A stretch of 64,000 nucleotides of DNA, from assembly GCF_036321535.1 (NCBI RefSeq), contig NC_087436.1:2294001-2358000 (forward strand), in the 5' to 3' direction. The stretch comes from Camelus dromedarius. Its lineage: Eukaryota. Shown in pieces: positions 1-64,000 of the stretch; the stretch's first letter is position 1, and each line of letters starts with the position of its first letter. The position numbers and the translations under genes are program-made. The notes beneath the pieces were generated by a model. The model ran no database searches. It worked only from the letters and a program-made list of their open reading frames with translations, and was not told the DNA's origin.

Positions 1-249
1 TAAAACAGAGTTGGAGCTAGTACCTACCCATATATATGTATGGAGTGGAGTTTGCAACTGAAAAGAAACTTTGTGTTCCCAACAAGCTAGGTGAAAGACG
101 GCTTTCACACACACTTATCTCTCAGAACTGAGCATGTGGAGAGACGTTCGTTCATCTAGCACAAAGGGAACTAGTTGCATGAGAAACTTTTACTCATTTT
201 TCTCCATCTGTTTCCTAGTGCCGGTTTGAAGTTCCTTCAGATTTCACTG
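1..249 (+). repeat. Representative satellite monomer (249 bp, arbitrary phase)
   Basis: The next copy begins at 250 (taaaacggagttggagctag). Approximate consensus: TAAAACCGAGTTGGAGCTAGTACCTCCCCATATATATGTATGGAGTGGAGTTTGCAACTGAAAAGAAACTTTGTGTTCCCAACAAGCTAGGTGAAGGACGGCTTTCACACACACTTATCTCTCAGAACTGAGCATGTGGAGAGACGTTCGTTCATCTAGCACAAAGGGAACGGGTTGCAGGAGAAACTTTTACTCTGGTTTCTCAGTCTGTTTCCTAGTGCCGGTTTGAAGTTCCTGCAGTTTTCACTG. Confidence 0.97.
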
Positions 250-3200
250 TAAAACGGAGTTGGAGCTAGTACCTCCCCATATATATGTATGGAGTGGATT
301 TTGCAACTGAAAATAAATTTTGTGTTCCCAACAAGCTAGGGGAAGGACGGCTTTCACACACACTTATCTCTCAGAACTCAGCATGTGGAGAGACTTTCGC
401 TCATCTAGCACAAAGGGAACGGGTTGCAGGAGAAACTTTTACTCATTTTTCTCAGTATGTTTCCTACTTCCTGTTTGAAGTTTCTTCAGTTTTCACTGTA
501 AAACCGTGTTGGAGCTAGTACCTACCCATATATATGTATGGAGTGGAATTTGCAACTGAAAAGAAACTTTGTGTTCCCAACAAGCTAGGGGAAGGACGGC
601 TTTCACACACACTTATCTCTCAGAACTGAGCATGTGGAGAGACATTCGTTCATCTAGCACAAAGGGAACGGTTTACAGGAGAAAATTTTACTCTGGTTTC
701 TCAGTCTGTTTCCTAGTGCCGGTTTGAAGTTCCTGCAGTTTTCACTGTAAAACAGATTTGGGGCTAGTACCTCCCCATATATATGTATGGAGTGGAGTTT
801 GCAACTGAAAAGAAACTTTGTGTTCCCAACAAGTTAGTTGAAGGACGGCTTCCACACACACTTATCTCTCAGATCTGGGCAAGTGGAGAGACGTTCGTTC
901 ATCTAGCACAAAGGGAACGGGTTGCAGGAGAAACTTTTTCTCTGGTTTCTCAGTCTGTTTCCTGTTGCCGGTTTAAAGTTCCTGCAGTTTTCACTGTAAA
1001 ACCGAGTTGGAACTTGTTCCTCCCCATATATATGTATGGATTGGAGTTTGCAACTTAAAGGAACTTTGTGTTCCTAAGAAGCTAGGTGAAGGACGGCTTT
1101 CACACACACTTATCTCTCAGAACTGAGCATGTGGAGAGACGTTCGTTCATCTAGCACAAAGGGAACTAGTTGCAGGAGAAACTTTTACTCATTTTTCTCC
1201 ATCTGTTTCCTAGTGCCGGTTTGAAGTTCCTTCAGATTTCACTGTAAAACGGAGTTGGAGCTAGTACCTCCCCATATATATGTATGGAGTGGATTTTGCA
1301 ACTGAAAATAAATTTTGTGTTCCCAAAAAGCTAGGGGAAGGACGGCTTTCACACACACTTATCTCTCAGAACTCAGCATGTGGAGAGACTTTCGCTCATC
1401 TAGCACAAAGGGAACGGGTTGCAGGAGAAAATTTTACTCTGGATTCTCAGTCTGTTTCCTAGTGCCGGTTTGAAGTTCCTGCAGTTTTCACTGTAAAAGA
1501 GAGTTGGGGCTAGTACCTCCCCATATATATGTATGGAGTGGAGTTTGCAACTGAAAAGAAACTTTGTGTTCCCAGCAAGCTAGTTGAAGGACGGCTTTCA
1601 CACACACATATCTCTCAGAACTGGGCAAGTGGAGAGACGTTCGTTCATCTAGCACAAAGGGAATGGTTTGCCTGAGAAATTTTTCTCCGGTTTCTAAGTC
1701 TGTTTCCTGTTGCCGGTTTAAAGTTCCTGCAGTTTTCACTTTAAACCGATTTGGAGCTTGTCCCACCCCATATATATGTATGGATTGGAGTTTGCAACTG
1801 AAAGGAACTTGTGTTCCCAAGATGCTAGGTGAAGGACGGCTTTCACACACACTTATATCTCAGAACTGAACATGTGGAGAGACATTTGTTCATCTAGCAC
1901 AAAGGGAACGGTTTGCAGGAGAAACTTTTACTCTGGTTTATCAGTCTGTTTCCTACTGCCGGTTTGAAGTTCCTGCAGTTTTCACTGTAAAACAGAGTTG
2001 GAGCTAGTATCTCCGCATATATATGTATGGATTGGAGTTTTCAAGTGAAAAGAAACTTTGTGTTCCCAACAAGCTAGGTGAAGGAAGGCATTCACACACA
2101 CTTATCTCTCAGAACTGAGCATGTGGAGAGACGTTCGTTCACCTAGTACAAAGGGAACTGTTTGCAGGAGAAACTTTTACTCTGGTTTCTTAGTCTGTTT
2201 CCTAGTGCCGGTATGAATTTCCTGCAGTTTTCACTGTAAAACAGATTTGGAGCAAGTACCTACCCATATATATTTATGGAGTGGAGTTTGCAACTGAAAA
2301 GAAACTTTGTGTTCCCAACACGCTAGGGGAAGGACGGCTTTCACACACACTTATCTCTCAGATCTGGGCAAGTAGAGAGACGTTCGTTCATCTAGCACAA
2401 AGGAACGGGTTGCTGGAGAAAATTTACTCTGGATTCTCAGTCTGTTTCCTAGGGCCGGGTTGAAGTTTCTGCAGTTTTCACTGTAAAACAGAGTTGGGGC
2501 TAGTACCTCCCCATATATATGTATGGAGTGGAGTTTGCAACTGAAAAGAAACTTTGTGTTCCCAGCAAGCTAGGTGAAGGACGGCTTTCACACACAAATG
2601 TCTCTCAGAACTCAGCATTTGGAGAGACGTTCGTTCATCTAGCAAAAAGGGAACGGGTTGCAGGAGAAACTTTTACTCTGGTTTCTCAGTCTGTTTCCTA
2701 GTGCCGGTTTGAATTTCCTGCAGTTTTCAGTGTAAAACAGAGTTGGAGCTAGTACCTACCCATATATGTGTATGGAGTGGAGTTTGCAACTGAAAAGAAA
2801 CTTTGTGTTCCCAACAAGCTAGGCGAAGGACGGCTTTCACACAAACTTATCTCTCAGAACTGAGCATGTGGAGAGACGTTCTTTCATCTAGCACAAAGGG
2901 AACGGGATGCAGGAGAAACTTTTTCTCTGGTTTCTCAGTCTGTTTCCTAGTGCCGGTTTGAAGTTCCTGCAGTTTTCACTGTAAAATCGAGTTAGAGCTT
3001 GTACCTCACCATATACATGTATGGATTGGATTTTGCAACTTAAAAGAACTTTGTGTTCCCAAGAAGCTAGGTGAAGGACGGCTTTCACACGCACTTATCT
3101 CTCAGAACTGAGTATGTTGAGAGACGTTCGTTCATCTAGCACAAACGGAACGGGTTGCAGGAGAAACTTTTACTCCGGTTTCTCAGTCTGTTTCCTAGTG

Positions 3201-6200
3201 CCGGTTTGAATTTCCTGCTGTTTTCACTGTAAAACCGAGTTTGAGCTAGGTCCTACCCATATATATGTATGGAGTGGATTTTGCAACTGAAAAGAAACTT
3301 TGTGTTCCCAACAAGCTAGGTGAAGGACGGCTTTCACACACACTTATCTCTCAGAACTGAGCATGTGGAGAGACGTTCGTTCATCTAGCACAAAGGGAAC
3401 GGGTTGCAGGAGAAACTTTTACTCATTTTTCTCAGTATGTTTCCTACTTCCTGTTTGAAGTTTCTTCAGTTTTCACTGTAAAACCGTGTTGGAGCTAGTA
3501 CCTCCCCATATATAAGTATGGAGTGGAGTTTGCAACTGAAAAGAAACTTTGTGTTCCCAACAAGCTATGGGAAGGACGGCTTTCACACACACTTATCTCT
3601 CAGAACTGAGCATGTGGAGAGACGTTCGTTCATCTAGCACAAAGGGAATGAGTTGCAGGAAAAAATTTTACTCTGGTTTCTCAGTCTGTTTCCTAGTGCC
3701 GGTGTGAAGTTCCTGCAGTTTTCACTGTAAAACCGAGTTGGAGCTTGTACCGCCCCATAAATATGTATGGAGTGCAGTTTGCAACTGAAAAGAAACTTTG
3801 TGTTCCCAACAAGTTAGGTGAAGGTGGGCTTTCACACACAATTATCACTCAGGACTGAGCATGTGGAGAGACGTTCGTTCATCTAGCACAAATAGAACGG
3901 GTTGCAGTAGAAAATATGACTCTGGTTTCTCAGTCTGTTTCCTAGTGCCGGTTTGAATTTCCTGCATTTTTCACTGTAAAACAGAGTTGGAGCTAGTACC
4001 TACCCATATATATGTATGGAGTGGAGTTTGCAACTGAAAAGAAACTTTGTGTTCCCAACAAGCTAGGTGAAAGACGGCTTTCACACACACTTATCTCTCA
4101 GAACTGAGCATGTGGAGAGACGTTCGTTCATCTAGCACAAAGGGAACTAGTTGCATGAGAAACTTTTACTCATTTTTCTCCATCTGTTTCCTAGTGCCGG
4201 TTTGAAGTTCCTTCAGATTTCACTGTAAAACGGAGTTGGAGCTAGTACCTCCCCATATATATGTATGGAGTGGATTTTGCAACTGAAAATAAATTTTGTG
4301 TTCCCAACAAGCTAGGGGAAGGACGGCTTTCACACACACTTATCTCTCAGAACTCAGCATGTGGAGAGACTTTCGCTCATCTAGCACAAAGGGAACGGGT
4401 TGCAGGAGAAAATTTTACTCTGGATTCTCAGTCTGTTTCCTAGTGCCGGTTTGAAGTTCCTGCAGTTTTCACTGTAAAAGAGAGTTGGGGCTAGTACCTC
4501 CCCATATATATGTATGGAGTGGAGTTTGCAACTGAAAAGAAACTTTGTGTTCCCAGCAAGCTAGGTGAAGGACGGCTTTCACACACACATATCTCTCAGA
4601 ACTCAGCATGTGGAGAGACGTTCGTTCATCTAGCAAAAATGGAACGGGTTGCAGGAGAAACTTTTACTCTGGTTTCTCAGTCTGTTTCCTAGTGCCGGTT
4701 TGAAGTTCCTGCAGTTTTCACTGTAAAACCGAGCTGGAACTAGTACCTCCCTATATATATGTATGGAGTGGAGTTTCAACAGAAAAGAAACTTTGTGTTC
4801 CCTAGAAGCTAGTTGAAAGACGGCTTTCACACACACTTATCTCTCAGATCTGAGCATGTGGAGAGACTTTCGTTCATCTAGCACAAAGGGAACGGTTTGC
4901 AGTGGAAACTTTTACTCTGGTTTCTCAGTCTGTTTCCTGTTGCCGGTTTGAAGTTCCTGCAGTTTTCACTGTAAAACCGAGTTGGAGCTAGTACCTCCCC
5001 ATATATATGTATGGATTGGAGATTGCAACTGAAAAGAAACTTTGTGTTCCCAACAAGCTAGGGGAAGGACGGCTTTCACACACACTTATCTGTCAGATCT
5101 CAGCATGTGGAGAGACGTTCGTTCATCTAGCAAAAAGGGAAAGGGTTGCAGGAGAAACTTTACCCATTTATCTCAGTCTGTTTCCTAGTGCCGGTTTGAA
5201 GTTCCTGCAGTTTTCACTGTAAAATCGAGTTGGAACTAGTACCTCCCCATATATATGTATGGAGAGGAGTTTGCAAATGAAAAGAAACTTTGTATTCCCA
5301 ACAAGCTACGTGAAGGAAGACTTTCACACACACTTATCTCTCAGAAATGAGCATGTGGAGAGACGTTCGTTCATCTAGCACAAAGGGAACGGGTTGCAGT
5401 AGAAAATTTGACTCTGGATTCTCAGTCTGTTTCCTAGTGCCGGTTTGATGTTCCTGCAGTTTTCACTGTAATCCGAGTTGGAGCTATTACCTCCCTATAT
5501 ATATGTATGGAGTGGAGTTTGAAACTGAAAAGAAACTTTGTGTTCCCAACAAGCTAAGTGAAGGACGGCTTTCACACACACTTATCTCTCAGAACTGAGC
5601 ATGTGGAGAGACGTTCGTTCATCTAGCACAAAGGGAACGGGTTGCAGGGGAAACTTTTACTCTGGTTTCTCAGTCTGTTTCCTGTTGCCGGTTTGAAGTT
5701 CCTGCAGTTTTCACTGTAAAACCGAGTTGGAGCTAGTACCTCCCCATATATATGTATGGAGTGGAGTGTCAACTGAAAAGAAACTTTGTGTTCCCAAAAA
5801 GCTAGGTGAAGGACGGCTTTCACACACACTTATCTCTCAGAACTGAGCATGTGGTGAGACGTTCGTTCAGCTAGCACAAAGGGAACGGGTTACAGGAGAA
5901 AGTTTTACTCTGGTTTCTCAGTCGGTTTCCTAGTGCCGGTTTGATGTTCCTGCAGTTTTCACAGTAAAACAGAGTTGGGGCTAGTACCTCCCCATATATA
6001 TGTATGGATTGGATTTTGCAACAGAAAAGAAACTTTGTGTTCCCAACAAGTTAGGTGAAGGACGGCTTTCACACACACTTATCTCTCAGATCTCAGCATG
6101 TGGAGAGACGTTCGTTCATCTAGCACAAAGGGAAAGGGTTGCAGGAGAAACTTTACTCATTTATCTCAGTCAGTTTCCTAGTGCCGTTTTGAAGTTCCTG

Positions 6201-9200
6201 CAGTTTTCACTGTAAAATCGAGTTGGAGCTAGTACCTCCCCATATATATGTATGGTGGGTAGTTTGCAACAGAAAAGAAACTTTGTGTTCCCAACAAGCT
6301 AGGTGAAGGACGACTTTCACACACACATATCTCTCAGAAATGAGCATGTGGAGAGACTTTCGTTCATCTATCACAAAGGGAACGGGTTGCAGAAGAAAAT
6401 TTAACTCTGATCTCTCAGTCTGTTTCCTAGTGCCGGTTTGAAGTTCCTGCAGTTTTCACTGTAAAACAGATTTGGAGCTAGTAACTCTCCATATATATGT
6501 ATGGAGTGGGGTTTGCAACTGAAAATAAACTTTGTGTTCCCAACAAGCTAGGGGAAGGACGGCTTTCACACACACTTATCTCTCAGAACTGAGCATGTGG
6601 AGAGACGTTCGTTCATCTAGCACAAAGGGAATGGGTTGCAGGAAAAAATTTTACTCTGGTTTCTCAGTCTGTTTCCTAGTGCCGGTGTGAAGTTCCTGCA
6701 GTTTTCACTGTAAAACCGATTTGGAGCTTGTACCGCCCCAAAAATATGTATGGAGTGGAGTTTGCAACTGAAAAGAAACTTTGTGTTCCCAACAAGCTAG
6801 GTGAAGGAGGGCTTTCACACACAATTATCACTCAGGACTGAGCATGTGGAGAGACGTTCGTTCATCTAGCACAAAGGGAACGGGTTGCAGGAGAAAATTT
6901 ACTCATTAATTTCAGTCAGTTTCCTAGTGCCGTTTTGAAGTTCCTGCAGTTTTCACTGTAAAACCGAGTTGGAGGTAGTACCTCCCTATATATATGTATG
7001 GAGTGGAGTTTGCAACTGAAAAGAATCTTTGTGTTCCCAACAAGCTAGGTGAAGGACGGCTTTCACACACACTTATTTCTGAGAACTGAGCATGTGGAGA
7101 GACTTTCGTTCATCTAACACAAAGGGAACGGGTTGCAGGAGAAAATTTTAATCTGGTTTCTCAGTCTGTTTCCTAGTGCCGGTTTGAAGTTCCTGCAGTT
7201 TTCACTGTAAAACAGAGTTGGAGCTAGTACCAACCCATATATATGTATGGAGTGGATTTTGCAACTGAAAAGAAACTTTGTGTTCCCAACAAGCTAGGTG
7301 AAGGACGGCTTTCACACACACTTATTTCTCAGAAATGAGCATGTGGAGAGACATTCGTTCATCTAGCACAAAGGGAACGTGTTGCGGTAGAAAATTTGAC
7401 TCTGGTTTCTCAGTCTGTTTCCTAGTGCCGATATGAATTTCCTACAGTTTTCACTATAAAACAGAGTTGGTGCAAGTACCTACCCATATATATTTATGGA
7501 GTGGAGTTTGCAACTGAAAAGAAACTTTGTGTTCCCAACAAGCTAGGGGAAGGACGGCTTTCACACACACTTATCTCTCAAATCTGGGCAAGTGGAGAGA
7601 CGTTCGTTCATCTAGCACAAAGGAACGGGTTGCAGGAGAAAATTTTACTCTGGATTCTCAGGCTGTTTCCTAGTTCCGGTTTGAAGTTCCTGCAGTTTTC
7701 ACTGTAAAACAGAGTTGGGGCTAGTACCTCCCCATATATATGTATGGAGTGGAGTTTGCAACTGAAAAGAAACTTTATGTTCCCAGCAAGCTAGCTGAAG
7801 AACGGCTTTCACACACACATATCTCTCAGAACTCAGCATGTGGAGAGACGTTCGTTCATCTAGCAAAATGGGAACGGGTTGCAGGAGAAACTTTTACTCT
7901 GTTTTCTCAGTCTGTTTCCTAGTGCCGGTTTGAATTTCCTGCAGTTTTCACTGTAAAACAGAGTTGGAGCTAGTACCTACCCATATATATGTATGGAGTG
8001 GAGTTTGCAACTGAAAAGAAACTTTGTGTTCCCAACAAGCTAGGCGAAGGACGGCTTTCACACAAAATTATCTCTCAGAACTGAGCATGTGGAGAGACGT
8101 TCGTTCATCTAGAACAAAGGGAACGGGTTGCAGGAGAAACTTTTTCTCTGGTTTCACAGTCTGTTTCCTAGTGCCGGTTTGAAGTTCCTGCAGTTTTCAC
8201 TTTAAAACCGAGTTGGAGCTTGTACCTCACCATATACATGTATGGATTGGATTTTGCAACTTAAAAGAACTTTGTGTTCCCAAGAAGCTAGGTGAAGGAC
8301 GGCTTTCACACGCACTTATCTCTCAGAACTGAGTATGTTGAGAGACGTTCGTTCATCTAGCACAAAGGGAACGGATTGCAGGAGAAACTTTTACTCTGGT
8401 TTCTCAGTCTGTTTCCTAGTGCCGGTTTGTATTTCCTGCTGTTTTCACTGTAAAACCGAGTTTGAGCTAGTACCTACCCATATATATGTATGGAGTGGAG
8501 TTTGCAACTGAAAAGAAACTTTGTGTTCCCAACAAGCTATGTGAAGGACGGCTTTCACACACACTTATCTCTCAGATCTGGGCAAGTGGAGAGACGTTCG
8601 TTCATCTAGCACAAAGGGAATGGGTTGCAGGAGAAATTTTTCTCCGGTTTCTCAGTCTGTTTCCTGTTGCCGGTTTAAAGTTCCTGCAGTTTTCACTGTA
8701 AAACAGAGTTGGGGCTAGTACCTCCCCATATATATGTATGGAGTGGGGTTTGCAACTGAAAGGAAATTTGTGTTCCCAAGAAGCTAGGTGAAGGACGGCT
8801 TTCACACACACTTATCTCTCAGAACTTAGCATGTGGAGAGACGTTCGTTCATCTAGCACAAAGGGAACGGGTTGCAGGAGAAACTTTTACCCTGGTTTCT
8901 CACTCTGTTTCCTAGTGCTGGTTTGAAGTTCCTGCAGTTTTCACTGTAAAACAGAGTTGGAGCTAGTACCTCCCCATATATATGTATGGAGTGGAGTTTG
9001 CAACTGAAAAGAAACTTTGTGTTCCCAACAAGTTATGTGAAGGACGGCTTTCACACACAATTATCTCTCAGAACTGAGCATGTGGAGACACGTTCGTTCA
9101 TCTAGCACAAAGGGAACGGGTTGCAGGAGAAACTTTTACTCATTTATCTCAGTCTGATTCCTAGTGCCGGTTTGAAGTTCCTGCAGTTTTCACTGTAAAA

Positions 9201-12200
9201 CCGTGTTGGCGCTAGTACCTCCCCATATATATGTATGGAGTGGAGTTTGCAACTGAAAAGAAACTTTGTGTTCCCAACAAGCTAGGTGAAGGACGGCTTT
9301 CACACACACTTATCTCTCAGAACTGAGCATGTGGAGAGACGTTCGTTCATTTAGCACAAAGGGAATGGTTTGCAGTAGAAAATTTAACTCTGGTTTCTCA
9401 GTCTGTTTCCTAGTGCCGGTTTGAATTTCCTGCATTTTTCACTGTAAAACCGAGTTGGAACCAGTACCTCCCTATATATATTTATGGATTGGAGTTTGCA
9501 ACTGAAAAGAAACTTTGTGTTCCCAACAAGATATGTGAAGGACGGCTTTCACACACACTTATCTCTCAGAGCTGAGCATGTGGAGAGACGTTCGTTCATC
9601 TAGCACAAAGGGAACGGGTTGCAGCGGAAACTTTTACTCTGGTTTCTCAGTCTGTTTCCTGATGCCGGTTTGAAGTTCCTGCAGCTTTCACTGTAAAACC
9701 GAGTTGGAGCTAGCACCTCCCCATATATATGTATGGAGTGGAGTTTGCAACTGAAAAGAAACTTTGTGTTCCCAACAAGCTAGGTGAAGGACGGCTTTCA
9801 CACACACTTATCTCTCAGAACTGAGCATGTGGAGAGACGTTCGTTCATCTAGCACAAAGGGAACGGGTTGCAGGAGAAATTTTACTCTGGTTTCTCAGTC
9901 TGTTTCCTGTTGCCGGTTTGAATTTCCTGCATTTTTCACTGTAAAACCGAGATGGAGCTAGTACCTCCCCATATATATGTATGTAGTGGAGTTTCAACTG
10001 AAAAGAAACTTTGTTTTCCCAAAAAGCTAGGTGAAGGACGGCTTTCACTCACAATTATCTCTCAGATCTCAGCATGTGGAGAGACGTTCGTTCATCTAGC
10101 ACAAAGGGAAAGGGTTGCAGGAGAAACTTTACTCATTTATCTCAGTCAGTTTCCTAGTGCCGTTTTGAAGTTCCTGCAGTTTTCACTGTAAAACCGATTT
10201 GGAGCTAGTACCTCCCTATATATATGTATGGAGTGGAGTTTGCAACTGAAAAAAAAATTTGTGTTCCCAACAATAAAGGTGAAGTACGGCATTCACACAC
10301 AATTATCTCTCAGAACTGAGCATGTGGATAGACGTTCGTTCATCTAGCACAATGGGGACGGGTTGCAGGAGAAACTTTTACTCTGGTTTCTCAGTCTGTT
10401 TCCTAGTTCCGGTTTGAAGTTCCTGCAGTTTTCACTGTAAACCGGAGTTTTAGCTAGGAGCTCCCCATATATATGAATGGAGTGGAGTTTGCAAGTGAAA
10501 AGAAACTTTGTGTTCCCAAGAAGCTAGGTGAAGGACGGCTTTCACACACACTTATCTCTCAGAACTGAGCATGTGGAGAGACTTTCGTTCATCTAGCACA
10601 AATGGAACGGGTTGCAGGAGAAAATTTTACTCTGGTTTCTCAGTCTGTTTCCTAGTGCCGGTATTAAATTCCTGCAATTTTCACTGTAAAACAGAGTTGG
10701 GGCTAGTACCTCCCCATATATATGTATGGAGTGGAGTTTGCAACTGAAAAGAAACTTTGTGTTCCCAACAAGCTAGGTGAAGGACGGCTTTCACACACAA
10801 TTATTTCTGAGAACTGAGCATGTGGAGAGACTTTCGTTCATCTAACACAAAGGGAACGGTTTGCAGGAGAAACTTTTACTCTGGTTTCTCAGTTTGTTTC
10901 CTAGTGCCGGTTTGAAGTTCCTGCAGTTTTCACTGTAAAACAGAGTTGGAGCTAGTACCAACCCATATATATGTATGGAGTGGATTTTGCAACTGAAAAG
11001 AAACTTTGTGTTCCCAACAAGCTAGGTGAAGGACGACTTTCACACACACTTATCTCTCAGAAATGAGCATGTGGAGAGACATTCGTTCATCTAGCACAAA
11101 GGGAACGTGTTGCGGTAGAAAATTTGACTCTGGTTTCTCAGTCTGTTTCCTAGTGCCGGTATGAATTTCCTACAGTTTTCACTGTAAAACAGAGTTGGTG
11201 CGAGTACCTACCCATATATATTTATGGAGTGGAGTTTGCAACTGAAAAGAAACTTTGTGTTCCCAACAAGCTAGGGGAAGGACGGCTTTCACACACACTT
11301 ATCTCTCAGATCTGGGCAAGTGGAGAGACGTTCGTTCATCTAACACAAAGGAACGGGTTGCAGGAGAAAATTTTACTCTGGATTCTCAGGCTGTTTCCTA
11401 GTTCCGGTTTGAAGTTCCTGCAGTTTTCACTGTAAAACAGAGTTGGGGTTAGTACCTCCCCATATATATGTATGGAGTGGAGTTTGCAACTGAAAAGAAA
11501 CTTTGTGTTCCCAGCAAGCTAGGTGAAGGACGGCTTTCACACACACATATCTCTCAGAACTCAGCATGTGGAGAGACGTTCGTTCATCTAGCAAAATGGG
11601 AACGGGTTGCAGGAGAAACTTTTACTCTGTTTTCTCTGTCTGTTTCCTAGTGCCGGTTTGAATTTCCTGCAGTTTTCACTGTAAAACAGTGTTGGAGCTA
11701 GTACCTACCCATATATATGTATGGAGTGGAGTTTGCAACTGAAAAGAAACTTTGTGTTCCCAACAAGCTAGGCGAAGGACGGCTTTCACACAAACTTATC
11801 TCTCAGAACTGAGCATGTGGAGAGACGTTCGTTCAGCTAGCACAAAGGGAACGGGTTGCAGGAGAAACTTTTTCTCTGGTTTCACAGTCTGTTTCCTAGT
11901 GCCGGTTTGAAGTTCCTGCAGTTTTCACTGTAAAACCGAGTTGGAGCTTGTACCTCACCATATACATGTATGGATTGGATTTTGCAACTTAAAAGAACTT
12001 TGTGTTCCCAAGAAGCTAGGTGAAGGACGGCTTTCACACGCACTTATCTCTCAGAACTGAGTATGTTGAGAGACGTTCGTTCATCTAGCACAAAGGGAAC
12101 GGATTGCAGGAGAAACTTTTACTCTGGTTTCTCAGTCTGTTTCCTAGTGCCGGTTTGAATTTCCTGCTGTTTTCACTGTAAAACCGAGTTGGAGCTAGTA

Positions 12201-12676
12201 CCTACCCATATATATGTATGGAGTGGAGTTTGCAACTGAAAAGAAACTTTGTGTTCCCAACAATCTATGTGAAGGACGGCTTTCACACACACTTATCTCT
12301 CAGAACTGAGCATGTGGAGAGACGTTCGTTCATCTAGCACAAAGGGAATGGGTTGCAGGAAAAAATTTTACTCTGGTTTCTCAGTCTGTTTCCTAGTGCC
12401 GGTGTGAAGTTCCTGCATTTTTCACTGTAAAACCGAGTTGGAGCTTGTACCGCCCCTTAAATATGTATGGAGTGGAGTTTGCAACTGAAAAGAAACTTTG
12501 TGTTCCCAACAAACTAGGTGAAGGAGGGCTTTCACACACAATTATCACTCAGGACTGAGCATGTGGAGAGACGTTCGTTCATCTAGCAAAAAGGGAACGG
12601 GTTGCAGTAGAAAATTTGTCTCTGGCTTCTCAGTCTGTTTCCTAGTGCCGGTTTGAAGTTCCTGCAGTTTTCAATG
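1..12676 (+). repeat. Left satellite domain: mosaic of dispersed multi-monomer block copies, no regular HOR
   Basis: Identical or near-identical variant monomers recur at offsets of 995 (285/1280), 3976 (285/4261), 5220 (2281/7501) and 3728 (7501/11229, 7740/11468). Confidence 0.8.
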
Positions 12677-15549
12677 TAAAACCGAGCTGGAACTAGTACC
12701 TCCCCATATATATGTATGGAGGGTAGTTTGCAACTGAAAAGAAACTTTGTGTTCCCAACAAGCTAGGTGAAGGAAGACATTCACACACACTTATTTCTCA
12801 GAAATGAGCATGTGGAGAGACGTTCGTTCATCTATCACAAAGGGAACGGGTTGCAGAAGAAAATTTGTCTCTGGTCTCTCAGTCTGTTTCCTAGTGCCGG
12901 TTTGAAGTTCCTGCAGTTTTCACTGTAAATCCGAGTTGGAGCAATTACCTCCCTATATATATGTATGGAGTGGAGTTTGCAACTGAAAAGAAACTTTGTG
13001 TTCCCAACAAGCTAGGTGAAGGACGGCTTTCACACACACTTATCTCTCAGAACTGAGCATGTGGAGAGAAGTTCGTTCATCTATCACAAAGGGAACGGGT
13101 TGCAGGAGGAACTTTTACTCTGGTTTCTCAGTCTGTTTCCTGTTGCCGGTTTGAAGTTCGTGCAGTTTTCACTGTAAAACCGAGTTGGAGCTAGTACCTC
13201 CCCATATATATGTATGGAGAGGAATTTGCAACTGAAAGGAACTTTGTGTTCCCAAGGAGCTAGGTGAAGGACGGCTTTAACACACACATATCTCTCAGAA
13301 CTGAGCATGTGGAGAGATATTCGTTCAACTAGCACAAAGGGAACGGGTTGCAGGAGAAAATTTTACTCTGGTTTCTCAGTCTGTTTCCTAGTGCAGGTTT
13401 GAAGTTCCTGCAGTTTTCACTGTAAAACCGAGTTGGAGCTTGTACCACCCCTTATATATGTATGGAGTGGAGTTTGTAAGTGAAAAGAAATTTTGTGTTC
13501 CCAACAATCTAGGTGAAGGACGTCTTTCACACACACTTATCTCTCAGAACTTAGCATGTGGAGAGACGTTCGTTCATCTAGCAAAAAGGGAACGGGTTGC
13601 AGGTGAAACTTTACTCTGGTATCTAAGTCTGTTTCCTAGTGCCGGTTTCAATTTCCTGCAGTTTTCACTGTAAAACCGAGTTGGAGCTAGTACCTCCCCA
13701 TATATATGTATGGAGTGGAGTTTGCAACTGAAAAGAAACTTTGAGTTCCCAACAAGCTAGGTGAAGGACGGCTTTCACATACATTTAACTCTCAGAACTG
13801 AGCAAGTGGAGAGACGTTCGTTCATCTAGTACAAATGGAACGGGATGCAGGTGAAACTTTTTCTCTGGTTTCTCAGTCTGTTTCCTGTTGCCGGTTTAAA
13901 GTTCCTGCAGTTTTCACTGTAAAACCGAGTTGGAGCTTGTACCTCCCATATATATGTATGGAGTGGAGTGTGCAACTGAAAGGAACTTTGTGTTCCCAAG
14001 AAGCTAGGTGAAGGACGGCTTTCACACACACTTATCTCTCAGAACTGAGCATGTGGAGAGACGTTCGTACATCTAGCACAAAGGGAACGGGTTGCAGGAG
14101 AAACTTTTACTCTGGTTTCTCAGTCTGTTTCCTAGTGCCGGTTTGAAGTTCCTGCAGTTTTCACTGTAAAACCGAGTTGGAGCTTGTACCTCCCCATATA
14201 TATGTATGGAGTGGAGTTTGCAAGTGAAAAGAAACTTTGTGTTCCCAACAAGCTAGGTGAAGGACGGCTTTCAAACACACCTATCTCTCAGAACTGAGCA
14301 TGTATAGAGACGTTCGTTCATCTAACACAAAAGGAACGGGTTGCAGGAGAAACTTTACTCTGTTTTCTCAGTCATTTCCTAGTGTCAGGTTTTAAGTTCC
14401 TGCAGTTTTCACTGTAAAACCGAGTTGGAGCTAGACCCTCCCCATATATATGTATGGAGTGGAGTTTGCAACTGAAAGGAACTTTGTGTTCCCAAGGAGC
14501 TAGGTGAAGGACGGCTTTAACACACACTTATCTCTCAGAACTGAGCATGTGGAGAGATGTTCGTTCAACTAGCACAAAGGGAACGGGTTGCAGGTGAAAC
14601 TTTTACTCTGGTTTCTCAGTCTGTTTCCTAGTTCCGGTTTGAAGTTCCTGCAGTTTTCACAGTAATACAGATTTGGAGTTTGTACCACCCCTTATATATA
14701 TATGGAGTGGAGTTTGTAAGTGAAAAGAAATTTTGTGTTCCCAACAATCTAGGTGGAGGACGGCTTTCACACACACTTATCTCTCAGAACTTAGCATGTG
14801 GAGAGACGTTCGTTCATCTAGCAAAAAGGGAACGGGTTGCAGGTGAAACTTTACTCTGGTATCTCATTCTGTTTCCTAGTGCCGGTTTCAAGTTCCTGCA
14901 GTTTTCACTGTAAAACCGAGTTGGAGCTAGTACCTCCCCACATATATGTATGGAGTGGAATTTGCAACTGAAAAGAAACTTTGTGTTCCCAACAAGCTAG
15001 GTGAAGGACGGCTTTCAAACACAATTATCTCTCAGAACTGAGCAAGTGGAGAGACTTTCGTTCATCTAGTACAAATGGAACGGGATGCAGGTGAAACTTT
15101 TTCTCTGGTTTCTCAGTGTGTTTCCTGTTGCCGGTTTGAATTTCCTGCATTTTTCACTGTAAAACCGAGTTGGAGCTAGTACCTCCCCATATATATGTAT
15201 GGAGTGGAGTTTCAACTGAAAAGAAACTTTGTTTTTCCAAAAAGCTAGTTGAAGGACTGCTTTCACTCACAATTATCTCTCAGATCTCAGCATGTGGAGA
15301 GACGTTCGTTCATCTAGCACAAAGGGAAAGGGTTGCAGGAGAAACTTTACTCATTTATCTCAGTCAGTATCCTAGTGCCGTTTTGAATTTCCTGGAGTTT
15401 TCACTGTAAAACCGAGTTGGAGCTAGTACCTCCCTATATATATGTATGGATTGGAGTTTGCAACTGAAAAAAAAATTTGTGTTCCCAACAATAAAGGTGA
15501 AGTACGGCATTCACACACAATTATCTCTCAGAACTGAGCATGTGGATAG

Positions 15550-18500
15550 ACGTTCGTTCATCTAGCACAATGGGAACGGGTTGCAGGAGAAACTTTTACT
15601 CTGGTTTCTTAGTCTGTTTCCTAGTTCCGGTTTGAAGTTCCTGCAGTTTTCACTGTAAACCGGAGTTTTAGCTAGGAGCTCCCCATATATATGTATGGAG
15701 TGGAGTTTGCAAGTGAATAGAAACTTTGTGTTCCCAAGAAGCTATGTGAAGGACGGCTTTCACACACACTTATCTCTCAGAACTGAGCATGTGGAGAGAC
15801 GTTCGTTCATCTAACACAAAGGGAACGGGTTGCAGGAGAAACTTTTACTCTGGTTTCTCAGTCTGTTTCCTAGTGCCGGTTTGAAGTTCCTGCAGTTTTC
15901 ACTGTAAAACAGAGTTGGAGCTAGTACCAACCCATATATATGTATGGAGTGGATTTTGCAACTGAAAAGAAACTTTGTGTTCCCAACAAGCTAGGTGAAG
16001 GACGGCTTTCACACAAACTTATCTCTCAGAAATGAGCATGTGGAGAGACATTCGTTCATCTAGCACAAAGGGAACGGGATGCGGTAGAAAATTTGACTCT
16101 GGTTCCTCAGCCTGTTTCCTAGTGCCGGTTTGAAGTTCCTGCAGTTTTCACTGTAAAACCGAGTTGGAGCTATTACCTCCCTATATATATGTATGGAGTG
16201 GATTTTGCAACTGAAAAGAAACTTTGTGTTACAAACAAGCTAGGTGTAGGATGGATTTCACCACACATTTCTCTCAGAACTGAGCATGTGGAGAGATGTT
16301 CGTTTATCTATCACAAAGGGAACGGGTTGCAGGAGAAATTTTACTCTGGTTTCTCAGTCTGTTTCCTAGTGCCGGTGTGAAGTTCCTGCAGTTTTCACTG
16401 TAAAACCGAGTTGGAACTAGGAGCTCCCCATATATATGTATGGAGTGGAGTTTGCAACTGAAAAGAAACTTTGTGTTCCCAAGAAGTTAGGTGAAGGACG
16501 GCTTTCACACACAATTATCTCTCAGAACTGAGCATGTGGAGAGACGTTCGTTCATCTAGCACAAAGGGAAAGGGTTGCAGGAGAAACTTTACCCATTTAT
16601 CTCAGTCTGTTTCCTAGTGCCGGTTTGAAGTTCCTGCAGTTTTCATTGTAAATCCGAGTTGGAGCTATTACCTCCCTATATATATGTATGGAGTGGAGTT
16701 TGAAACTGAAAAGAAACTTTGTGTTCCCAACAAGCTAAGTGAAGGACGGCTTTCACACACACTTATCTCTCAGAACTGAGCATGTGGAGATACGTTCGTT
16801 CATCTAGCACAAAGGGAACGGGTTGCAGGGGAAACTTTTACTCTGGTTTCTCAGTCTGTTTCCTGTTGCCGGTTTGAAGTTCCTGCAGTTTTCACTGTAA
16901 AACCGAGTTGGAGCTAGTACCTCCCCATATATATGTATGGAGTGGAGTGTCAACTGAAAAGAAACTTTGTGTTCCCAAAAAGCTAGGTGAAGAACGGCTT
17001 TCACACACACTTATCTCTCAGAACTGAGCATGAGGTGAGACGTTCGTTCAGCTATCACAAAGGGAACGGGTTACAGGAGAAAATTTTACTCTAGTTTCTC
17101 AGTCGTTTTCCTAGTGCCGGATTGATGTTCCTGCAGTTTTCACAGTAAAACAGAGTTGGGGCTAGTACCTCCCCATATATATGTATGGATTGGATTTTGC
17201 AACTGAAAAGAAACTTTGTGTTCCCAACAAGTTATGTGAAGGACGGCTTTCACACACACTTATCTCTAAGAACTCAGCATGTGGAAAGACGTTCGTTCAT
17301 CTAGCACAAAGGGAAAGGGTTGTAGGAGAAACTTTACTCATTTATCTCAGTCAGTTTCCTAGTGCCGTTTTGAAGTTCCTGCAGTTTTCACTGTAAAATC
17401 GAGTTGGAGCTAGTACCTCCCCATATATATGTATGGAGGGTAGTTTGCAACTGAAAAGAAACTTTGTGTTCCCAACAAGCTAGGTGAAGGAAGACTTTCA
17501 CACACACTTATCTCTCAGAAATGAGCATGTGGAGAGACGTTCGTTCATCTAGCACAATGGGAACGGGTTGCAGGAGAAACTTTTACTCTGGTTTCTTAGT
17601 CTGTTTCCTAGTTCCGGTTTGAAGTTCCTGCAGTTTTCACTGTAAACCGGAGTTTTAGCTAGGAGCTCCCCATATATATGTATGGAGTGGAGTTTGCAAG
17701 TGAATAGAAACTTTGTGTTCCCAAGAAGCTATGTGAAGGACGGCTTTCACACACACTTATCTCTCAGAACTGAGCATGTGGAGAGACGTTCGTTCATCTA
17801 ACACAAAGGGAACGGGTTGCAGGAGAAACTTTTACTCTGGTTTCTCAGTCTGTTTCCTAGTGCCGGTTTGAAGTTCCTGCAGTTTTCACTGTAAAACAGA
17901 GTTGGAGCTAGTACCAACCCATATATATGTATGGAGTGGATTTTGCAACTGAAAAGAAACTTTGTGTTCCCAACAAGCTAGGTGAAGGACGGCTTTCACA
18001 CAAACTTATCTCTCAGAAATGAGCATGTGGAGAGACATTCGTTCATCTAGCACAAAGGGAACGGGATGCGGTAGAAAATTTGACTCTGGTTCCTCAGTCT
18101 GTTTCCTAGTGCCGGTTTGAAGTTCCTGCAGTTTTCACTGTAAAACCGAGTTGGAGCTATTACCTCCCTATATATATGTATGGAGTGGATTTTGCAACTG
18201 AAAAGAAACTTTGTGTTACAAACAAGCTAGGTGTAGGATGGATTTCACCACACATTTCTCTCAGAACTGAGCATGTGGAGAGATGTTCGTTTATCTATCA
18301 CAAAGGGAACGGGTTGCAGGAGAAATTTTACTCTGGTTTCTCAGTCTGTTTCCTAGTGCCGGTGTGAAGTTCCTGCAGTTTTCACTGTAAAACCGAGTTG
18401 GAACTAGGAGCTCCCCATATATATGTATGGAGTGGAGTTTGCAACTGAAAAGAAACTTTATGTTCCCAAGAAGTTAGGTGAAGGACGGCTTTCACACACA

Positions 18501-19523
18501 ATTATCTCTCAGAACTGAGCATGTGGAGAGACGTTCGCTCATCTAGCACAAAGGGAAAGGGTTGCAGGAGAAACTTTACCCATTTATCTCAGTCTGTTTC
18601 CTAGTGCCGGTTTGAAGTTCCTGCAGTTTTCATTGTAAATCCGAGTTGGAGCTATTACCTCCCTATATATATGTATGGAGTGGAGTTTGAAACTGAAAAG
18701 AAACTTTGTGTTCCCAACAAGCTAAGTGAAGGACGGCTTTCACACACACTTATCTCTCAGAACTGAGCATGTGGAGATACTTTCGTTCATCTAGCTCAAA
18801 GGGAACGGGTTGCAGGGGAAACTTTTACTCTGGTTTCTTAGTCTGTTTCCTGTTGCCGGTTTGAAGTTCCTGCAGTTTTCACTGTAAAACCGACTTGGAG
18901 CTAGTACCTCCCCTTATATATGTATGGAGTGGAGTGTCAACTGAAAAGAAACTTTGTGTTCCCAAAAAGCTAGGTGAAGAACGGCTTTCACACACACTTA
19001 TCTCTCAGAACTGAGCATGAGGTGAGACGTTCGTTCAGCTATCACAAAGGGAACGGGTTACAGGAGAAAATTTTACTCTAGTTTCTCAGTCGTTTTCCTA
19101 GTGCCGGATTGATGTTCCTGCAGTTTTCACAGTAAAACAGAGTTGGGGCTAGTACCTCCCCATATATATGTATGGATTGGATTTTGCAACTGAAAAGAAA
19201 CTTTGTGTTCCCAACAAGTTATGTGAAGGACGGCTTTCACACACACTTATCTCTCAGAACTCAGCATGTGGAAAGACGTTCGTTCATCTAGCACAAAGGG
19301 AAAGGGTTGTAGGAGAAACTTTACTCATTTATCTCAGTCAGTTTCCTAGTGCCGTTTTGAAGTTCCTGCAGTTTTCACTGTAAAATCGAGTTGGAGCTAG
19401 TACCTCCCCATATATATGTATGGAGGGTAGTTTGCAACTGAAAAGAAACTTTGTGTTCCCAACAAGGTAGGTGAAGGAAGACTTTCACACACACTTATCT
19501 CTCAGAAATGAGCATGTGGAGAG
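15550..19523 (+). repeat. Tandem duplication of an 8-monomer block (period 1987 bp)
   Basis: Matching translations at 16189/18176 and 17181/19168. The variant CAATGGG is at 15568 and 17555. Confidence 0.92.
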
Positions 19524-22500
19524 ACGTTCGTTCATCTATCACAAAGGAACGGGTTGCAGAAGAAAATTTGACTCTGGTCTCTCAGTTTGTTTCCAAGTGC
19601 CGGTTTGAAGTTCCTGCAGTTTTCACTGTAAATCCGAGTTGGAGCTATTACCTCCCTATATATATGTATGGAGTGGAGTTTGCAACTGAAAAGAAACTTT
19701 GTGTTCCCAACAAGCTAGTTGAAGGACGGCTTTCACACACACTTATCTCTCAGAACTGAGCATGTGGAGAGAAGTTCGTTCATCTATCACAAAGGGAACG
19801 GGTTGCAGGAGAAACTTTTACTCTGGTTTCTCAGTCTGTTTCCTGTTGCCGGTTTGAAGTTCGTGCAGTTTTCACTGTAAAACCGAGTTGGAGCTAGTAC
19901 CTCCCCATATATATGTATGGAGAGGAATTTGCAACTGAAAGGAACTTTGTGTTCCCAAGGAGCTAGGTGAAGGACGGCTTTAACACACACATATCTCTCA
20001 GAACTGAGCATGTGGAGAGATATTCGTTCAACTAGCACAAAGGGAACGGGTTGCAGGAGAAACTTTTACTCTGGTTTCTCAGTCTGTTTCCTAGTGCAGG
20101 TTTGAAGTTCCTGCAGTTTTCACTGTAAAACCGAGTTGGAGCTTGTACCACCCCTTATATATGTATGGAGTGGAGTTTGTAAGTGAAAAGAAATTTTGTG
20201 TTCCCAACAATCTAGGTGAAGGACGTCTTTCACACACACTTATCTCTCAGAACTTAGCATGTGGAGAGACGTTCGTTCATCTAGCAAAAAGGGAACGGGT
20301 TGCAGGTGAAACTTTACTCTGGTATCTCAGTCTGTTTCCTAGTGCCGGTTTCAATTTCCTGCAGTTTTCACTGTAAAACCGAGTTGGAGCTAGTACCTCC
20401 CCATATATATGTATGGAGTGGAGTTTGCAACTGAAAAGAAACTTTGAGTTCCCAACAAGCTAGGTGAAGGACGGCTTTCACATACAATTAACTCTCAGAA
20501 CTGAGCAAGTGGAGAGACGTTCGTTCATCTAGTACAAATGGAACGGGATGCAGGTGAAACTTTTTCTCTGGTTTCTCAGTCTGTTTCCTGTTGCCGGTTT
20601 AAAGTTCCTGCAGTTTTCACTGTAAAACCGAGTTGGAGCTTGTACCTCCCATATATATGTATGGAGTGGAGTTTGCAACTGAAAGGAACTTTGTGTTCCC
20701 AAGAAGCTAGGTGAAGGACGGCTTTCACACACACTTATCTCTCAGAACTGAGCATGTGGAGAGACGTTCGTACATCTAGCACAAAGGGAACGGGTTGCAG
20801 GAGAAACTTTTACTCTGGTTTCTCAGTCTGTTTCCTAGTGCCGGTTTGAAGTTCCTGCAGTTTTCACTGTAAAACCGAGTTGGAGCTTGTACCTCCCCAT
20901 ATATATGTATGGAGTGGAGTTTGCAAGTGAAAAGAAACTTTGTGTTCCCAACAAGCTAGGTGAAGGACGGCTTTCAAACACACCTATCTCTCAGAACTGA
21001 GCATGTATAGAGACGTTCATTCATCTAACACAAAAGGAACGGGTTGCAGGAGAAACTTTACTCTGGTTTCTCAGTCATTTCCTAGTGTCAGGTTTTAAGT
21101 TCCTGCAGTTTTCACTGTAAAATCGAGTTGGAGCTAGTACCTCCCCATAAATATGTATGGAGTTTAGTTTGAAATTGAAAAGAAACTTTGTGTTCACAAC
21201 AAGCTAGGTGAAGGACGGCTTTCACACACACTTATCTCTCAGATCTGAGCATGTGGAGAGACTTTCGTTCATCTACCACAAAGGGAACGGGTTGCAGGAG
21301 AAACTTTTTCTCTGGTTTCACAGTCTGTTTCCTGTTGCCGGTTTGAAGATCCTGCAGTTTTCACTGTACAACCGAGTTGGTGCTAGTACCTCCCCATATA
21401 TATGTATGGAGTGGAGTTTCAACTGAAAAGAAACTTTGTGTTCCCAAGAGGCTAGGTGAAGGACGGGTTTCACACACACTTATCTCTCTGAACTGACAAT
21501 GTGTAGAGAGCTTCGTTCATCTAGCACAAAGGGAACGGGTTGCAAGAGAAACTTTTCTCTGTTTTCTCAGTCTGTTTCCTAGTGCCGATTTGAAATTCCT
21601 GCAGTTTTCACTGTAAAACCGAGTTGGATCTAGTAACTCCCCATATAAATGTATGGAGTGGAGTTTGCAACTGAAAAGAAACTTTGTGTTACCAACAAGC
21701 TAGGGGAAGGACGGCTTTCACACACACTTATCTCTCAGAACTGAGCAAGTGGAGAGACGTTCGTTCATCTAGCACAAAGGGAACGGGTTGCAGGAGAAAC
21801 TTTTTCTCTTGTTTCTCAGTCTGTTTCCTGTTGCCGGTTTAAAGTTCCTGCATTTTCACTGTAAAACCTAGTTGGAGATAGTACCTCCCCATATATATGT
21901 ATGGAGTGGAGTTTGCAACTGAAAGGAACTTTGTGTTCCAAAGGAGCTAGGTGAAGGACGGCTTTAACACACACTTATCTCTCAGAACTGAGCATGTGGA
22001 GAGATGTTCGTTCAACTAGCACAAAGGGAACGGGTTGCAGGTGAAACTTTTACTCTGGTTTCTCAGTCTGTTTCCTAGTTCCGGTTTGAAGTTCCTGCAG
22101 TTTTCATAGTAATACAGATTTGGAGCTTGTACCACCCCTTATATATGTATGGAGTGGAGTTTGTAAGTGAAAAGAAATTTTGTGTTCCCAACAATCTAGG
22201 TGAAGGACGGCTTTCACACACACTTATCTCTCAGAACTTAGCATGTGGAGAGACGTTCGTTCATCTAGCAAAAAGGGAACGGGTTGCAGGTGAAACTTTA
22301 CTCTGGTATCTCAGTCTGTTTCCTAGTGCCGGTTTCAAGTTCCTGCAGTTTTCACTGTAAAACCGAGTTGGAGCTAGTACCTCCCCACATATTTGTATGG
22401 AGTGGAATTTGCAACTGAAAAGAAACTTTGTGTTCCCAACAAGCTAGGTGAAGGACGGCTTTCAAACACAATTATCTCTCAGAACTGAGCCAGTGGAGAG

Positions 22501-25500
22501 ACTTTCGTTCATCTAGTACAAATGGAACGGGATGCAGGTGAAACTTTTTCTCTGGTTTCTCAGTCTGTTTCCTGTTGCCGGTTTAAAGTTCCTGTAGTTT
22601 TCACTGTAAAACCGAGTTGGAGCTAGTACCTCCCCATATATATGTATGGAGTGGAGTTTGCAACTGAAAGGAACTTTGTGTTCCCAAGGAGCTAAGTGAA
22701 GGACGGCATTAACACACACTTATCTCTCAGAACTGAGCATGTGGAGAGATGTTCGTTCAACTAGCACAAAGGGAACGGGTTGCAGGGGAAATTTTACTCT
22801 GGTTTCTCAGTCTGTTTCCTGTTGCCGGTTTGAATTTCCTGCATTTTTCACTGTAAAACCGAGTTGGAGCTAGTACCTCCCCATATATATGTATGGAGTG
22901 GAGTTTCAACTGAAAAGAAACTTTGTTTTTCCAAAAAGCTAGTTGAAGGACTGCTTTCACTCACAATTATCTCTCAGATCTCAGCATGTGGAGAGACGTT
23001 CGTTCATCTAGCACAAAGGGAAAGGGTTGCAGGAGAAACTTTACTCATTTATCTCAGTCAGTATCCTAGTGCCGTTTTGAATTTCCTGGAGTTTTCACTG
23101 TAAAACCGAGTTGGAGCTAGTACCTCCCTATATATATGTATGGAGTGGAGTTTGCAACTGAAAAAAAACTTTGTGTTCCCAACAATAAAGGTGAAGGACG
23201 GCTTTCACACACACTTATCTCTCAGAACTGAGCATGTGGAGAGACTTTCGTTCATCTAGCACAAATGGAACGGGTTGCAGGAGAAAATTTTACTCTGGTT
23301 TCTCAGTCTGTTTCCTAGTGCCGGTATTAATTTCCTGCAATTTTCACTGTAAAACAGAGTTGGGGCTAGTACCTCCCCATATATATGTATGGAGTGGAGT
23401 TTGCAACTGAAAAGAAACTTTGTGTTCCCAACAAGCTAGGTGAAGGACGGCTTTCACACACACTTATTTCTGAGAACTGAGCATGTGGAGAGACGTTCGT
23501 TCATCTAACACAAAGGGAACGGGTTGCAGGAGAAACTTTTACTCTGGTTTCTCAGTCTGTTTCCTAGTGCCGGTTTGAAGTTCCTGCAGTTTTCACTGTA
23601 AAACAGAGTTGGAGCTAGTACCAACCCATATATATGTATGGAGTGGATTTTGCAACTGAAAAGAAACTTTGTGTTCCCAACAAGCTAGGTGAAGGACGGC
23701 TTTCACACACACTTATCTCTCAGAAATGAGCATGTGGAGAGACATTCGTTCATCTAGCACAAAGGGAACGGGATGCTGTAGAAAATTTGACTCTGGTTCC
23801 TCAGTCTGTTTCCTAGTGCCGGTTTGAAGTTCCTGCAGTTTTCACTGTAAAACCGAGTTGGAGCTAGTACCTCCCTATATATATGTATGGAGTGGATTTT
23901 GCAACTGAAAAGAAACTTTGTGTTACAAACAAGCTAGGTGTAGGATGGATTTCACCACACATTTCTCTCAGAACTGAGCATGTGGAGAGATTTTCGTTTA
24001 TCTATCACAAAGGGAACGGGTTGCAGGAGAAATTTTACTCTGGTTTCTCAGTCTGTTTCCTAGTGCCGGTGTGAAGTTCCTGCAGTTTTCACTGTAAAAC
24101 CGAGTTGGAACTAGGAGCTCCCCATATATATGTATGGAGTGGAGTTTGCAACTGAAAAGAAACTTTGTGTTCCCAAGAAGTTAGGTGAAGGACGGCTTTC
24201 ACACACAATTATCTCTCAGAACTGAGCATGTGGAGAGACGTTCGTTCATCTAGCACAAAGGGAAAGGGTTGCAGGAGAAACTTTACCCATTTATCTCAGT
24301 CTGTTTCCTAGTGCCGGTTTGAAGTTCCTGCAGTTTTCATTGTAAATCCGAGTTGGAGCTATTACCTCCCTATATATATGTATGGAGTGGAGTTTGAAAC
24401 TGAAAAGAAACTTTGTGTTCCCAACAAGCTAAGTGAAGGACGGCTTTCACACACACTTATCTCTCAGAACTGAGCATGTGGAGATACGTTCGTTCATCTA
24501 GCACAAAGGGAACGGGTTGCAGGGGAAACTTTTACTCTGGTTTCTCAGTCTGTTTCCTGTTGCCGGTTTGAAGTTCCTGCAGTTTTCACTGTAAAACCGA
24601 GTTGGAGCTAGTACCTCCCCATATATATGTATGGAGTGGAGTGTCAACTGAAAAGAAACTTTGTGTTCCCAAAAAGCTAGGTGAAGAACGGCTTTCACAC
24701 ACACTTATCTCTCAGAACTGAGCATGAGGTGAGACGTTCGTTCAGCTATCACAAAGGGAACGGGTTACAGGAGAAAATTTTACTCTAGTTTCTCAGTCGT
24801 TTTCCTAGTGCCGGATTGATGTTCCTGCAGTTTTCACAGTAAAACAGAGTTGGGGCTAGTACCTCCCCATATATATGTATGGATTGGATTTTGCAACTGA
24901 AAAGAAACTTTGTGTTCCCAACAAGTTATGTGAAGGACGGCTTTCACACACACTTATCTCTCAGAACTCAGCATGTGGAAAGACGTTCGTTCATCTAGCA
25001 CAAAGGGAAAGGGTTGTAGGAGAAACTTTACTCATTTATCTCAGTCAGTTTCCTAGTGCCGTTTTGAAGTTCCTGCAGTTTTCACTGTAAAATCGAGTTG
25101 GAGCTAGTACCTCCCCATATATATGTATGGAGGGTAGTTTGCAACTGAAAAGAAACTTTGTGTTCCCAACAAGCTAGGTGAAGGAAGACTTTCACACACA
25201 CTTCTCTCTCCGAAATGAGCATGTGGAGAGACGTTCGTTCATCTATCACAAAGGGAACGGGTTGCAGAAGAAAATTTGACTCTGGTCTCTCAGTTTGTTT
25301 CCTAGTGCCGGTTTGAAGTTCCTGCAGTTTTCACTGTAAATCCGAGTTGGAGCTATTACCTCCCTATATATATGTATGGAGTGGAGTTTGCAACTGAAAG
25401 AAACTTTGTGTTCCCAACAAGCTAGGTGAAGGACGGCTTTCACACACACTTATCTCTCAGAACTGAGCATGTGGAGAGAAGTTCGTTCATCTATCACAAA

Positions 25501-27136
25501 GGGAACGGGTTGCAGGAGAAACTTTTACTCTGGTTTCTCAGTCTGTTTCCTGTTGCCGGTTTGAAGTTCGTGCAGTTTTCACTGTAAAACCGAGTTGGAG
25601 CTAGTACCTCCCCATATATATGTATGGAGAGGAATTTGCAACTGAAAGGAACTTTGTGTTCCCAAGGAGCTAGGTGAAGGACGGCTTTAACACACACATA
25701 TCTCTCAGAACTGAGCATGTGGAGAGATATTCGTTCAACTAGCACAAAGGGAACGGGTTGCAGGAGAAAATTTTACTCTGGTTTCTCAGTCTGTTTCCTA
25801 GTGCAGGTTTGAAGTTCCTGCAGTTTTCACTGTAAAACCGAGTTGGAGCTTGTACCACCCCTTATATATGTATGGAGTGGAGTTTGTAAGTGAAAAGAAA
25901 TTTTGTGTTCCCAACAATCTAGGTGAAGGACGTCTTTCACACACACTTATCTCTCAGAACTTAGCATGTGGAGAGACGTTCGTTCATCTAGCAAAAAGGG
26001 AACGGGTTGCAGGTGAAACTTTACTCTGGTATCTAAGTCTGTTTCCTAGTGCCGGTTTCAATTTCCTGCAGTTTTCACTGTAAAACCGAGTTGGAGCTAG
26101 TACCTCCCCATATATATGTATGGAGTGGAGTTTGCAACTGAAAAGAAACTTTGAGTTCCCAACAAGCTAGGTGAAGGACGGCTTTCACATACATTTAACT
26201 CTCAGAACTGAGCAAGTGGAGAGACGTTCGTTCATCTAGTACAAATGGAACGGGATGCAGGTGAAACTTTTTCTCTGGTTTCTCAGTCTGTTTCCTGTTG
26301 CCGGTTTAAAGTTCCTGCAGTTTTCACTGTAAAACCGAGTTGGAGCTTGTACCTCCCATATATATGTATGGAGTGGAGTTTGCAACTGAAAGGAACTTTG
26401 TGTTCCCAAGAAGCTAGGTGAAGGACGGCTTTCACACACACTTATCTCTCAGAACTGAGCATGTGGAGAGACGTTCGTACATCTAGCACAAAGGGAACGG
26501 GTTGCAGGAGAAACTTTTACTCTGGTTTCTCAGTCTGTTTCCTAGTGCCGGTTTGAAGTTCCTGCAGTTTTCACTGTAAAACCGAGTTGGAGCTTGTACC
26601 TCCCCATATATATGTATGGAGTGGAGTTTGCAAGTGAAAAGAAACTTTGTGTTCCCAACAAGCTAGGTGAAGGACGGCTTTCAAACACACCTATCTCTCA
26701 GAACTGAGCATGTATAGAGACGTTCGTTCATCTAACACAAAAGGAACGGGTTGCAGGAGAAACTTTACTCTGGTTTCTCAGTCATTTCCTAGTGTCAGGT
26801 TTTAAGTTCCTGCAGTTTTCACTGTAAAATCGAGTTGGAGCTAGTACCTCCCCATATATATGTATGGAGTTTAGTTTGAAATTGAAAAGAAACTTTGTGT
26901 TCACAACAAGCTAGGTGAAGGACGGCTTTCACACACACTTATCTCTCAGATCTGAGCATGTGGAGAGACTTTCGTTCATCTACCACAAAGGGAACGGGTT
27001 GCAGGAGAAACTTTTTCTCTGGTTTCACAGTCTGTTTCCTGTTGCCGGTTTGAAGATCCTGCAGTTTTCACTGTACAACCGAGTTGGTGCTAGTACCTCC
27101 CCATATATATGTATGGAGTGGAGTTTCAACTGAGAA

Positions 27137-29617
27137 GAAACTTTGTGTTCCCAAGAGGCTAGGTGAAGGACGGGTTTCACACACACTTATCTCTCTGAAC
27201 TGACAATGTGTAGAGAGCTTCGTTCATCTAGCACAAAGGGAACGGGATGCAAGAGAAACTTTTCTCTGCTTTCTCAGTCTGTTTCCTAGTGCCGATTTGA
27301 AATTCCTGCAGTTTTCACTGTAAAACCGAGTTGGATCTAGTAACTCCCCATATAAATGTATGGAGTGGAGTTTGCAACTGAAAAGAAACTTTGTGTTACC
27401 AACAAGCTAGGGGAAGGACGGCTTTCACACACACTTATCTCTCAGAACTGAGCAAGTGGAGAGACGTTCGTTCATCTAGCACAAAGGGAACGGGTTGCAG
27501 GAGAAACTTTTTCTCTTGTTTCTCAGTCTGTTTCCTGTTGCCGGTTTAAAGTTCCTGCATTTTCACTGTAAAACCTAGTTGGAGCTAGTACCTCCCCATA
27601 TATATGTATGGAGTGGAGTTTGCAACTGAAAGGAACTTTGTGTTCCCAAGGAGCTAGGTGAAGGACGGCTTTAACACACACTTATCTCTCAGAACTGAGC
27701 ATGTGGAGAGATGTTCGTTCAACTAGCACAAAGGGAACGGGTTGCAGGTGAAACTTTTACTCTGGTTTCTCAGTCTGTTTCCTAGTTCCGGTTTGAAGTT
27801 CCTGCAGTTTTCACAGTAATACAGATTTGGAGTTTGTACCACCCCTTATATATGTATGGAGTGGAGTTTGTAAGTGAAAAGAAATTTTGTGTTCCCAACA
27901 ATCTAGGTGAAGGACGGCTTTCACACACACTTATCTCTCAGAACTTAGCATGTGGAGAGACGTTCGTTCATCTAGCAAAAAGGGAACGGGTTGCAGGTGA
28001 AACTTTACTCTGGTATCTCAGTCTGTTTCCTAGTGCCGGTTTCAAGTTCCTGCAGTTTTCACTGTAAAACCGAGTTGGAGCTAGTACCTCCCCACATATA
28101 TGTATGGAGTGGAATTTGCAACTGAAAAGAAACTTTGTGTTCCCAACAAGCTAGGTGAAGGACGGCTTTCAAACACAATTATCTCTCAGAACTGAGCAAG
28201 TGGAGAGACTTTCGTTCATCTAGTACAAATGGAACGGGATGCAGGTGAAACTTTTTCTCTGGTTTCTCAGTCTGTTTCCTGTTGCCGGTTTAAAGTTCCT
28301 GTAGTTTTCACTGTAAAACCGAGTTGGAGCTAGTACCTCCCCATATATATGTATGGAGTGGAGTTTGCAACTGAAAGAAACTTTGTGTTCCCAAGAGGCT
28401 AGGTGAAGGACGGGTTTCACACACACTTATCTCTCTGAACTGACAATGTGTAGAGAGCTTCGTTCATCTAGCACAAAGGGAACGGGTTGCAAGAGAAACT
28501 TTTCTCTGTTTTCTCAGTCTGTTTCCTAGTGCCGATTTGAAATTCCTGCAGTTTTCACTGTAAAACCGAGTTGGATCTAGTAACTCCCCATATAAATGTA
28601 TGGAGTGGAGTTTGCAACTGAAAAGAAACTTTGTGTTACCAACAAGCTAGGGGAAGGACGGCTTTCACACACACTTATCTCTCAGAACTGAGCAAGTGGA
28701 GAGACGTTCGTTCATCTAGCACAAAGGGAACGGGTTGCAGGAGAAACTTTTTCTCTTGTTTCTCAGTCTGTTTCCAGTTGCCGGTTTAAAGTTCCTGCAT
28801 TTTCACTGTAAAACCTAGTTGGAGCTAGTACCTCCCCATATATATGTATGGAGTGGAGTTTGCAACTGAAAGGAACTTTGTGTTCCCAAGGAGCTAGGTG
28901 AAGGACGGCTTTAACACACACTTATCTCTCAGAACTGAGCATGTGGAGAGATGTTCGTTCAACTAGCACAAAGGGAACGGGTTGCAGGTGAAACTTTTAC
29001 TCTGGTTTCTCAGTCTGTTTCCTAGTTCCGGTTTGAAGTTCCTGCAGTTTTCACAGTAATACAGATTTGGAGTTTGTACCACCCCTTATATATGTATGGA
29101 GTGGAGTTTGTAAGTGAAAAGAAATTTTGTGTTCCCAACAATCTAGGTGAAGGACGGCTTTCACACACACTTATCTCTCAGAACTTAGCATGTGGAGAGA
29201 CGTTCGTTCATCTAGCAAAAAGGGAACGGGTTGCAGGTGAAACTTTACTCTGGTATCTCAGTCTGTTTCCTAGTGCCGGTTTCAAGTTCCTGCAGTTTTC
29301 ACTGTAAAACCGAGTTGGAGCTAGTACCTCCCCACATATATTTATGGAGTGGAATTTGCAACTGAAAAGAAACTTTGTGTTCCCAACAAGCTAGGTGAAG
29401 GACAGCTTTCAAACACAATTATCTCTCAGAACTGAGCAAGTGGAGAGACTTTCGTTCATCTAGTACAAATGGAACGGGATGCAGGTGAAACTTTTTCTCT
29501 GGTTTCTCAGTCTGTTTCCTGTTGCCGGTTTAAAGTTCCTGTAGTTTTCACTGTAAAACCGAGTTGGAGCTAGTACCTCCCCATATATATGTATGGAGTG
29601 GAGTTTGCAACTGAAAG
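27137..29617 (+). repeat. Tandem duplication of a 5-monomer block (period 1240 bp)
   Basis: Identical translations at 27834/29074, and a chimeric junction monomer at ~28377. Confidence 0.92.
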
Positions 29618-32600
29618 GAACTTTGTGTTCCCAAGGAGCTAAGTGAAGGACGGCATTAACACACACTTATCTCTCAGAACTGAGCATGTGGAGAGATGTT
29701 CGTTCAACTAGCACAAAGGGAACGGGTTGCAGGGGAAATTTTACTCTGGTTTCTCAGTCTGTTTCCTGTTGCCGGTTTGAATTTCCTGCATTTTTCACTG
29801 TAAAACCGAGGTGGAGCTAGTACCTCCCCATATATATGTATGGAGTGGAGTTTCAACTGAAAAGAAACTTTGTTTTTCCAAAAAGCTAGTTGAAGGACTG
29901 CTTTCACTCACAATTATCTCTCAGATCTCAGCATGTGGAGAGACGTTCGTTCATCTAGCACAAAGGGAAAGGGTTGCAGGAGAAACTTTACTCATTTATC
30001 TCAGTCAGTATCCTAGTGCCGTTTTGAATTTCCTGGAGTTTTCACTGTAAAACCGAGTTGGAGCTAGTACCTCCCTATATATATGTATGGAGTGGAGTTT
30101 GCAACTGAAAAAAAACTTTGTGTTCCCAACAATAAAGGTGAAGTACGGCATTCACACACAATTATCTCTCAGAACTGAGCATGTGGATAGACGTTCGTTC
30201 ATCTAGCACAATGGGAACGGGTTGCAGGAGAAACTTTTACTCTGGTTTCTTAGTCTGTTTCCTAGTTTCGGTTTGAAGTTCCTGCAGTTTTCACTGTAAA
30301 CCGGAGATTTAGCTAGGAGCTCCCCATATATATGTATGGAGTGGAGTTTGCAAGTGAATAGAAACTTTGTGTTCCCAAGAAGCTATGTGAAGGACGGCTT
30401 TCACACACACTTATCTCTCAGAACTGAGCATGTGGAGAGACTTTCGTTCATCTAGCACAAATGGAACGGGTTGCAGGAGAAAATTTTACTCTGGTTTCTC
30501 AGTCTGTTTCCTAGTGCCGGTATTAATTTCCTGCAATTTTCTCTGTAAAACAGAGTTGGGGCTAGTACCTCCCCATATATATGTATGGAGTGGAGTTTGC
30601 AACTGAAAAGAAACTTTGTGTTCCCAACAAGCTAGGTGAAGGACGGCTTTCACACACACTTATTTCTGAGAACTGAGCATGTGGAGAGACGTTCGTTCAT
30701 CTAACACAAATGGAACGGGTTGCAGGAGAAACTTTTACTCTGGTTTCTCAGTCTGTTTCCTAGTGCCGGTTTGAAGTTCCTGCAGTTTTCATTGTAAATC
30801 CGAGTTGGAGCTATTACCTCCCTATATATATGTATGGAGTGGAGTTTGAAACTGAAAAGAAACTTTGTGTTCCCAACAAGCTAAGTGAAGGACGGCTTTC
30901 ACACACACTTATCTCTCAGAACTGAGCATGTGGAGATACGTTCGTTCATCTAGCACAAAGGGAACGGGTTGCAGGGGAAACTTTTACTCTGGTTTCTCAG
31001 TCTGTTTCCTGTTGCCGGTTTGAAGTTCCTGCAGTTTTCACTTTAAAACCGAGTTGGAGCTAGTACCTCCCCATATATATGTATGGAGTGGAGTGTCAAC
31101 TGAAAAGAAACTTTGTGTTCCCAAAAAGCTAGGTGAAGAACGGCTTTCACACACACTTATCTCTCAGAACTGAGCATGAGGTGAGACGTTCGTTCAGCTA
31201 TCACAAAGGGAACGGGTTACAGGAGAAAATCTTACTCTAGTTTCTCAGTCGTTTTCCTAGTGCCGGATTGATGTTCCTGCAGTTTTCACAGTAAAACAGG
31301 GTTGGGGCTAGTACCTCCCCATATATATGTATGGATTGGATTTTGCAACTGAAAAGAAACTTTGTGTTCCCAACAAGTTATGTGAAGGACGGCTTTCACA
31401 CACACTTATCTCTCAGAACTCAGCATGTGGAAAGACGTTCGTTCATCTAGCACAAAGGGAAAGGGTTGTAGGAGAAACTTTACTCATTTATCTCAGTCAG
31501 TTTCCTAGTGCCGTTTTGAAGTTCCTGCAGTTTTCACTGTAAAATCGAGTTGGAGCTAGTACCTCCCCATATATATGTATGGAGGGTAGTTTGCAACTGA
31601 AAAGAAACTTTGTGTTCCCAACAAGCTAGGTGAAGGAAGACTTTCACACACACTTATATCTCAGAAATGAGCATGTGGAGAGACGTTCGTTCATCTATCA
31701 CAAAGGGAACGGGTTGCAGAAGAAAATTTGACTCTGGTCTCTCAGTTTGTTTCCTAGTGCCGGTTTGAAGTTCCTGCAGTTTTCACTGTAAATCCGAGTT
31801 GGAGCTATTACCTCCCTATATATATGTATGGAGTGGAGTTTGCAACTGAAAAGAAACTTTGTGTTCCCAACAAGCTAGGTGAAGGACGGCTTTCACACAC
31901 ACTTATCTCTCAGAACTGAGCATGTGGAGAGAAGTTCGTTCATCTATCACAAAGGGAACGGGTTGCAGGAGAAACTTTTACTCTGGTTTCTCAGTCTGTT
32001 TCCTGTTGCCGGTTTGAAGTTCGTGCAGTTTTCACTGTAAAACCGAGTTGGAGCTAGTACCTCCCCATATATATGTATGGAGAGGAATTTGCAACTGAAA
32101 GGAACTTTGTGTTCCCAAGGAGCTAGGTGAAGGACGGCTTTAACACACACATATCTCTCAGAACTGAGCATGTGGAGAGATATTCGTTCAACTAGCACAA
32201 AGGGAACGGGTTGCAGGAGAAACTTTTACTCTGGTTTCTCAGTCTGTTTCCTAGTGCAGGTTTGAAGTTCCTGCAGTTTTCACTGTAAAACCGAGTTGGA
32301 GCTTGTACCACCCCTTATATATGTATGGAGTGGAGTTTGTAAGTGAAAAGAAATTTTGTGTTCCCAACAATCTAGGTGAAGGACGTCTTTCACACACACT
32401 TATCTCTCAGAACTTAGCATGTGGAGAGACGTTCGTTCATCTAGCAAAAAGGGAACGGGTTGCAGGTGAAACTTTACTCTGGTATCTCAGTCTGTTTCCT
32501 AGTGCCGGTTTCAATTTCCTGCAGTTTTCACTGTAAAACCGAGTTGGAGCTAGTACCTCCCCATATATATGTATGGAGTGGAGTTTGCAACTGAAAAGAA

Positions 32601-35600
32601 ACTTTGAGTTCCCAACAAGCTAGGTGAAGGACGGCTTTCACATACAATTAACTCTCAGAACTGAGCAAGTGGAGAGACGTTCGTTCATCTAGTACAAATG
32701 GAACGGGATGCAGGTGAAACTTTTTCTCTGGTTTCTCAGTCTGTTTCCTGTTGCCGGTTTAAAGTTCCTGCAGTTTTCACTGTAAAACCGAGTTGGAGCT
32801 TGTACCTCCCATATATATGTATGGAGTGGAGTTTGCAACTGAAAGGAACTTTGTGTTCCCAAGAAGCTAGGTGAAGGACGGCTTTCACACACACTTATCT
32901 CTCAGAACTGAGCATGTGGAGAGACGTTCGTACATCTAGCACAAAGGGAACGGGTTGCAGGAGAAACTTTTACTCTGGTTTCTCAGTCTGTTTCCTAGTG
33001 CCGGTTTGAAGTTCCTGCAGTTTTCACTGTAAAACCGAGTTGGAGCTTGTACCTCCCCATATACATGTATGGAGTGGAATTTGCAAGTGAAAAGAAACTT
33101 TGTGTTCCCAACAAGCTAGGTGAAGGACGGCTTTCAAACACACCTATCTCTCAGAACTGAGCATGTATAGAGACGTTCGTTCATCTAACACAAAAGGAAC
33201 GGGTTGCAGGAGAAAATTTACTCTGGTTTCTCAGTCATTTCCTAGTGTCAGGTTTTAAGTTCCTGCAGTTTTCACTGTAAAATCGAGTTGGAGCTAGTAC
33301 CTCCCCATATATATGTATGGAGTTTAGTTTGAAATTGAAAAGAAACTTTGTGTTCACAACAAGCTAGGTGAAGGACGGCTTTCACACACACTTATCTCTC
33401 AGATCTGAGCATGTGGAGAGACTTTCGTTCATCTACCACAAAGGGAACGGGTTGCAGGAGAAACTTTTTCTCTGGTTTCACAGTCTGTTTCCTGTTGCCG
33501 GTTTGAAGATCCTGCAGTTTTCACTGTACAACCGAGTTGGTGCTAGTACCTCCCCATATATATGTATGGAGTGGAGTTTCAACTGAAAAGAAACTTTGTG
33601 TTCCCAAGAGGCTAGGTGAAGGACGGGTTTCACACACACTTATCTCTCTGAACTGACAATGTGTAGAGAGCTTCGTTCATCTAGCACAAAGGGAACGGGT
33701 TGCAAGAGAAACTTTTCTCTGTTTTCTCAGTCTGTTTCCTAGTGCCGATTTGAAATTCCTGCAGTTTTCACTGTAAAACCGAGTTGGATCTAGTAACTCC
33801 CCATATAAATGTATGGAGTGGAGTTTGCAACTGAAAAGAAACTTTGTGTTACCAACAAGCTAGGGGAAGGACGGCTTTCACACACACTTATCTCTCAGAA
33901 CTGAGCAAGTGGAGAGACGTTCGTTCATCTAGCACAAAGGGAACGGGTTGCAGGAGAAACTTTTTCTCTTGTTTCTCAGTCTGTTTCCTGTTGCCGGTTT
34001 AAAGTTCCTGCATTTTCACTGTAAAACCTAGTTGGAGCTAGTACCTCCCCATATATATGTATGGAGTGGAGTTTGCAACTGAAAGGAACTTTGTGTTCCC
34101 AAGGAGCTAGGTGAAGGACGGCTTTAACACACACTTATCTCTCAGAACTGAGCATGTGGAGAGATGTTCGTTCAACTAGCACAAAGGGAACGGGTTGCAG
34201 GTGAAACTTTTACTCTGGTTTCTCAGTCTGTTTCCTAGTTCCGGTTTGAAGTTCCTGCAGTTTTCACAGTAATACAGATTTGGAGTTTGTACCACCCCTT
34301 ATATATGTATGGAGTGGAGTTTGTAAGTGAAAAGAAATTTTGTGTTCCCAACAATCTAGGTGAAGGACGGCTTTCACACACACTTATCTCTCAGAACTTA
34401 GCATGTGGAGAGACGTTCGTTCATCTAGCAAAAAGGGAACGGGTTGCAGGTGAAACTTTACTCTGGTATCTCAGTCTGTTTCCTAGTGCCGGTTTCAAGT
34501 TCCTGCAGTTTTCACTGTAAAACCGAGTTGGAGCTAGTACCTCCCCACATATATGTATGGAGTGGAATTTGCAACTGAAAAGAAACTTTGTGTTCCCAAC
34601 AAGCTAGGTGAAGGACGGCTTTCAAACACAATTATCTCTCAGAACTGAGCAAGTGGAGAGACTTTCGTTCATCTAGTACAAATGGAACGGGATGCAGGTG
34701 AAACTTTTTCTCTGGTTTCTCAGTCTGTTTCCTGTTGCCGGTTTAAAGTTCCTGTAGTTTTCACTGTAAAACCGAGTTGGAGCTAGTACCTCCCCATATA
34801 TATGTATGGAGTGGAGTTTGCAACTGAAAGGAACTTTGTGTTCCCAAGGAGCTAAGTGAAGGACGGCATTAACACACACTTATCTCTCAGAACTGAGCAT
34901 GTGGAGAGATGTTCGTTCAACTAGCACAAAGGGAACGGGTTGCAGGGGAAATTTTACTCTGGTTTCTCAGTCTGTTTCCTGTTGCTGGTTTGAATTTCCT
35001 GCATTTTTCACTGTAAAACCGAGTTGGAGCTAGTACCTCCCCATATATATGTATGGAGTGGAGTTTCAACTGAAAAGAAACTTTGTTTTTCCAAAAAGCT
35101 AGTTGAAGGACTGCTTTCACTCACAATTATCTCTCAGATCTCAGCATGTGGAGAGACGTTCGTTCATCTAGCACAAAGGGAAAGGGTTGCAGGAGAAACT
35201 TTACTCATTTATCTCAGTCAGTATCCTAGTGCCGTTTTGAATTTCCTGGAGTTTTCACTGTAAAACCGAGTTGGAGCTAGTACCTCCCTATATATATGTA
35301 TGGAGTGGAGTTTGCAACTGTAAAAAAACTTTGTGTTCCCAACAATAAAGGTGAAGTACGGCATTCACACACAATTATCTCTCAGAACTGAGCATGTGGA
35401 TAGACGTTCGTTCATCTAGCACAATGGGAACGGGTTGCAGGAGAAACTTTTACTCTGGTTTCTTAGTCTGTTTCCTAGTTTCGGTTTGAAGTTCCTGCAG
35501 TTTTCACTGTAAACCGGAGATTTAGCTAGGAGCTCCCCATATATATGTATGGAGTGGAGTTTGCAAGTGAATAGAAACTTTGTGTTCCCAAGAAGCTATG

Positions 35601-36660
35601 TGAAGGACGGCTTTCACACACACTTATCTCTCAGAACTGAGCATGTGGAGAGACTTTCGTTCATCTAGCACAAATGGAACGGGTTGCAGGAGAAAATTTT
35701 ACTCTGGTTTCTCAGTCTGTTTCCTAGTGCCGGTATTAATTTCCTGCAATTTTCACTGTAAAACAGAGTTGGGGCTAGTACCTCCCCATATATATGTATG
35801 GAGTGGAGTTTGCAACTGAAAAGAAACTTTGTGTTCCCAACAAGCTAGGTGAAGGACGGCTTTCACACACACTTATTTCTGAGAACTGAGCATGTGGAGA
35901 GACGTTCGTTCATCTAACACAAAGGGAACGGGTTGCAGGAGAAACTTTTACTCTGGTTTCTCAGTCTGTTTCCTAGTGCCGGTTTGAAGTTCCTGCAGTT
36001 TTCACTGTAAAACAGAGTTGGAGCTAGTACCAACCCATATATATGTATGGAGTGGATTTTGCAACTGAAAAGAAACTTTGTGTTCCCAACAAGCTAGGTG
36101 AATGACGGCTTTCACACACACTTATCTCTCAGAAATGAGCATGTGGAGAGACATTCGTTCATCTAGCACAAAGGGAACGGGATGCTGTAGAAAATTTGAC
36201 TCTGGTTCCTCAGTCTGTTTCCTAGTGCCGGTTTGAAGTTCCTGCAGTTTTCACTGTAAAACCGAGTTGGAGCTAGTACCTCCCTATATATATGTATGGA
36301 GTGGATTTTGCAACTGAAAAGAAACTTTGTGTTACAAACAAGCTAGGTGTAGGATGGATTTCACCACACATTTCTCTCAGAACTGAGCATGTGGAGAGAT
36401 TTTCGTTTATCTATCACAAAGGGAACGGGTTGCAGGAGAAATTTTACTCTGGTTTCTCAGTCTGTTTCCTAGTGCCGGTGTGAAGTTCCTGCAGTTTTCA
36501 CTGTAAAACCGAGTTGGAGCTAGGAGCTCCCCATATATATGTATGGAGTGGAGTTTGCAACTGAAAAGAAACTTTGTGTTCCCAAGAAGTTAGGTGAAGG
36601 ACGGCTTTCACACACAATTATCTCTCAGAACTGAGCATGTGGAGAGACGTTCGTTCATCT

Positions 36661-39600
36661 AGCACAAATGGGACGGATGCAGGAGAAAATTTTACTCTGG
36701 TTTCTCAGTCTGTTTCCTAGTGCCGGTTTGAAGTTCCTGCAATTTTCACTGTAAAACAGATTTGGGGCTAGTACCTCCCCATATATATGTATGGAGTGGA
36801 GTTTGCAACTGAAAAGAAACTTTGTGTTCCCAACAAGCTATGTGAAGGACGGCTTTCACACACACTTATCTCTCAGAACTGAGCATGTATAGAGACGTTC
36901 GTTCATCTAACACAAAAGGAACGGGTTGCAGGAGAAACTTTACTCTGGTTTCTCAGTCATTTCCTAGTGTCAGGTTTTAAGTTCCTGCAGTTTTCACTGT
37001 AAAATCGAGTTGGAGCTAGTACCTCCCCATATATATGTATGGAGTTTAGTTTGAAATTGAAAAGAAACTTTGTGTTCACAACAAGCTAGGTGAAGGACGG
37101 CTTTCACACACACTTATCTCTCAGATCTGAGCATGTGGAGAGACTTTCGTTCATCTACCACAAAGGGAACGGGTTGCAGGAGAAACTTTTTCTCTGGTTT
37201 CACAGTCTGTTTCCTGTTGCCGGTTTGAAGTTCCTGCAGTTTTCACTGTACAACCGAGTTGGTGCTAGTACCTCCCCATATATATGTATGGAGTGGAGTT
37301 TCAATTGAAAAGAAACTTTGTTTTCCCAAGAGGCTAGGTGAAGGACGGGTCTCACACACACTTATCTCTCTGAACTGACAATGGGTAGAGAGCTTCGTTC
37401 ATCTAGCACAAAGGGAACGGGTTGCAGGAGAAACTTATCTCTGTTTTCTCAGTCTGTTTCCTTGTGCCGGTTTGAAATTCCTGCAGTTTTCACTGTAAAA
37501 CCGAGTTGGATCTAGTAACTCCCCATATAAATGTATGGATTGGATTTTGCAACTGAAAAGAAACTTTGTGTTACCAACAAGCTAGGGGAAGGACGGCTTT
37601 CACACACACTTATCTCTCAGAACTGAGCAAGTGGAGAGACGTTCGTTCATCTAGCACAAAGGGAACTGGTTGCAGGAGAAACTTTTTCTCTTGTTTCTCA
37701 GTCTGTTTCCTGTTGCCGGTTTAAAGTTCCTGCATTTTCACTGTAAAACCGAGTTGGAACTAGTACCTCCCCATATATATGTATGGAGTGGAGTTTGCAA
37801 CTGAAAGCAACTTTGTGTTCCCAAGGAGCTAGGTGAAGGACGGCTTTAACACACACTTATCTCTCAGAACTGAGCATGTGGATAGATGTTCGTTCAACTA
37901 GCACAATGGGAACGGGTTGCAGGTGAAACTTTTACTCTGGTTTCTCAGTCTGTTTCCTAGTTCCGGTTTGAAGTTCCTGCAGTTTTCACAGTAATACATA
38001 TTTGGAGTTTGTACCACCCCTTATATATGTATGGAGTGGAGTTTGTAAGTGAAAAGAAATTTTGTGTTCCCAACAATCTAGGTGAAGGACGGCTTTCACA
38101 CACACTTATCTCTCAGAACTTAGCATGTGGAGAGACGTTCGTTCATCTAGTACAAATGGAACGGGATGCAGGTGAAACTTTTTCTCTGGTTTCTCAGTCT
38201 GTTTCCTGTTGCCGGTTTAAAGTTCCTGTAGTTTTCACTGTAAAACCGAGTTGGAGCTAGTACCTCCCCATATATATGTATGGAGTGGAGTTTGCAACTG
38301 AAAGGAACTTTGTGTTCCCAAGGAGCTAAGTGAAGGACGGCATTAACACACACTTATCTCTCAGAACTGAGCATGTGGAGAGATGTTCGTTCAACTAGCA
38401 CAAAGGGAACGGGTTGCAGGATAAACTTTTACTCTGGTTTCTCAGTCTGTTTCCTAGTTCCGGTTTGAAGTTCCTGCAGTTTTCACTGTAAAACCGAGTT
38501 GGAGCTTGTACCACCCCTTATATATGAATGGAGTGGAGTTTGTAAGTGAAAAGAAACTTTGGGTTCCCAACAATCTAGGTGAAGGACGGCTTTCACACAC
38601 ACTTATCTCTCAGAACTTAGCATGTGGAGAGACGTTCGTTCATATAGCAAAAAGGGAACGGGATGCAGGTGAAACTTTTTCTCTGGTTTCTCAGTCTGTT
38701 TCCTGTTGCCGGTTTAAAGTTCCTGCAGTTTTCACTGTAAAACCGATTTGGAGCTTGTACCTCCCCATATATATGTATGGATTGGAGTTTGCAAGTGAAA
38801 AGAAACTTTGTGTTCCCAACAAGCTAGGTGAAGGGCGGCTTTCAAACACACTTATCTCTCAGAACTGAGCATGTATAGAGACATTCGCTCATCTAACACA
38901 AAGGGAACGGGTTGCAGGGAAACTTTACTCTGGTTTCTCAGTCTGTTTCCTAGTGACGTTTTGAAGTTCCTGCAGTTTTCACTGTAAAACCGAGTTGGAG
39001 CTAGTACCTCCCCATATATATGTATGGAGTTTAGTTTGAAATTGAAAACAAACTTTGTGTTCACAACAAGCTAGGTGAAGGACGGCTTTCACACACACAT
39101 ATCTCTCAGAACTGAGCATGTGGAGAGACTTTCGTTCATCTACCACAAAGGGAACGGGTTGCAGGAGAAACTTTTTCTCTGGTTTCTCAGTCTGTTTCCT
39201 GTTTCCGGTTTGAAGTTCCTGCAGATTTCACTGTACAACCGAGTTGGTGCTAGTACCTCCCCATATATATGTATTGAGTGGAGTTACAACTGAAAATAAA
39301 CTTTGTGTTCCCAAGAGGCTAGGTGAAGGACGGCTTTCACACACAATTTTCTCTCTGAACTGACAATGTGTAGAGAGCTTCGTTCATCTAGCACAAAGGG
39401 AACGGGTTGCAGGAGAAAGTTTTCTCTGTTTTCTCAGTCTGTTTCCTAGTGCCGGTTTGAAATTCCTGCAGTTTTCACTGTAAAACCGAGTTGGATCTAG
39501 TACCTCCCCATATATATGTATGGAGTGTAGTTTGCAACTGAAAAGAAACTTTGTGTTACCAACAAGCTAGGGGAAGGACGGCTTTCACACACATTATCTC

Positions 39601-42600
39601 TCAGAACTGAGCAAGTGGAGAGACGTTCGTTCATCTAGCACAAGGGAACGGTTTGCAGGAGAAACTTTTTCTCTGCTTTCTCAGTCTGTTTCCTGTTGCC
39701 GGTTTAAAGTTCCTGCAGTTTTCACTGTAAAACCGAGTTTGAGGTAGTACCTCCCCATATATATGTATGGAGTGGAGTTTGCAACTGAAAAGAAAGTTTG
39801 TGTTCCCAACAAGCTATGTGAAGGACGGCTTTCACACACACTTATCTCTTAGTACTGAGCATGTGGAGAGACGTTCGTTCATCTAGCAAAAATGGAATGG
39901 GATGCAGGAAAAACTTTTACTCTGGTTTCTCAGTCTGTTTCCTAGTGCCGGTTTGAAATTCCTGCAGTTTTCACTGTAAAACCGAGTTGGAGCTAGTACC
40001 TCCCCAAATATATGTATGGAGTGGGGTTTGCAAGTGAAAAGAAACTTTGTCTTCCCAAAAAGCTGGTTGAAGGACGGCTTTCACACACACTTATCTCTCA
40101 GAACTGAGCATGTGGAGAGACGTTCGTTCTTCTAGCAAAAATGGAACGGTTTGCAGGAGAAACTTTACTCTGGTTTCTCAGTCTGTTTCCTAGTGCCGGT
40201 TTGAAGTTCCTGCAGTTTTCACTGTAAAACCGAGTTGGAGCTAGTACCTCCCCATATATATGTATGGAGTGGAGTTTGCAACTGAAAGGAACTTTGTGTT
40301 CCCAAGGAGATAGGTGAAGGACGGAATTAACACACACTTATATCTCAGAACTGAGCATGTGGAGAGATGTTCGTTCAACTAGCACAAAGGGAACGGGTTG
40401 CAGGAGAAACTTTTACTCTGGTTTCTCAGTCTGTTTCCTAGTGCAGGTTTGAAGTTCCTGAAGTTTTCACTGTAAAACAGAGTTGGAGGTTGTACCACCC
40501 CTTATATATGTATGGAGTGGAGTTTGTAAGTGAAAAGAAACTTTGTGTTCCCAACAATCTAGGTGAAGGACGGCTTTCACACACACTTATCTCTCAGAAC
40601 TTAGCATGTGGAGAGACGTTCGTTCATCTAGCAAAAAGGGAACGGGTTGCAGGTGAAACTTTACTCTGGTATCTCAGTCTGTTTCCCAGTGCCGGTTTCA
40701 AGTTCCTGCAGTTTTCACTGTAAAACCGAGTTGGAGCTTGTACATCCCCATATATATGTATGGAGTGGAGTTTGCAAGTGAAAAAAACTTTGTGTTCCCA
40801 ACAAGCTAGGTGAAGGACGGCTTTCAAACACACTTATCTCTCAGAACTGAGCATGTATAGAGACGTTCGTTCATCTAACACAAAGGGAACGGGTTGCAGG
40901 AGAAACTTTACTCTGGTTTCTCAGTCTGTTTCCTAGTGACGGTTTGAAGTTCCTGCAGTTTTCACTATAAAATCGAGTTGGAGCTAGTACCTCCCCATAT
41001 ATATGTATGGAGTTTAGTTTGAAATTGAAAAGAAACTTTGTGTTCACAAGAAGCTATGTGAAGGACGGCTTTCACACACACTTATTTCTCAGAACTGAGC
41101 ATGTGGAGAGACTTTCGTTCATGTACCACAAAGGGAACGGGTTGCAGGAGAAACTTTTTCTCTGGTTTCTCAGTCTGTTTCCTGTTGCCGGTTTGAAGTT
41201 CCTGCAGTTTTCACTGTACAACCGAATTGGTGCTAGTACCTCCCCATATATATGTATTGAGTGGAGTTTCAACTGAAAAGAAACTTTGTGTTCCCAAGAG
41301 GCTAGGTGAAGGACGGCTTTCACACACACTTATCTCTCTGAACTGACAATGTGTAGAGATCTTCGTTCATCTAGCACAAAGGGAACGGGTTGCAGGAGAA
41401 TGTTTTCTCTGTTTTCTCAGTCTGTTTCCTAGTGCCGGTTTGAAATTCCTGCAGTTTTCACTGTAAAACTGAGGTGGATCTAGTACCTCCCCATATATAT
41501 GTATGGAGTGGAGTTTGGAACTGAAAAGAAACTTTGTGTTACCAACAAGCTAGGTCAAGTACGGCTTTCACACACAATTATCTCTCAGAACTGAGCAAGT
41601 GGAGAGACGTTCGTTCATCTAGCAAAAAGGGAACGGGTTGCAGGAGAAACTTTTACTCTGGTTTCTCAGTCTGTTTCCTAGTGCCGGTTTGACGTTCCTG
41701 CAGTTTTCACTGTAAAACCGAGTTTGAGGTAGTACCTCCCCATATATATGTATGGGGTGGAGTTTGCAACTGAAAAGAAAGTTTGTGTTCCCAACAAGCT
41801 AGGTGAAGGACGGCTTTCACACACACATATCTCTCAGTACTGAGCATGTGGAGAGACGTTCGTTCATCTAGCAAAAATGGAATGGGATGCAGGAGAAACT
41901 TTTACTCTGGTTTCTCAGTCTGTTTCCTAGTGCCGGTTTGAAGTTCCTGCAGTTTTCACTGTAAAACCGAGTTGGAGCTAGTACATCCCCAAATATATGT
42001 ATGGAGTGGGGTTTGCAAGTGAAAGAAACTTTGTGTTCCCAAAAAGCTGGTTGAAGGACGGCTTTCACACACACTTATCTCTCAGAACTGAGCATGTGGA
42101 GAGACGTTCGTTCTTATAGCAAAAATGGAACGGTTTGCAGGAGAAACTTTACTCTGGTTTCTCAGTCTGTTTCCTAGTGCTGGTTTGAACTTCCTGAAGT
42201 TTTCACTGTAAAACCTAGTTGGAGCTAGTACCTCCCCATATATATGTATGGAGTTTAGTTTGCAAGTGAAAAGAAACTTTGTGTTCCCAAGAAGCTACGT
42301 GAAGGACGGCTTTCACACACACTTATCTCTCAGAACTGAGCATGTGGAGAGACGTTCGTTCATCTAGCACAAAGGGAACGGGTTGCAGGAGAAACTTTTA
42401 CTCTGGTTTTTCAGTGTGTTTCCTAGTGTCGGTTTGAAGTTCCTGCAGGTTTCACTGTTAAATCGAGTTGGAGCTAGTACCTCCCCATATATATGTATGG
42501 AGATTAGTTTGCAATTGAAAAGAAACTTTGTGTTCCCAACAAGCTAGGTGAAGGACGGCTTTCACACACAATTATCTCTCAGAACTGAGCAAGTGGAGAG

Positions 42601-45600
42601 ACGTTCGTTCATCCAGCACAAAGGGAACGGTTTGCAGGAGAAACTTTTACTCTGGTTTCTCAGTCTGTTTCCTGTTGCCGGTTTAAAGTTCCTGCAGTTT
42701 TCACTGTAAAACCGTGTTGGAGCTAGTACCTCCCCATATATATGTATGGAGTGTAGTTTGCAACTGAAAGGAACTTTGTGTTCCCAAGAAGCTAGGTGAA
42801 AGTCGGCTTTCACACACATATTTCTCTGAGAACTGAGCATGTGGAGAGACGTTCGTTCATCTAGCAAAAAGGGAACGGGTTGCAGGAGAAACTTTTTCTC
42901 TGGTTCCTCAGTCTGTTTCCTGTTGCCGGTTTAAAGTTCCTGCAGTTTTCACTGTAAAACCGAGTTGGAGCTAGTACCTCCCCATATATATGTATGGAGT
43001 GTAGTTTGCAACTGAAAGGAACTTTCTGTTCCCAAGAAGCTAGGTGAAGGTCGGCTTTCACACACACTTATCTCTCAGAACTGAGCATGTGGAGAGACGT
43101 TCGTTCATCTAGCAAAAATGGATCGGGTTGCAGGAGAAACTTTACTCTGGTTTCTCAGTCTGTTTCCTAGTGCCGGTTTGAAGTTCCTGCAGTTTTCACT
43201 GTAAAACCGAGTTGGAGCTAGTACCTTCCCTTATATATGTATGGATTGGGGTTTGCAAGTGAAAAGAAACTTTGTGTTCCCAAAAAGCTGGTTGAAGGAC
43301 GGCTTTCACACACACTTATCTCTCAGAACTGAGCATGTGGAGAGACGATCGTTCATCTAGTACAAAGGGAACGGGTTGCAGGTGAAACTTTTTCTCTAGT
43401 TTCTCAGTCTGTTTCCTGTTGCCGGTTTAAATTTCCTGCAGTTTTCACTGTAAAACCGAGTTGGAGCTAGTACCTCCCCATATATATGTATGGATTGGGG
43501 TTTGCAAGTGAAAAGAAACTTTGTGTTCCCAAAAAGCTGGTTGAAGGACGGCTTTCACACACACTTATCTCTCAGAACTGAGCATGTGGGGAGACGATCG
43601 TTCATCTAGTACAAAGGGAACGGTTTGCAGGTGAAAATATTCTCTAGTTTCTCAGTCTGTTTCCTGTTGCCGGTTTAAAGTTCCTGCAGTTTTCACTGTA
43701 AAACCGAGTTGGAGCTAGTACCTCCCCATATATATGTATGGAGTGGAGTTTGCAACTGAAAGGAACTTTGTGTTCCCAAGAAGCTAGGTGAAGAATGGCT
43801 TTCACACACACTTATCTCTCAGAACTGAGCATGTGGAGAGACGTTCGTTCATCTAGCACAAAGGGAACGGGTTGCAGGAGAAACTTTTTCTCTGGTTCCT
43901 CAGTCTGTTTCCTGTTGCCGGTTTAAAGTTCCTGCAGTTTTCACTGTAAAACCGAGTTGGAGCTAGTACCTCCCCTTATATATGTATGGAGTGTAGTTTG
44001 CAACTGAAAGGAACTTTGTGTTCCCAAGAAGCTAGGTGAAGGTCGGCTTTCCCACACACTTATCTCTCAGAACTGAGCATGTGGAGAGACGTTCGTTCAT
44101 CTAGCACAAAGGGAACGGGTTGCAGGAGAAAATTTTACTCTGGTTTCTCAGTCTGTTTCCTAGTGACGGTTTGAAGTTCCTGCAGTTTTCACTGTAAAAT
44201 CGAGTTGGAGCTAGTACCTCCCCATATATATGTATGGAGTTTAGTTTGAAATTGAAAAGAAACTTTGTGTTCACAACAAGCTAGGTGAAGGACGGCTTTC
44301 ACACACACTTATCTCTCAGAACTGTGCATGTGGATAGACTTTCGTTCATCTACCACAAAGGGAACGGGTTGCAGGAGAAACTTTTTCTCTGGTTTCTCAG
44401 TCTGTTTCCTGTTGCCGGTTTGAAGTTCCTGCAGTTTTCACTGTACAACCGAATTGGTGCTAGTACCTCCCCATATATATGTATTGAGTGGAGTTTCAAC
44501 TGAAAAGAAACTTTGTGTTCCCAAGAGGCTAGGTGAAGGACGGCTTTCACACACACTTATCTCTCTGAACTGACAATGTGTAGAGATGTTCGTTCATCTA
44601 GCACAAAGGGAACGGGTTGCAGGAGAATGTTTTCTCTGTTTTCTCAGTCTGTTTCCTAGTGCCGGTTTGAAATTCCTGCAGTTTTCACTGTAAAACCGAG
44701 TTGGATCTAGTACCTCCCCATATATATGTATGGAGTGGAGTTTGGAACTGAAAAGAAACTTTGTGTTACCAACAAGCTAGGTCAAGTACGGCTTTCACAC
44801 ACAATTATCTCTCAGAACTGAGCAAGTTGAGAGAGGTTCGTTCATCTAGCAAAAAGGGAACGGGTTGCAGGAGAAACTTTTACTCTGGTTTCTCAGTCTG
44901 TTTCCTAGTGCCGGTTTGACGTTCCTGCAGTTTTCACTGTAAAACCGAGTTTGAGGTAGTACCTCCCCATATATATGTATGGGGTGGAGTTTGCAACTGA
45001 AAGGAAAGTTTGTGTTCCCAACAAGCTAGGTGAAGGACGGCTTTCACACACACATATCTCTCAGTACTTAGCATGTGGAGAGACGTTCGTTCATCTAGCA
45101 AAAATGGAATGGGATGCAGGAGAAACTTTTACTCTGGTTTCTCAGTCTGTTTCCTAGTGCCGGTTTGAAGTTCCTGCAGTTTTCACTGTAAAACCGAGTT
45201 GGAGCTAGTACCTCCCCAAATATATGTATGGAGTGGGGTTTGCAAGTGAAAAGTAACTTTGTGTTCCCAAAAAGCTGGTTGAAGAACGGCTTTCACACAC
45301 ACTTATCTCTCAGAACTGAGCATGTGGAGAGACGTTCGTTCTTCTAGCAAAAATGGAACGGTTTGCAGGAGAAACTTTACTCTGTTTTCTCAGTCTGTTT
45401 CCTACTGCCGGTTTGAAGTTCCTGCAGTTTTCACTGTAAAACAGAGTTGGAGCTAGTACCTCCCCATATATATATATGGAGGTTTGTTTGCAAGTGAAAA
45501 GAAACTTTGTGTTCCCAAGAAGCTACGTGAAGGACGGCTTTCACACACACTTATCTCTCAGAACTGAGCATGTGGAGAGACGTTCGTTCATCTAGCACAA

Positions 45601-48600
45601 AGGGAACGGGTTGCAGGAGAAACTTTTACTCTGGTTTCTCAGTCTGTTTCCTAGTGCCGGTTTGAAGTTCCAGCAGTTTTCACTGTAAAACCGAGTTGGA
45701 GCTTGTACCTCCCCATATATATGTATGGAGTGGAGTTTGCAAGTGAAAAGAAACTTTGTGTTCCCAACAAGCTAGGTGAAGGACGGCTTTCACACACACT
45801 TATCTCTCAGAACTAGGCATGTGGAGAGACGTTCGTTCATCTAGCAAAAAGGAAACGGGTTGCAGGAGAAACTTTACTCTGGTTTCTCAGTCTGTTTCCT
45901 AGTGCCGGTTTGAAGTTCCTGCAGTTTTCACTGTAAAACCGAGTTGGAGCTAGAACCTTCCCATATATATGTATGGAGTTAAGTTTGCAAGTGAAAAGAA
46001 ACTTTGTGTTCCCAAAAAGCTACGTGAAGGACGGCTTTCACACACACTTATCTCTCAGAACTGAGCATGTGGAGAGACGTTCGTTCATCTAGCACAAAGG
46101 GAACGGGTTGCAGGAGAAACTTTTACTCTGGTTTTTCAGTCTGTTTCCTAGTGTCGGTTTGAAGTTCCTGCAGTTTTCACTGTAAAATCGAGTTGGAGCT
46201 ATTACCTCCCCATATATATGTATGGAGATTTGTTTGCAATTGAAAAGAAAATTTGTGTTCCCAACAAGCTAGGTGAAGGACGGCTTTCGCACACAATTAT
46301 CTCTCAGAACTGAGCAAGTGGAGAGACGTTCGTTCATCTAGCACAAAGGGAACGTTTTGCAGGAGAAAATTTTTCTCTGGTTTCTCAATCTGTTTCCTGT
46401 AGCCGGGTTAAAGTTCCTGCAGTTTTCACTGTAAAACCGGGTTGGAGCTAGTACCTCCCCATATATATGTATGGAGTGTAGTTTGCAACTGAAAGGAACT
46501 TTGTGTTCCCAAGAAGCTAGGTGAAGTTCGGCTTTCACACACACTTATCTCTCAGAAATGAGCATGTGGAGAGACGTTCGTTCATCTAGCAAAAATGGAA
46601 CGGGTTGCAGGAGAAACTTTTACTCTGGTTTCTCAGTCTGTTTCCTAGTGCCGGTTTGACGTTCCTGCAGTTTTCACTGTATAACCGAGTTTGAGGTAGT
46701 ACCTCCCCATATATATGTATGGAGTGGAGTTTGCAACTGAAAAGAAAGTTTGTGTTCCCAACAAGCTAGGTGAAGGACGGCTTTCACACACACTTATCTC
46801 TCAGTACTGAGCATGTGGAGAGACGTTCGTTCATCTAGCAAAAATGGAATGGGATGCAGGAGAAACTTTTACTCTGGATTCTCAGTCTGTTTCCTGTTGC
46901 CGGTTTGAAGTTCCTGCAGTTTTCACTGTAAAACCGAGTTGGAGCTAGTACCTTCCCTTATATATGTATGGAGTGGGGTTTGCAAGTGAAAAGAAACTTT
47001 GCGTTCCCAAAAAGCTGGTTGAAGGACGGCTTTCACACACACTTATCTCTCAGAACTGAGCATGTGGAGAGACGTTCGTTCATCTAGCAAAAATGGAACG
47101 GGTTGCAGGAGAAACTTTACTCTGGTTTCTCAGTCTGTTTCCTAGTGCCGGTTTGAAGTTCCTGCAGTTTTCACTGTAAAACCGAGTTTGAGCTAGTACC
47201 TCCCCATATATATGTATGGAGTTTAGTTTGCAAGTGAAAAGAATCTTTGTGTCCGCAACAAGCTAGGTGAAGGACGGCTTTCACACACACTTATCTCTCA
47301 GAACTGAGCATGTGGAGAGACTTTCGTTCATCTAGCACAAAAGGAACGGGTTGAAGGGGAAACTTTTACTCTGGTTTCTCAGTCTGTTTCCTGTTGCCGG
47401 TTTGAAGTTCCTGCAGTTTTCACTGTACGACCGAGTTGGTGCTAGTACCTCCCCATATAAATGTATGGAGTGGAGTTTCAACTGAAAAGAAACTTTTTGT
47501 TCCCAAGAGGCTAGGTGAAGGACGGCTTTCACACACACTTATCTCTCTGAACTGAGCATGGGTAGAGAGCTTCGTTCATCTAGCACAAAGGGAACGGTTT
47601 GCAGGAGAAACTTACCTCTGTTTTCTCAGTCTGTTTCCTAGTGCCGGTTTCAAGTTCCTGCAGTTTTCACTGTAAAACCGAGTTGGAGCTAGTACCTCCC
47701 CATATATATGTATGGAGTGGAGTTTGAAACTGAAAAGAACTTTGTGTTCCCAAGAAGCTAGGTGAAGGACGGCTTTCACACACACTTATCTCTCAGAACT
47801 GAGCATGTGGAGAGACGTTCGTTCATCTAGCACAAAGGGAACGGGTTGCAGGAGAAACTTTTACTCTGGTTTCTCAGTCTGTTTCCTAGTGCCGGTTTGA
47901 AGTTCCTGCAGTTTTCACTGTAAAACCGAGTTGGAGCTTGTACCTCCCCATATATATGTATGGAGTGGAGTTTGCAAGTGAAAAGAAACTATGTGTTCCC
48001 AACATGCTGGTGAAGGACGGCTTTCAAACACACATATCTCTCACAACTGAGCATGTATAGAGACGTTCGTTCATCTAGCACAAAGTAACGTGTTGCAGGA
48101 GAAACTTTACTCTGGTTTCTCAGTCTGTTTCCGAGTGTCGGTTTGAAGTTCCTGCAGTTTTCACTGTAAAATCGAGTTGGAGCTAGTACCACCCCATATA
48201 TATGTATGGAGTTTAGTTTGAAATTGAAAAGAAACTTTGTGTTCACAACAAGCTAGATGAAGGACGGCATTCACACACACATAACTCTCAGAACTGAGCA
48301 TGTGGAGAGACTTTCGTTCATCTAGCACAAAGGGAACGGGTTGCAGGAGAAACTTTTACTCTGGTTTCTCAGTCTGTTTCCTGTTGCCGGTTTGAAGTTC
48401 CTGCAGTTTTCACTGTACAACCGAGTTGGTGCTAGTACTTCCCCATATATATGTATGGAGTGGAGTTTCAACTGAAAAGAAACTTTGTGTTCCCAAGAGG
48501 CTAGGTGAAGGACGGCTTTCACACACACTTATCTCTCTGAACTGACAATGTGTAGAGAGCTTCGTTCATCTAGCACAAAGGGAACGGTTTGCAGGAGAAA

Positions 48601-49300
48601 TTTTCTCTATTTTCTCAGTCTGTTTCCTAGTGCCGGTTTGAAATTCCTGCAGTTTTCACTGTAAAACCGAGTTGGATCTAGTACCTCCCCATATATATGT
48701 ATGGAGTGGAGTTTGCAACTGAAAAGAAACTTTGTGTTCCCAACAAGCTTGGTGAAGGGCGGCTTTCACACACAATTATCTCTCAGAACTGAGCAAGTGG
48801 AGAGACGTTCGTTCATCTAGCACAAAGGGAACTGTTTGCAGGAGAAACTTTTTCTCTGGTTTCTCAGTGTGTGTCCTGTTGCCGGTTTAAAGTTCCTGCA
48901 GTTTTCACTGTAAAACCGTGTTGGAGCTTGTACCTCCCCAAATAATTTTATGGAGTGGAGTTTGCAAGTGAAAAGAATCTTTGTGTTCCCAAAAAGCTAG
49001 TTGAAGGACGGCTTTCACACACACTTATCTCACAGAACTGAGCATGTGGAGAGACGTTCGTTCATCTAGCACAAAGGGAACGGTTTGCAGGTTAAACTTT
49101 TCTCATTTTTCTCAGTCTGTTTCCTAGTGCCGGTTTGAAGTTCCTGCAGTTTTCACTGTAAAACCGAGTTGGAGCTAGTTCTTCACCATATATATGTATA
49201 GAGTGGAGTTTGCAAGTGAAAAGAAACTTTGTGTTCCCAACAAGCTAGGTGAAGGACGGCTTTCACACACACTTATCTCTCAGAACTGAGCATGTGGAGA
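36661..49300 (+). repeat. More diverged satellite domain with recurring G-H-I variant triplet (8-, 8-, 13- and 16-monomer spacing)
   Basis: The triplet GAGTTTAGTTTGAAATTG / TACAACCG..GGTGC..CTGACAATG / GGATCTAGT recurs near 37.0, 39.0, 41.0, 44.2 and 48.2 kb. ORF offsets are 1985 (37090/39075), 3227 (41329/44556) and 3972 (44556/48528). Confidence 0.75.
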
Positions 49301-50939
49301 GACGTTCGTTCATCTAGCAAAAATGGAACGGGTTGCAGGAGAAACTTTTACTCTGGTTTCTCAGTCTGTTTCCTCTTGCCGGTTTAAAGTTCGTGCAGTT
49401 TTCACTGTAAAACCGAGTTGGAGCTAGTACCTCCCCATATATATGTATGGAGTGGAGTTTCAACTGAAAAGAAACTTTTTGTTCCCAAGAAGCTAGGTGA
49501 AGGTCGGCTTTCACACACACTTATCCCTCAGAACTGACCATGTGGAGAGACGTTCGTTCATCTAGAACAAAGGGAACGGGTTGCAGGGAAACTTTCACTC
49601 AGTTTTCTCTGTCTGTTTCCTAGTGCCAGTTTGAAATTCCTGCAGTTTTCACTGTTAAACCGAGTTGGAGCTAGTATCTCCCCATATATATATATGGATT
49701 GGAGTTTGCAAGTGAAAAGAAACTTTGTGTTCCTAACAAGCTAGGTGAAGGACGGCTTTCACACACACGTATCGCTCAGAACTGAGCATGTGGAGAGACG
49801 TTCGTTCATCTAGCACAAAGGGAACGGGTTGCAGGAGAAATTTTACTCTGGTTTGTCAGTCTGTTTCCTTGTGCCGGTTTGAAGTTCCTGCAGTTTTCAC
49901 TGTAAAACCGAGTTTGGGCTAGTACCTCCCCATATATATTTATGGAGAGGAGTTTGCAACTGAAAATAAACTTTGTGTTCCCAACAAGCTAGGTGAAGGA
50001 CGGCATTCACACACACTTATCTCTCAGAACTGAGAATGTGGAGAGACTTTCGTTCATCTAGCACAAATGGAACGGATTGCAGGAGAAAATTTTACTTTGG
50101 TTTCTCAGTCTGTTTCCTAGTGCCGGTTTGAAGTTCCTGCAATTTTCACTGTAAAAGAGAGTTGGGGCTAGTACCTCCCCATATATATGTATGGAGGGGA
50201 GTTTGCAACTGAAAAGAAACTTTGTGTTCCCAACAAGCTAGGTGAAGGACGGCTTTCACAAACACTTATTCCTGAGAACTAAGCATGTGGAGAGACGTTC
50301 GTTCATCTAACACAAATGGAACCGGTTGCAGGAGAAACTTTGTCTCATTTATCTCAATCTGTTTCCTAGTGCCGGTTAGAAGTTCCTGCAGTTTTCACTG
50401 TAAATCCGAGTTGGGGCTAGTACCTCCCCATATATATGTATGGAGTGGAGTTTGCAACTGAAAAGTAACTATGTGTTCCCAAAAAGCTAGCTGAAGGACG
50501 GCTTTCACACACACTAATCTCTCAAAACTGAGCATGTGGAGAGACGTTCGTTCATCTAGCACAAAGGGAACGGGTTGCAGGAGAAACTTTTACTCTGGTT
50601 TCTCAGTCTGTTTCCTGTTGCCAGTTTGAAGTTCCTGCAGTTTTCTCTTTAAAACCGAGTTGGAGCTAGTACCTCCCCATATATATGTATGGAGTGGAGT
50701 TTCAACTGAAAAGAATCTTTGTGTTCCCAACAAGCTAGGTGAAGGGCGGCTTTCACACACACTTATCTCTCAGAACTGAGCATGTGGAGAGACGTTCGTT
50801 CATCTAGCATAAAGGGAATGGGTTGCGGTAGTAAATTTGACTCTGGTTTCTCAGTCTGTTTCCTAGTGCCGGTTTGAAGTTCCTGCAATTTTCATTGTAA
50901 AACCGAGTTGGAGCTAGTACCTCCCTATATATATGTATG

Positions 50940-52930
50940 GAGTGGAGTTTGCAACTGAAAAGAAACTTTGTGTTCCAAACAAGCTAGGTGAAGTACGGCT
51001 TTCACCACACATATCTCTCAGAACTGAGCATGTGGAGAGAAGTTCGTTCATGTATCACAAAGGGAACGGGTTGCAGGAGAAACTTTTACTCTGGTTTCTC
51101 AGTCTTTTTCCTGTTGCCGGTTAGAAGTTCGTGCAGTTTTCACTGTAAAACCGAGTTGGAGCTAGCACCTCCCCATATATATGTATGGAGTGGAGTTTCA
51201 ACTGAAAAGAAACTTTTTGTTCCCAAGAAGCTAGGTGAAGGTCGGCTTTCACACACACTTATCACTCAGAACTGAGCATGTGGAGAGACGTTCGTTCATC
51301 TAGCACAAAAGGAACGGGTTGCAGGGTAACTTTTCACTCAGGTTTCTCAGTCTGTTTCCTAGTGCCAGTTTGAAGTTCCTGCAGTTTTCACTGTAAAACC
51401 GAGTTGGAGCTAGTATCTCCCCATATATATGTATGGATTGGAGTTTGCAAGTGAAAAGAAACTTTGTTTTCCTAACAAGCTAGGTGAAGGACGGCTTTCA
51501 CACACACTTATCTCTCAGAACTGAGCATGTGGAGAGACGTTCGTTCATCTAGCACAAAGGGAACGGGTTGCAGGGGAAACTTTTACTCTGGTTTGTCAGT
51601 CTGTTTCCTTGTGCCGGTTTGAAGTTCCTGCAGTTTTCACTGTAAAACAGAGTTGGGGCTAGTACTTCCCCATATATATTTATGGAGAGGAGTTTGCAAC
51701 TGAAAAGAAACTTTGTGTTCCCAACAAGCTAGGTGAAGGACGGCATTCACACACACTTATCTCTCAGAACTGAGAATGTGGAGAGACGTTCGTTCATCTA
51801 GCACAAATGGGACGGATTGCAGGAGAAAATTTTACTCTGGTTTCTCAGTCTATTTCCTAGTGCCGGTTTGAAGTTCCTGCAATTTTCACTGTAAAACAGA
51901 GTTGGGTCTAGTACCTTCCCATATATATGTATGGAGTAGAGTTTGCAACTGAAAAGAAACTTTGTGTTCCAAACAAGCTAGGTGAAGTACGGCTTTCACC
52001 ACACATATCTCTCAGAACTGAGCATGTGGAGAGAAGTTCGTTCATGTATCACAAAGGGAACGGGTTGCAGGAGAAACTTTTACTCTGGTTTCTCAGTCTT
52101 TTTCCTGTTGCCGGTTTGAAGTTCGTGCAGTTTTCACTGTAAAACCGAGTTGGAGCTAGCACCTCCCCATATATATGTATGGAGTGGAGTTTCAACTGAA
52201 AAGAAACTTTTTGTTCCCAAGAAGCTAGGTGAAGGTCGGCTTTCACACACACTTATCACTCAGAACTGAGCATGTGGAGAGACGTTCGTTCATCTAGCAC
52301 AAAAGGAACGGGTTGCAGGGTAACTTTTCACTCAGGTTTCTCAGTCTGTTTCCTAGTGCCAGTTTGAAGTTCCTGCAGTTTTCACTGTAAAACCGAGTTG
52401 GAGCTAGTATCTCCCCATATATATGTATGGATTGGAGTTTGCAAGTGAAAAGAAACTTTGTTTTCCTAACAAGCTAGGTGAAGGACGGCTTTCACACACA
52501 CTTATCTCTCAGAACTGAGCATGTGGAGAGACGTTCGTTCATCTAGCACAAAGGGAACGGGTTGCAGGGGAAACTTTTACTCTGGTTTGTCAGTCTGTTT
52601 CCTTGTGCCGGTTTGAAGTTCCTGCAGTTTTCACTGTAAAACAGAGTTGGGGCTAGTACTTCCCCATATATATTTATGGAGAGGAGTTTGCAACTGAAAA
52701 GAAACTTTGTATTCCCAACAAGCTAGGTGAAGGACGGCATTCACACACACTTATCTCTCAGAACTGAGAATGTGGAGAGACGTTCGTTCATCTAGCACAA
52801 ATGGGACGGATTGCAGGAGAAAATTTTACTCTGGTTTCTCAGTCTGTTTCCTAGTGCCGGTTTGAAGTTCCTGCAATTTTCACTGTAAAACAGAGTTGGG
52901 TCTAGTACCTTCCCATATATATGTATGGAG
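50940..52930 (+). repeat. Tandem duplication of a 4-monomer block (period 994 bp)
   Basis: Matching translations at 50933/51927. The private variants CCAAACAAG, TTCACCACAC, GGGTAACTT, GTTTGTCAG and AATGGGACGG each recur 994 bp apart. Confidence 0.9.
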
Positions 52931-55900
52931 TAGAGTTTGCAACTGAAAAGAAACTTTGTGTTCCCAACAAGCTAGGTGAAGGACGGCTTTCACACACACT
53001 TATCCCTGAGAACTAAGCATGTGGAGAGACTTTCGTTCATCAAACTCAAATGGAACCGGTTGCAGGAGAAGCTTTGACACATTTATCTCACTCTGTTTCC
53101 TAGTGCCGTTTAGGAGTTCTTGCAGTTTTCACTGTAAAACCGAGTTGGGGCTCGTACATCCCCATATATATGTATGGAGTGGAGTTTGCAACTGAAAAGT
53201 AACTATGTGTTCCCAAAAAGCCAGCTGAAGGACGGCTTTCACACACACTTAACTCTCAGAATTTAGCATGTGGAGAGATGTTCGTTCAACTAGCACAAAG
53301 GGAACGGGTTGCAGGAGAAGCTTTTACTCTGGTTTCTCAGTCTGTTTCCTAGTGCAGGTTTGAATTTCCTGCAGTTTTCACTGTAAAACAGAGTTGGAGC
53401 TTGTACCACCCCTTATATATGTATGGAGTGGAGTTTGTAAGTGAAAAGAAATTTTGTGTTCCCAACAATCTAGGTGAAGGACGGCTTTCACACACACTTA
53501 TCTCTCAGTACTGAGCATGTGGAGAGACGTTCGTTCATCTAGCAAAAATGGAATGGGATGCAGGAGAAACTTTTACTCTGGTTTCTCAGTCTGTTTCCTA
53601 GTGCCGGTTTGAAGTTCCTGCAGTTTTCACTGTAAAACCGAGTTGGAGCTAGTAACTCCCCAAATATATGTATGGAGTGGGGTTTGCAAGTGAAAAGAAG
53701 CTTTGTGTTCCCAAAAAGCTGGTTGAAGGACGGCTTTCACACACACTTATCTCTCAGAACTGAGCATGTGGAGAGACGTTCGTTCATCTAGCAAAAATGG
53801 AACGGGTTACAGGAGAAACTTTACTCTGGTTTCTCAGTCTGTTTCCTAGTGCCGGTTTGAAGTTCCTGCAGTTTTCACTGTAAAACCGAGGTGGAGCTAG
53901 TACCTCCCCATATATATGTATGGAGTTTAGTTTGCAAGTTAAAAGAAACTTTGTGTCCCCAACAAGCTAGGTGAAGTTCGGCTTTCATTCACACTTATCT
54001 CTCTGAACTGAGCATTGGTAGAGAGCTTCGTTCATCTAGCACAAAGGGAACGATTTGCAGGAGAAACTTATCTCTGTTTTCTCAGTCTGTTTCCTAGTGC
54101 CGGTTTCAAGTTCCTGCAGTTTTCACTGTAAAACCGAGTTGGAGCTAGTACCTCCCCATATATATGTATGGAGTGGAGTTTGCAACTGAAAAGAAACTTT
54201 GAGTTCCCAACAAGCTAGGTGAAGGACGGCTTTCACACATAATTATCTTTCAGAACTGAGCAAGTGGAGAGACGTTCGTTCATCTAGTACAAAGGGAACG
54301 GGTTGCAGGTGAAACTTTTTCCCTAGTTTCTCAGTCTGTTTCCTGTTGCCGGTTTAAAGTTCCTGCAGTTTTCACTGTAAAACCGAGTTGGAGCTAGTAC
54401 CTCCCCATATATATGTATGGAGTGGAGTTTGCAACTGAAAGGAACTTTGTGTTCCCAAGAAGCTAGGTGAAGGATGGCTTTCACACAAACTTATCTCTCA
54501 GAACTGAGCATGTGGAGAGACGTTCATTCATCTAGCACAAAGGGAACGGGTTGCAGGAGAAACTTTTACTCTGGTTTCTCAGTCTGTTTCCTAGTGCCGG
54601 ATAGAAGTTCCTGCAGTTTTCACTGTAAAACCGAGTTGGAGCTTGTACCTCCCCATATATATGTATGGAGTGGAGTTTGCAAGTGAAAAGAAACTTTGTG
54701 TTCCCAACAAGCTAGGTGAAGGACGGCCTTCACACACACTTATCTCTCAGAACTGAGCATGTGGAGAGACGTTCGTTCATCTAGAAAAAGGGAACGGGTT
54801 GCAGGAGAAACTTTACTCTGGTTTCTCAGTCTGTTTCCTAGTGCCGGTTTGAAGTTCCTGCAGTTTTCACTGTAAAACCGAGGTGGAGCTAGTACCTTCC
54901 CATATATATGTATGGAGTTAAGTTTGCAAGTGAAAAGAAACTATGTGTTCCCAAGAAGCTACGTGAAGGACGGCTTTCACACACACTTATCTCTCAGAAC
55001 TGAGCATGTGGAGAGACGTTCGTTCATCAAGCACAAAGGGAACGGGTTGCAGGAGAAACTTTTACTCTGGTTTCTCAGTCTGTTTCCTAGTGCCGGTTTG
55101 AAGTTCCTGCAGTTTTCACTGTAAAATCGAGTTGGAGCTAGTACGTCCCCATATATATGTATGGAGTTTAGTTTGAAATTGAAAAGAAACTTTGTGTTCA
55201 CAACAAGCTAGGTGAAGGACGGCTTTCACACACACTTATCTCTCAGGACTGAGCATTTGGAGAGACTTTCGTTCATCTACCACAAAGGGAACGGGTTGCA
55301 GGGGAAACTATTTCTCTGGTTTCTCAGTCTGTTTCCTGTTGCCGGTTTGAAGTTCCTGCATTTTCACTGTACAACCGAGTTGGTGCTAGTACCTCCCCAT
55401 ATATATGTATGGAGTGGATTTTCAACTGAAAAGAAAATTTGTGTTCCCAAGAGGCTAGGTGAAGGACGGCTTTCACACACACTTATCTCTCTGAACTTAC
55501 AATGTGTAGAGAGCTTCGTTCATCTAGCACAAAGTGAACGGGTTGCAGGAGAAACTTTTCTCTGTTTTCTCAGTCTGTTTCCTAGTGCCGGTTTGAAGTT
55601 CCTGCAGTTTTCACTGTAAAACCGAGTTGGAGCTAGTACCTCCCCATATATATGTATGGAGTTTAGTTTGCAAGTTAAAAGAAACTTTGTGTCCCCAACA
55701 AGCTAGTTGAAGGATGGCTTTCACTCACACTTATCTCTCTGAACTGAGCATGGGTAGAGAGCTTCGTTCATCTAGCACAAAGGGAACGGTTTGCAGGAGA
55801 AACTTATCTCTGTTTTCTCAGTCTGTTTCCTAGTGCCGGTTTCAAGTTCCTGCAGTTTTCACTGTAAAATCGAGTTGGAGCTAGTACCTCCCCATATATA

Positions 55901-56459
55901 TGTATGGAGTGGAGTTTGCAACTGAAAGGAACTATGTGTTCCCAAGAAGCTAGGTGAAGGACGGCTTTCACACACACTTATCTCTCAGAACTGAGCATGT
56001 GGAGAGACGTTCGTTCTTCTAGCACAAAGGGAACGGTTTGCAGGAGAAACTTTTACTCTGGTATCTCAGTCTGTTTCCTAGTGCCGGTTTGAAGTTCCTG
56101 CAGTTTTCACTGTAAAACCGAGTTGGAGCTTGTACCTCCCCATATATATGTATGGAGTGGAATTTGCAAGTGAAAAGAAACTTTGTGTTCCCAACAAGCT
56201 AGTTGAAGGACGGCCTTCACACACACTTATCTCTCAGAACTGAGCATGTGGAGAGACGTTCGTTCATCTAGCACAAATGGAACGGATTGCAGGAGAAACT
56301 TTACTCTGGTTTCTCAGTCTGTTTCCTAGTGCCGGTTTGAAGTTCCTGCAGTTTTCACTGTAAAACTGAGTTGGAGCTTGTACCTTCCCATATATATGTA
56401 TGGAGTTAAGTTTGCAAGTGAAAAGAAACTTTGTGTTCCCAAGAAGCTACGTGAAGGAC

Positions 56460-59400
56460 GGCTTTCACACACACTTATCTCTCAGAACTGAGCATTTGGA
56501 GAGACTTTCGTTCATCTACCACAAAGGGAACGGGTTGCAGGAGAAACTTTTTCTCTGGTTTCTCAGTCTGTTTCCTGTTGCCGGTTTGAAGTTCCTGCAG
56601 TTTTCACTGTACAACCGAGTTGGTGCTAGTACCTCCCCATATATATGTATGGAGTGGAGTTTCAACTGAAAAGAAACTTTGTGTTCCCAAGAGACTAGGT
56701 GAAGGACGGCTTTCACACACACTTATCTCTCTGAACTGACAATGTGTAGAGAGCTTCGTTCATCTAGCACAAAGTGAACGGGTTGCAGGGGAAACTTTTC
56801 TCTGGTTTCTCAGTCTGTTTCCTAGTGCCGGTTTGAAGTTCCTGCAGTTTTCACTGTAAAACCGATTTGGAGCTAGTACCTCCCCATATATATGTATGGA
56901 GTTAGTTTGCAATTTAAAAGAATCTTTGTGTCCCCAACAAGCTAGGTGAAGGACGGCTTTCACTCAAACTTATCTCCCTGAACTGAGCATGGGTAGAGAG
57001 CTTCGTTCATCTAGCACAAAGGGAACGGTTTGCAGGAGAAACTTATCTCTGTTTTCTCAGTCTGTTTCCTAGTGCCGGTTTCAAGTTCCTGCAGTTTTCA
57101 CTGTAAAACAGAGTTGGAGCTAGTACCTCCCCATATATATGTATGGAGTGGAGTTTGCAATTGAAAAGAAACTTTGAGTTCCCAACAAGCTATGTGAAGG
57201 ACGGCATTCACAAACAATTATCTCTCAGAACTGAGCAAGTGGAGAGACGTTCGTTCATCTAGTACAAAGGGAACGGGTTGCAGGTGAAACTTTTTCTCTA
57301 GTTTCTCAGTCTGTTTCCTGTTGCCGGTTTAAAGTTCCTGCAGTTTTCACTGTAAAACCGAGTTGGAGCTAGTACCTCCCCATATATATGTATGGAGTTT
57401 AGTTTGAAAATGAAAAGAAACTTTGTGTTCACAACAAGCTAGTTGAAGGACGGCCTTCACACACACTTATCTCTCAGAACTGAGCATGTGGAGAGACGTT
57501 CGTTCATCTAGCACAAATGGAACGGATTGCAGGAGAAACTTTACTCTGGTTTCTCAGTCTGTTTCCAGTGCCGGTTTGAAGTTCCTGCAGTTTTCACTGT
57601 AAAACCGAGTTCGAGGTTGTACCTTCCCATATATATGTATGGAGTTAAGTTTGCAAGTGAAAAGAAACTTTGTGTTCCCAAGAAGCTACGTGAACGACGG
57701 CTTTCACACACACTTATCTCTCAGAACTGAGCATGTGGAGAGACTTTCGTTCATCTAGCACAAAGGGAACGGGTTGCAGGAGAAACTTTTACTCTGGTTT
57801 CTCAGTCTGTTTCCTAGTGCCGGTTTGAAGTTCCTGCAGTTTTCACTGTACAACCGAGTTGGTGCTAGTACCTCCCCATATATATGTATGGAGTGGAGTT
57901 TCAACTGAAAAGAAACTTTGTGTTCCCAAGAGACTAGGTGAAGGACGGCTTTCACACACACTTATCTCTCTGAACTGACAATGTGTAGAGAGCTTCGTTC
58001 ATCTAGCACAAAGTGAACGGGTTGCAGGGGAACCTTTTCTCTGGTTTCTCAGTCTGTTTCCTAGTGCCGGTTTGAAGTTCCTGCAGTTTTCACTGTAAAA
58101 CCGATTTGGAGCTAGTACCTCCCCATATATATGTATGGAGTTTAGTTTGCAATTTAAAAGAATCTTTGTGTCCCCAACAAGCTAGGTGAAGGACGGCTTT
58201 CACTCACACTTATCTCTCTGAACTGAGCATGGGTAGAGAGCTTCGTTCATCTAGCACAAAGGGAACGGTTTGCAGGAGAAACTTATCTCTGTTTTCTCAG
58301 TCTGATTCCTAGTACCGGTTTCAATTTCCTGCAGTTTTCACTGTAAAACAGAGTTGGAGCTAGTACCTCCCCATATATATGTATGGAGTGGAGTTTGCAA
58401 TTGAAAAGAAACTTTGAGTTCCCAACAAGCTATGTGAAGGACGGCTTTCACAAACAATTATCTCTCAGAACTGAGCAAGTGGAGAGACGTTCGTTCATCT
58501 AGCACAAAGGGAACGGGTTGCAGGAGAAACTTTTACTCTGGTTTCTCAGTCTGTTTCCTAGTGCCGGATTGAAGTTCCTGCAGTTTTCACTGTAAAACCG
58601 AGTTGGAGCTTGTACCTCCCCATATATATATATGGAGTGGAGTTTGCAAGTGAAAAGAAACTTTGTGTTCCCAACAAGCTAGGTGAAGGACGGCCTTCAC
58701 ACACACTTATCTCTCAGAACTGAGCATGTGGAGAGACGTTCGTTCATCTAGAAAAAGGGAACGGGTTGCAGGAGAAACTTTACTCTGGTTTCTCAGTCTG
58801 TTTCCTAGTGCCGGTTTGAAGTTCCTGCAGTTTTCACTGTAAAACCGAGGTGGAGCTAGTACCTTCCCATATATATGTATGGAGTTAAGTTTGCAAGTGA
58901 AAAGAAACTATGTGTTCCCAAGAAGCTACGTGAAGGACGGCTTTCACACACACATATCTCTCAGAACTGAGCATGTGGAGAGACGTTCTTTCATCAAGCA
59001 CAAAGGGAACGGGTTGCAGGAGAAACTTTTACTCTGGTTTCTCAGTCTGTTTCCTAGTGCCGGTTTGAAGTTCCTGCAGTTTTCACTGTAAAATCGAGTT
59101 GGAGCTAGTACCTCCCCATATATATGTATGGAGTTTAGTTTGAAATTGAAAAGAGCTTTGTGTTAACAACAAGCTAGGTGAAGGACGGCTTTCACACACA
59201 CTTATCTCTCAGAACTGAGCATTTGGAGAGACTTTCGTTCATCTACCACAAAGGGAACGGGTTGCAGGAGAAACTTTTTCTCTGGTTTCTCAGTCTGTTT
59301 CCTGTTGCCGGTTTGAAGTTCCTGCAGTTTTCACTGTACAACCGAGTTGGTGCTAGTACCTCCCCATATATATGTATGGAGTGGAGTTTCAACTGAAAAG

Positions 59401-62400
59401 AAACTTTGTGTTCCCAAGAGACTAGGTGAAGGACGGCTTTCACACACACTTATCTCTCTGAACTGACAATGTGTAGAGAGCTTCGTTCATCTAGCACAAA
59501 GTGAACGGGTTGCAGGGGAAACTTTTCTCTGGTTTCTCAGTCTGTTTCCTAGTGCCGGTTTGAAGTTCCTGCAGTTTTCACTGTAAAATCGAGTTGGAGC
59601 TAGTACCTCCCCATATATATGTATGGAGTTTAGTTTGAAATTGAAAAGAGCTTTGTGTTAACAACAAGCTAGGTGAAGGACGGCTTTCACACACACTTAT
59701 CTCTCAGAACTGAGCATTTGGAGAGACTTTCGTTCATCTACCACAAAGGGAACGGGTTGCAGGAGAAACTTTTTCTCTGGTTTCTCAGTCTGTTTCCTGT
59801 TGCCGGTTTGAAGTTCCTGCAGTTTTCACTGTACAACCGAGTTGGTGCTAGTACCTCCCCATATATATGTATCGAGTGGAGTTTCAACTGAAAAGAAACT
59901 TTGTGTTCCCAAGAGACTAGGTGAAGGACGGCTTTCACACACACTTATCTCTCTGAACTGACAATGTGTAGAGAGCTTCGTTCATCTAGCACAAAGTGAA
60001 CGGGTTGCAGGGGAAACTTTTCTTGGTTTCTCAGTCTGTTTCCTAGTGCCGGTTTGAAGTTCCTGCAGTTTTCACTGTAAAACCGATTTGGAGCTAGTAC
60101 CTCCCCATATATATGTATGGAGTTAGTTTGCAATTTAAAAGAATCTTTGTGTCCCCAACAAGCTAGGTGAAGGACGGCTTTCACTCAAACTTATCTCCCT
60201 GAACTGAGCATGGGTAGAGAGCTTCGTTCATCTAGCACAAAGGGAACGGTTTGCAGGAGAAACTTATCTCTGTTTTCTCAGTCTGTTTCCTAGTGCCGGT
60301 TTCAAGTTCCTGCAGTTTTCACTGTAAAACAGAGTTGGAGCTAGTACCTCCCCATATATATGTATGGAGTGGAGTTTGCAATTGAAAAGAAACTTTGAGT
60401 TCCCAACAAGCTATGTGAAGGACGGCATTCACAAACAATTATCTCTCAGAACTGAGCAAGTGGAGAGACGTTCGTTCATCTAGTACAAAGGGAACGGGTT
60501 GCAGGTGAAACTTTTTCTCTAGTTTCTCAGTCTGTTTCCTGTTGCCGGTTTAAAGTTCCTGCAGTTTTCACTGTAAAACCGAGTTGGAGCTAGTACCTCC
60601 CCATATATATGTATGGAGTTTAGTTTGAAAATGAAAAGAAACTTTGTGTTCACAACAAGCTAGTTGAAGGACGGCCTTCACACACACTTATCTCTCAGAA
60701 CTGAGCATGTGGAGAGACGTTCGTTCATCTAGCACAAATGGAACGGATTGCAGGAGAAACTTTACTCTGGTTTCTCAGTCTGTTTCCAGTGCCGGTTTGA
60801 AGTTCCTGCAGTTTTCACTGTAAAACCGAGTTCGAGCTTGTACCTTCCCATATATATGTATGGAGTTAAGTTTGCAAGTGAAAAGAAACTTTGTGTTCCC
60901 AAGAAGCTACGTGAACGACGGCTTTCACACACACTTATCTCTCAGAACTGAGCATGTGGAGAGACTTTCGTTCATCTAGCACAAAGGGAACGGGTTGCAG
61001 GAGAAACTTTTACTCTGGTTTCTCAGTCTGTTTCCTAGTGCCGGTTTGAAGTTCCTGCAGTTTTCACTGTACAACCGAGTTGGTGCTAGTACCTCCCCAT
61101 ATATATGTATGGAGTGGAGTTTCAACTGAAAAGAAACTTTGTGTTCCCAAGAGACTAGGTGAAGGACGGCTTTCACACACACTTATCTCTCTGAACTGAC
61201 AATGTGTAGAGAGCTTCGTTCATCTAGCACAAAGTGAACGGGTTGCAGGGGAACCTTTTCTCTGGTTTCTCAGTCTGTTTCCTAGTGCCGGTTTGAAGTT
61301 CCTGCAGTTTTCACTGTAAAACCGATTTGGAGCTAGTACCTCCCCATATATATGTATGGAGTTTAGTTTGCAATTTAAAAGAATCTTTGTGTCCCCAACA
61401 AGCTAGGTGAAGGACGGCTTTCACTCACACTTATCTCTCTGAACTGAGCATGGGTAGAGAGCTTCGTTCATCTAGCACAAAGGGAACGGTTTGCAGGAGA
61501 AACTTATCTCTGTTTTCTCAGTCTGATTCCTAGTACCGGTTTCAATTTCCTGCAGTTTTCACTGTAAAACAGAGTTGGAGCTAGTACCTCCCCATATATA
61601 TGTATGGAGTGGAGTTTGCAATTGAAAAGAAACTTTGAGTTCCCAACAAGCTATGTGAAGGACGGCTTTCACAAACAATTATCTCTCAGAACTGAGCAAG
61701 TGGAGAGACGTTCGTTCATCTAGCACAAAGGGAACGGGTTGCAGGAGAAACTTTTACTCTGGTTTCTCAGTCTGTTTCCTAGTGCCGGATTGAAGTTCCT
61801 GCAGTTTTCACTGTAAAACCGAGTTGGAGCTTGTACCTCCCCATATATATATATGGAGTGGAGTTTGCAAGTGAAAAGAAACTTTGTGTTCCCAACAAGC
61901 TAGGTGAAGGACGGCCTTCACACACACTTATCTCTCAGAACTGAGCATGTGGAGAGACGTTCGTTCATCTAGAAAAAGGGAACGGGTTGCAGGAGAAACT
62001 TTACTCTGGTTTCTCAGTCTGTTTCCTAGTGCCGGTTTGAAGTTCCTGCAGTTTTCACTGTAAAACCGAGGTGGAGCTAGTACCTTCCCATATATATGTA
62101 TGGAGTTAAGTTTGCAAGTGAAAAGAAACTATGTGTTCCCAAGAAGCTACGTGAAGGACGGCTTTCACACACACATATCTCTCAGAACTGAGCATGTGGA
62201 GAGACGTTCTTTCATCAAGCACAAAGGGAACGGGTTGCAGGAGAAACTTTTACTCTGGTTTCTCAGTCTGTTTCCTAGTGCCGGTTTGAAGTTCCTGCAG
62301 TTTTCACTGTAAAATCGAGTTGGAGCTAGTACCTCCCCATATATATGTATGGAGTTTAGTTTGAAATTGAAAAGAGCTTTGTGTTAACAACAAGCTAGGT

Positions 62401-62490
62401 GAAGGACGGCTTTCACACACACTTATCTCTCAGAACTGAGCATTTGGAGAGACTTTCGTTCATCTACCACAAAGGGAACGGGTTGCAGGA
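56460..62490 (+). repeat. Near-perfect duplication with 13-monomer period (3221 bp)
   Basis: Translations match at 57527/60748, 57755/60976, 58879/62100 and 59178/62399, all at offset 3221. Confidence 0.92.
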
Positions 62491-64000
62491 GAAACTATTT
62501 CTCTGGTTTCTCAGTCTGTTTCCTGTTGCCGGTTTGAAGTTCCTGCAGTTTTCACTGTACAACCGAGTTGGTGCTAGTACCTCCCCATATATATGTATGG
62601 AGTGGAGTTTCAACTGAAAAGAAACTTTGTGTTCCCAAGAGGCTAGGTGAAGGACGGCTTTCACACACACTTATCTCTCTGAACTGACAATGTGTAGAGA
62701 GCTTCGTTCATCTAGCACAAATTGAACGGGTTGCAGGAGAAACTTTTCTCTGGTTTCTCAGTCTGTTTCCTAGTGCCGCTTTGAAGTTCCTGCAGTTTTC
62801 ACTGTAAAACCGAGTTGGAGCTAGTACCTCCCCATATATATGTATGGAGTTTACTTTGCAAGTTAAAAGAAACTTTGTGTCCCCAACAAGCTAGTTGAAG
62901 GATGGCTTTCACTCACACTTATCTCTCTGAACTGAGCATGGGTAGAGAGCTTCGTTCATCTAGCACAAAGGGAACGGTTTGCAGGAGAAACTTATCTCTG
63001 TTTTCTCAGTCTGTTTCCTAGTGCCGGTTTCAAGTTCCTGCAGTTTTCACTGTAAAATCGAGTTGGAGCTAGTACCTCCCCATATATATGTATGGAGTGG
63101 AGTTTGCAACTGAAAGGAACTATGTGTTCCCAAGAAGCTAGGTGAAGGACGGCTTTCACACACACTTATCTCTCAGAACTGAGCATGTGGAGAGACGTTC
63201 GTTCTTCTAGCACAAAGGGAACGGGTTGCAGGAGAAACTTTTACTCTGGTTTCTCAGTCTGTTTCCTAGTGCCGGTTTGAAGTTCCTGCAGTTTTCACTG
63301 TAAAACCGAGTTGGAGCTTGTACCTCCCCATATATATGTATGGAGTGGAGTTTGCAAGTGAAAAGAAACTTTGTGTTCCCAACAAGCTAGTTGAAGGACG
63401 GCCTTCACACACACTTATCTCTCAGAACTGAGCATGTGGAGAGACGTTCGTTCATCTAGCACAAATGGAACGGATTGCAGGAGAAACTTTACTCTGGTTT
63501 CTCAGTCTGTTTCCTAGTGCCGGTTTGAAGTTCCTGCAGTTTTCACTGTAAAACCGAGTTGGAGCTTGTACCTTCCCATATATATGTATGGAGTTAAGTT
63601 TGCAAGTGAAAAGAAATTTTGTGTTCCCAAGAAGCTACGTGAAGGACGGCTTTCACACACACTTATCTCTCAGAACTGAGCATGTGGAGAGACTTTCGTT
63701 CATCTAGCACAAAGGGAACGGGTTGCAGGAGAAACTTTTACTCTGGTTTCTCAGTCTGTTTCCTAGTGCCGGTTTGAAGTTCCTGCAGTTTTCACTGTAA
63801 AATCGAGTTGGAGCTAGTACCTCCCCATATATATGTATGGAGTTTAGTTTGAAAATGAAAAGAAACTTTGTGTTCACAACAAGCTAGGTGAAGGACGGCT
63901 TTCACACACACTTATCTCTCAGAACTGAGCATTTGGAGAGACTTTCGTTCATCTACCACAAAGGGAACGGGTTGCAGGAGAAACTTTTTCTCTGGTTTCT

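Follow-up and report, generated by a model that had tools for sequence, protein, structure and literature searches.

Satellite array and family identity

The window, the whole 64-kb stretch of DNA analysed here, consists of one head-to-tail satellite with a monomer of ~248.5 bp, which runs uninterrupted and in one orientation at 43% GC. A single TRF array with a tandem period of 249 spans it, and no inversion or insertion was found in the window, with 4 16-mers common to the reverse strand. When cut into its 257 monomers (246–249 bp each), the array showed 13.7 differences on average between a monomer and the window consensus and a median pairwise distance of 25. The most abundant tandem repeat of llama, a candidate centromere DNA, closely resembles it in length (248 bp vs 246–249 bp) and GC content (45% vs 43%; Melters et al. 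2013, PMC4053949, supplementary files 1 and 3), and the window consensus differs from 240 published llama bases at 14 of 241 columns (~94% identity), as counted by eye over all but the last ~8 bases of the published monomer. The matching length, GC content and identity indicate that the window array is the camelid 248-bp major satellite family. A 249-bp dog repeat (GC 51–53%) was also considered as a relative and set aside once the llama sequence matched. At 85% likeness to one monomer, 964,894 of 13,215,431 raw reads matched in X22 and 970,467 of 13,177,635 in X23 (7.3% of reads in each), which puts the satellite share of raw DNA at ~7%.

A literature search, with subscription journals outside its reach, found no description of a camelid HOR. 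For the llama repeat, the table in PMC4053949 gives HOR structure as 'not found', which we attribute to the use of Sanger reads, whose length falls short of a 6-kb unit, and its centromeric location was assumed there from abundance. An alpaca satellite paper (PMC13751797) concerns non-centromeric families with units of 2–8 kb, and its main text mentions neither a 248/249-bp family nor a HOR; the accessible text of a horse and donkey paper (PMC13477059) held nothing relevant.

A young block built on a 24-monomer master

Within the array, a young block of 23.7 kb comprises about four copies of a 24-monomer master of 5957 bp with monomer types A–X (Table 1). Monomer splitting reproduced the unit starts and lengths given by an earlier sequence-only reading, with complete units of 6703, 5708 and 6452 bp, and unsupervised clustering, the check that this reading had itself proposed, bore out its 24 monomer types. 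Single linkage at ≤3 differences among the 97 monomers in 12677–36751 yielded 25 multi-member clusters, namely the 24 types and one hybrid occurring twice, together with 7 singletons. The unclustered monomers include four single hybrids or diverged copies within the block and two edge monomers, while a fifth single hybrid, Q/T, groups with the Q cluster. Clustering on 5' monomer halves alone gave 24 multi-member clusters and on 3' halves 23. The largest within-type distance was 5, and distances between types had a minimum of 6 and a median of 25 (of 249), compared to 0.33–1.1% between same-position monomers across units; 93 of the 95 monomers within the block have a partner at ≤5 differences. 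Neighbouring monomer pairs recurred within the block in 85 of 94 cases vs 2–13 in 20 shuffles, so the monomers clearly do not follow one another at random.

A Viterbi path over the 24-type master, partly dependent on the clustering because the pure members were hand-picked from it, contained 8 internal jumps that were unchanged at jump penalties of 2.5, 3.5 and 5, with 75 mismatches over 23,578 bp. All eight fall where the sequence-only reading had placed them, and its arithmetic also holds: the units derive from the master by seven in-register events (five deletions of 3, 1, 1, 1 and 3 monomers and two duplications of 8 and 5, the P>Q jump being present twice), with sizes known only modulo 24, such that '+5' could equally be '−19'. 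The monomer string and its junctions are thus directly established. None of the three complete units in the window has the canonical 24-mer structure, and the master is contiguous only out of phase, as had been claimed. Two details of that reading needed correction. The block is real, but 12677–12925, which had been included in it, is an older copy with 7 differences from type X, so that the block starts at ~12926; and the type letters denote the same types but had skipped Q, so that the former P/R fusion is P/Q and the lost S, T, U are R, S, T.

Table 1. Positions of the satellite array, the young block, its units and junctions, and related older copies
Feature	Position	Description
Satellite array	1..64000	257 monomers of ~248.5 bp, 43% GC; assigned by sequence likeness to the camelid 248-bp major satellite family
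Young block	12926..36655	~4 copies of 24-monomer master, types A-X
Unit 1, 27 monomers	12926..19628	ABCDEF JK L/M NO P/Q RSTUVW X/O P/Q RSTUVWX; outlier lineage
Unit 2, 23 monomers	19629..25336	A-N, O/P, Q-X
Unit 3, 26 monomers	25337..31788	A-L, M/H, I-P, Q/T, U-X; mosaic of two lineages
Unit 4, partial	31789..36655	A-S intact and front of T
Near-complete master, out of phase	30792..36655	end of T, U-X, A-S, front of T
Right edge of young block	36655..36674	T jumps to more diverged E/F-like monomer
Junction F>I/J	14405..14420	G, H, I lost; 14-bp identity tract
Junction L>M	15102..15138	one monomer lost; 35-bp tract
Junction P>Q	15778..15801 and 17765..17788	one monomer lost; 22-bp tract
Junction X>O	17534..17552	8-monomer duplication; 17-bp tract
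Junction O>P	23190..23197	one monomer lost; 6-bp tract
Junction M>H	28367..28378	5-monomer duplication; 10-bp tract
Junction Q>T	30745..30792	R, S, most of T lost; 46-bp tract
Cluster of 7 private substitutions	18460..18914	455 bp of 8-mer duplicate; no single donor monomer in window
Hidden HOR-register switch interval	26194..27576	unit 3: unit-1 alleles B187, C204, D114; unit-2/4 allele J8
Older U-V-W-X copy	5469..6461	2-8 differences
Older N-O-P-Q-R copy	9942..11184	4-8 differences; O, P, Q intact; outgroup for O/P, P/Q, X/O, Q/T hybrids
Older rearranged F-G-H-I-J-K/L-M/J copy	36752..38488	1-12 differences; outgroup for F/I, L/M, M/H hybrids

Junctions and private variants

The junctions lie in identity tracts of 6–46 bp, with a mean of 21.4 bp compared to 20.3 bp for random placement in the same parent pairs (P = 0.41), which rules out long identity as the junction driver. 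The parent pairs were average in similarity (25.1 vs 24.3 differences), and the closest pair, C/K, with an identity tract of 130 bp, was unused by any junction. Tracts of chance length between average parents indicate that the rearrangement process tolerates ~10% mismatch, and they show that a long perfect match is not required for exchange between monomers 10% apart.

Small variants in the block numbered 65, of which 56 were private and 9 shared. The private variants were clustered, with 20 gaps of ≤100 bp vs 11.7 expected (P = 0.003) and up to 7 variants in 500 bp (P = 0.04). Six of the 56 lay within 50 bp of junctions vs 2.3 expected (P = 0.03), but one of these is an ancestral allele and two sit side by side, which leaves ~4 independent changes; the enrichment was absent at 125, 250 and 500 bp, leaving mutation hotspots at junctions unsupported beyond 50 bp and weak at 50 bp. 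Donor monomers for the private alleles were not above chance in the window (38/54 vs 34.6, P = 0.17).

These data also bear on whether the block is an assembly artefact, with true units uniform and the junctions mere mis-joins. The junctions are read from the assembled sequence, and exact runs of up to 1184 bp are common to the copies, but the junction tracts are far below read-overlap length, the P/Q junction occurs twice in copies differing at 10 of 1987 sites, the variants are nested and lineage-consistent across copies, and only 2 of the 56 private variants are indels, although long-read errors are mostly small indels. We therefore regard an artefact as very improbable.

Lineages, order of events and age

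For O, P, Q, H, X and L, the diagnostic alleles to either side of the breakpoints are found in older flanking copies, which directly establishes that the hybrid monomers are the derived state and rules out hybrids as the ancestral state for these types; T, whose older copy is without the 247 allele, and M, which no older copy spans whole, rest on their partners. Because the P/Q fusion and the alleles R112 and S20 are in both 8-mer copies, they preceded the 8-mer duplication. Pairwise divergence was 0.33–0.57% among units 2, 3 and 4 and 0.55–1.12% between unit 1 and the rest. Units 2, 3 and 4 share the derived alleles J8, O69, O221, P11 and R179 wherever the site is present, while units 1 and 3 share three adjacent derived alleles, B187, C204 and D114, the latter two of which are rare (3 of 257 monomers each). 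Unit 3 therefore passes from unit-1 alleles to a unit-2/4 allele, a lineage switch that left its length unchanged. The copies thus did not each arise by separate editing of a single master: unit 1 belongs to an outlier lineage, and in unit 3 both lineages are combined as a mosaic.

The sequence-only reading had proposed in-register structural change in a young HOR, about as frequent as unit duplication. All 7 events keep the monomer register in copies that are 98.9–99.7% identical, and the frequency was, if anything, understated, as about four copies would need 2–3 whole-unit duplications, against seven visible events and one hidden switch. At the mutation rate of 1.1e-8 and generation time of 5 years assumed for camels in PMC7305198, the unit splits are 0.75–2 million years old; they would be ~0.1–0.3 million years old if the satellite mutates 6–10 times faster, as human and Arabidopsis arrays do. 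The master itself came from earlier rounds, for its pairs C/K, A/U, B/J and D/L differ by only 6–9 and M is an older hybrid. The flanks show other local periods (15, 13, 4, 29 and 2). Overall, the array is pieced together from local duplications that range from older to younger, and the 24-mer is the largest of its young patches.

Origin of the rearrangements

We consider it probable that repair with template switching after local amplification explains the block best. A ~6-kb stretch of an already patchwork camelid array would have been tandemly amplified to about four copies, splitting first into two lineages, unit 1 and units 2–4, the second of which was then copied further. During and after this amplification, homology-directed repair or replication restart would repeatedly have paired the wrong monomer. 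With monomers ~90% alike, a strand could keep the monomer register while missing the HOR register, which would delete 1–3 monomers or duplicate 5–8 and leave every junction with a hybrid monomer; if the strand also hit the HOR register, there would be no length change but a lineage switch only, as in unit 3. The retained register, the tolerated 10% mismatch and the clustered variants fit such repair. As to the pathway, we tentatively infer, from one sequence and seven events, break-induced or synthesis-dependent copying with template switches for the gains and single-strand annealing for the losses. In Arabidopsis CEN178 mutation-accumulation lines, 10.1101/2025.06.02.657473 reports that all 56 of 56 large indels keep the period, that gains are longer than losses, and that mosaics and hybrid units are common, and its authors point to homology-directed repair, BIR and SSA.

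Classical unequal crossing-over, in which the gains, losses and lineage switch all arose between sister chromatids or homologues offset by entire monomers, without template-switching synthesis, would account equally well for the in-register hybrids and the mosaic unit 3. Also in its favour, the two 5-mer copies are as far apart (5 of 1238 sites) as separate units are. Crossover is sensitive to mismatches, and junctions in such short tracts, between monomers 10% apart and avoiding the most similar pairs, are unexpected under this explanation, which also leaves the clustered private variants unexplained; we consider it somewhat unlikely. The sequence-only reading had left the origin between in-register unequal exchange and slippage. 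Simple intramolecular replication slippage between adjacent monomers agrees with the small steps (1, 1, 1, 3 and 3 lost; 5 and 8 gained) and the short junction identity but cannot carry unit-1 alleles into unit 3, 12.4 kb away, so it cannot explain everything and seems quite improbable.

Compatibly with any of these explanations, a large canonical 24-mer array might lie elsewhere on the chromosome or its homologue, with the block as its variant-rich edge. Clustered private variants without donors in the window would fit this, as would the finding that 20 runs from 12 studies and four organism labels contain 79–83% of the 31-mers sampled from monomers A–D. In a family this abundant, however, shared 31-mers are to be expected whichever monomer is sampled, and both flanks hold only older rearranged pieces with the local periods 15, 13, 4 and 29, which makes such an edge unlikely in our view.

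Comparison with human and plant HORs

The block resembles the human alpha-satellite HOR-StVs described in PMC13684623 in having diverged monomers inside near-identical units and variants in monomer order. In those human arrays the canonical HOR is commonest and indels often remove whole HORs, whereas the camelid block has no canonical unit in three and only about four copies. Its monomer also differs in length from that of alphoid DNA (171 bp), and a search of both strands of the window for the CENP-B box, using the core motif, gave 0 matches at 0 or 1 mismatch. With no canonical unit, ~4 copies and no CENP-B box in the window, the camelid block counts as a local HOR of low copy number and not as a canonical array of the human type.

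Low-copy local HORs are, according to PMC13011684, the rule in maize CentC and Arabidopsis, where they mostly have 3–5 monomers, compared to 24 in the camelid block. With Arabidopsis CEN178 and maize CentC the block has in common local low-copy patterns, whole-monomer indels, hybrid units, gains larger than losses, mosaic duplications and clustered point changes, although nearby donors for these changes were not above chance in the camelid. The ratio of small variants to rearrangements in the block (65:7, ~9:1) did not differ significantly (P = 0.32) from the average of ~6 SNVs per SV given for human active alpha satellite in PMC13684623, and the rearrangement share (7/72) was lower (P = 0.02) than in Arabidopsis, where 10.1101/2025.06.02.657473 gives 208 small variants to 56 large indels (3.7:1). 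The structural-change rate is therefore ordinary for centromeric satellites, and the block structure is known satellite behaviour that works like the human and plant systems. The block offers a clean small example of this turnover in a mammalian family for which we found no HOR description, and what is new in it are the chance-length junction tracts, the hidden lineage switch in unit 3 and the clustered private variants.

Substitution spectrum

The substitution spectrum matters more than the block structure. The young block contained 19 transitions and 44 transversions, a Ti/Tv of 0.43 that departs from 2.1 (P = 2e-9) and is compatible with 0.5. Type-defining alleles gave 82/214, or 51/116 if each column and allele was counted once, and are not errors, since each is present in 3–5 identical copies; close monomer pairs outside the block gave 27/41 (0.66). 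No CpG excess was observed among the changes (3/12 vs 39/100). Genome-wide, camel SNPs have a Ts/Tv of 2.54 in PMC7305198, obtained by SNP calling, from which ascertainment in a satellite differs. Window singletons, with a flat spectrum, were left out because they are conditioned on rarity.

Raw reads were assessed on one monomer, taking places and alleles at ≥2% share; these counts, which have no bearing on the junctions, are of places, not mutation events, and five of them return the chosen monomer to the consensus state. Ti/Tv was 55/117 (0.47) in X22, 49/110 (0.45) in X23 and 72/173 (0.42) in X21, three sets that represent one organism label and two studies, and 36/143 (0.25) in the X1 contigs. 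C>A/G>T made up 34–39% of the read spectrum, T>A/A>T 25–30% and T>C 4–7%, and 84–87% of changes were to A or T. Library oxidation as the source of G>T was ruled out for X22, in which the allele at 35849 had shares of 13.6% and 13.5% by mate direction. X21 showed a small mate asymmetry at 35844 (7.0% vs 5.6%). Taken together, these data leave us highly confident that the low Ti/Tv of the camelid satellite is well supported.

The Ti/Tv of the block (0.43) compares with 0.55 reported for human active alpha satellite in a 2026 preprint (PMC13684623), which offers no clear cause and raises the question of whether the pattern extends to other satellites. The camelid result extends this unexplained human observation to another mammalian order; a literature search combining all of these terms returned only this preprint, and the pattern may already be noted in older satellite literature. 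That a camelid satellite without CENP-B boxes has read-set values of 0.42–0.47 suggests a shared mutational process, for which a cross-species test would be cheap. We tentatively propose that a transversion-rich spectrum is a general property of mammalian centromeric satellites rather than a primate or CENP-B-box peculiarity, coupled to repair synthesis. In the camelid satellite the spectrum consists mainly of substitutions to A or T (79–87% of common variants), among which C>A/G>T and T>A/A>T are the leading classes, and CpG bases show no excess. Such a pattern would arise if A were inserted opposite abasic or oxidised purines during the recombination-coupled synthesis behind the in-register rearrangements; alternatively, the low Ti/Tv could result from selective repair of transition mismatches in heteroduplex DNA. 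Arabidopsis centromeres differ in their changes, with GC>AT transitions at ~40%, whereas C>A and T>A lead in the camelid. T>C/T>G accounted for 17 of 54 of the youngest private variants compared to 21 of 167 type-defining alleles (P = 0.003), so that the A/T skew belongs in part to the older variants, and sorting may contribute to it besides mutation.

Shared ancestry of the 24-monomer master and the right flank

An adjacent pair of G-like and H-like monomers was found repeatedly across 37000-62800, with divergence rising from 1 to 15 differences, and since these pairs recur out to 62.8 kb, the 24-monomer master (types A-X) and a large part of the right flank have a common ancestry. The master itself retained internal remnants of older duplications (B-D vs J-L and A vs U, at spacings of 8 and 4 monomers, with 6-9 differences). 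Duplications were also observed elsewhere in the window, including a second young block near its right end, within which 5-mer and 2-mer repeats were nested. The lone near-identical monomer pairs were surrounded by diverged monomers, and may represent either whole-monomer conversion or composite duplication.

Local duplications in the window (lag, spacing in monomers; differences per monomer pair)
Feature	Positions	Lag	Pairs and differences
Second young block, 13-monomer duplication	56610-62557		12 consecutive pairs, mean 0.7
Matches	54626-56360 vs 61814-63548	29	
Duplication	7208-8450 vs 10936-12178	15	5 consecutive pairs, mean 3.6
Tandem duplication of 4 monomers	50898-52885		0-2 in three pairs
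Lone monomer pairs	1-248 vs 3977-4225; 1245-1493 vs 4226-4474	16 and 12	identical or 1 difference

Subfamily alleles and substitution spectrum

In the raw-read runs X22 and X23, compared with the monomer at 35759-36007, alleles at 25-35% share were detected at positions 35803, 35893, 35921, 35943, 35950 and 35956, which point to a major subfamily of the ~248.5-bp satellite elsewhere in the genome. Across the window (1-64000) and the raw reads on this monomer, the substitution spectrum was rich in transversions (Ti/Tv 0.36-0.47), with C>A and T>A being the commonest classes and no CpG excess among substitutions. Within 12926-36503, the T>C/T>G share was higher in the youngest private variants, those specific to single copies (17/54), than in the alleles defining the monomer types (21/167, P = 0.003).

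Follow-up and report, generated by a model that had tools for sequence, protein, structure and literature searches.

How did a repeated unit with two kinds of monomers come to lie inside a single satellite array? The camel DNA considered here, a window of 64 kb that was analysed at its whole length and to which all coordinates refer, contains a higher-order repeat (HOR) that the earlier note had described as a chimera, born at the boundary between two flanking satellite sub-families, capturing about half of its monomers from each and then amplified. The birth at a boundary and the subsequent amplification proved largely right, with the nearest neighbours, the tree, a profile classifier, and the joint monomer h in agreement. 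We put at roughly three in four the probability that a border-straddling block of about 6 kb was duplicated by unequal crossover and then amplified into the HOR.

Array, flanking domains, and layout of the HOR

The window consisted of one tandem array throughout (period 249, 257.8 copies, 90% matches), in which nhmmer found 258 monomers of 247 to 249 bp, close to the earlier figure of about 257, all 258 of them on the + strand. The 249-bp array was unbroken and in one orientation over at least 304 kb inside a 123-Mb contig of the 2.3-Gb genome; the satellite occupied 2.15 to 2.81 Mb from the start of this contig, with further copies on many other contigs. Flanks of 100 kb on each side (453 left and 505 to 512 right monomers) were added, and then the section from -140 to -100 kb, so that in all 152 kb of left flank and the right side to +164 kb were covered. 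The array was filled with many HOR-like local patches, local duplications, and hybrid monomers.

A left variant domain extended from about -88 kb to +9.7 kb and a right variant domain from about +38.5 kb to +122 kb, with the HOR exactly between them. In block cross-validation, a profile classifier correctly assigned 98.5% of 405 left and 93.6% of 312 right monomers, and its binned score flipped sign between 8 and 38 kb, the signs alternating inside the HOR. Some variants were near 0% in one flank and at 15 to 37% in the other. Distinct sub-family consensus sequences were not found for the two flanks, monomer identity being 0.905 within each flank versus 0.900 between flanks. The flanks are domains of one satellite family that differ in common variant types, not separate sub-families; of the proposed boundary between two sub-families, the separability of the flanks by the classifier stood and the existence of two sub-families did not. 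Right-type monomers did not return further left: the section from -140 to -100 kb held none of the types e, f, P, Q, U, T, g, V, and W and 1 R-type monomer among 160.

Monomer types were defined by clustering at 3%, and the repeat order was also taken from diagonal runs. The canonical order of the HOR was O P Q R S T e f g U V W h X L M N Z a b G c H d, an irregular unit of about 24 monomers, in which P-h correspond to the earlier labels B-M, X-a to N-S, and G c H d to V-Y. The homogenised interior (12918 to 36743, + strand) comprised four units of 18 to 31 monomers with monomer-scale insertions and deletions. Both the type string and diagonal runs of 16 to 19 monomers revealed a multi-monomer unit repeated head to tail, and matching positions across units were far more alike than monomers within one unit, with same-type interior copies 99.24% identical on average (137 pairs) versus about 90% for all monomers. 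No constant period, maintained through a large number of copies, was found; the interior had only four units, and the lags in the HOR were 8, 21, 23, 26, 27, 28, 31, 49, and 50 monomers. The structure is better called a young, irregular, locally amplified HOR patch. With its diverged edges it ran from 9686 to 38480; the span of 12926 to 25336 given earlier lies in a real HOR and takes in only its first two units (27 and 23 monomers). The unit at 29793 to 35005 (+ strand), typed by nearest neighbours, classifier, and tree, may serve as an example: its left-type part, X L M N G c H d O (29793 to 32029), was followed by its right-type part, P Q R S T e f g U V W h (32030 to 35005).

Sources of the two halves of the unit

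With 100-kb flanks on each side, the nearest non-HOR neighbour lay to the right for all 11 consecutive types P-W and to the left for X, L, M, N, Z, b, G, c, H, d, and O; Y and a were tied, and h was ambiguous. The chance of 11 of 24 cyclic positions falling in one arc was 9.6e-6, and Fisher's test after related types had been collapsed into families gave p=4e-5, both values being only nominal because the monomers are not independent. At identities of at least 94%, types P, Q, R, T, e, f, g, U, V, and W labelled 84 of the 337 monomers in the right domain and 3 of the 601 on the left, and types X, L, M, Z, a, b, G, c, H, and d labelled 11 of the 601 monomers left of 9686 and none of the 505 right of 38480. 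In a FastTree phylogeny of 1062 monomers, the non-HOR members of the clades of h, P, Q, R, T, e, f, g, U, V, and W were all from the right domain or the right edge, and a left-flank monomer was the first sister of X, L, M, N, Y, Z, a, b, G, c, H, and d. In addition, the sister of S was a far-right monomer, and O had two right-domain monomers as its sisters.

The phylogeny and nearest-neighbour mapping that the earlier note had proposed thus came out as predicted, the B-M half leading to the right flank and the N-Y half to the left. Its individual observations were also reproduced: five B-M motifs had no occurrences left of 12669 and 2, 3, 4, 9, and 11 occurrences right of 36743, and four N-S motifs occurred once or twice each on the left and not at all on the right. 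The pairs of positions that it had matched corresponded to the monomer at 9934 and X (9952 and 22864; 96.8%), the monomer at 5461 and G (5623 and 16804/24498; 98.8%), and the monomer at 5957 and H (6000 and 17181; 97.6%). Part of the right-flank evidence that it had drawn from 37 kb onward (36744 to 38480) is, by contrast, the HOR's own diverged last copy. In a genome-wide search, no relative of a HOR block above 94% was found outside the locus among the 39 to 40 of 7,000 to 16,000 candidates that were scored (a lower bound).

When the classifier was trained only on monomers left of 0 kb and right of 45 kb, away from the HOR, the left half had a mean log-likelihood ratio (LLR) of -0.9, true left monomers scoring -9 to -16, and types L, a, c, d, and O were positive. 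Under this training, the signs along the unit showed no significant clustering (10 switches; p=0.62 by permutation), and p was 0.059 in the best-arc test. By this measure, a clear domain type is seen only in the right half; the left half has specific left-flank paralogues without a domain-wide left signature. The claim that half of the monomers came from each side was borne out by neighbours that split by side and not by the domain-wide signature of the left half.

The joint monomer, the edges, and the origin of the HOR

Three copies of monomer h (22599 to 22845, 29546 to 29792, and 34759 to 35005, all on the + strand) had a right-type 5' part and a 3' part like that of m39, a left-edge monomer (9686 to 9933, + strand) directly before the diverged leftmost copy of X. 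In the MAFFT alignment, columns 1 to 189 of the third copy differed at no position from m154, a right-edge monomer (38233 to 38480, + strand), and at 10 from m39; from column 190, it differed at 2 positions from m39 and at 8 from m154, and the h copies as a group showed 1 to 2 differences from m39 there. As a mosaic the third copy had 2 mismatches versus 11 for the best single parent. Among the 1062 monomers, the last 59 or so columns of m39 were common only to the three h copies (at most 2 mismatches), and m154 was the only non-h monomer without a mismatch over columns 0 to 163, the next, at 40217, having 4. A genome search with the W-h-X triple returned 3 matches at 99 to 100%, and the next best of the candidates scored was the left edge, at 94%. 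Reads from four runs placed on V-W-h-X-L gave contigs of about 50 to 90 letters at very high depth, and no monomer joint was informatively spanned by them.

Clean two-parent hybrids were frequent, 45 of the 1062 monomers reaching the score of h, and hybrid status alone is weak evidence (about the 95th percentile). Since hybrids are common in the array, the argument for duplication rests on which monomers are the parents of h. Its 5' part matched the last monomer of the segment and its 3' part the first, and both unrecombined parents, m154 and m39, stood at the outer ends of the duplicated region. This is the pattern that an in-register unequal exchange across the border leaves when it duplicates a segment in tandem.

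The copies next to these parents were diverged. On the left, X' L' M' N' Z' (9934 to 11176, + strand) were collinear with the interior at 96.6 to 98.1% (mean, 97.5%), and the collinear run h X L M N Z at 9686 to 11176 had 97.1% identity. The rest of the leftmost unit (11177 to 12917, + strand) was rearranged: it read J K D E F. d and was not fully collinear, with J K D E F. in the positions that a b G c H occupy in the interior. Positions 10928 to 12170 were 98.6% identical to 7200 to 8442, at a lag of 15 monomers, and the monomer at 12669 belonged to type d in diverged form, its closest d differing at 8 positions. On the right, the partial copy T' e f' g U (V/W) (36744 to 38232, + strand) formed the edge of the HOR as a 6-monomer collinear run at 97.3%, T' to U averaging 97.7% against the interior. 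Its last monomer was a V/W hybrid (37984 to 38232; mosaic 1 mismatch, single parent 12), directly followed by m154, and this unit was cut off, without a separate W. Shorter collinear right-type runs were present at 39.0, 40.7, 48.2, 78.2, and 80.4 kb. The edge copies were thus 97.5% (left) and 97.7% (right) identical to the interior, versus 99.24% among interior copies. Because the outermost copies are not collinear over their whole length, later events must be assumed.

These observations suggest the following course. A founding segment of about 24 to 25 monomers (about 6.2 kb), from the monomer at 9686 to a U-type monomer like that at 38233, would have lain across the border. An in-register unequal exchange between these two end monomers, with its breakpoint probably between alignment columns 164 and 189, would have produced the tandem duplication and h; the partners may have been sister chromatids or homologues, and a replication template switch would look identical. 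Further unequal exchanges would then have amplified and homogenised the interior copies, now 0.76% apart, and the outermost partial copies would have escaped homogenisation and remained 2.3 to 2.5% diverged. Besides the near-zero classifier score of the left half and the truncated rightmost copy without a separate W, two features run against this course. The leftmost unit reads J K D E F. d after Z', not a b G c H d, and a paralogous block of 4 monomers, G' c' H' d' (5461 to 6453, + strand; 96.0 to 98.5%, on average 97.3%, identical to interior G, c, H, and d), stands to the left of where the founding segment would have begun and needs an extra event. A further G c H d paralogue was present at -45.5 to -44.5 kb.

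An older unit composed entirely of left-type monomers (G c H d ... X L M N Z) might instead have had its middle 12 to 13 monomers swapped for right-domain sequence, by gene conversion or double exchange, and have been amplified later, h then being the right end of the converted tract and not a duplication joint. This history would place the G' c' H' d' block naturally, and G'-d' and X'-Z' are 14 monomers apart in the left flank as d and X are 13 apart in the HOR, spacings that imply similar unit lengths. We nevertheless regard it as unlikely: the 13 monomers at 6454 to 9685 were all at most 95% identical to O...W and formed no diagonal with them, a second all-left unit was not seen in the 152 kb of left flank, and a replaced tract does not predict that the only exact match of the 5' half of h should lie at the right edge of the HOR. 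As 6454 to 9685 formed no similarity diagonal with O...W, the idea that the left flank holds an aged, diverged copy of the HOR was dropped as well.

Duplication across the border followed by further unequal exchanges would also account for the whole-monomer insertions and deletions among the units, each of which would be marked by its own hybrid monomer. The joint of the first unit (14903 to 15151) combined a W 5' part with an h/m39-type 3' end (mosaic 1, single parent 6 mismatches). Type Y was an M/N hybrid with two 100% identical copies (15648 to 15896 and 17635 to 17883; for the copy at 17635, mosaic 1 mismatch versus 10 for the best single parent). A d/L hybrid (17386 to 17634; mosaic 1, single parent 10) formed the joint of an internal 8-monomer duplication, whose lag-8 run was 99.5% identical; an L/M hybrid (23093 to 23341; mosaic 0, single parent 14) marked a one-monomer deletion; an h/f hybrid (28306 to 28552; mosaic 0, single parent 4) marked the joint of a 5-monomer duplication (f g U V W); and a hybrid of a b 5' part and a right-type 3' part (36496 to 36743; mosaic 3, single parent 13) marked the deletion that truncated the last unit, all of these hybrids lying on the + strand. 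For O as a second hybrid joint, with a G-type 5' part and a right-type 3' part, the single parent gave 7 and the mosaic 4 mismatches, which was within the null range.

Satellite arrays misassemble easily, and a false join at a shared stretch, whether between the reads of the two domains or of two haplotypes, could mimic an in-register crossover and yield both the alternation and the hybrids. Such an artefact is very improbable here, since the three h copies share one breakpoint with a private change in one of them, several independent gains and losses of whole monomers distinguish the units, a clean hybrid accompanying each of them, and the array is continuous and in a single orientation over 304 kb inside the 123-Mb contig. 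It is more improbable still that there was no real border, similarity merely decaying with distance or the flanks having converted the HOR after its amplification, as the difference of only about 0.5 to 0.6% between identity within and between flanks and the weaker classifier signal in the last 10 kb before the HOR might suggest, given that the unit halves lie about 3 kb apart and yet right-type relatives reach 85 kb to the right with 3 of 601 monomers on the left, that the partition is alike in all four units, which conversion after amplification would not give, and that at the next domain border, +124 to +128 kb, no similar alternation was found.

Significance and relation to known systems

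The founding event of a HOR is rarely readable. Within 29 kb this locus has kept the hybrid joint, both of its parents, both source domains, and the later insertions and deletions, so that the order of events can be reconstructed. The locus may be used as a worked example and to test both HOR-annotation software and models of satellite domain layering. The understanding of satellites is unchanged by it, because each of the elements involved (unequal exchange, hybrid monomers, diverged array ends) was already established; the camel HOR is a clean example of an ordinary, well-known process. An improbable extension is that domain borders in satellite arrays are preferred birthplaces of HORs, where reduced homology could favour long-range misalignment. 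If so, a boundary-born chimeric unit would seed a new homogenising layer, possibly the next functional core, and this layer would push the two older domains apart.

The unequal-crossover model of tandem-repeat evolution reportedly goes back to Smith in 1976, and tandem arrays are more diverged at their ends. The camel HOR resembles the model in its out-of-register duplication, its homogenised interior, and its more diverged ends. To our knowledge, neither that model nor the end-of-array effect addresses a duplication spanning two variant domains.

A literature search found no paper pairing a chimeric or hybrid HOR with alpha satellite, and no wider absence is claimed. In two papers on human alpha satellite (PMC9248890, HORmon; PMC9549924), structural variants of HORs with in-register prefix/suffix hybrid monomers are described, and in PMC9549924 the hybrids are presumed to arise by unequal crossover and conversion. 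The human HORs and the camel HOR are alike in having units about 99% alike, whole-monomer insertions and deletions, and in-register hybrids that keep monomer length. Unlike alpha satellite, the camel monomer has 247 to 249 bp and an unrelated sequence, and the camel unit is irregular and present in only four or five copies. A further difference from the alpha-satellite hybrids is that h appears to mark the founding joint of the HOR, with both unrecombined parents still at the edges. The S5 monomers of New World monkeys, found in S4-S5-S3 trimers, are likewise chimeric and come from exchange between different monomer types; that case involves a 25-bp register shift and a dimer, whereas the camel exchange would have been in register and would have joined the ends of a segment of about 24 monomers.

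The satellite array and its variant domains

A single tandem array spans all 64,000 bases of the window (Tandem Repeats Finder: period 249, 257.8 copies, matches 90%), and a profile derived from monomers of the window itself resolved it into 258 head-to-tail monomers of 245 to 249 bp on the + strand. Sequence was added on both sides, 100 kb each plus another 40 kb to the left (negative coordinates lie left of the window, and those above 64 kb lie to its right). The flanks were the same array in one orientation, without interruption (1064 monomers with the 100-kb extensions and 162 in the extra left 40 kb). Elsewhere in the 2.3-Gb genome (171 contigs), the same satellite was found at 90 to 94% on many other contigs among the matches listed. 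The present array covers at least 660 kb, at about 2.15 to 2.81 Mb on contig C1 (123 Mb), close to one of its ends; the window corresponds to 2294001-2358000. Arrays of the same satellite occur internally on other large contigs, such as C6 (~80 to 87 Mb), C3 (~118 Mb), and C11 (~65 to 71 Mb). These positions would fit a candidate centromeric or pericentromeric satellite.

The earlier note had described a higher-order repeat (HOR) in the window as a chimera born at the border of two satellite subfamilies. The observation was confirmed and the reading is supported, with the difference that the two lineages exist only in a weak sense: the flanks represent variant domains of a single family, with a mean identity of 0.905 in the left flank, 0.906 in the right flank, and 0.900 between them. 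A number of variants are present at ~0 to 1% in one flank and 15 to 37% in the other, and a naive-Bayes profile classifier assigned monomers in held-out 10-kb blocks correctly for 98.5% of 405 left and 93.6% of 312 right monomers. The binned classifier score lay well below zero between -88 and +8 kb and well above it between +38 and +122 kb; its zero crossing fell exactly over the HOR, within which the sign alternated with the two arcs of the repeat unit. At ~+124 to +128 kb, the right domain gives way in a simple switch to a third population of monomers. This border showed neither an alternating nor a chimeric unit, although a 16-mer x3 patch is located immediately inside it. In the 40 kb beyond -100 kb, no right-type monomers were found except one of type R (letters denote HOR monomer types from 3% clustering, and primes denote diverged copies). 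The consensus-like type N made up 143 of 441 left monomers and 6 of 337 right-domain monomers, and type S made up 44 of 441 and 81 of 337, respectively; even the generic monomer thus differs between the domains.

The higher-order repeat and the relatives of its two halves

Clustering at 3%, together with diagonal runs, placed an irregular HOR at 12918-36743, with the canonical order O P Q R S T e f g U V W h X L M N Z a b G c H d. Its four units contain 18 to 31 monomers each and differ by whole-monomer insertions and deletions; copies of the same type share a mean identity of 99.24% (137 pairs), versus about 90% array-wide. The true extent of the HOR is 9686-38480; a leftmost diverged copy, X' L' M' N' Z', lies at 9934-11176 (97.5% to the interior) and a diverged, partial rightmost copy, T' e f' g U (V/W), lies at 36744-38232 (T' to U, mean 97.7%). 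Part of what the earlier note had cited as right-flank evidence is this last copy of the HOR itself. In the leftmost unit, X' L' M' N' Z' is followed by J K D E F. d in place of the a b G c H d that follows Z in the interior; the 98.6% identity of 10928-12170 to 7200-8442 suggests a later local exchange or conversion there.

The nearest-neighbor test proposed in the earlier note, run against non-HOR monomers (453 left and 505 to 512 right), bore out its expectation for most types. All 11 of the P-W types (the right half of the unit) had their nearest neighbor on the right, most with all eight nearest neighbors there; X, L, M, N, Z, b, G, c, H, d, and O had left-side nearest neighbors, which fell into two collinear blocks (5461-6453 and 9686-11176). 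Types Y and a were tied, and h was ambiguous. The monomer pairs that it had cited also held (96.8%, 98.8%, and 97.6% identity), as did its motifs: none of the five from its monomers B-M (here P-h) occurred left of 12669, and all were found on the right, with the reverse pattern, present left and absent right, for the four from N-S (here X-a; its V-Y are G c H d). At an identity of at least 94%, ten right-half types matched 84 of 337 monomers at 38.5 to 122 kb versus 3 of 601 on the left, and ten left-half types matched 11 of 601 left monomers versus 0 of 505 on the right; Fisher P values on such type counts are only nominal, because the monomers are related by duplication. A FastTree phylogeny of 1062 monomers gave the same partition with two partial exceptions, S, whose sister is a far-right monomer, and O, which is sister to two right-domain monomers in a clade otherwise composed of G and left-flank monomers. 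An additional left paralogue set of the left half, at -45 kb, belongs to a segmental duplication of ~50 kb within the left domain.

With retraining of the classifier restricted to monomers that lie left of 0 kb or right of 45 kb, the right half of the unit still resembled the right domain (mean, +10.6, versus +15.4 in the held-out right flank), and the left half (X-d) scored approximately zero (mean, -0.9, versus -9.1 in the held-out left flank). The halves differed (Mann-Whitney P = 0.0024); sign clustering along the unit was not significant (P = 0.62), and a best-arc test gave P = 0.059. This outcome counts against the simple reading of the HOR. The left half is therefore linked to the left flank through specific paralogues and lacks the general signature of the left domain.

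The joint monomer and the proposed founding duplication

The right-type arc is linked to the left-type arc by h, a hybrid monomer. In a MAFFT alignment of raw sequence, columns 1 to 189 of h were identical to the edge monomer at 38233-38480 and differed in 10 columns from the edge monomer at 9686-9933; from column 190, h differed in 1 to 2 columns from 9686-9933 and in 8 from 38233-38480. Modeled as a mosaic of two parents, h shows 2 mismatches, versus 11 to its best single parent, and among the 1062 monomers tested, 38233-38480 was the sole exact match to its 5' part and 9686-9933 the sole match to its 3' part. The monomer at 9686-9933 immediately precedes X' L' M' N' Z', and that at 38233-38480 immediately follows T' e f' g U (V/W), so that they occupy the sites predicted for the unrecombined parents under tandem duplication. 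The probable founding event is a single in-register unequal exchange between the two, which would have duplicated a segment of ~24 to 25 monomers with a left-type start and a right-type end; the founding joint is thus identifiable together with its two parents.

Replacement of the middle of an older, all-left unit by a right-type tract would fit the similar spacing (14 versus 13 monomers) but appears unlikely, as the sequence between the two left blocks lends it no support and it does not predict a parent monomer at the right edge. The G' c' H' d' block (5461-6453), which differs from the interior by 2.7%, comparable to the edges (2.5% and 2.3%), sits left of the presumed start of the founding segment. 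Type a (36249-36495; also present at 16146, 18133, and 23840) lacks any relative above 92% throughout the 264 kb from -100 to +164 kb, and no two-parent mosaic fitted it (14 mismatches left).

Other hybrid monomers and local duplications across the array

Other interior discontinuities of the HOR carry hybrids of their own: W/h-3' at 14903 (1 mismatch as a mosaic versus 6 to the best single parent), d/L at 17386 (1 versus 10), M/N, which is type Y, at 17635 with an identical copy at 15648 (1 versus 10), L/M at 23093 (0 versus 14), h/f at 28306 (0 versus 4), b/right-type at 36496 (3 versus 13), and V/W at 37984 (1 versus 12). Repeated in-register exchange therefore also accounts for the later amplification and the irregular units.

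The same 264 kb is a patchwork of local two- to four-copy duplications with periods of 8 to 32 monomers (99.4 to 99.9%), including a 16-mer x3 at +111.7 to +123.6 kb, a 19-mer x2 at -14.4 to -5.2 kb, a 16-mer x2 at -3.5 to 4.2 kb, and a 13-mer x2 at 56602-62798. In addition, the left domain (-81 to +6.5 kb) contains long-range segmental duplications of 37 to 57 kb at lags of 148 to 229 monomers (98 to 99%; for example, -51698..-48965 versus 491..3222), which account for the G/H/d-like monomers present as a third copy at -45.5 to -44.5 kb. Of 1062 monomers, 45 were two-parent hybrids matching h in cleanness (an improvement of at least 9 mismatches over every single parent, with 2 or fewer remaining), and in-register exchange joints are therefore frequent array-wide. 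With borders every ~100 kb and patches everywhere, an occasional patch across a border is expected, and a border-straddling HOR is not very special. Among the HOR variants of human alpha satellite, both hybrid monomers and unequal exchange are already established (PMC9248890 and PMC9549924).
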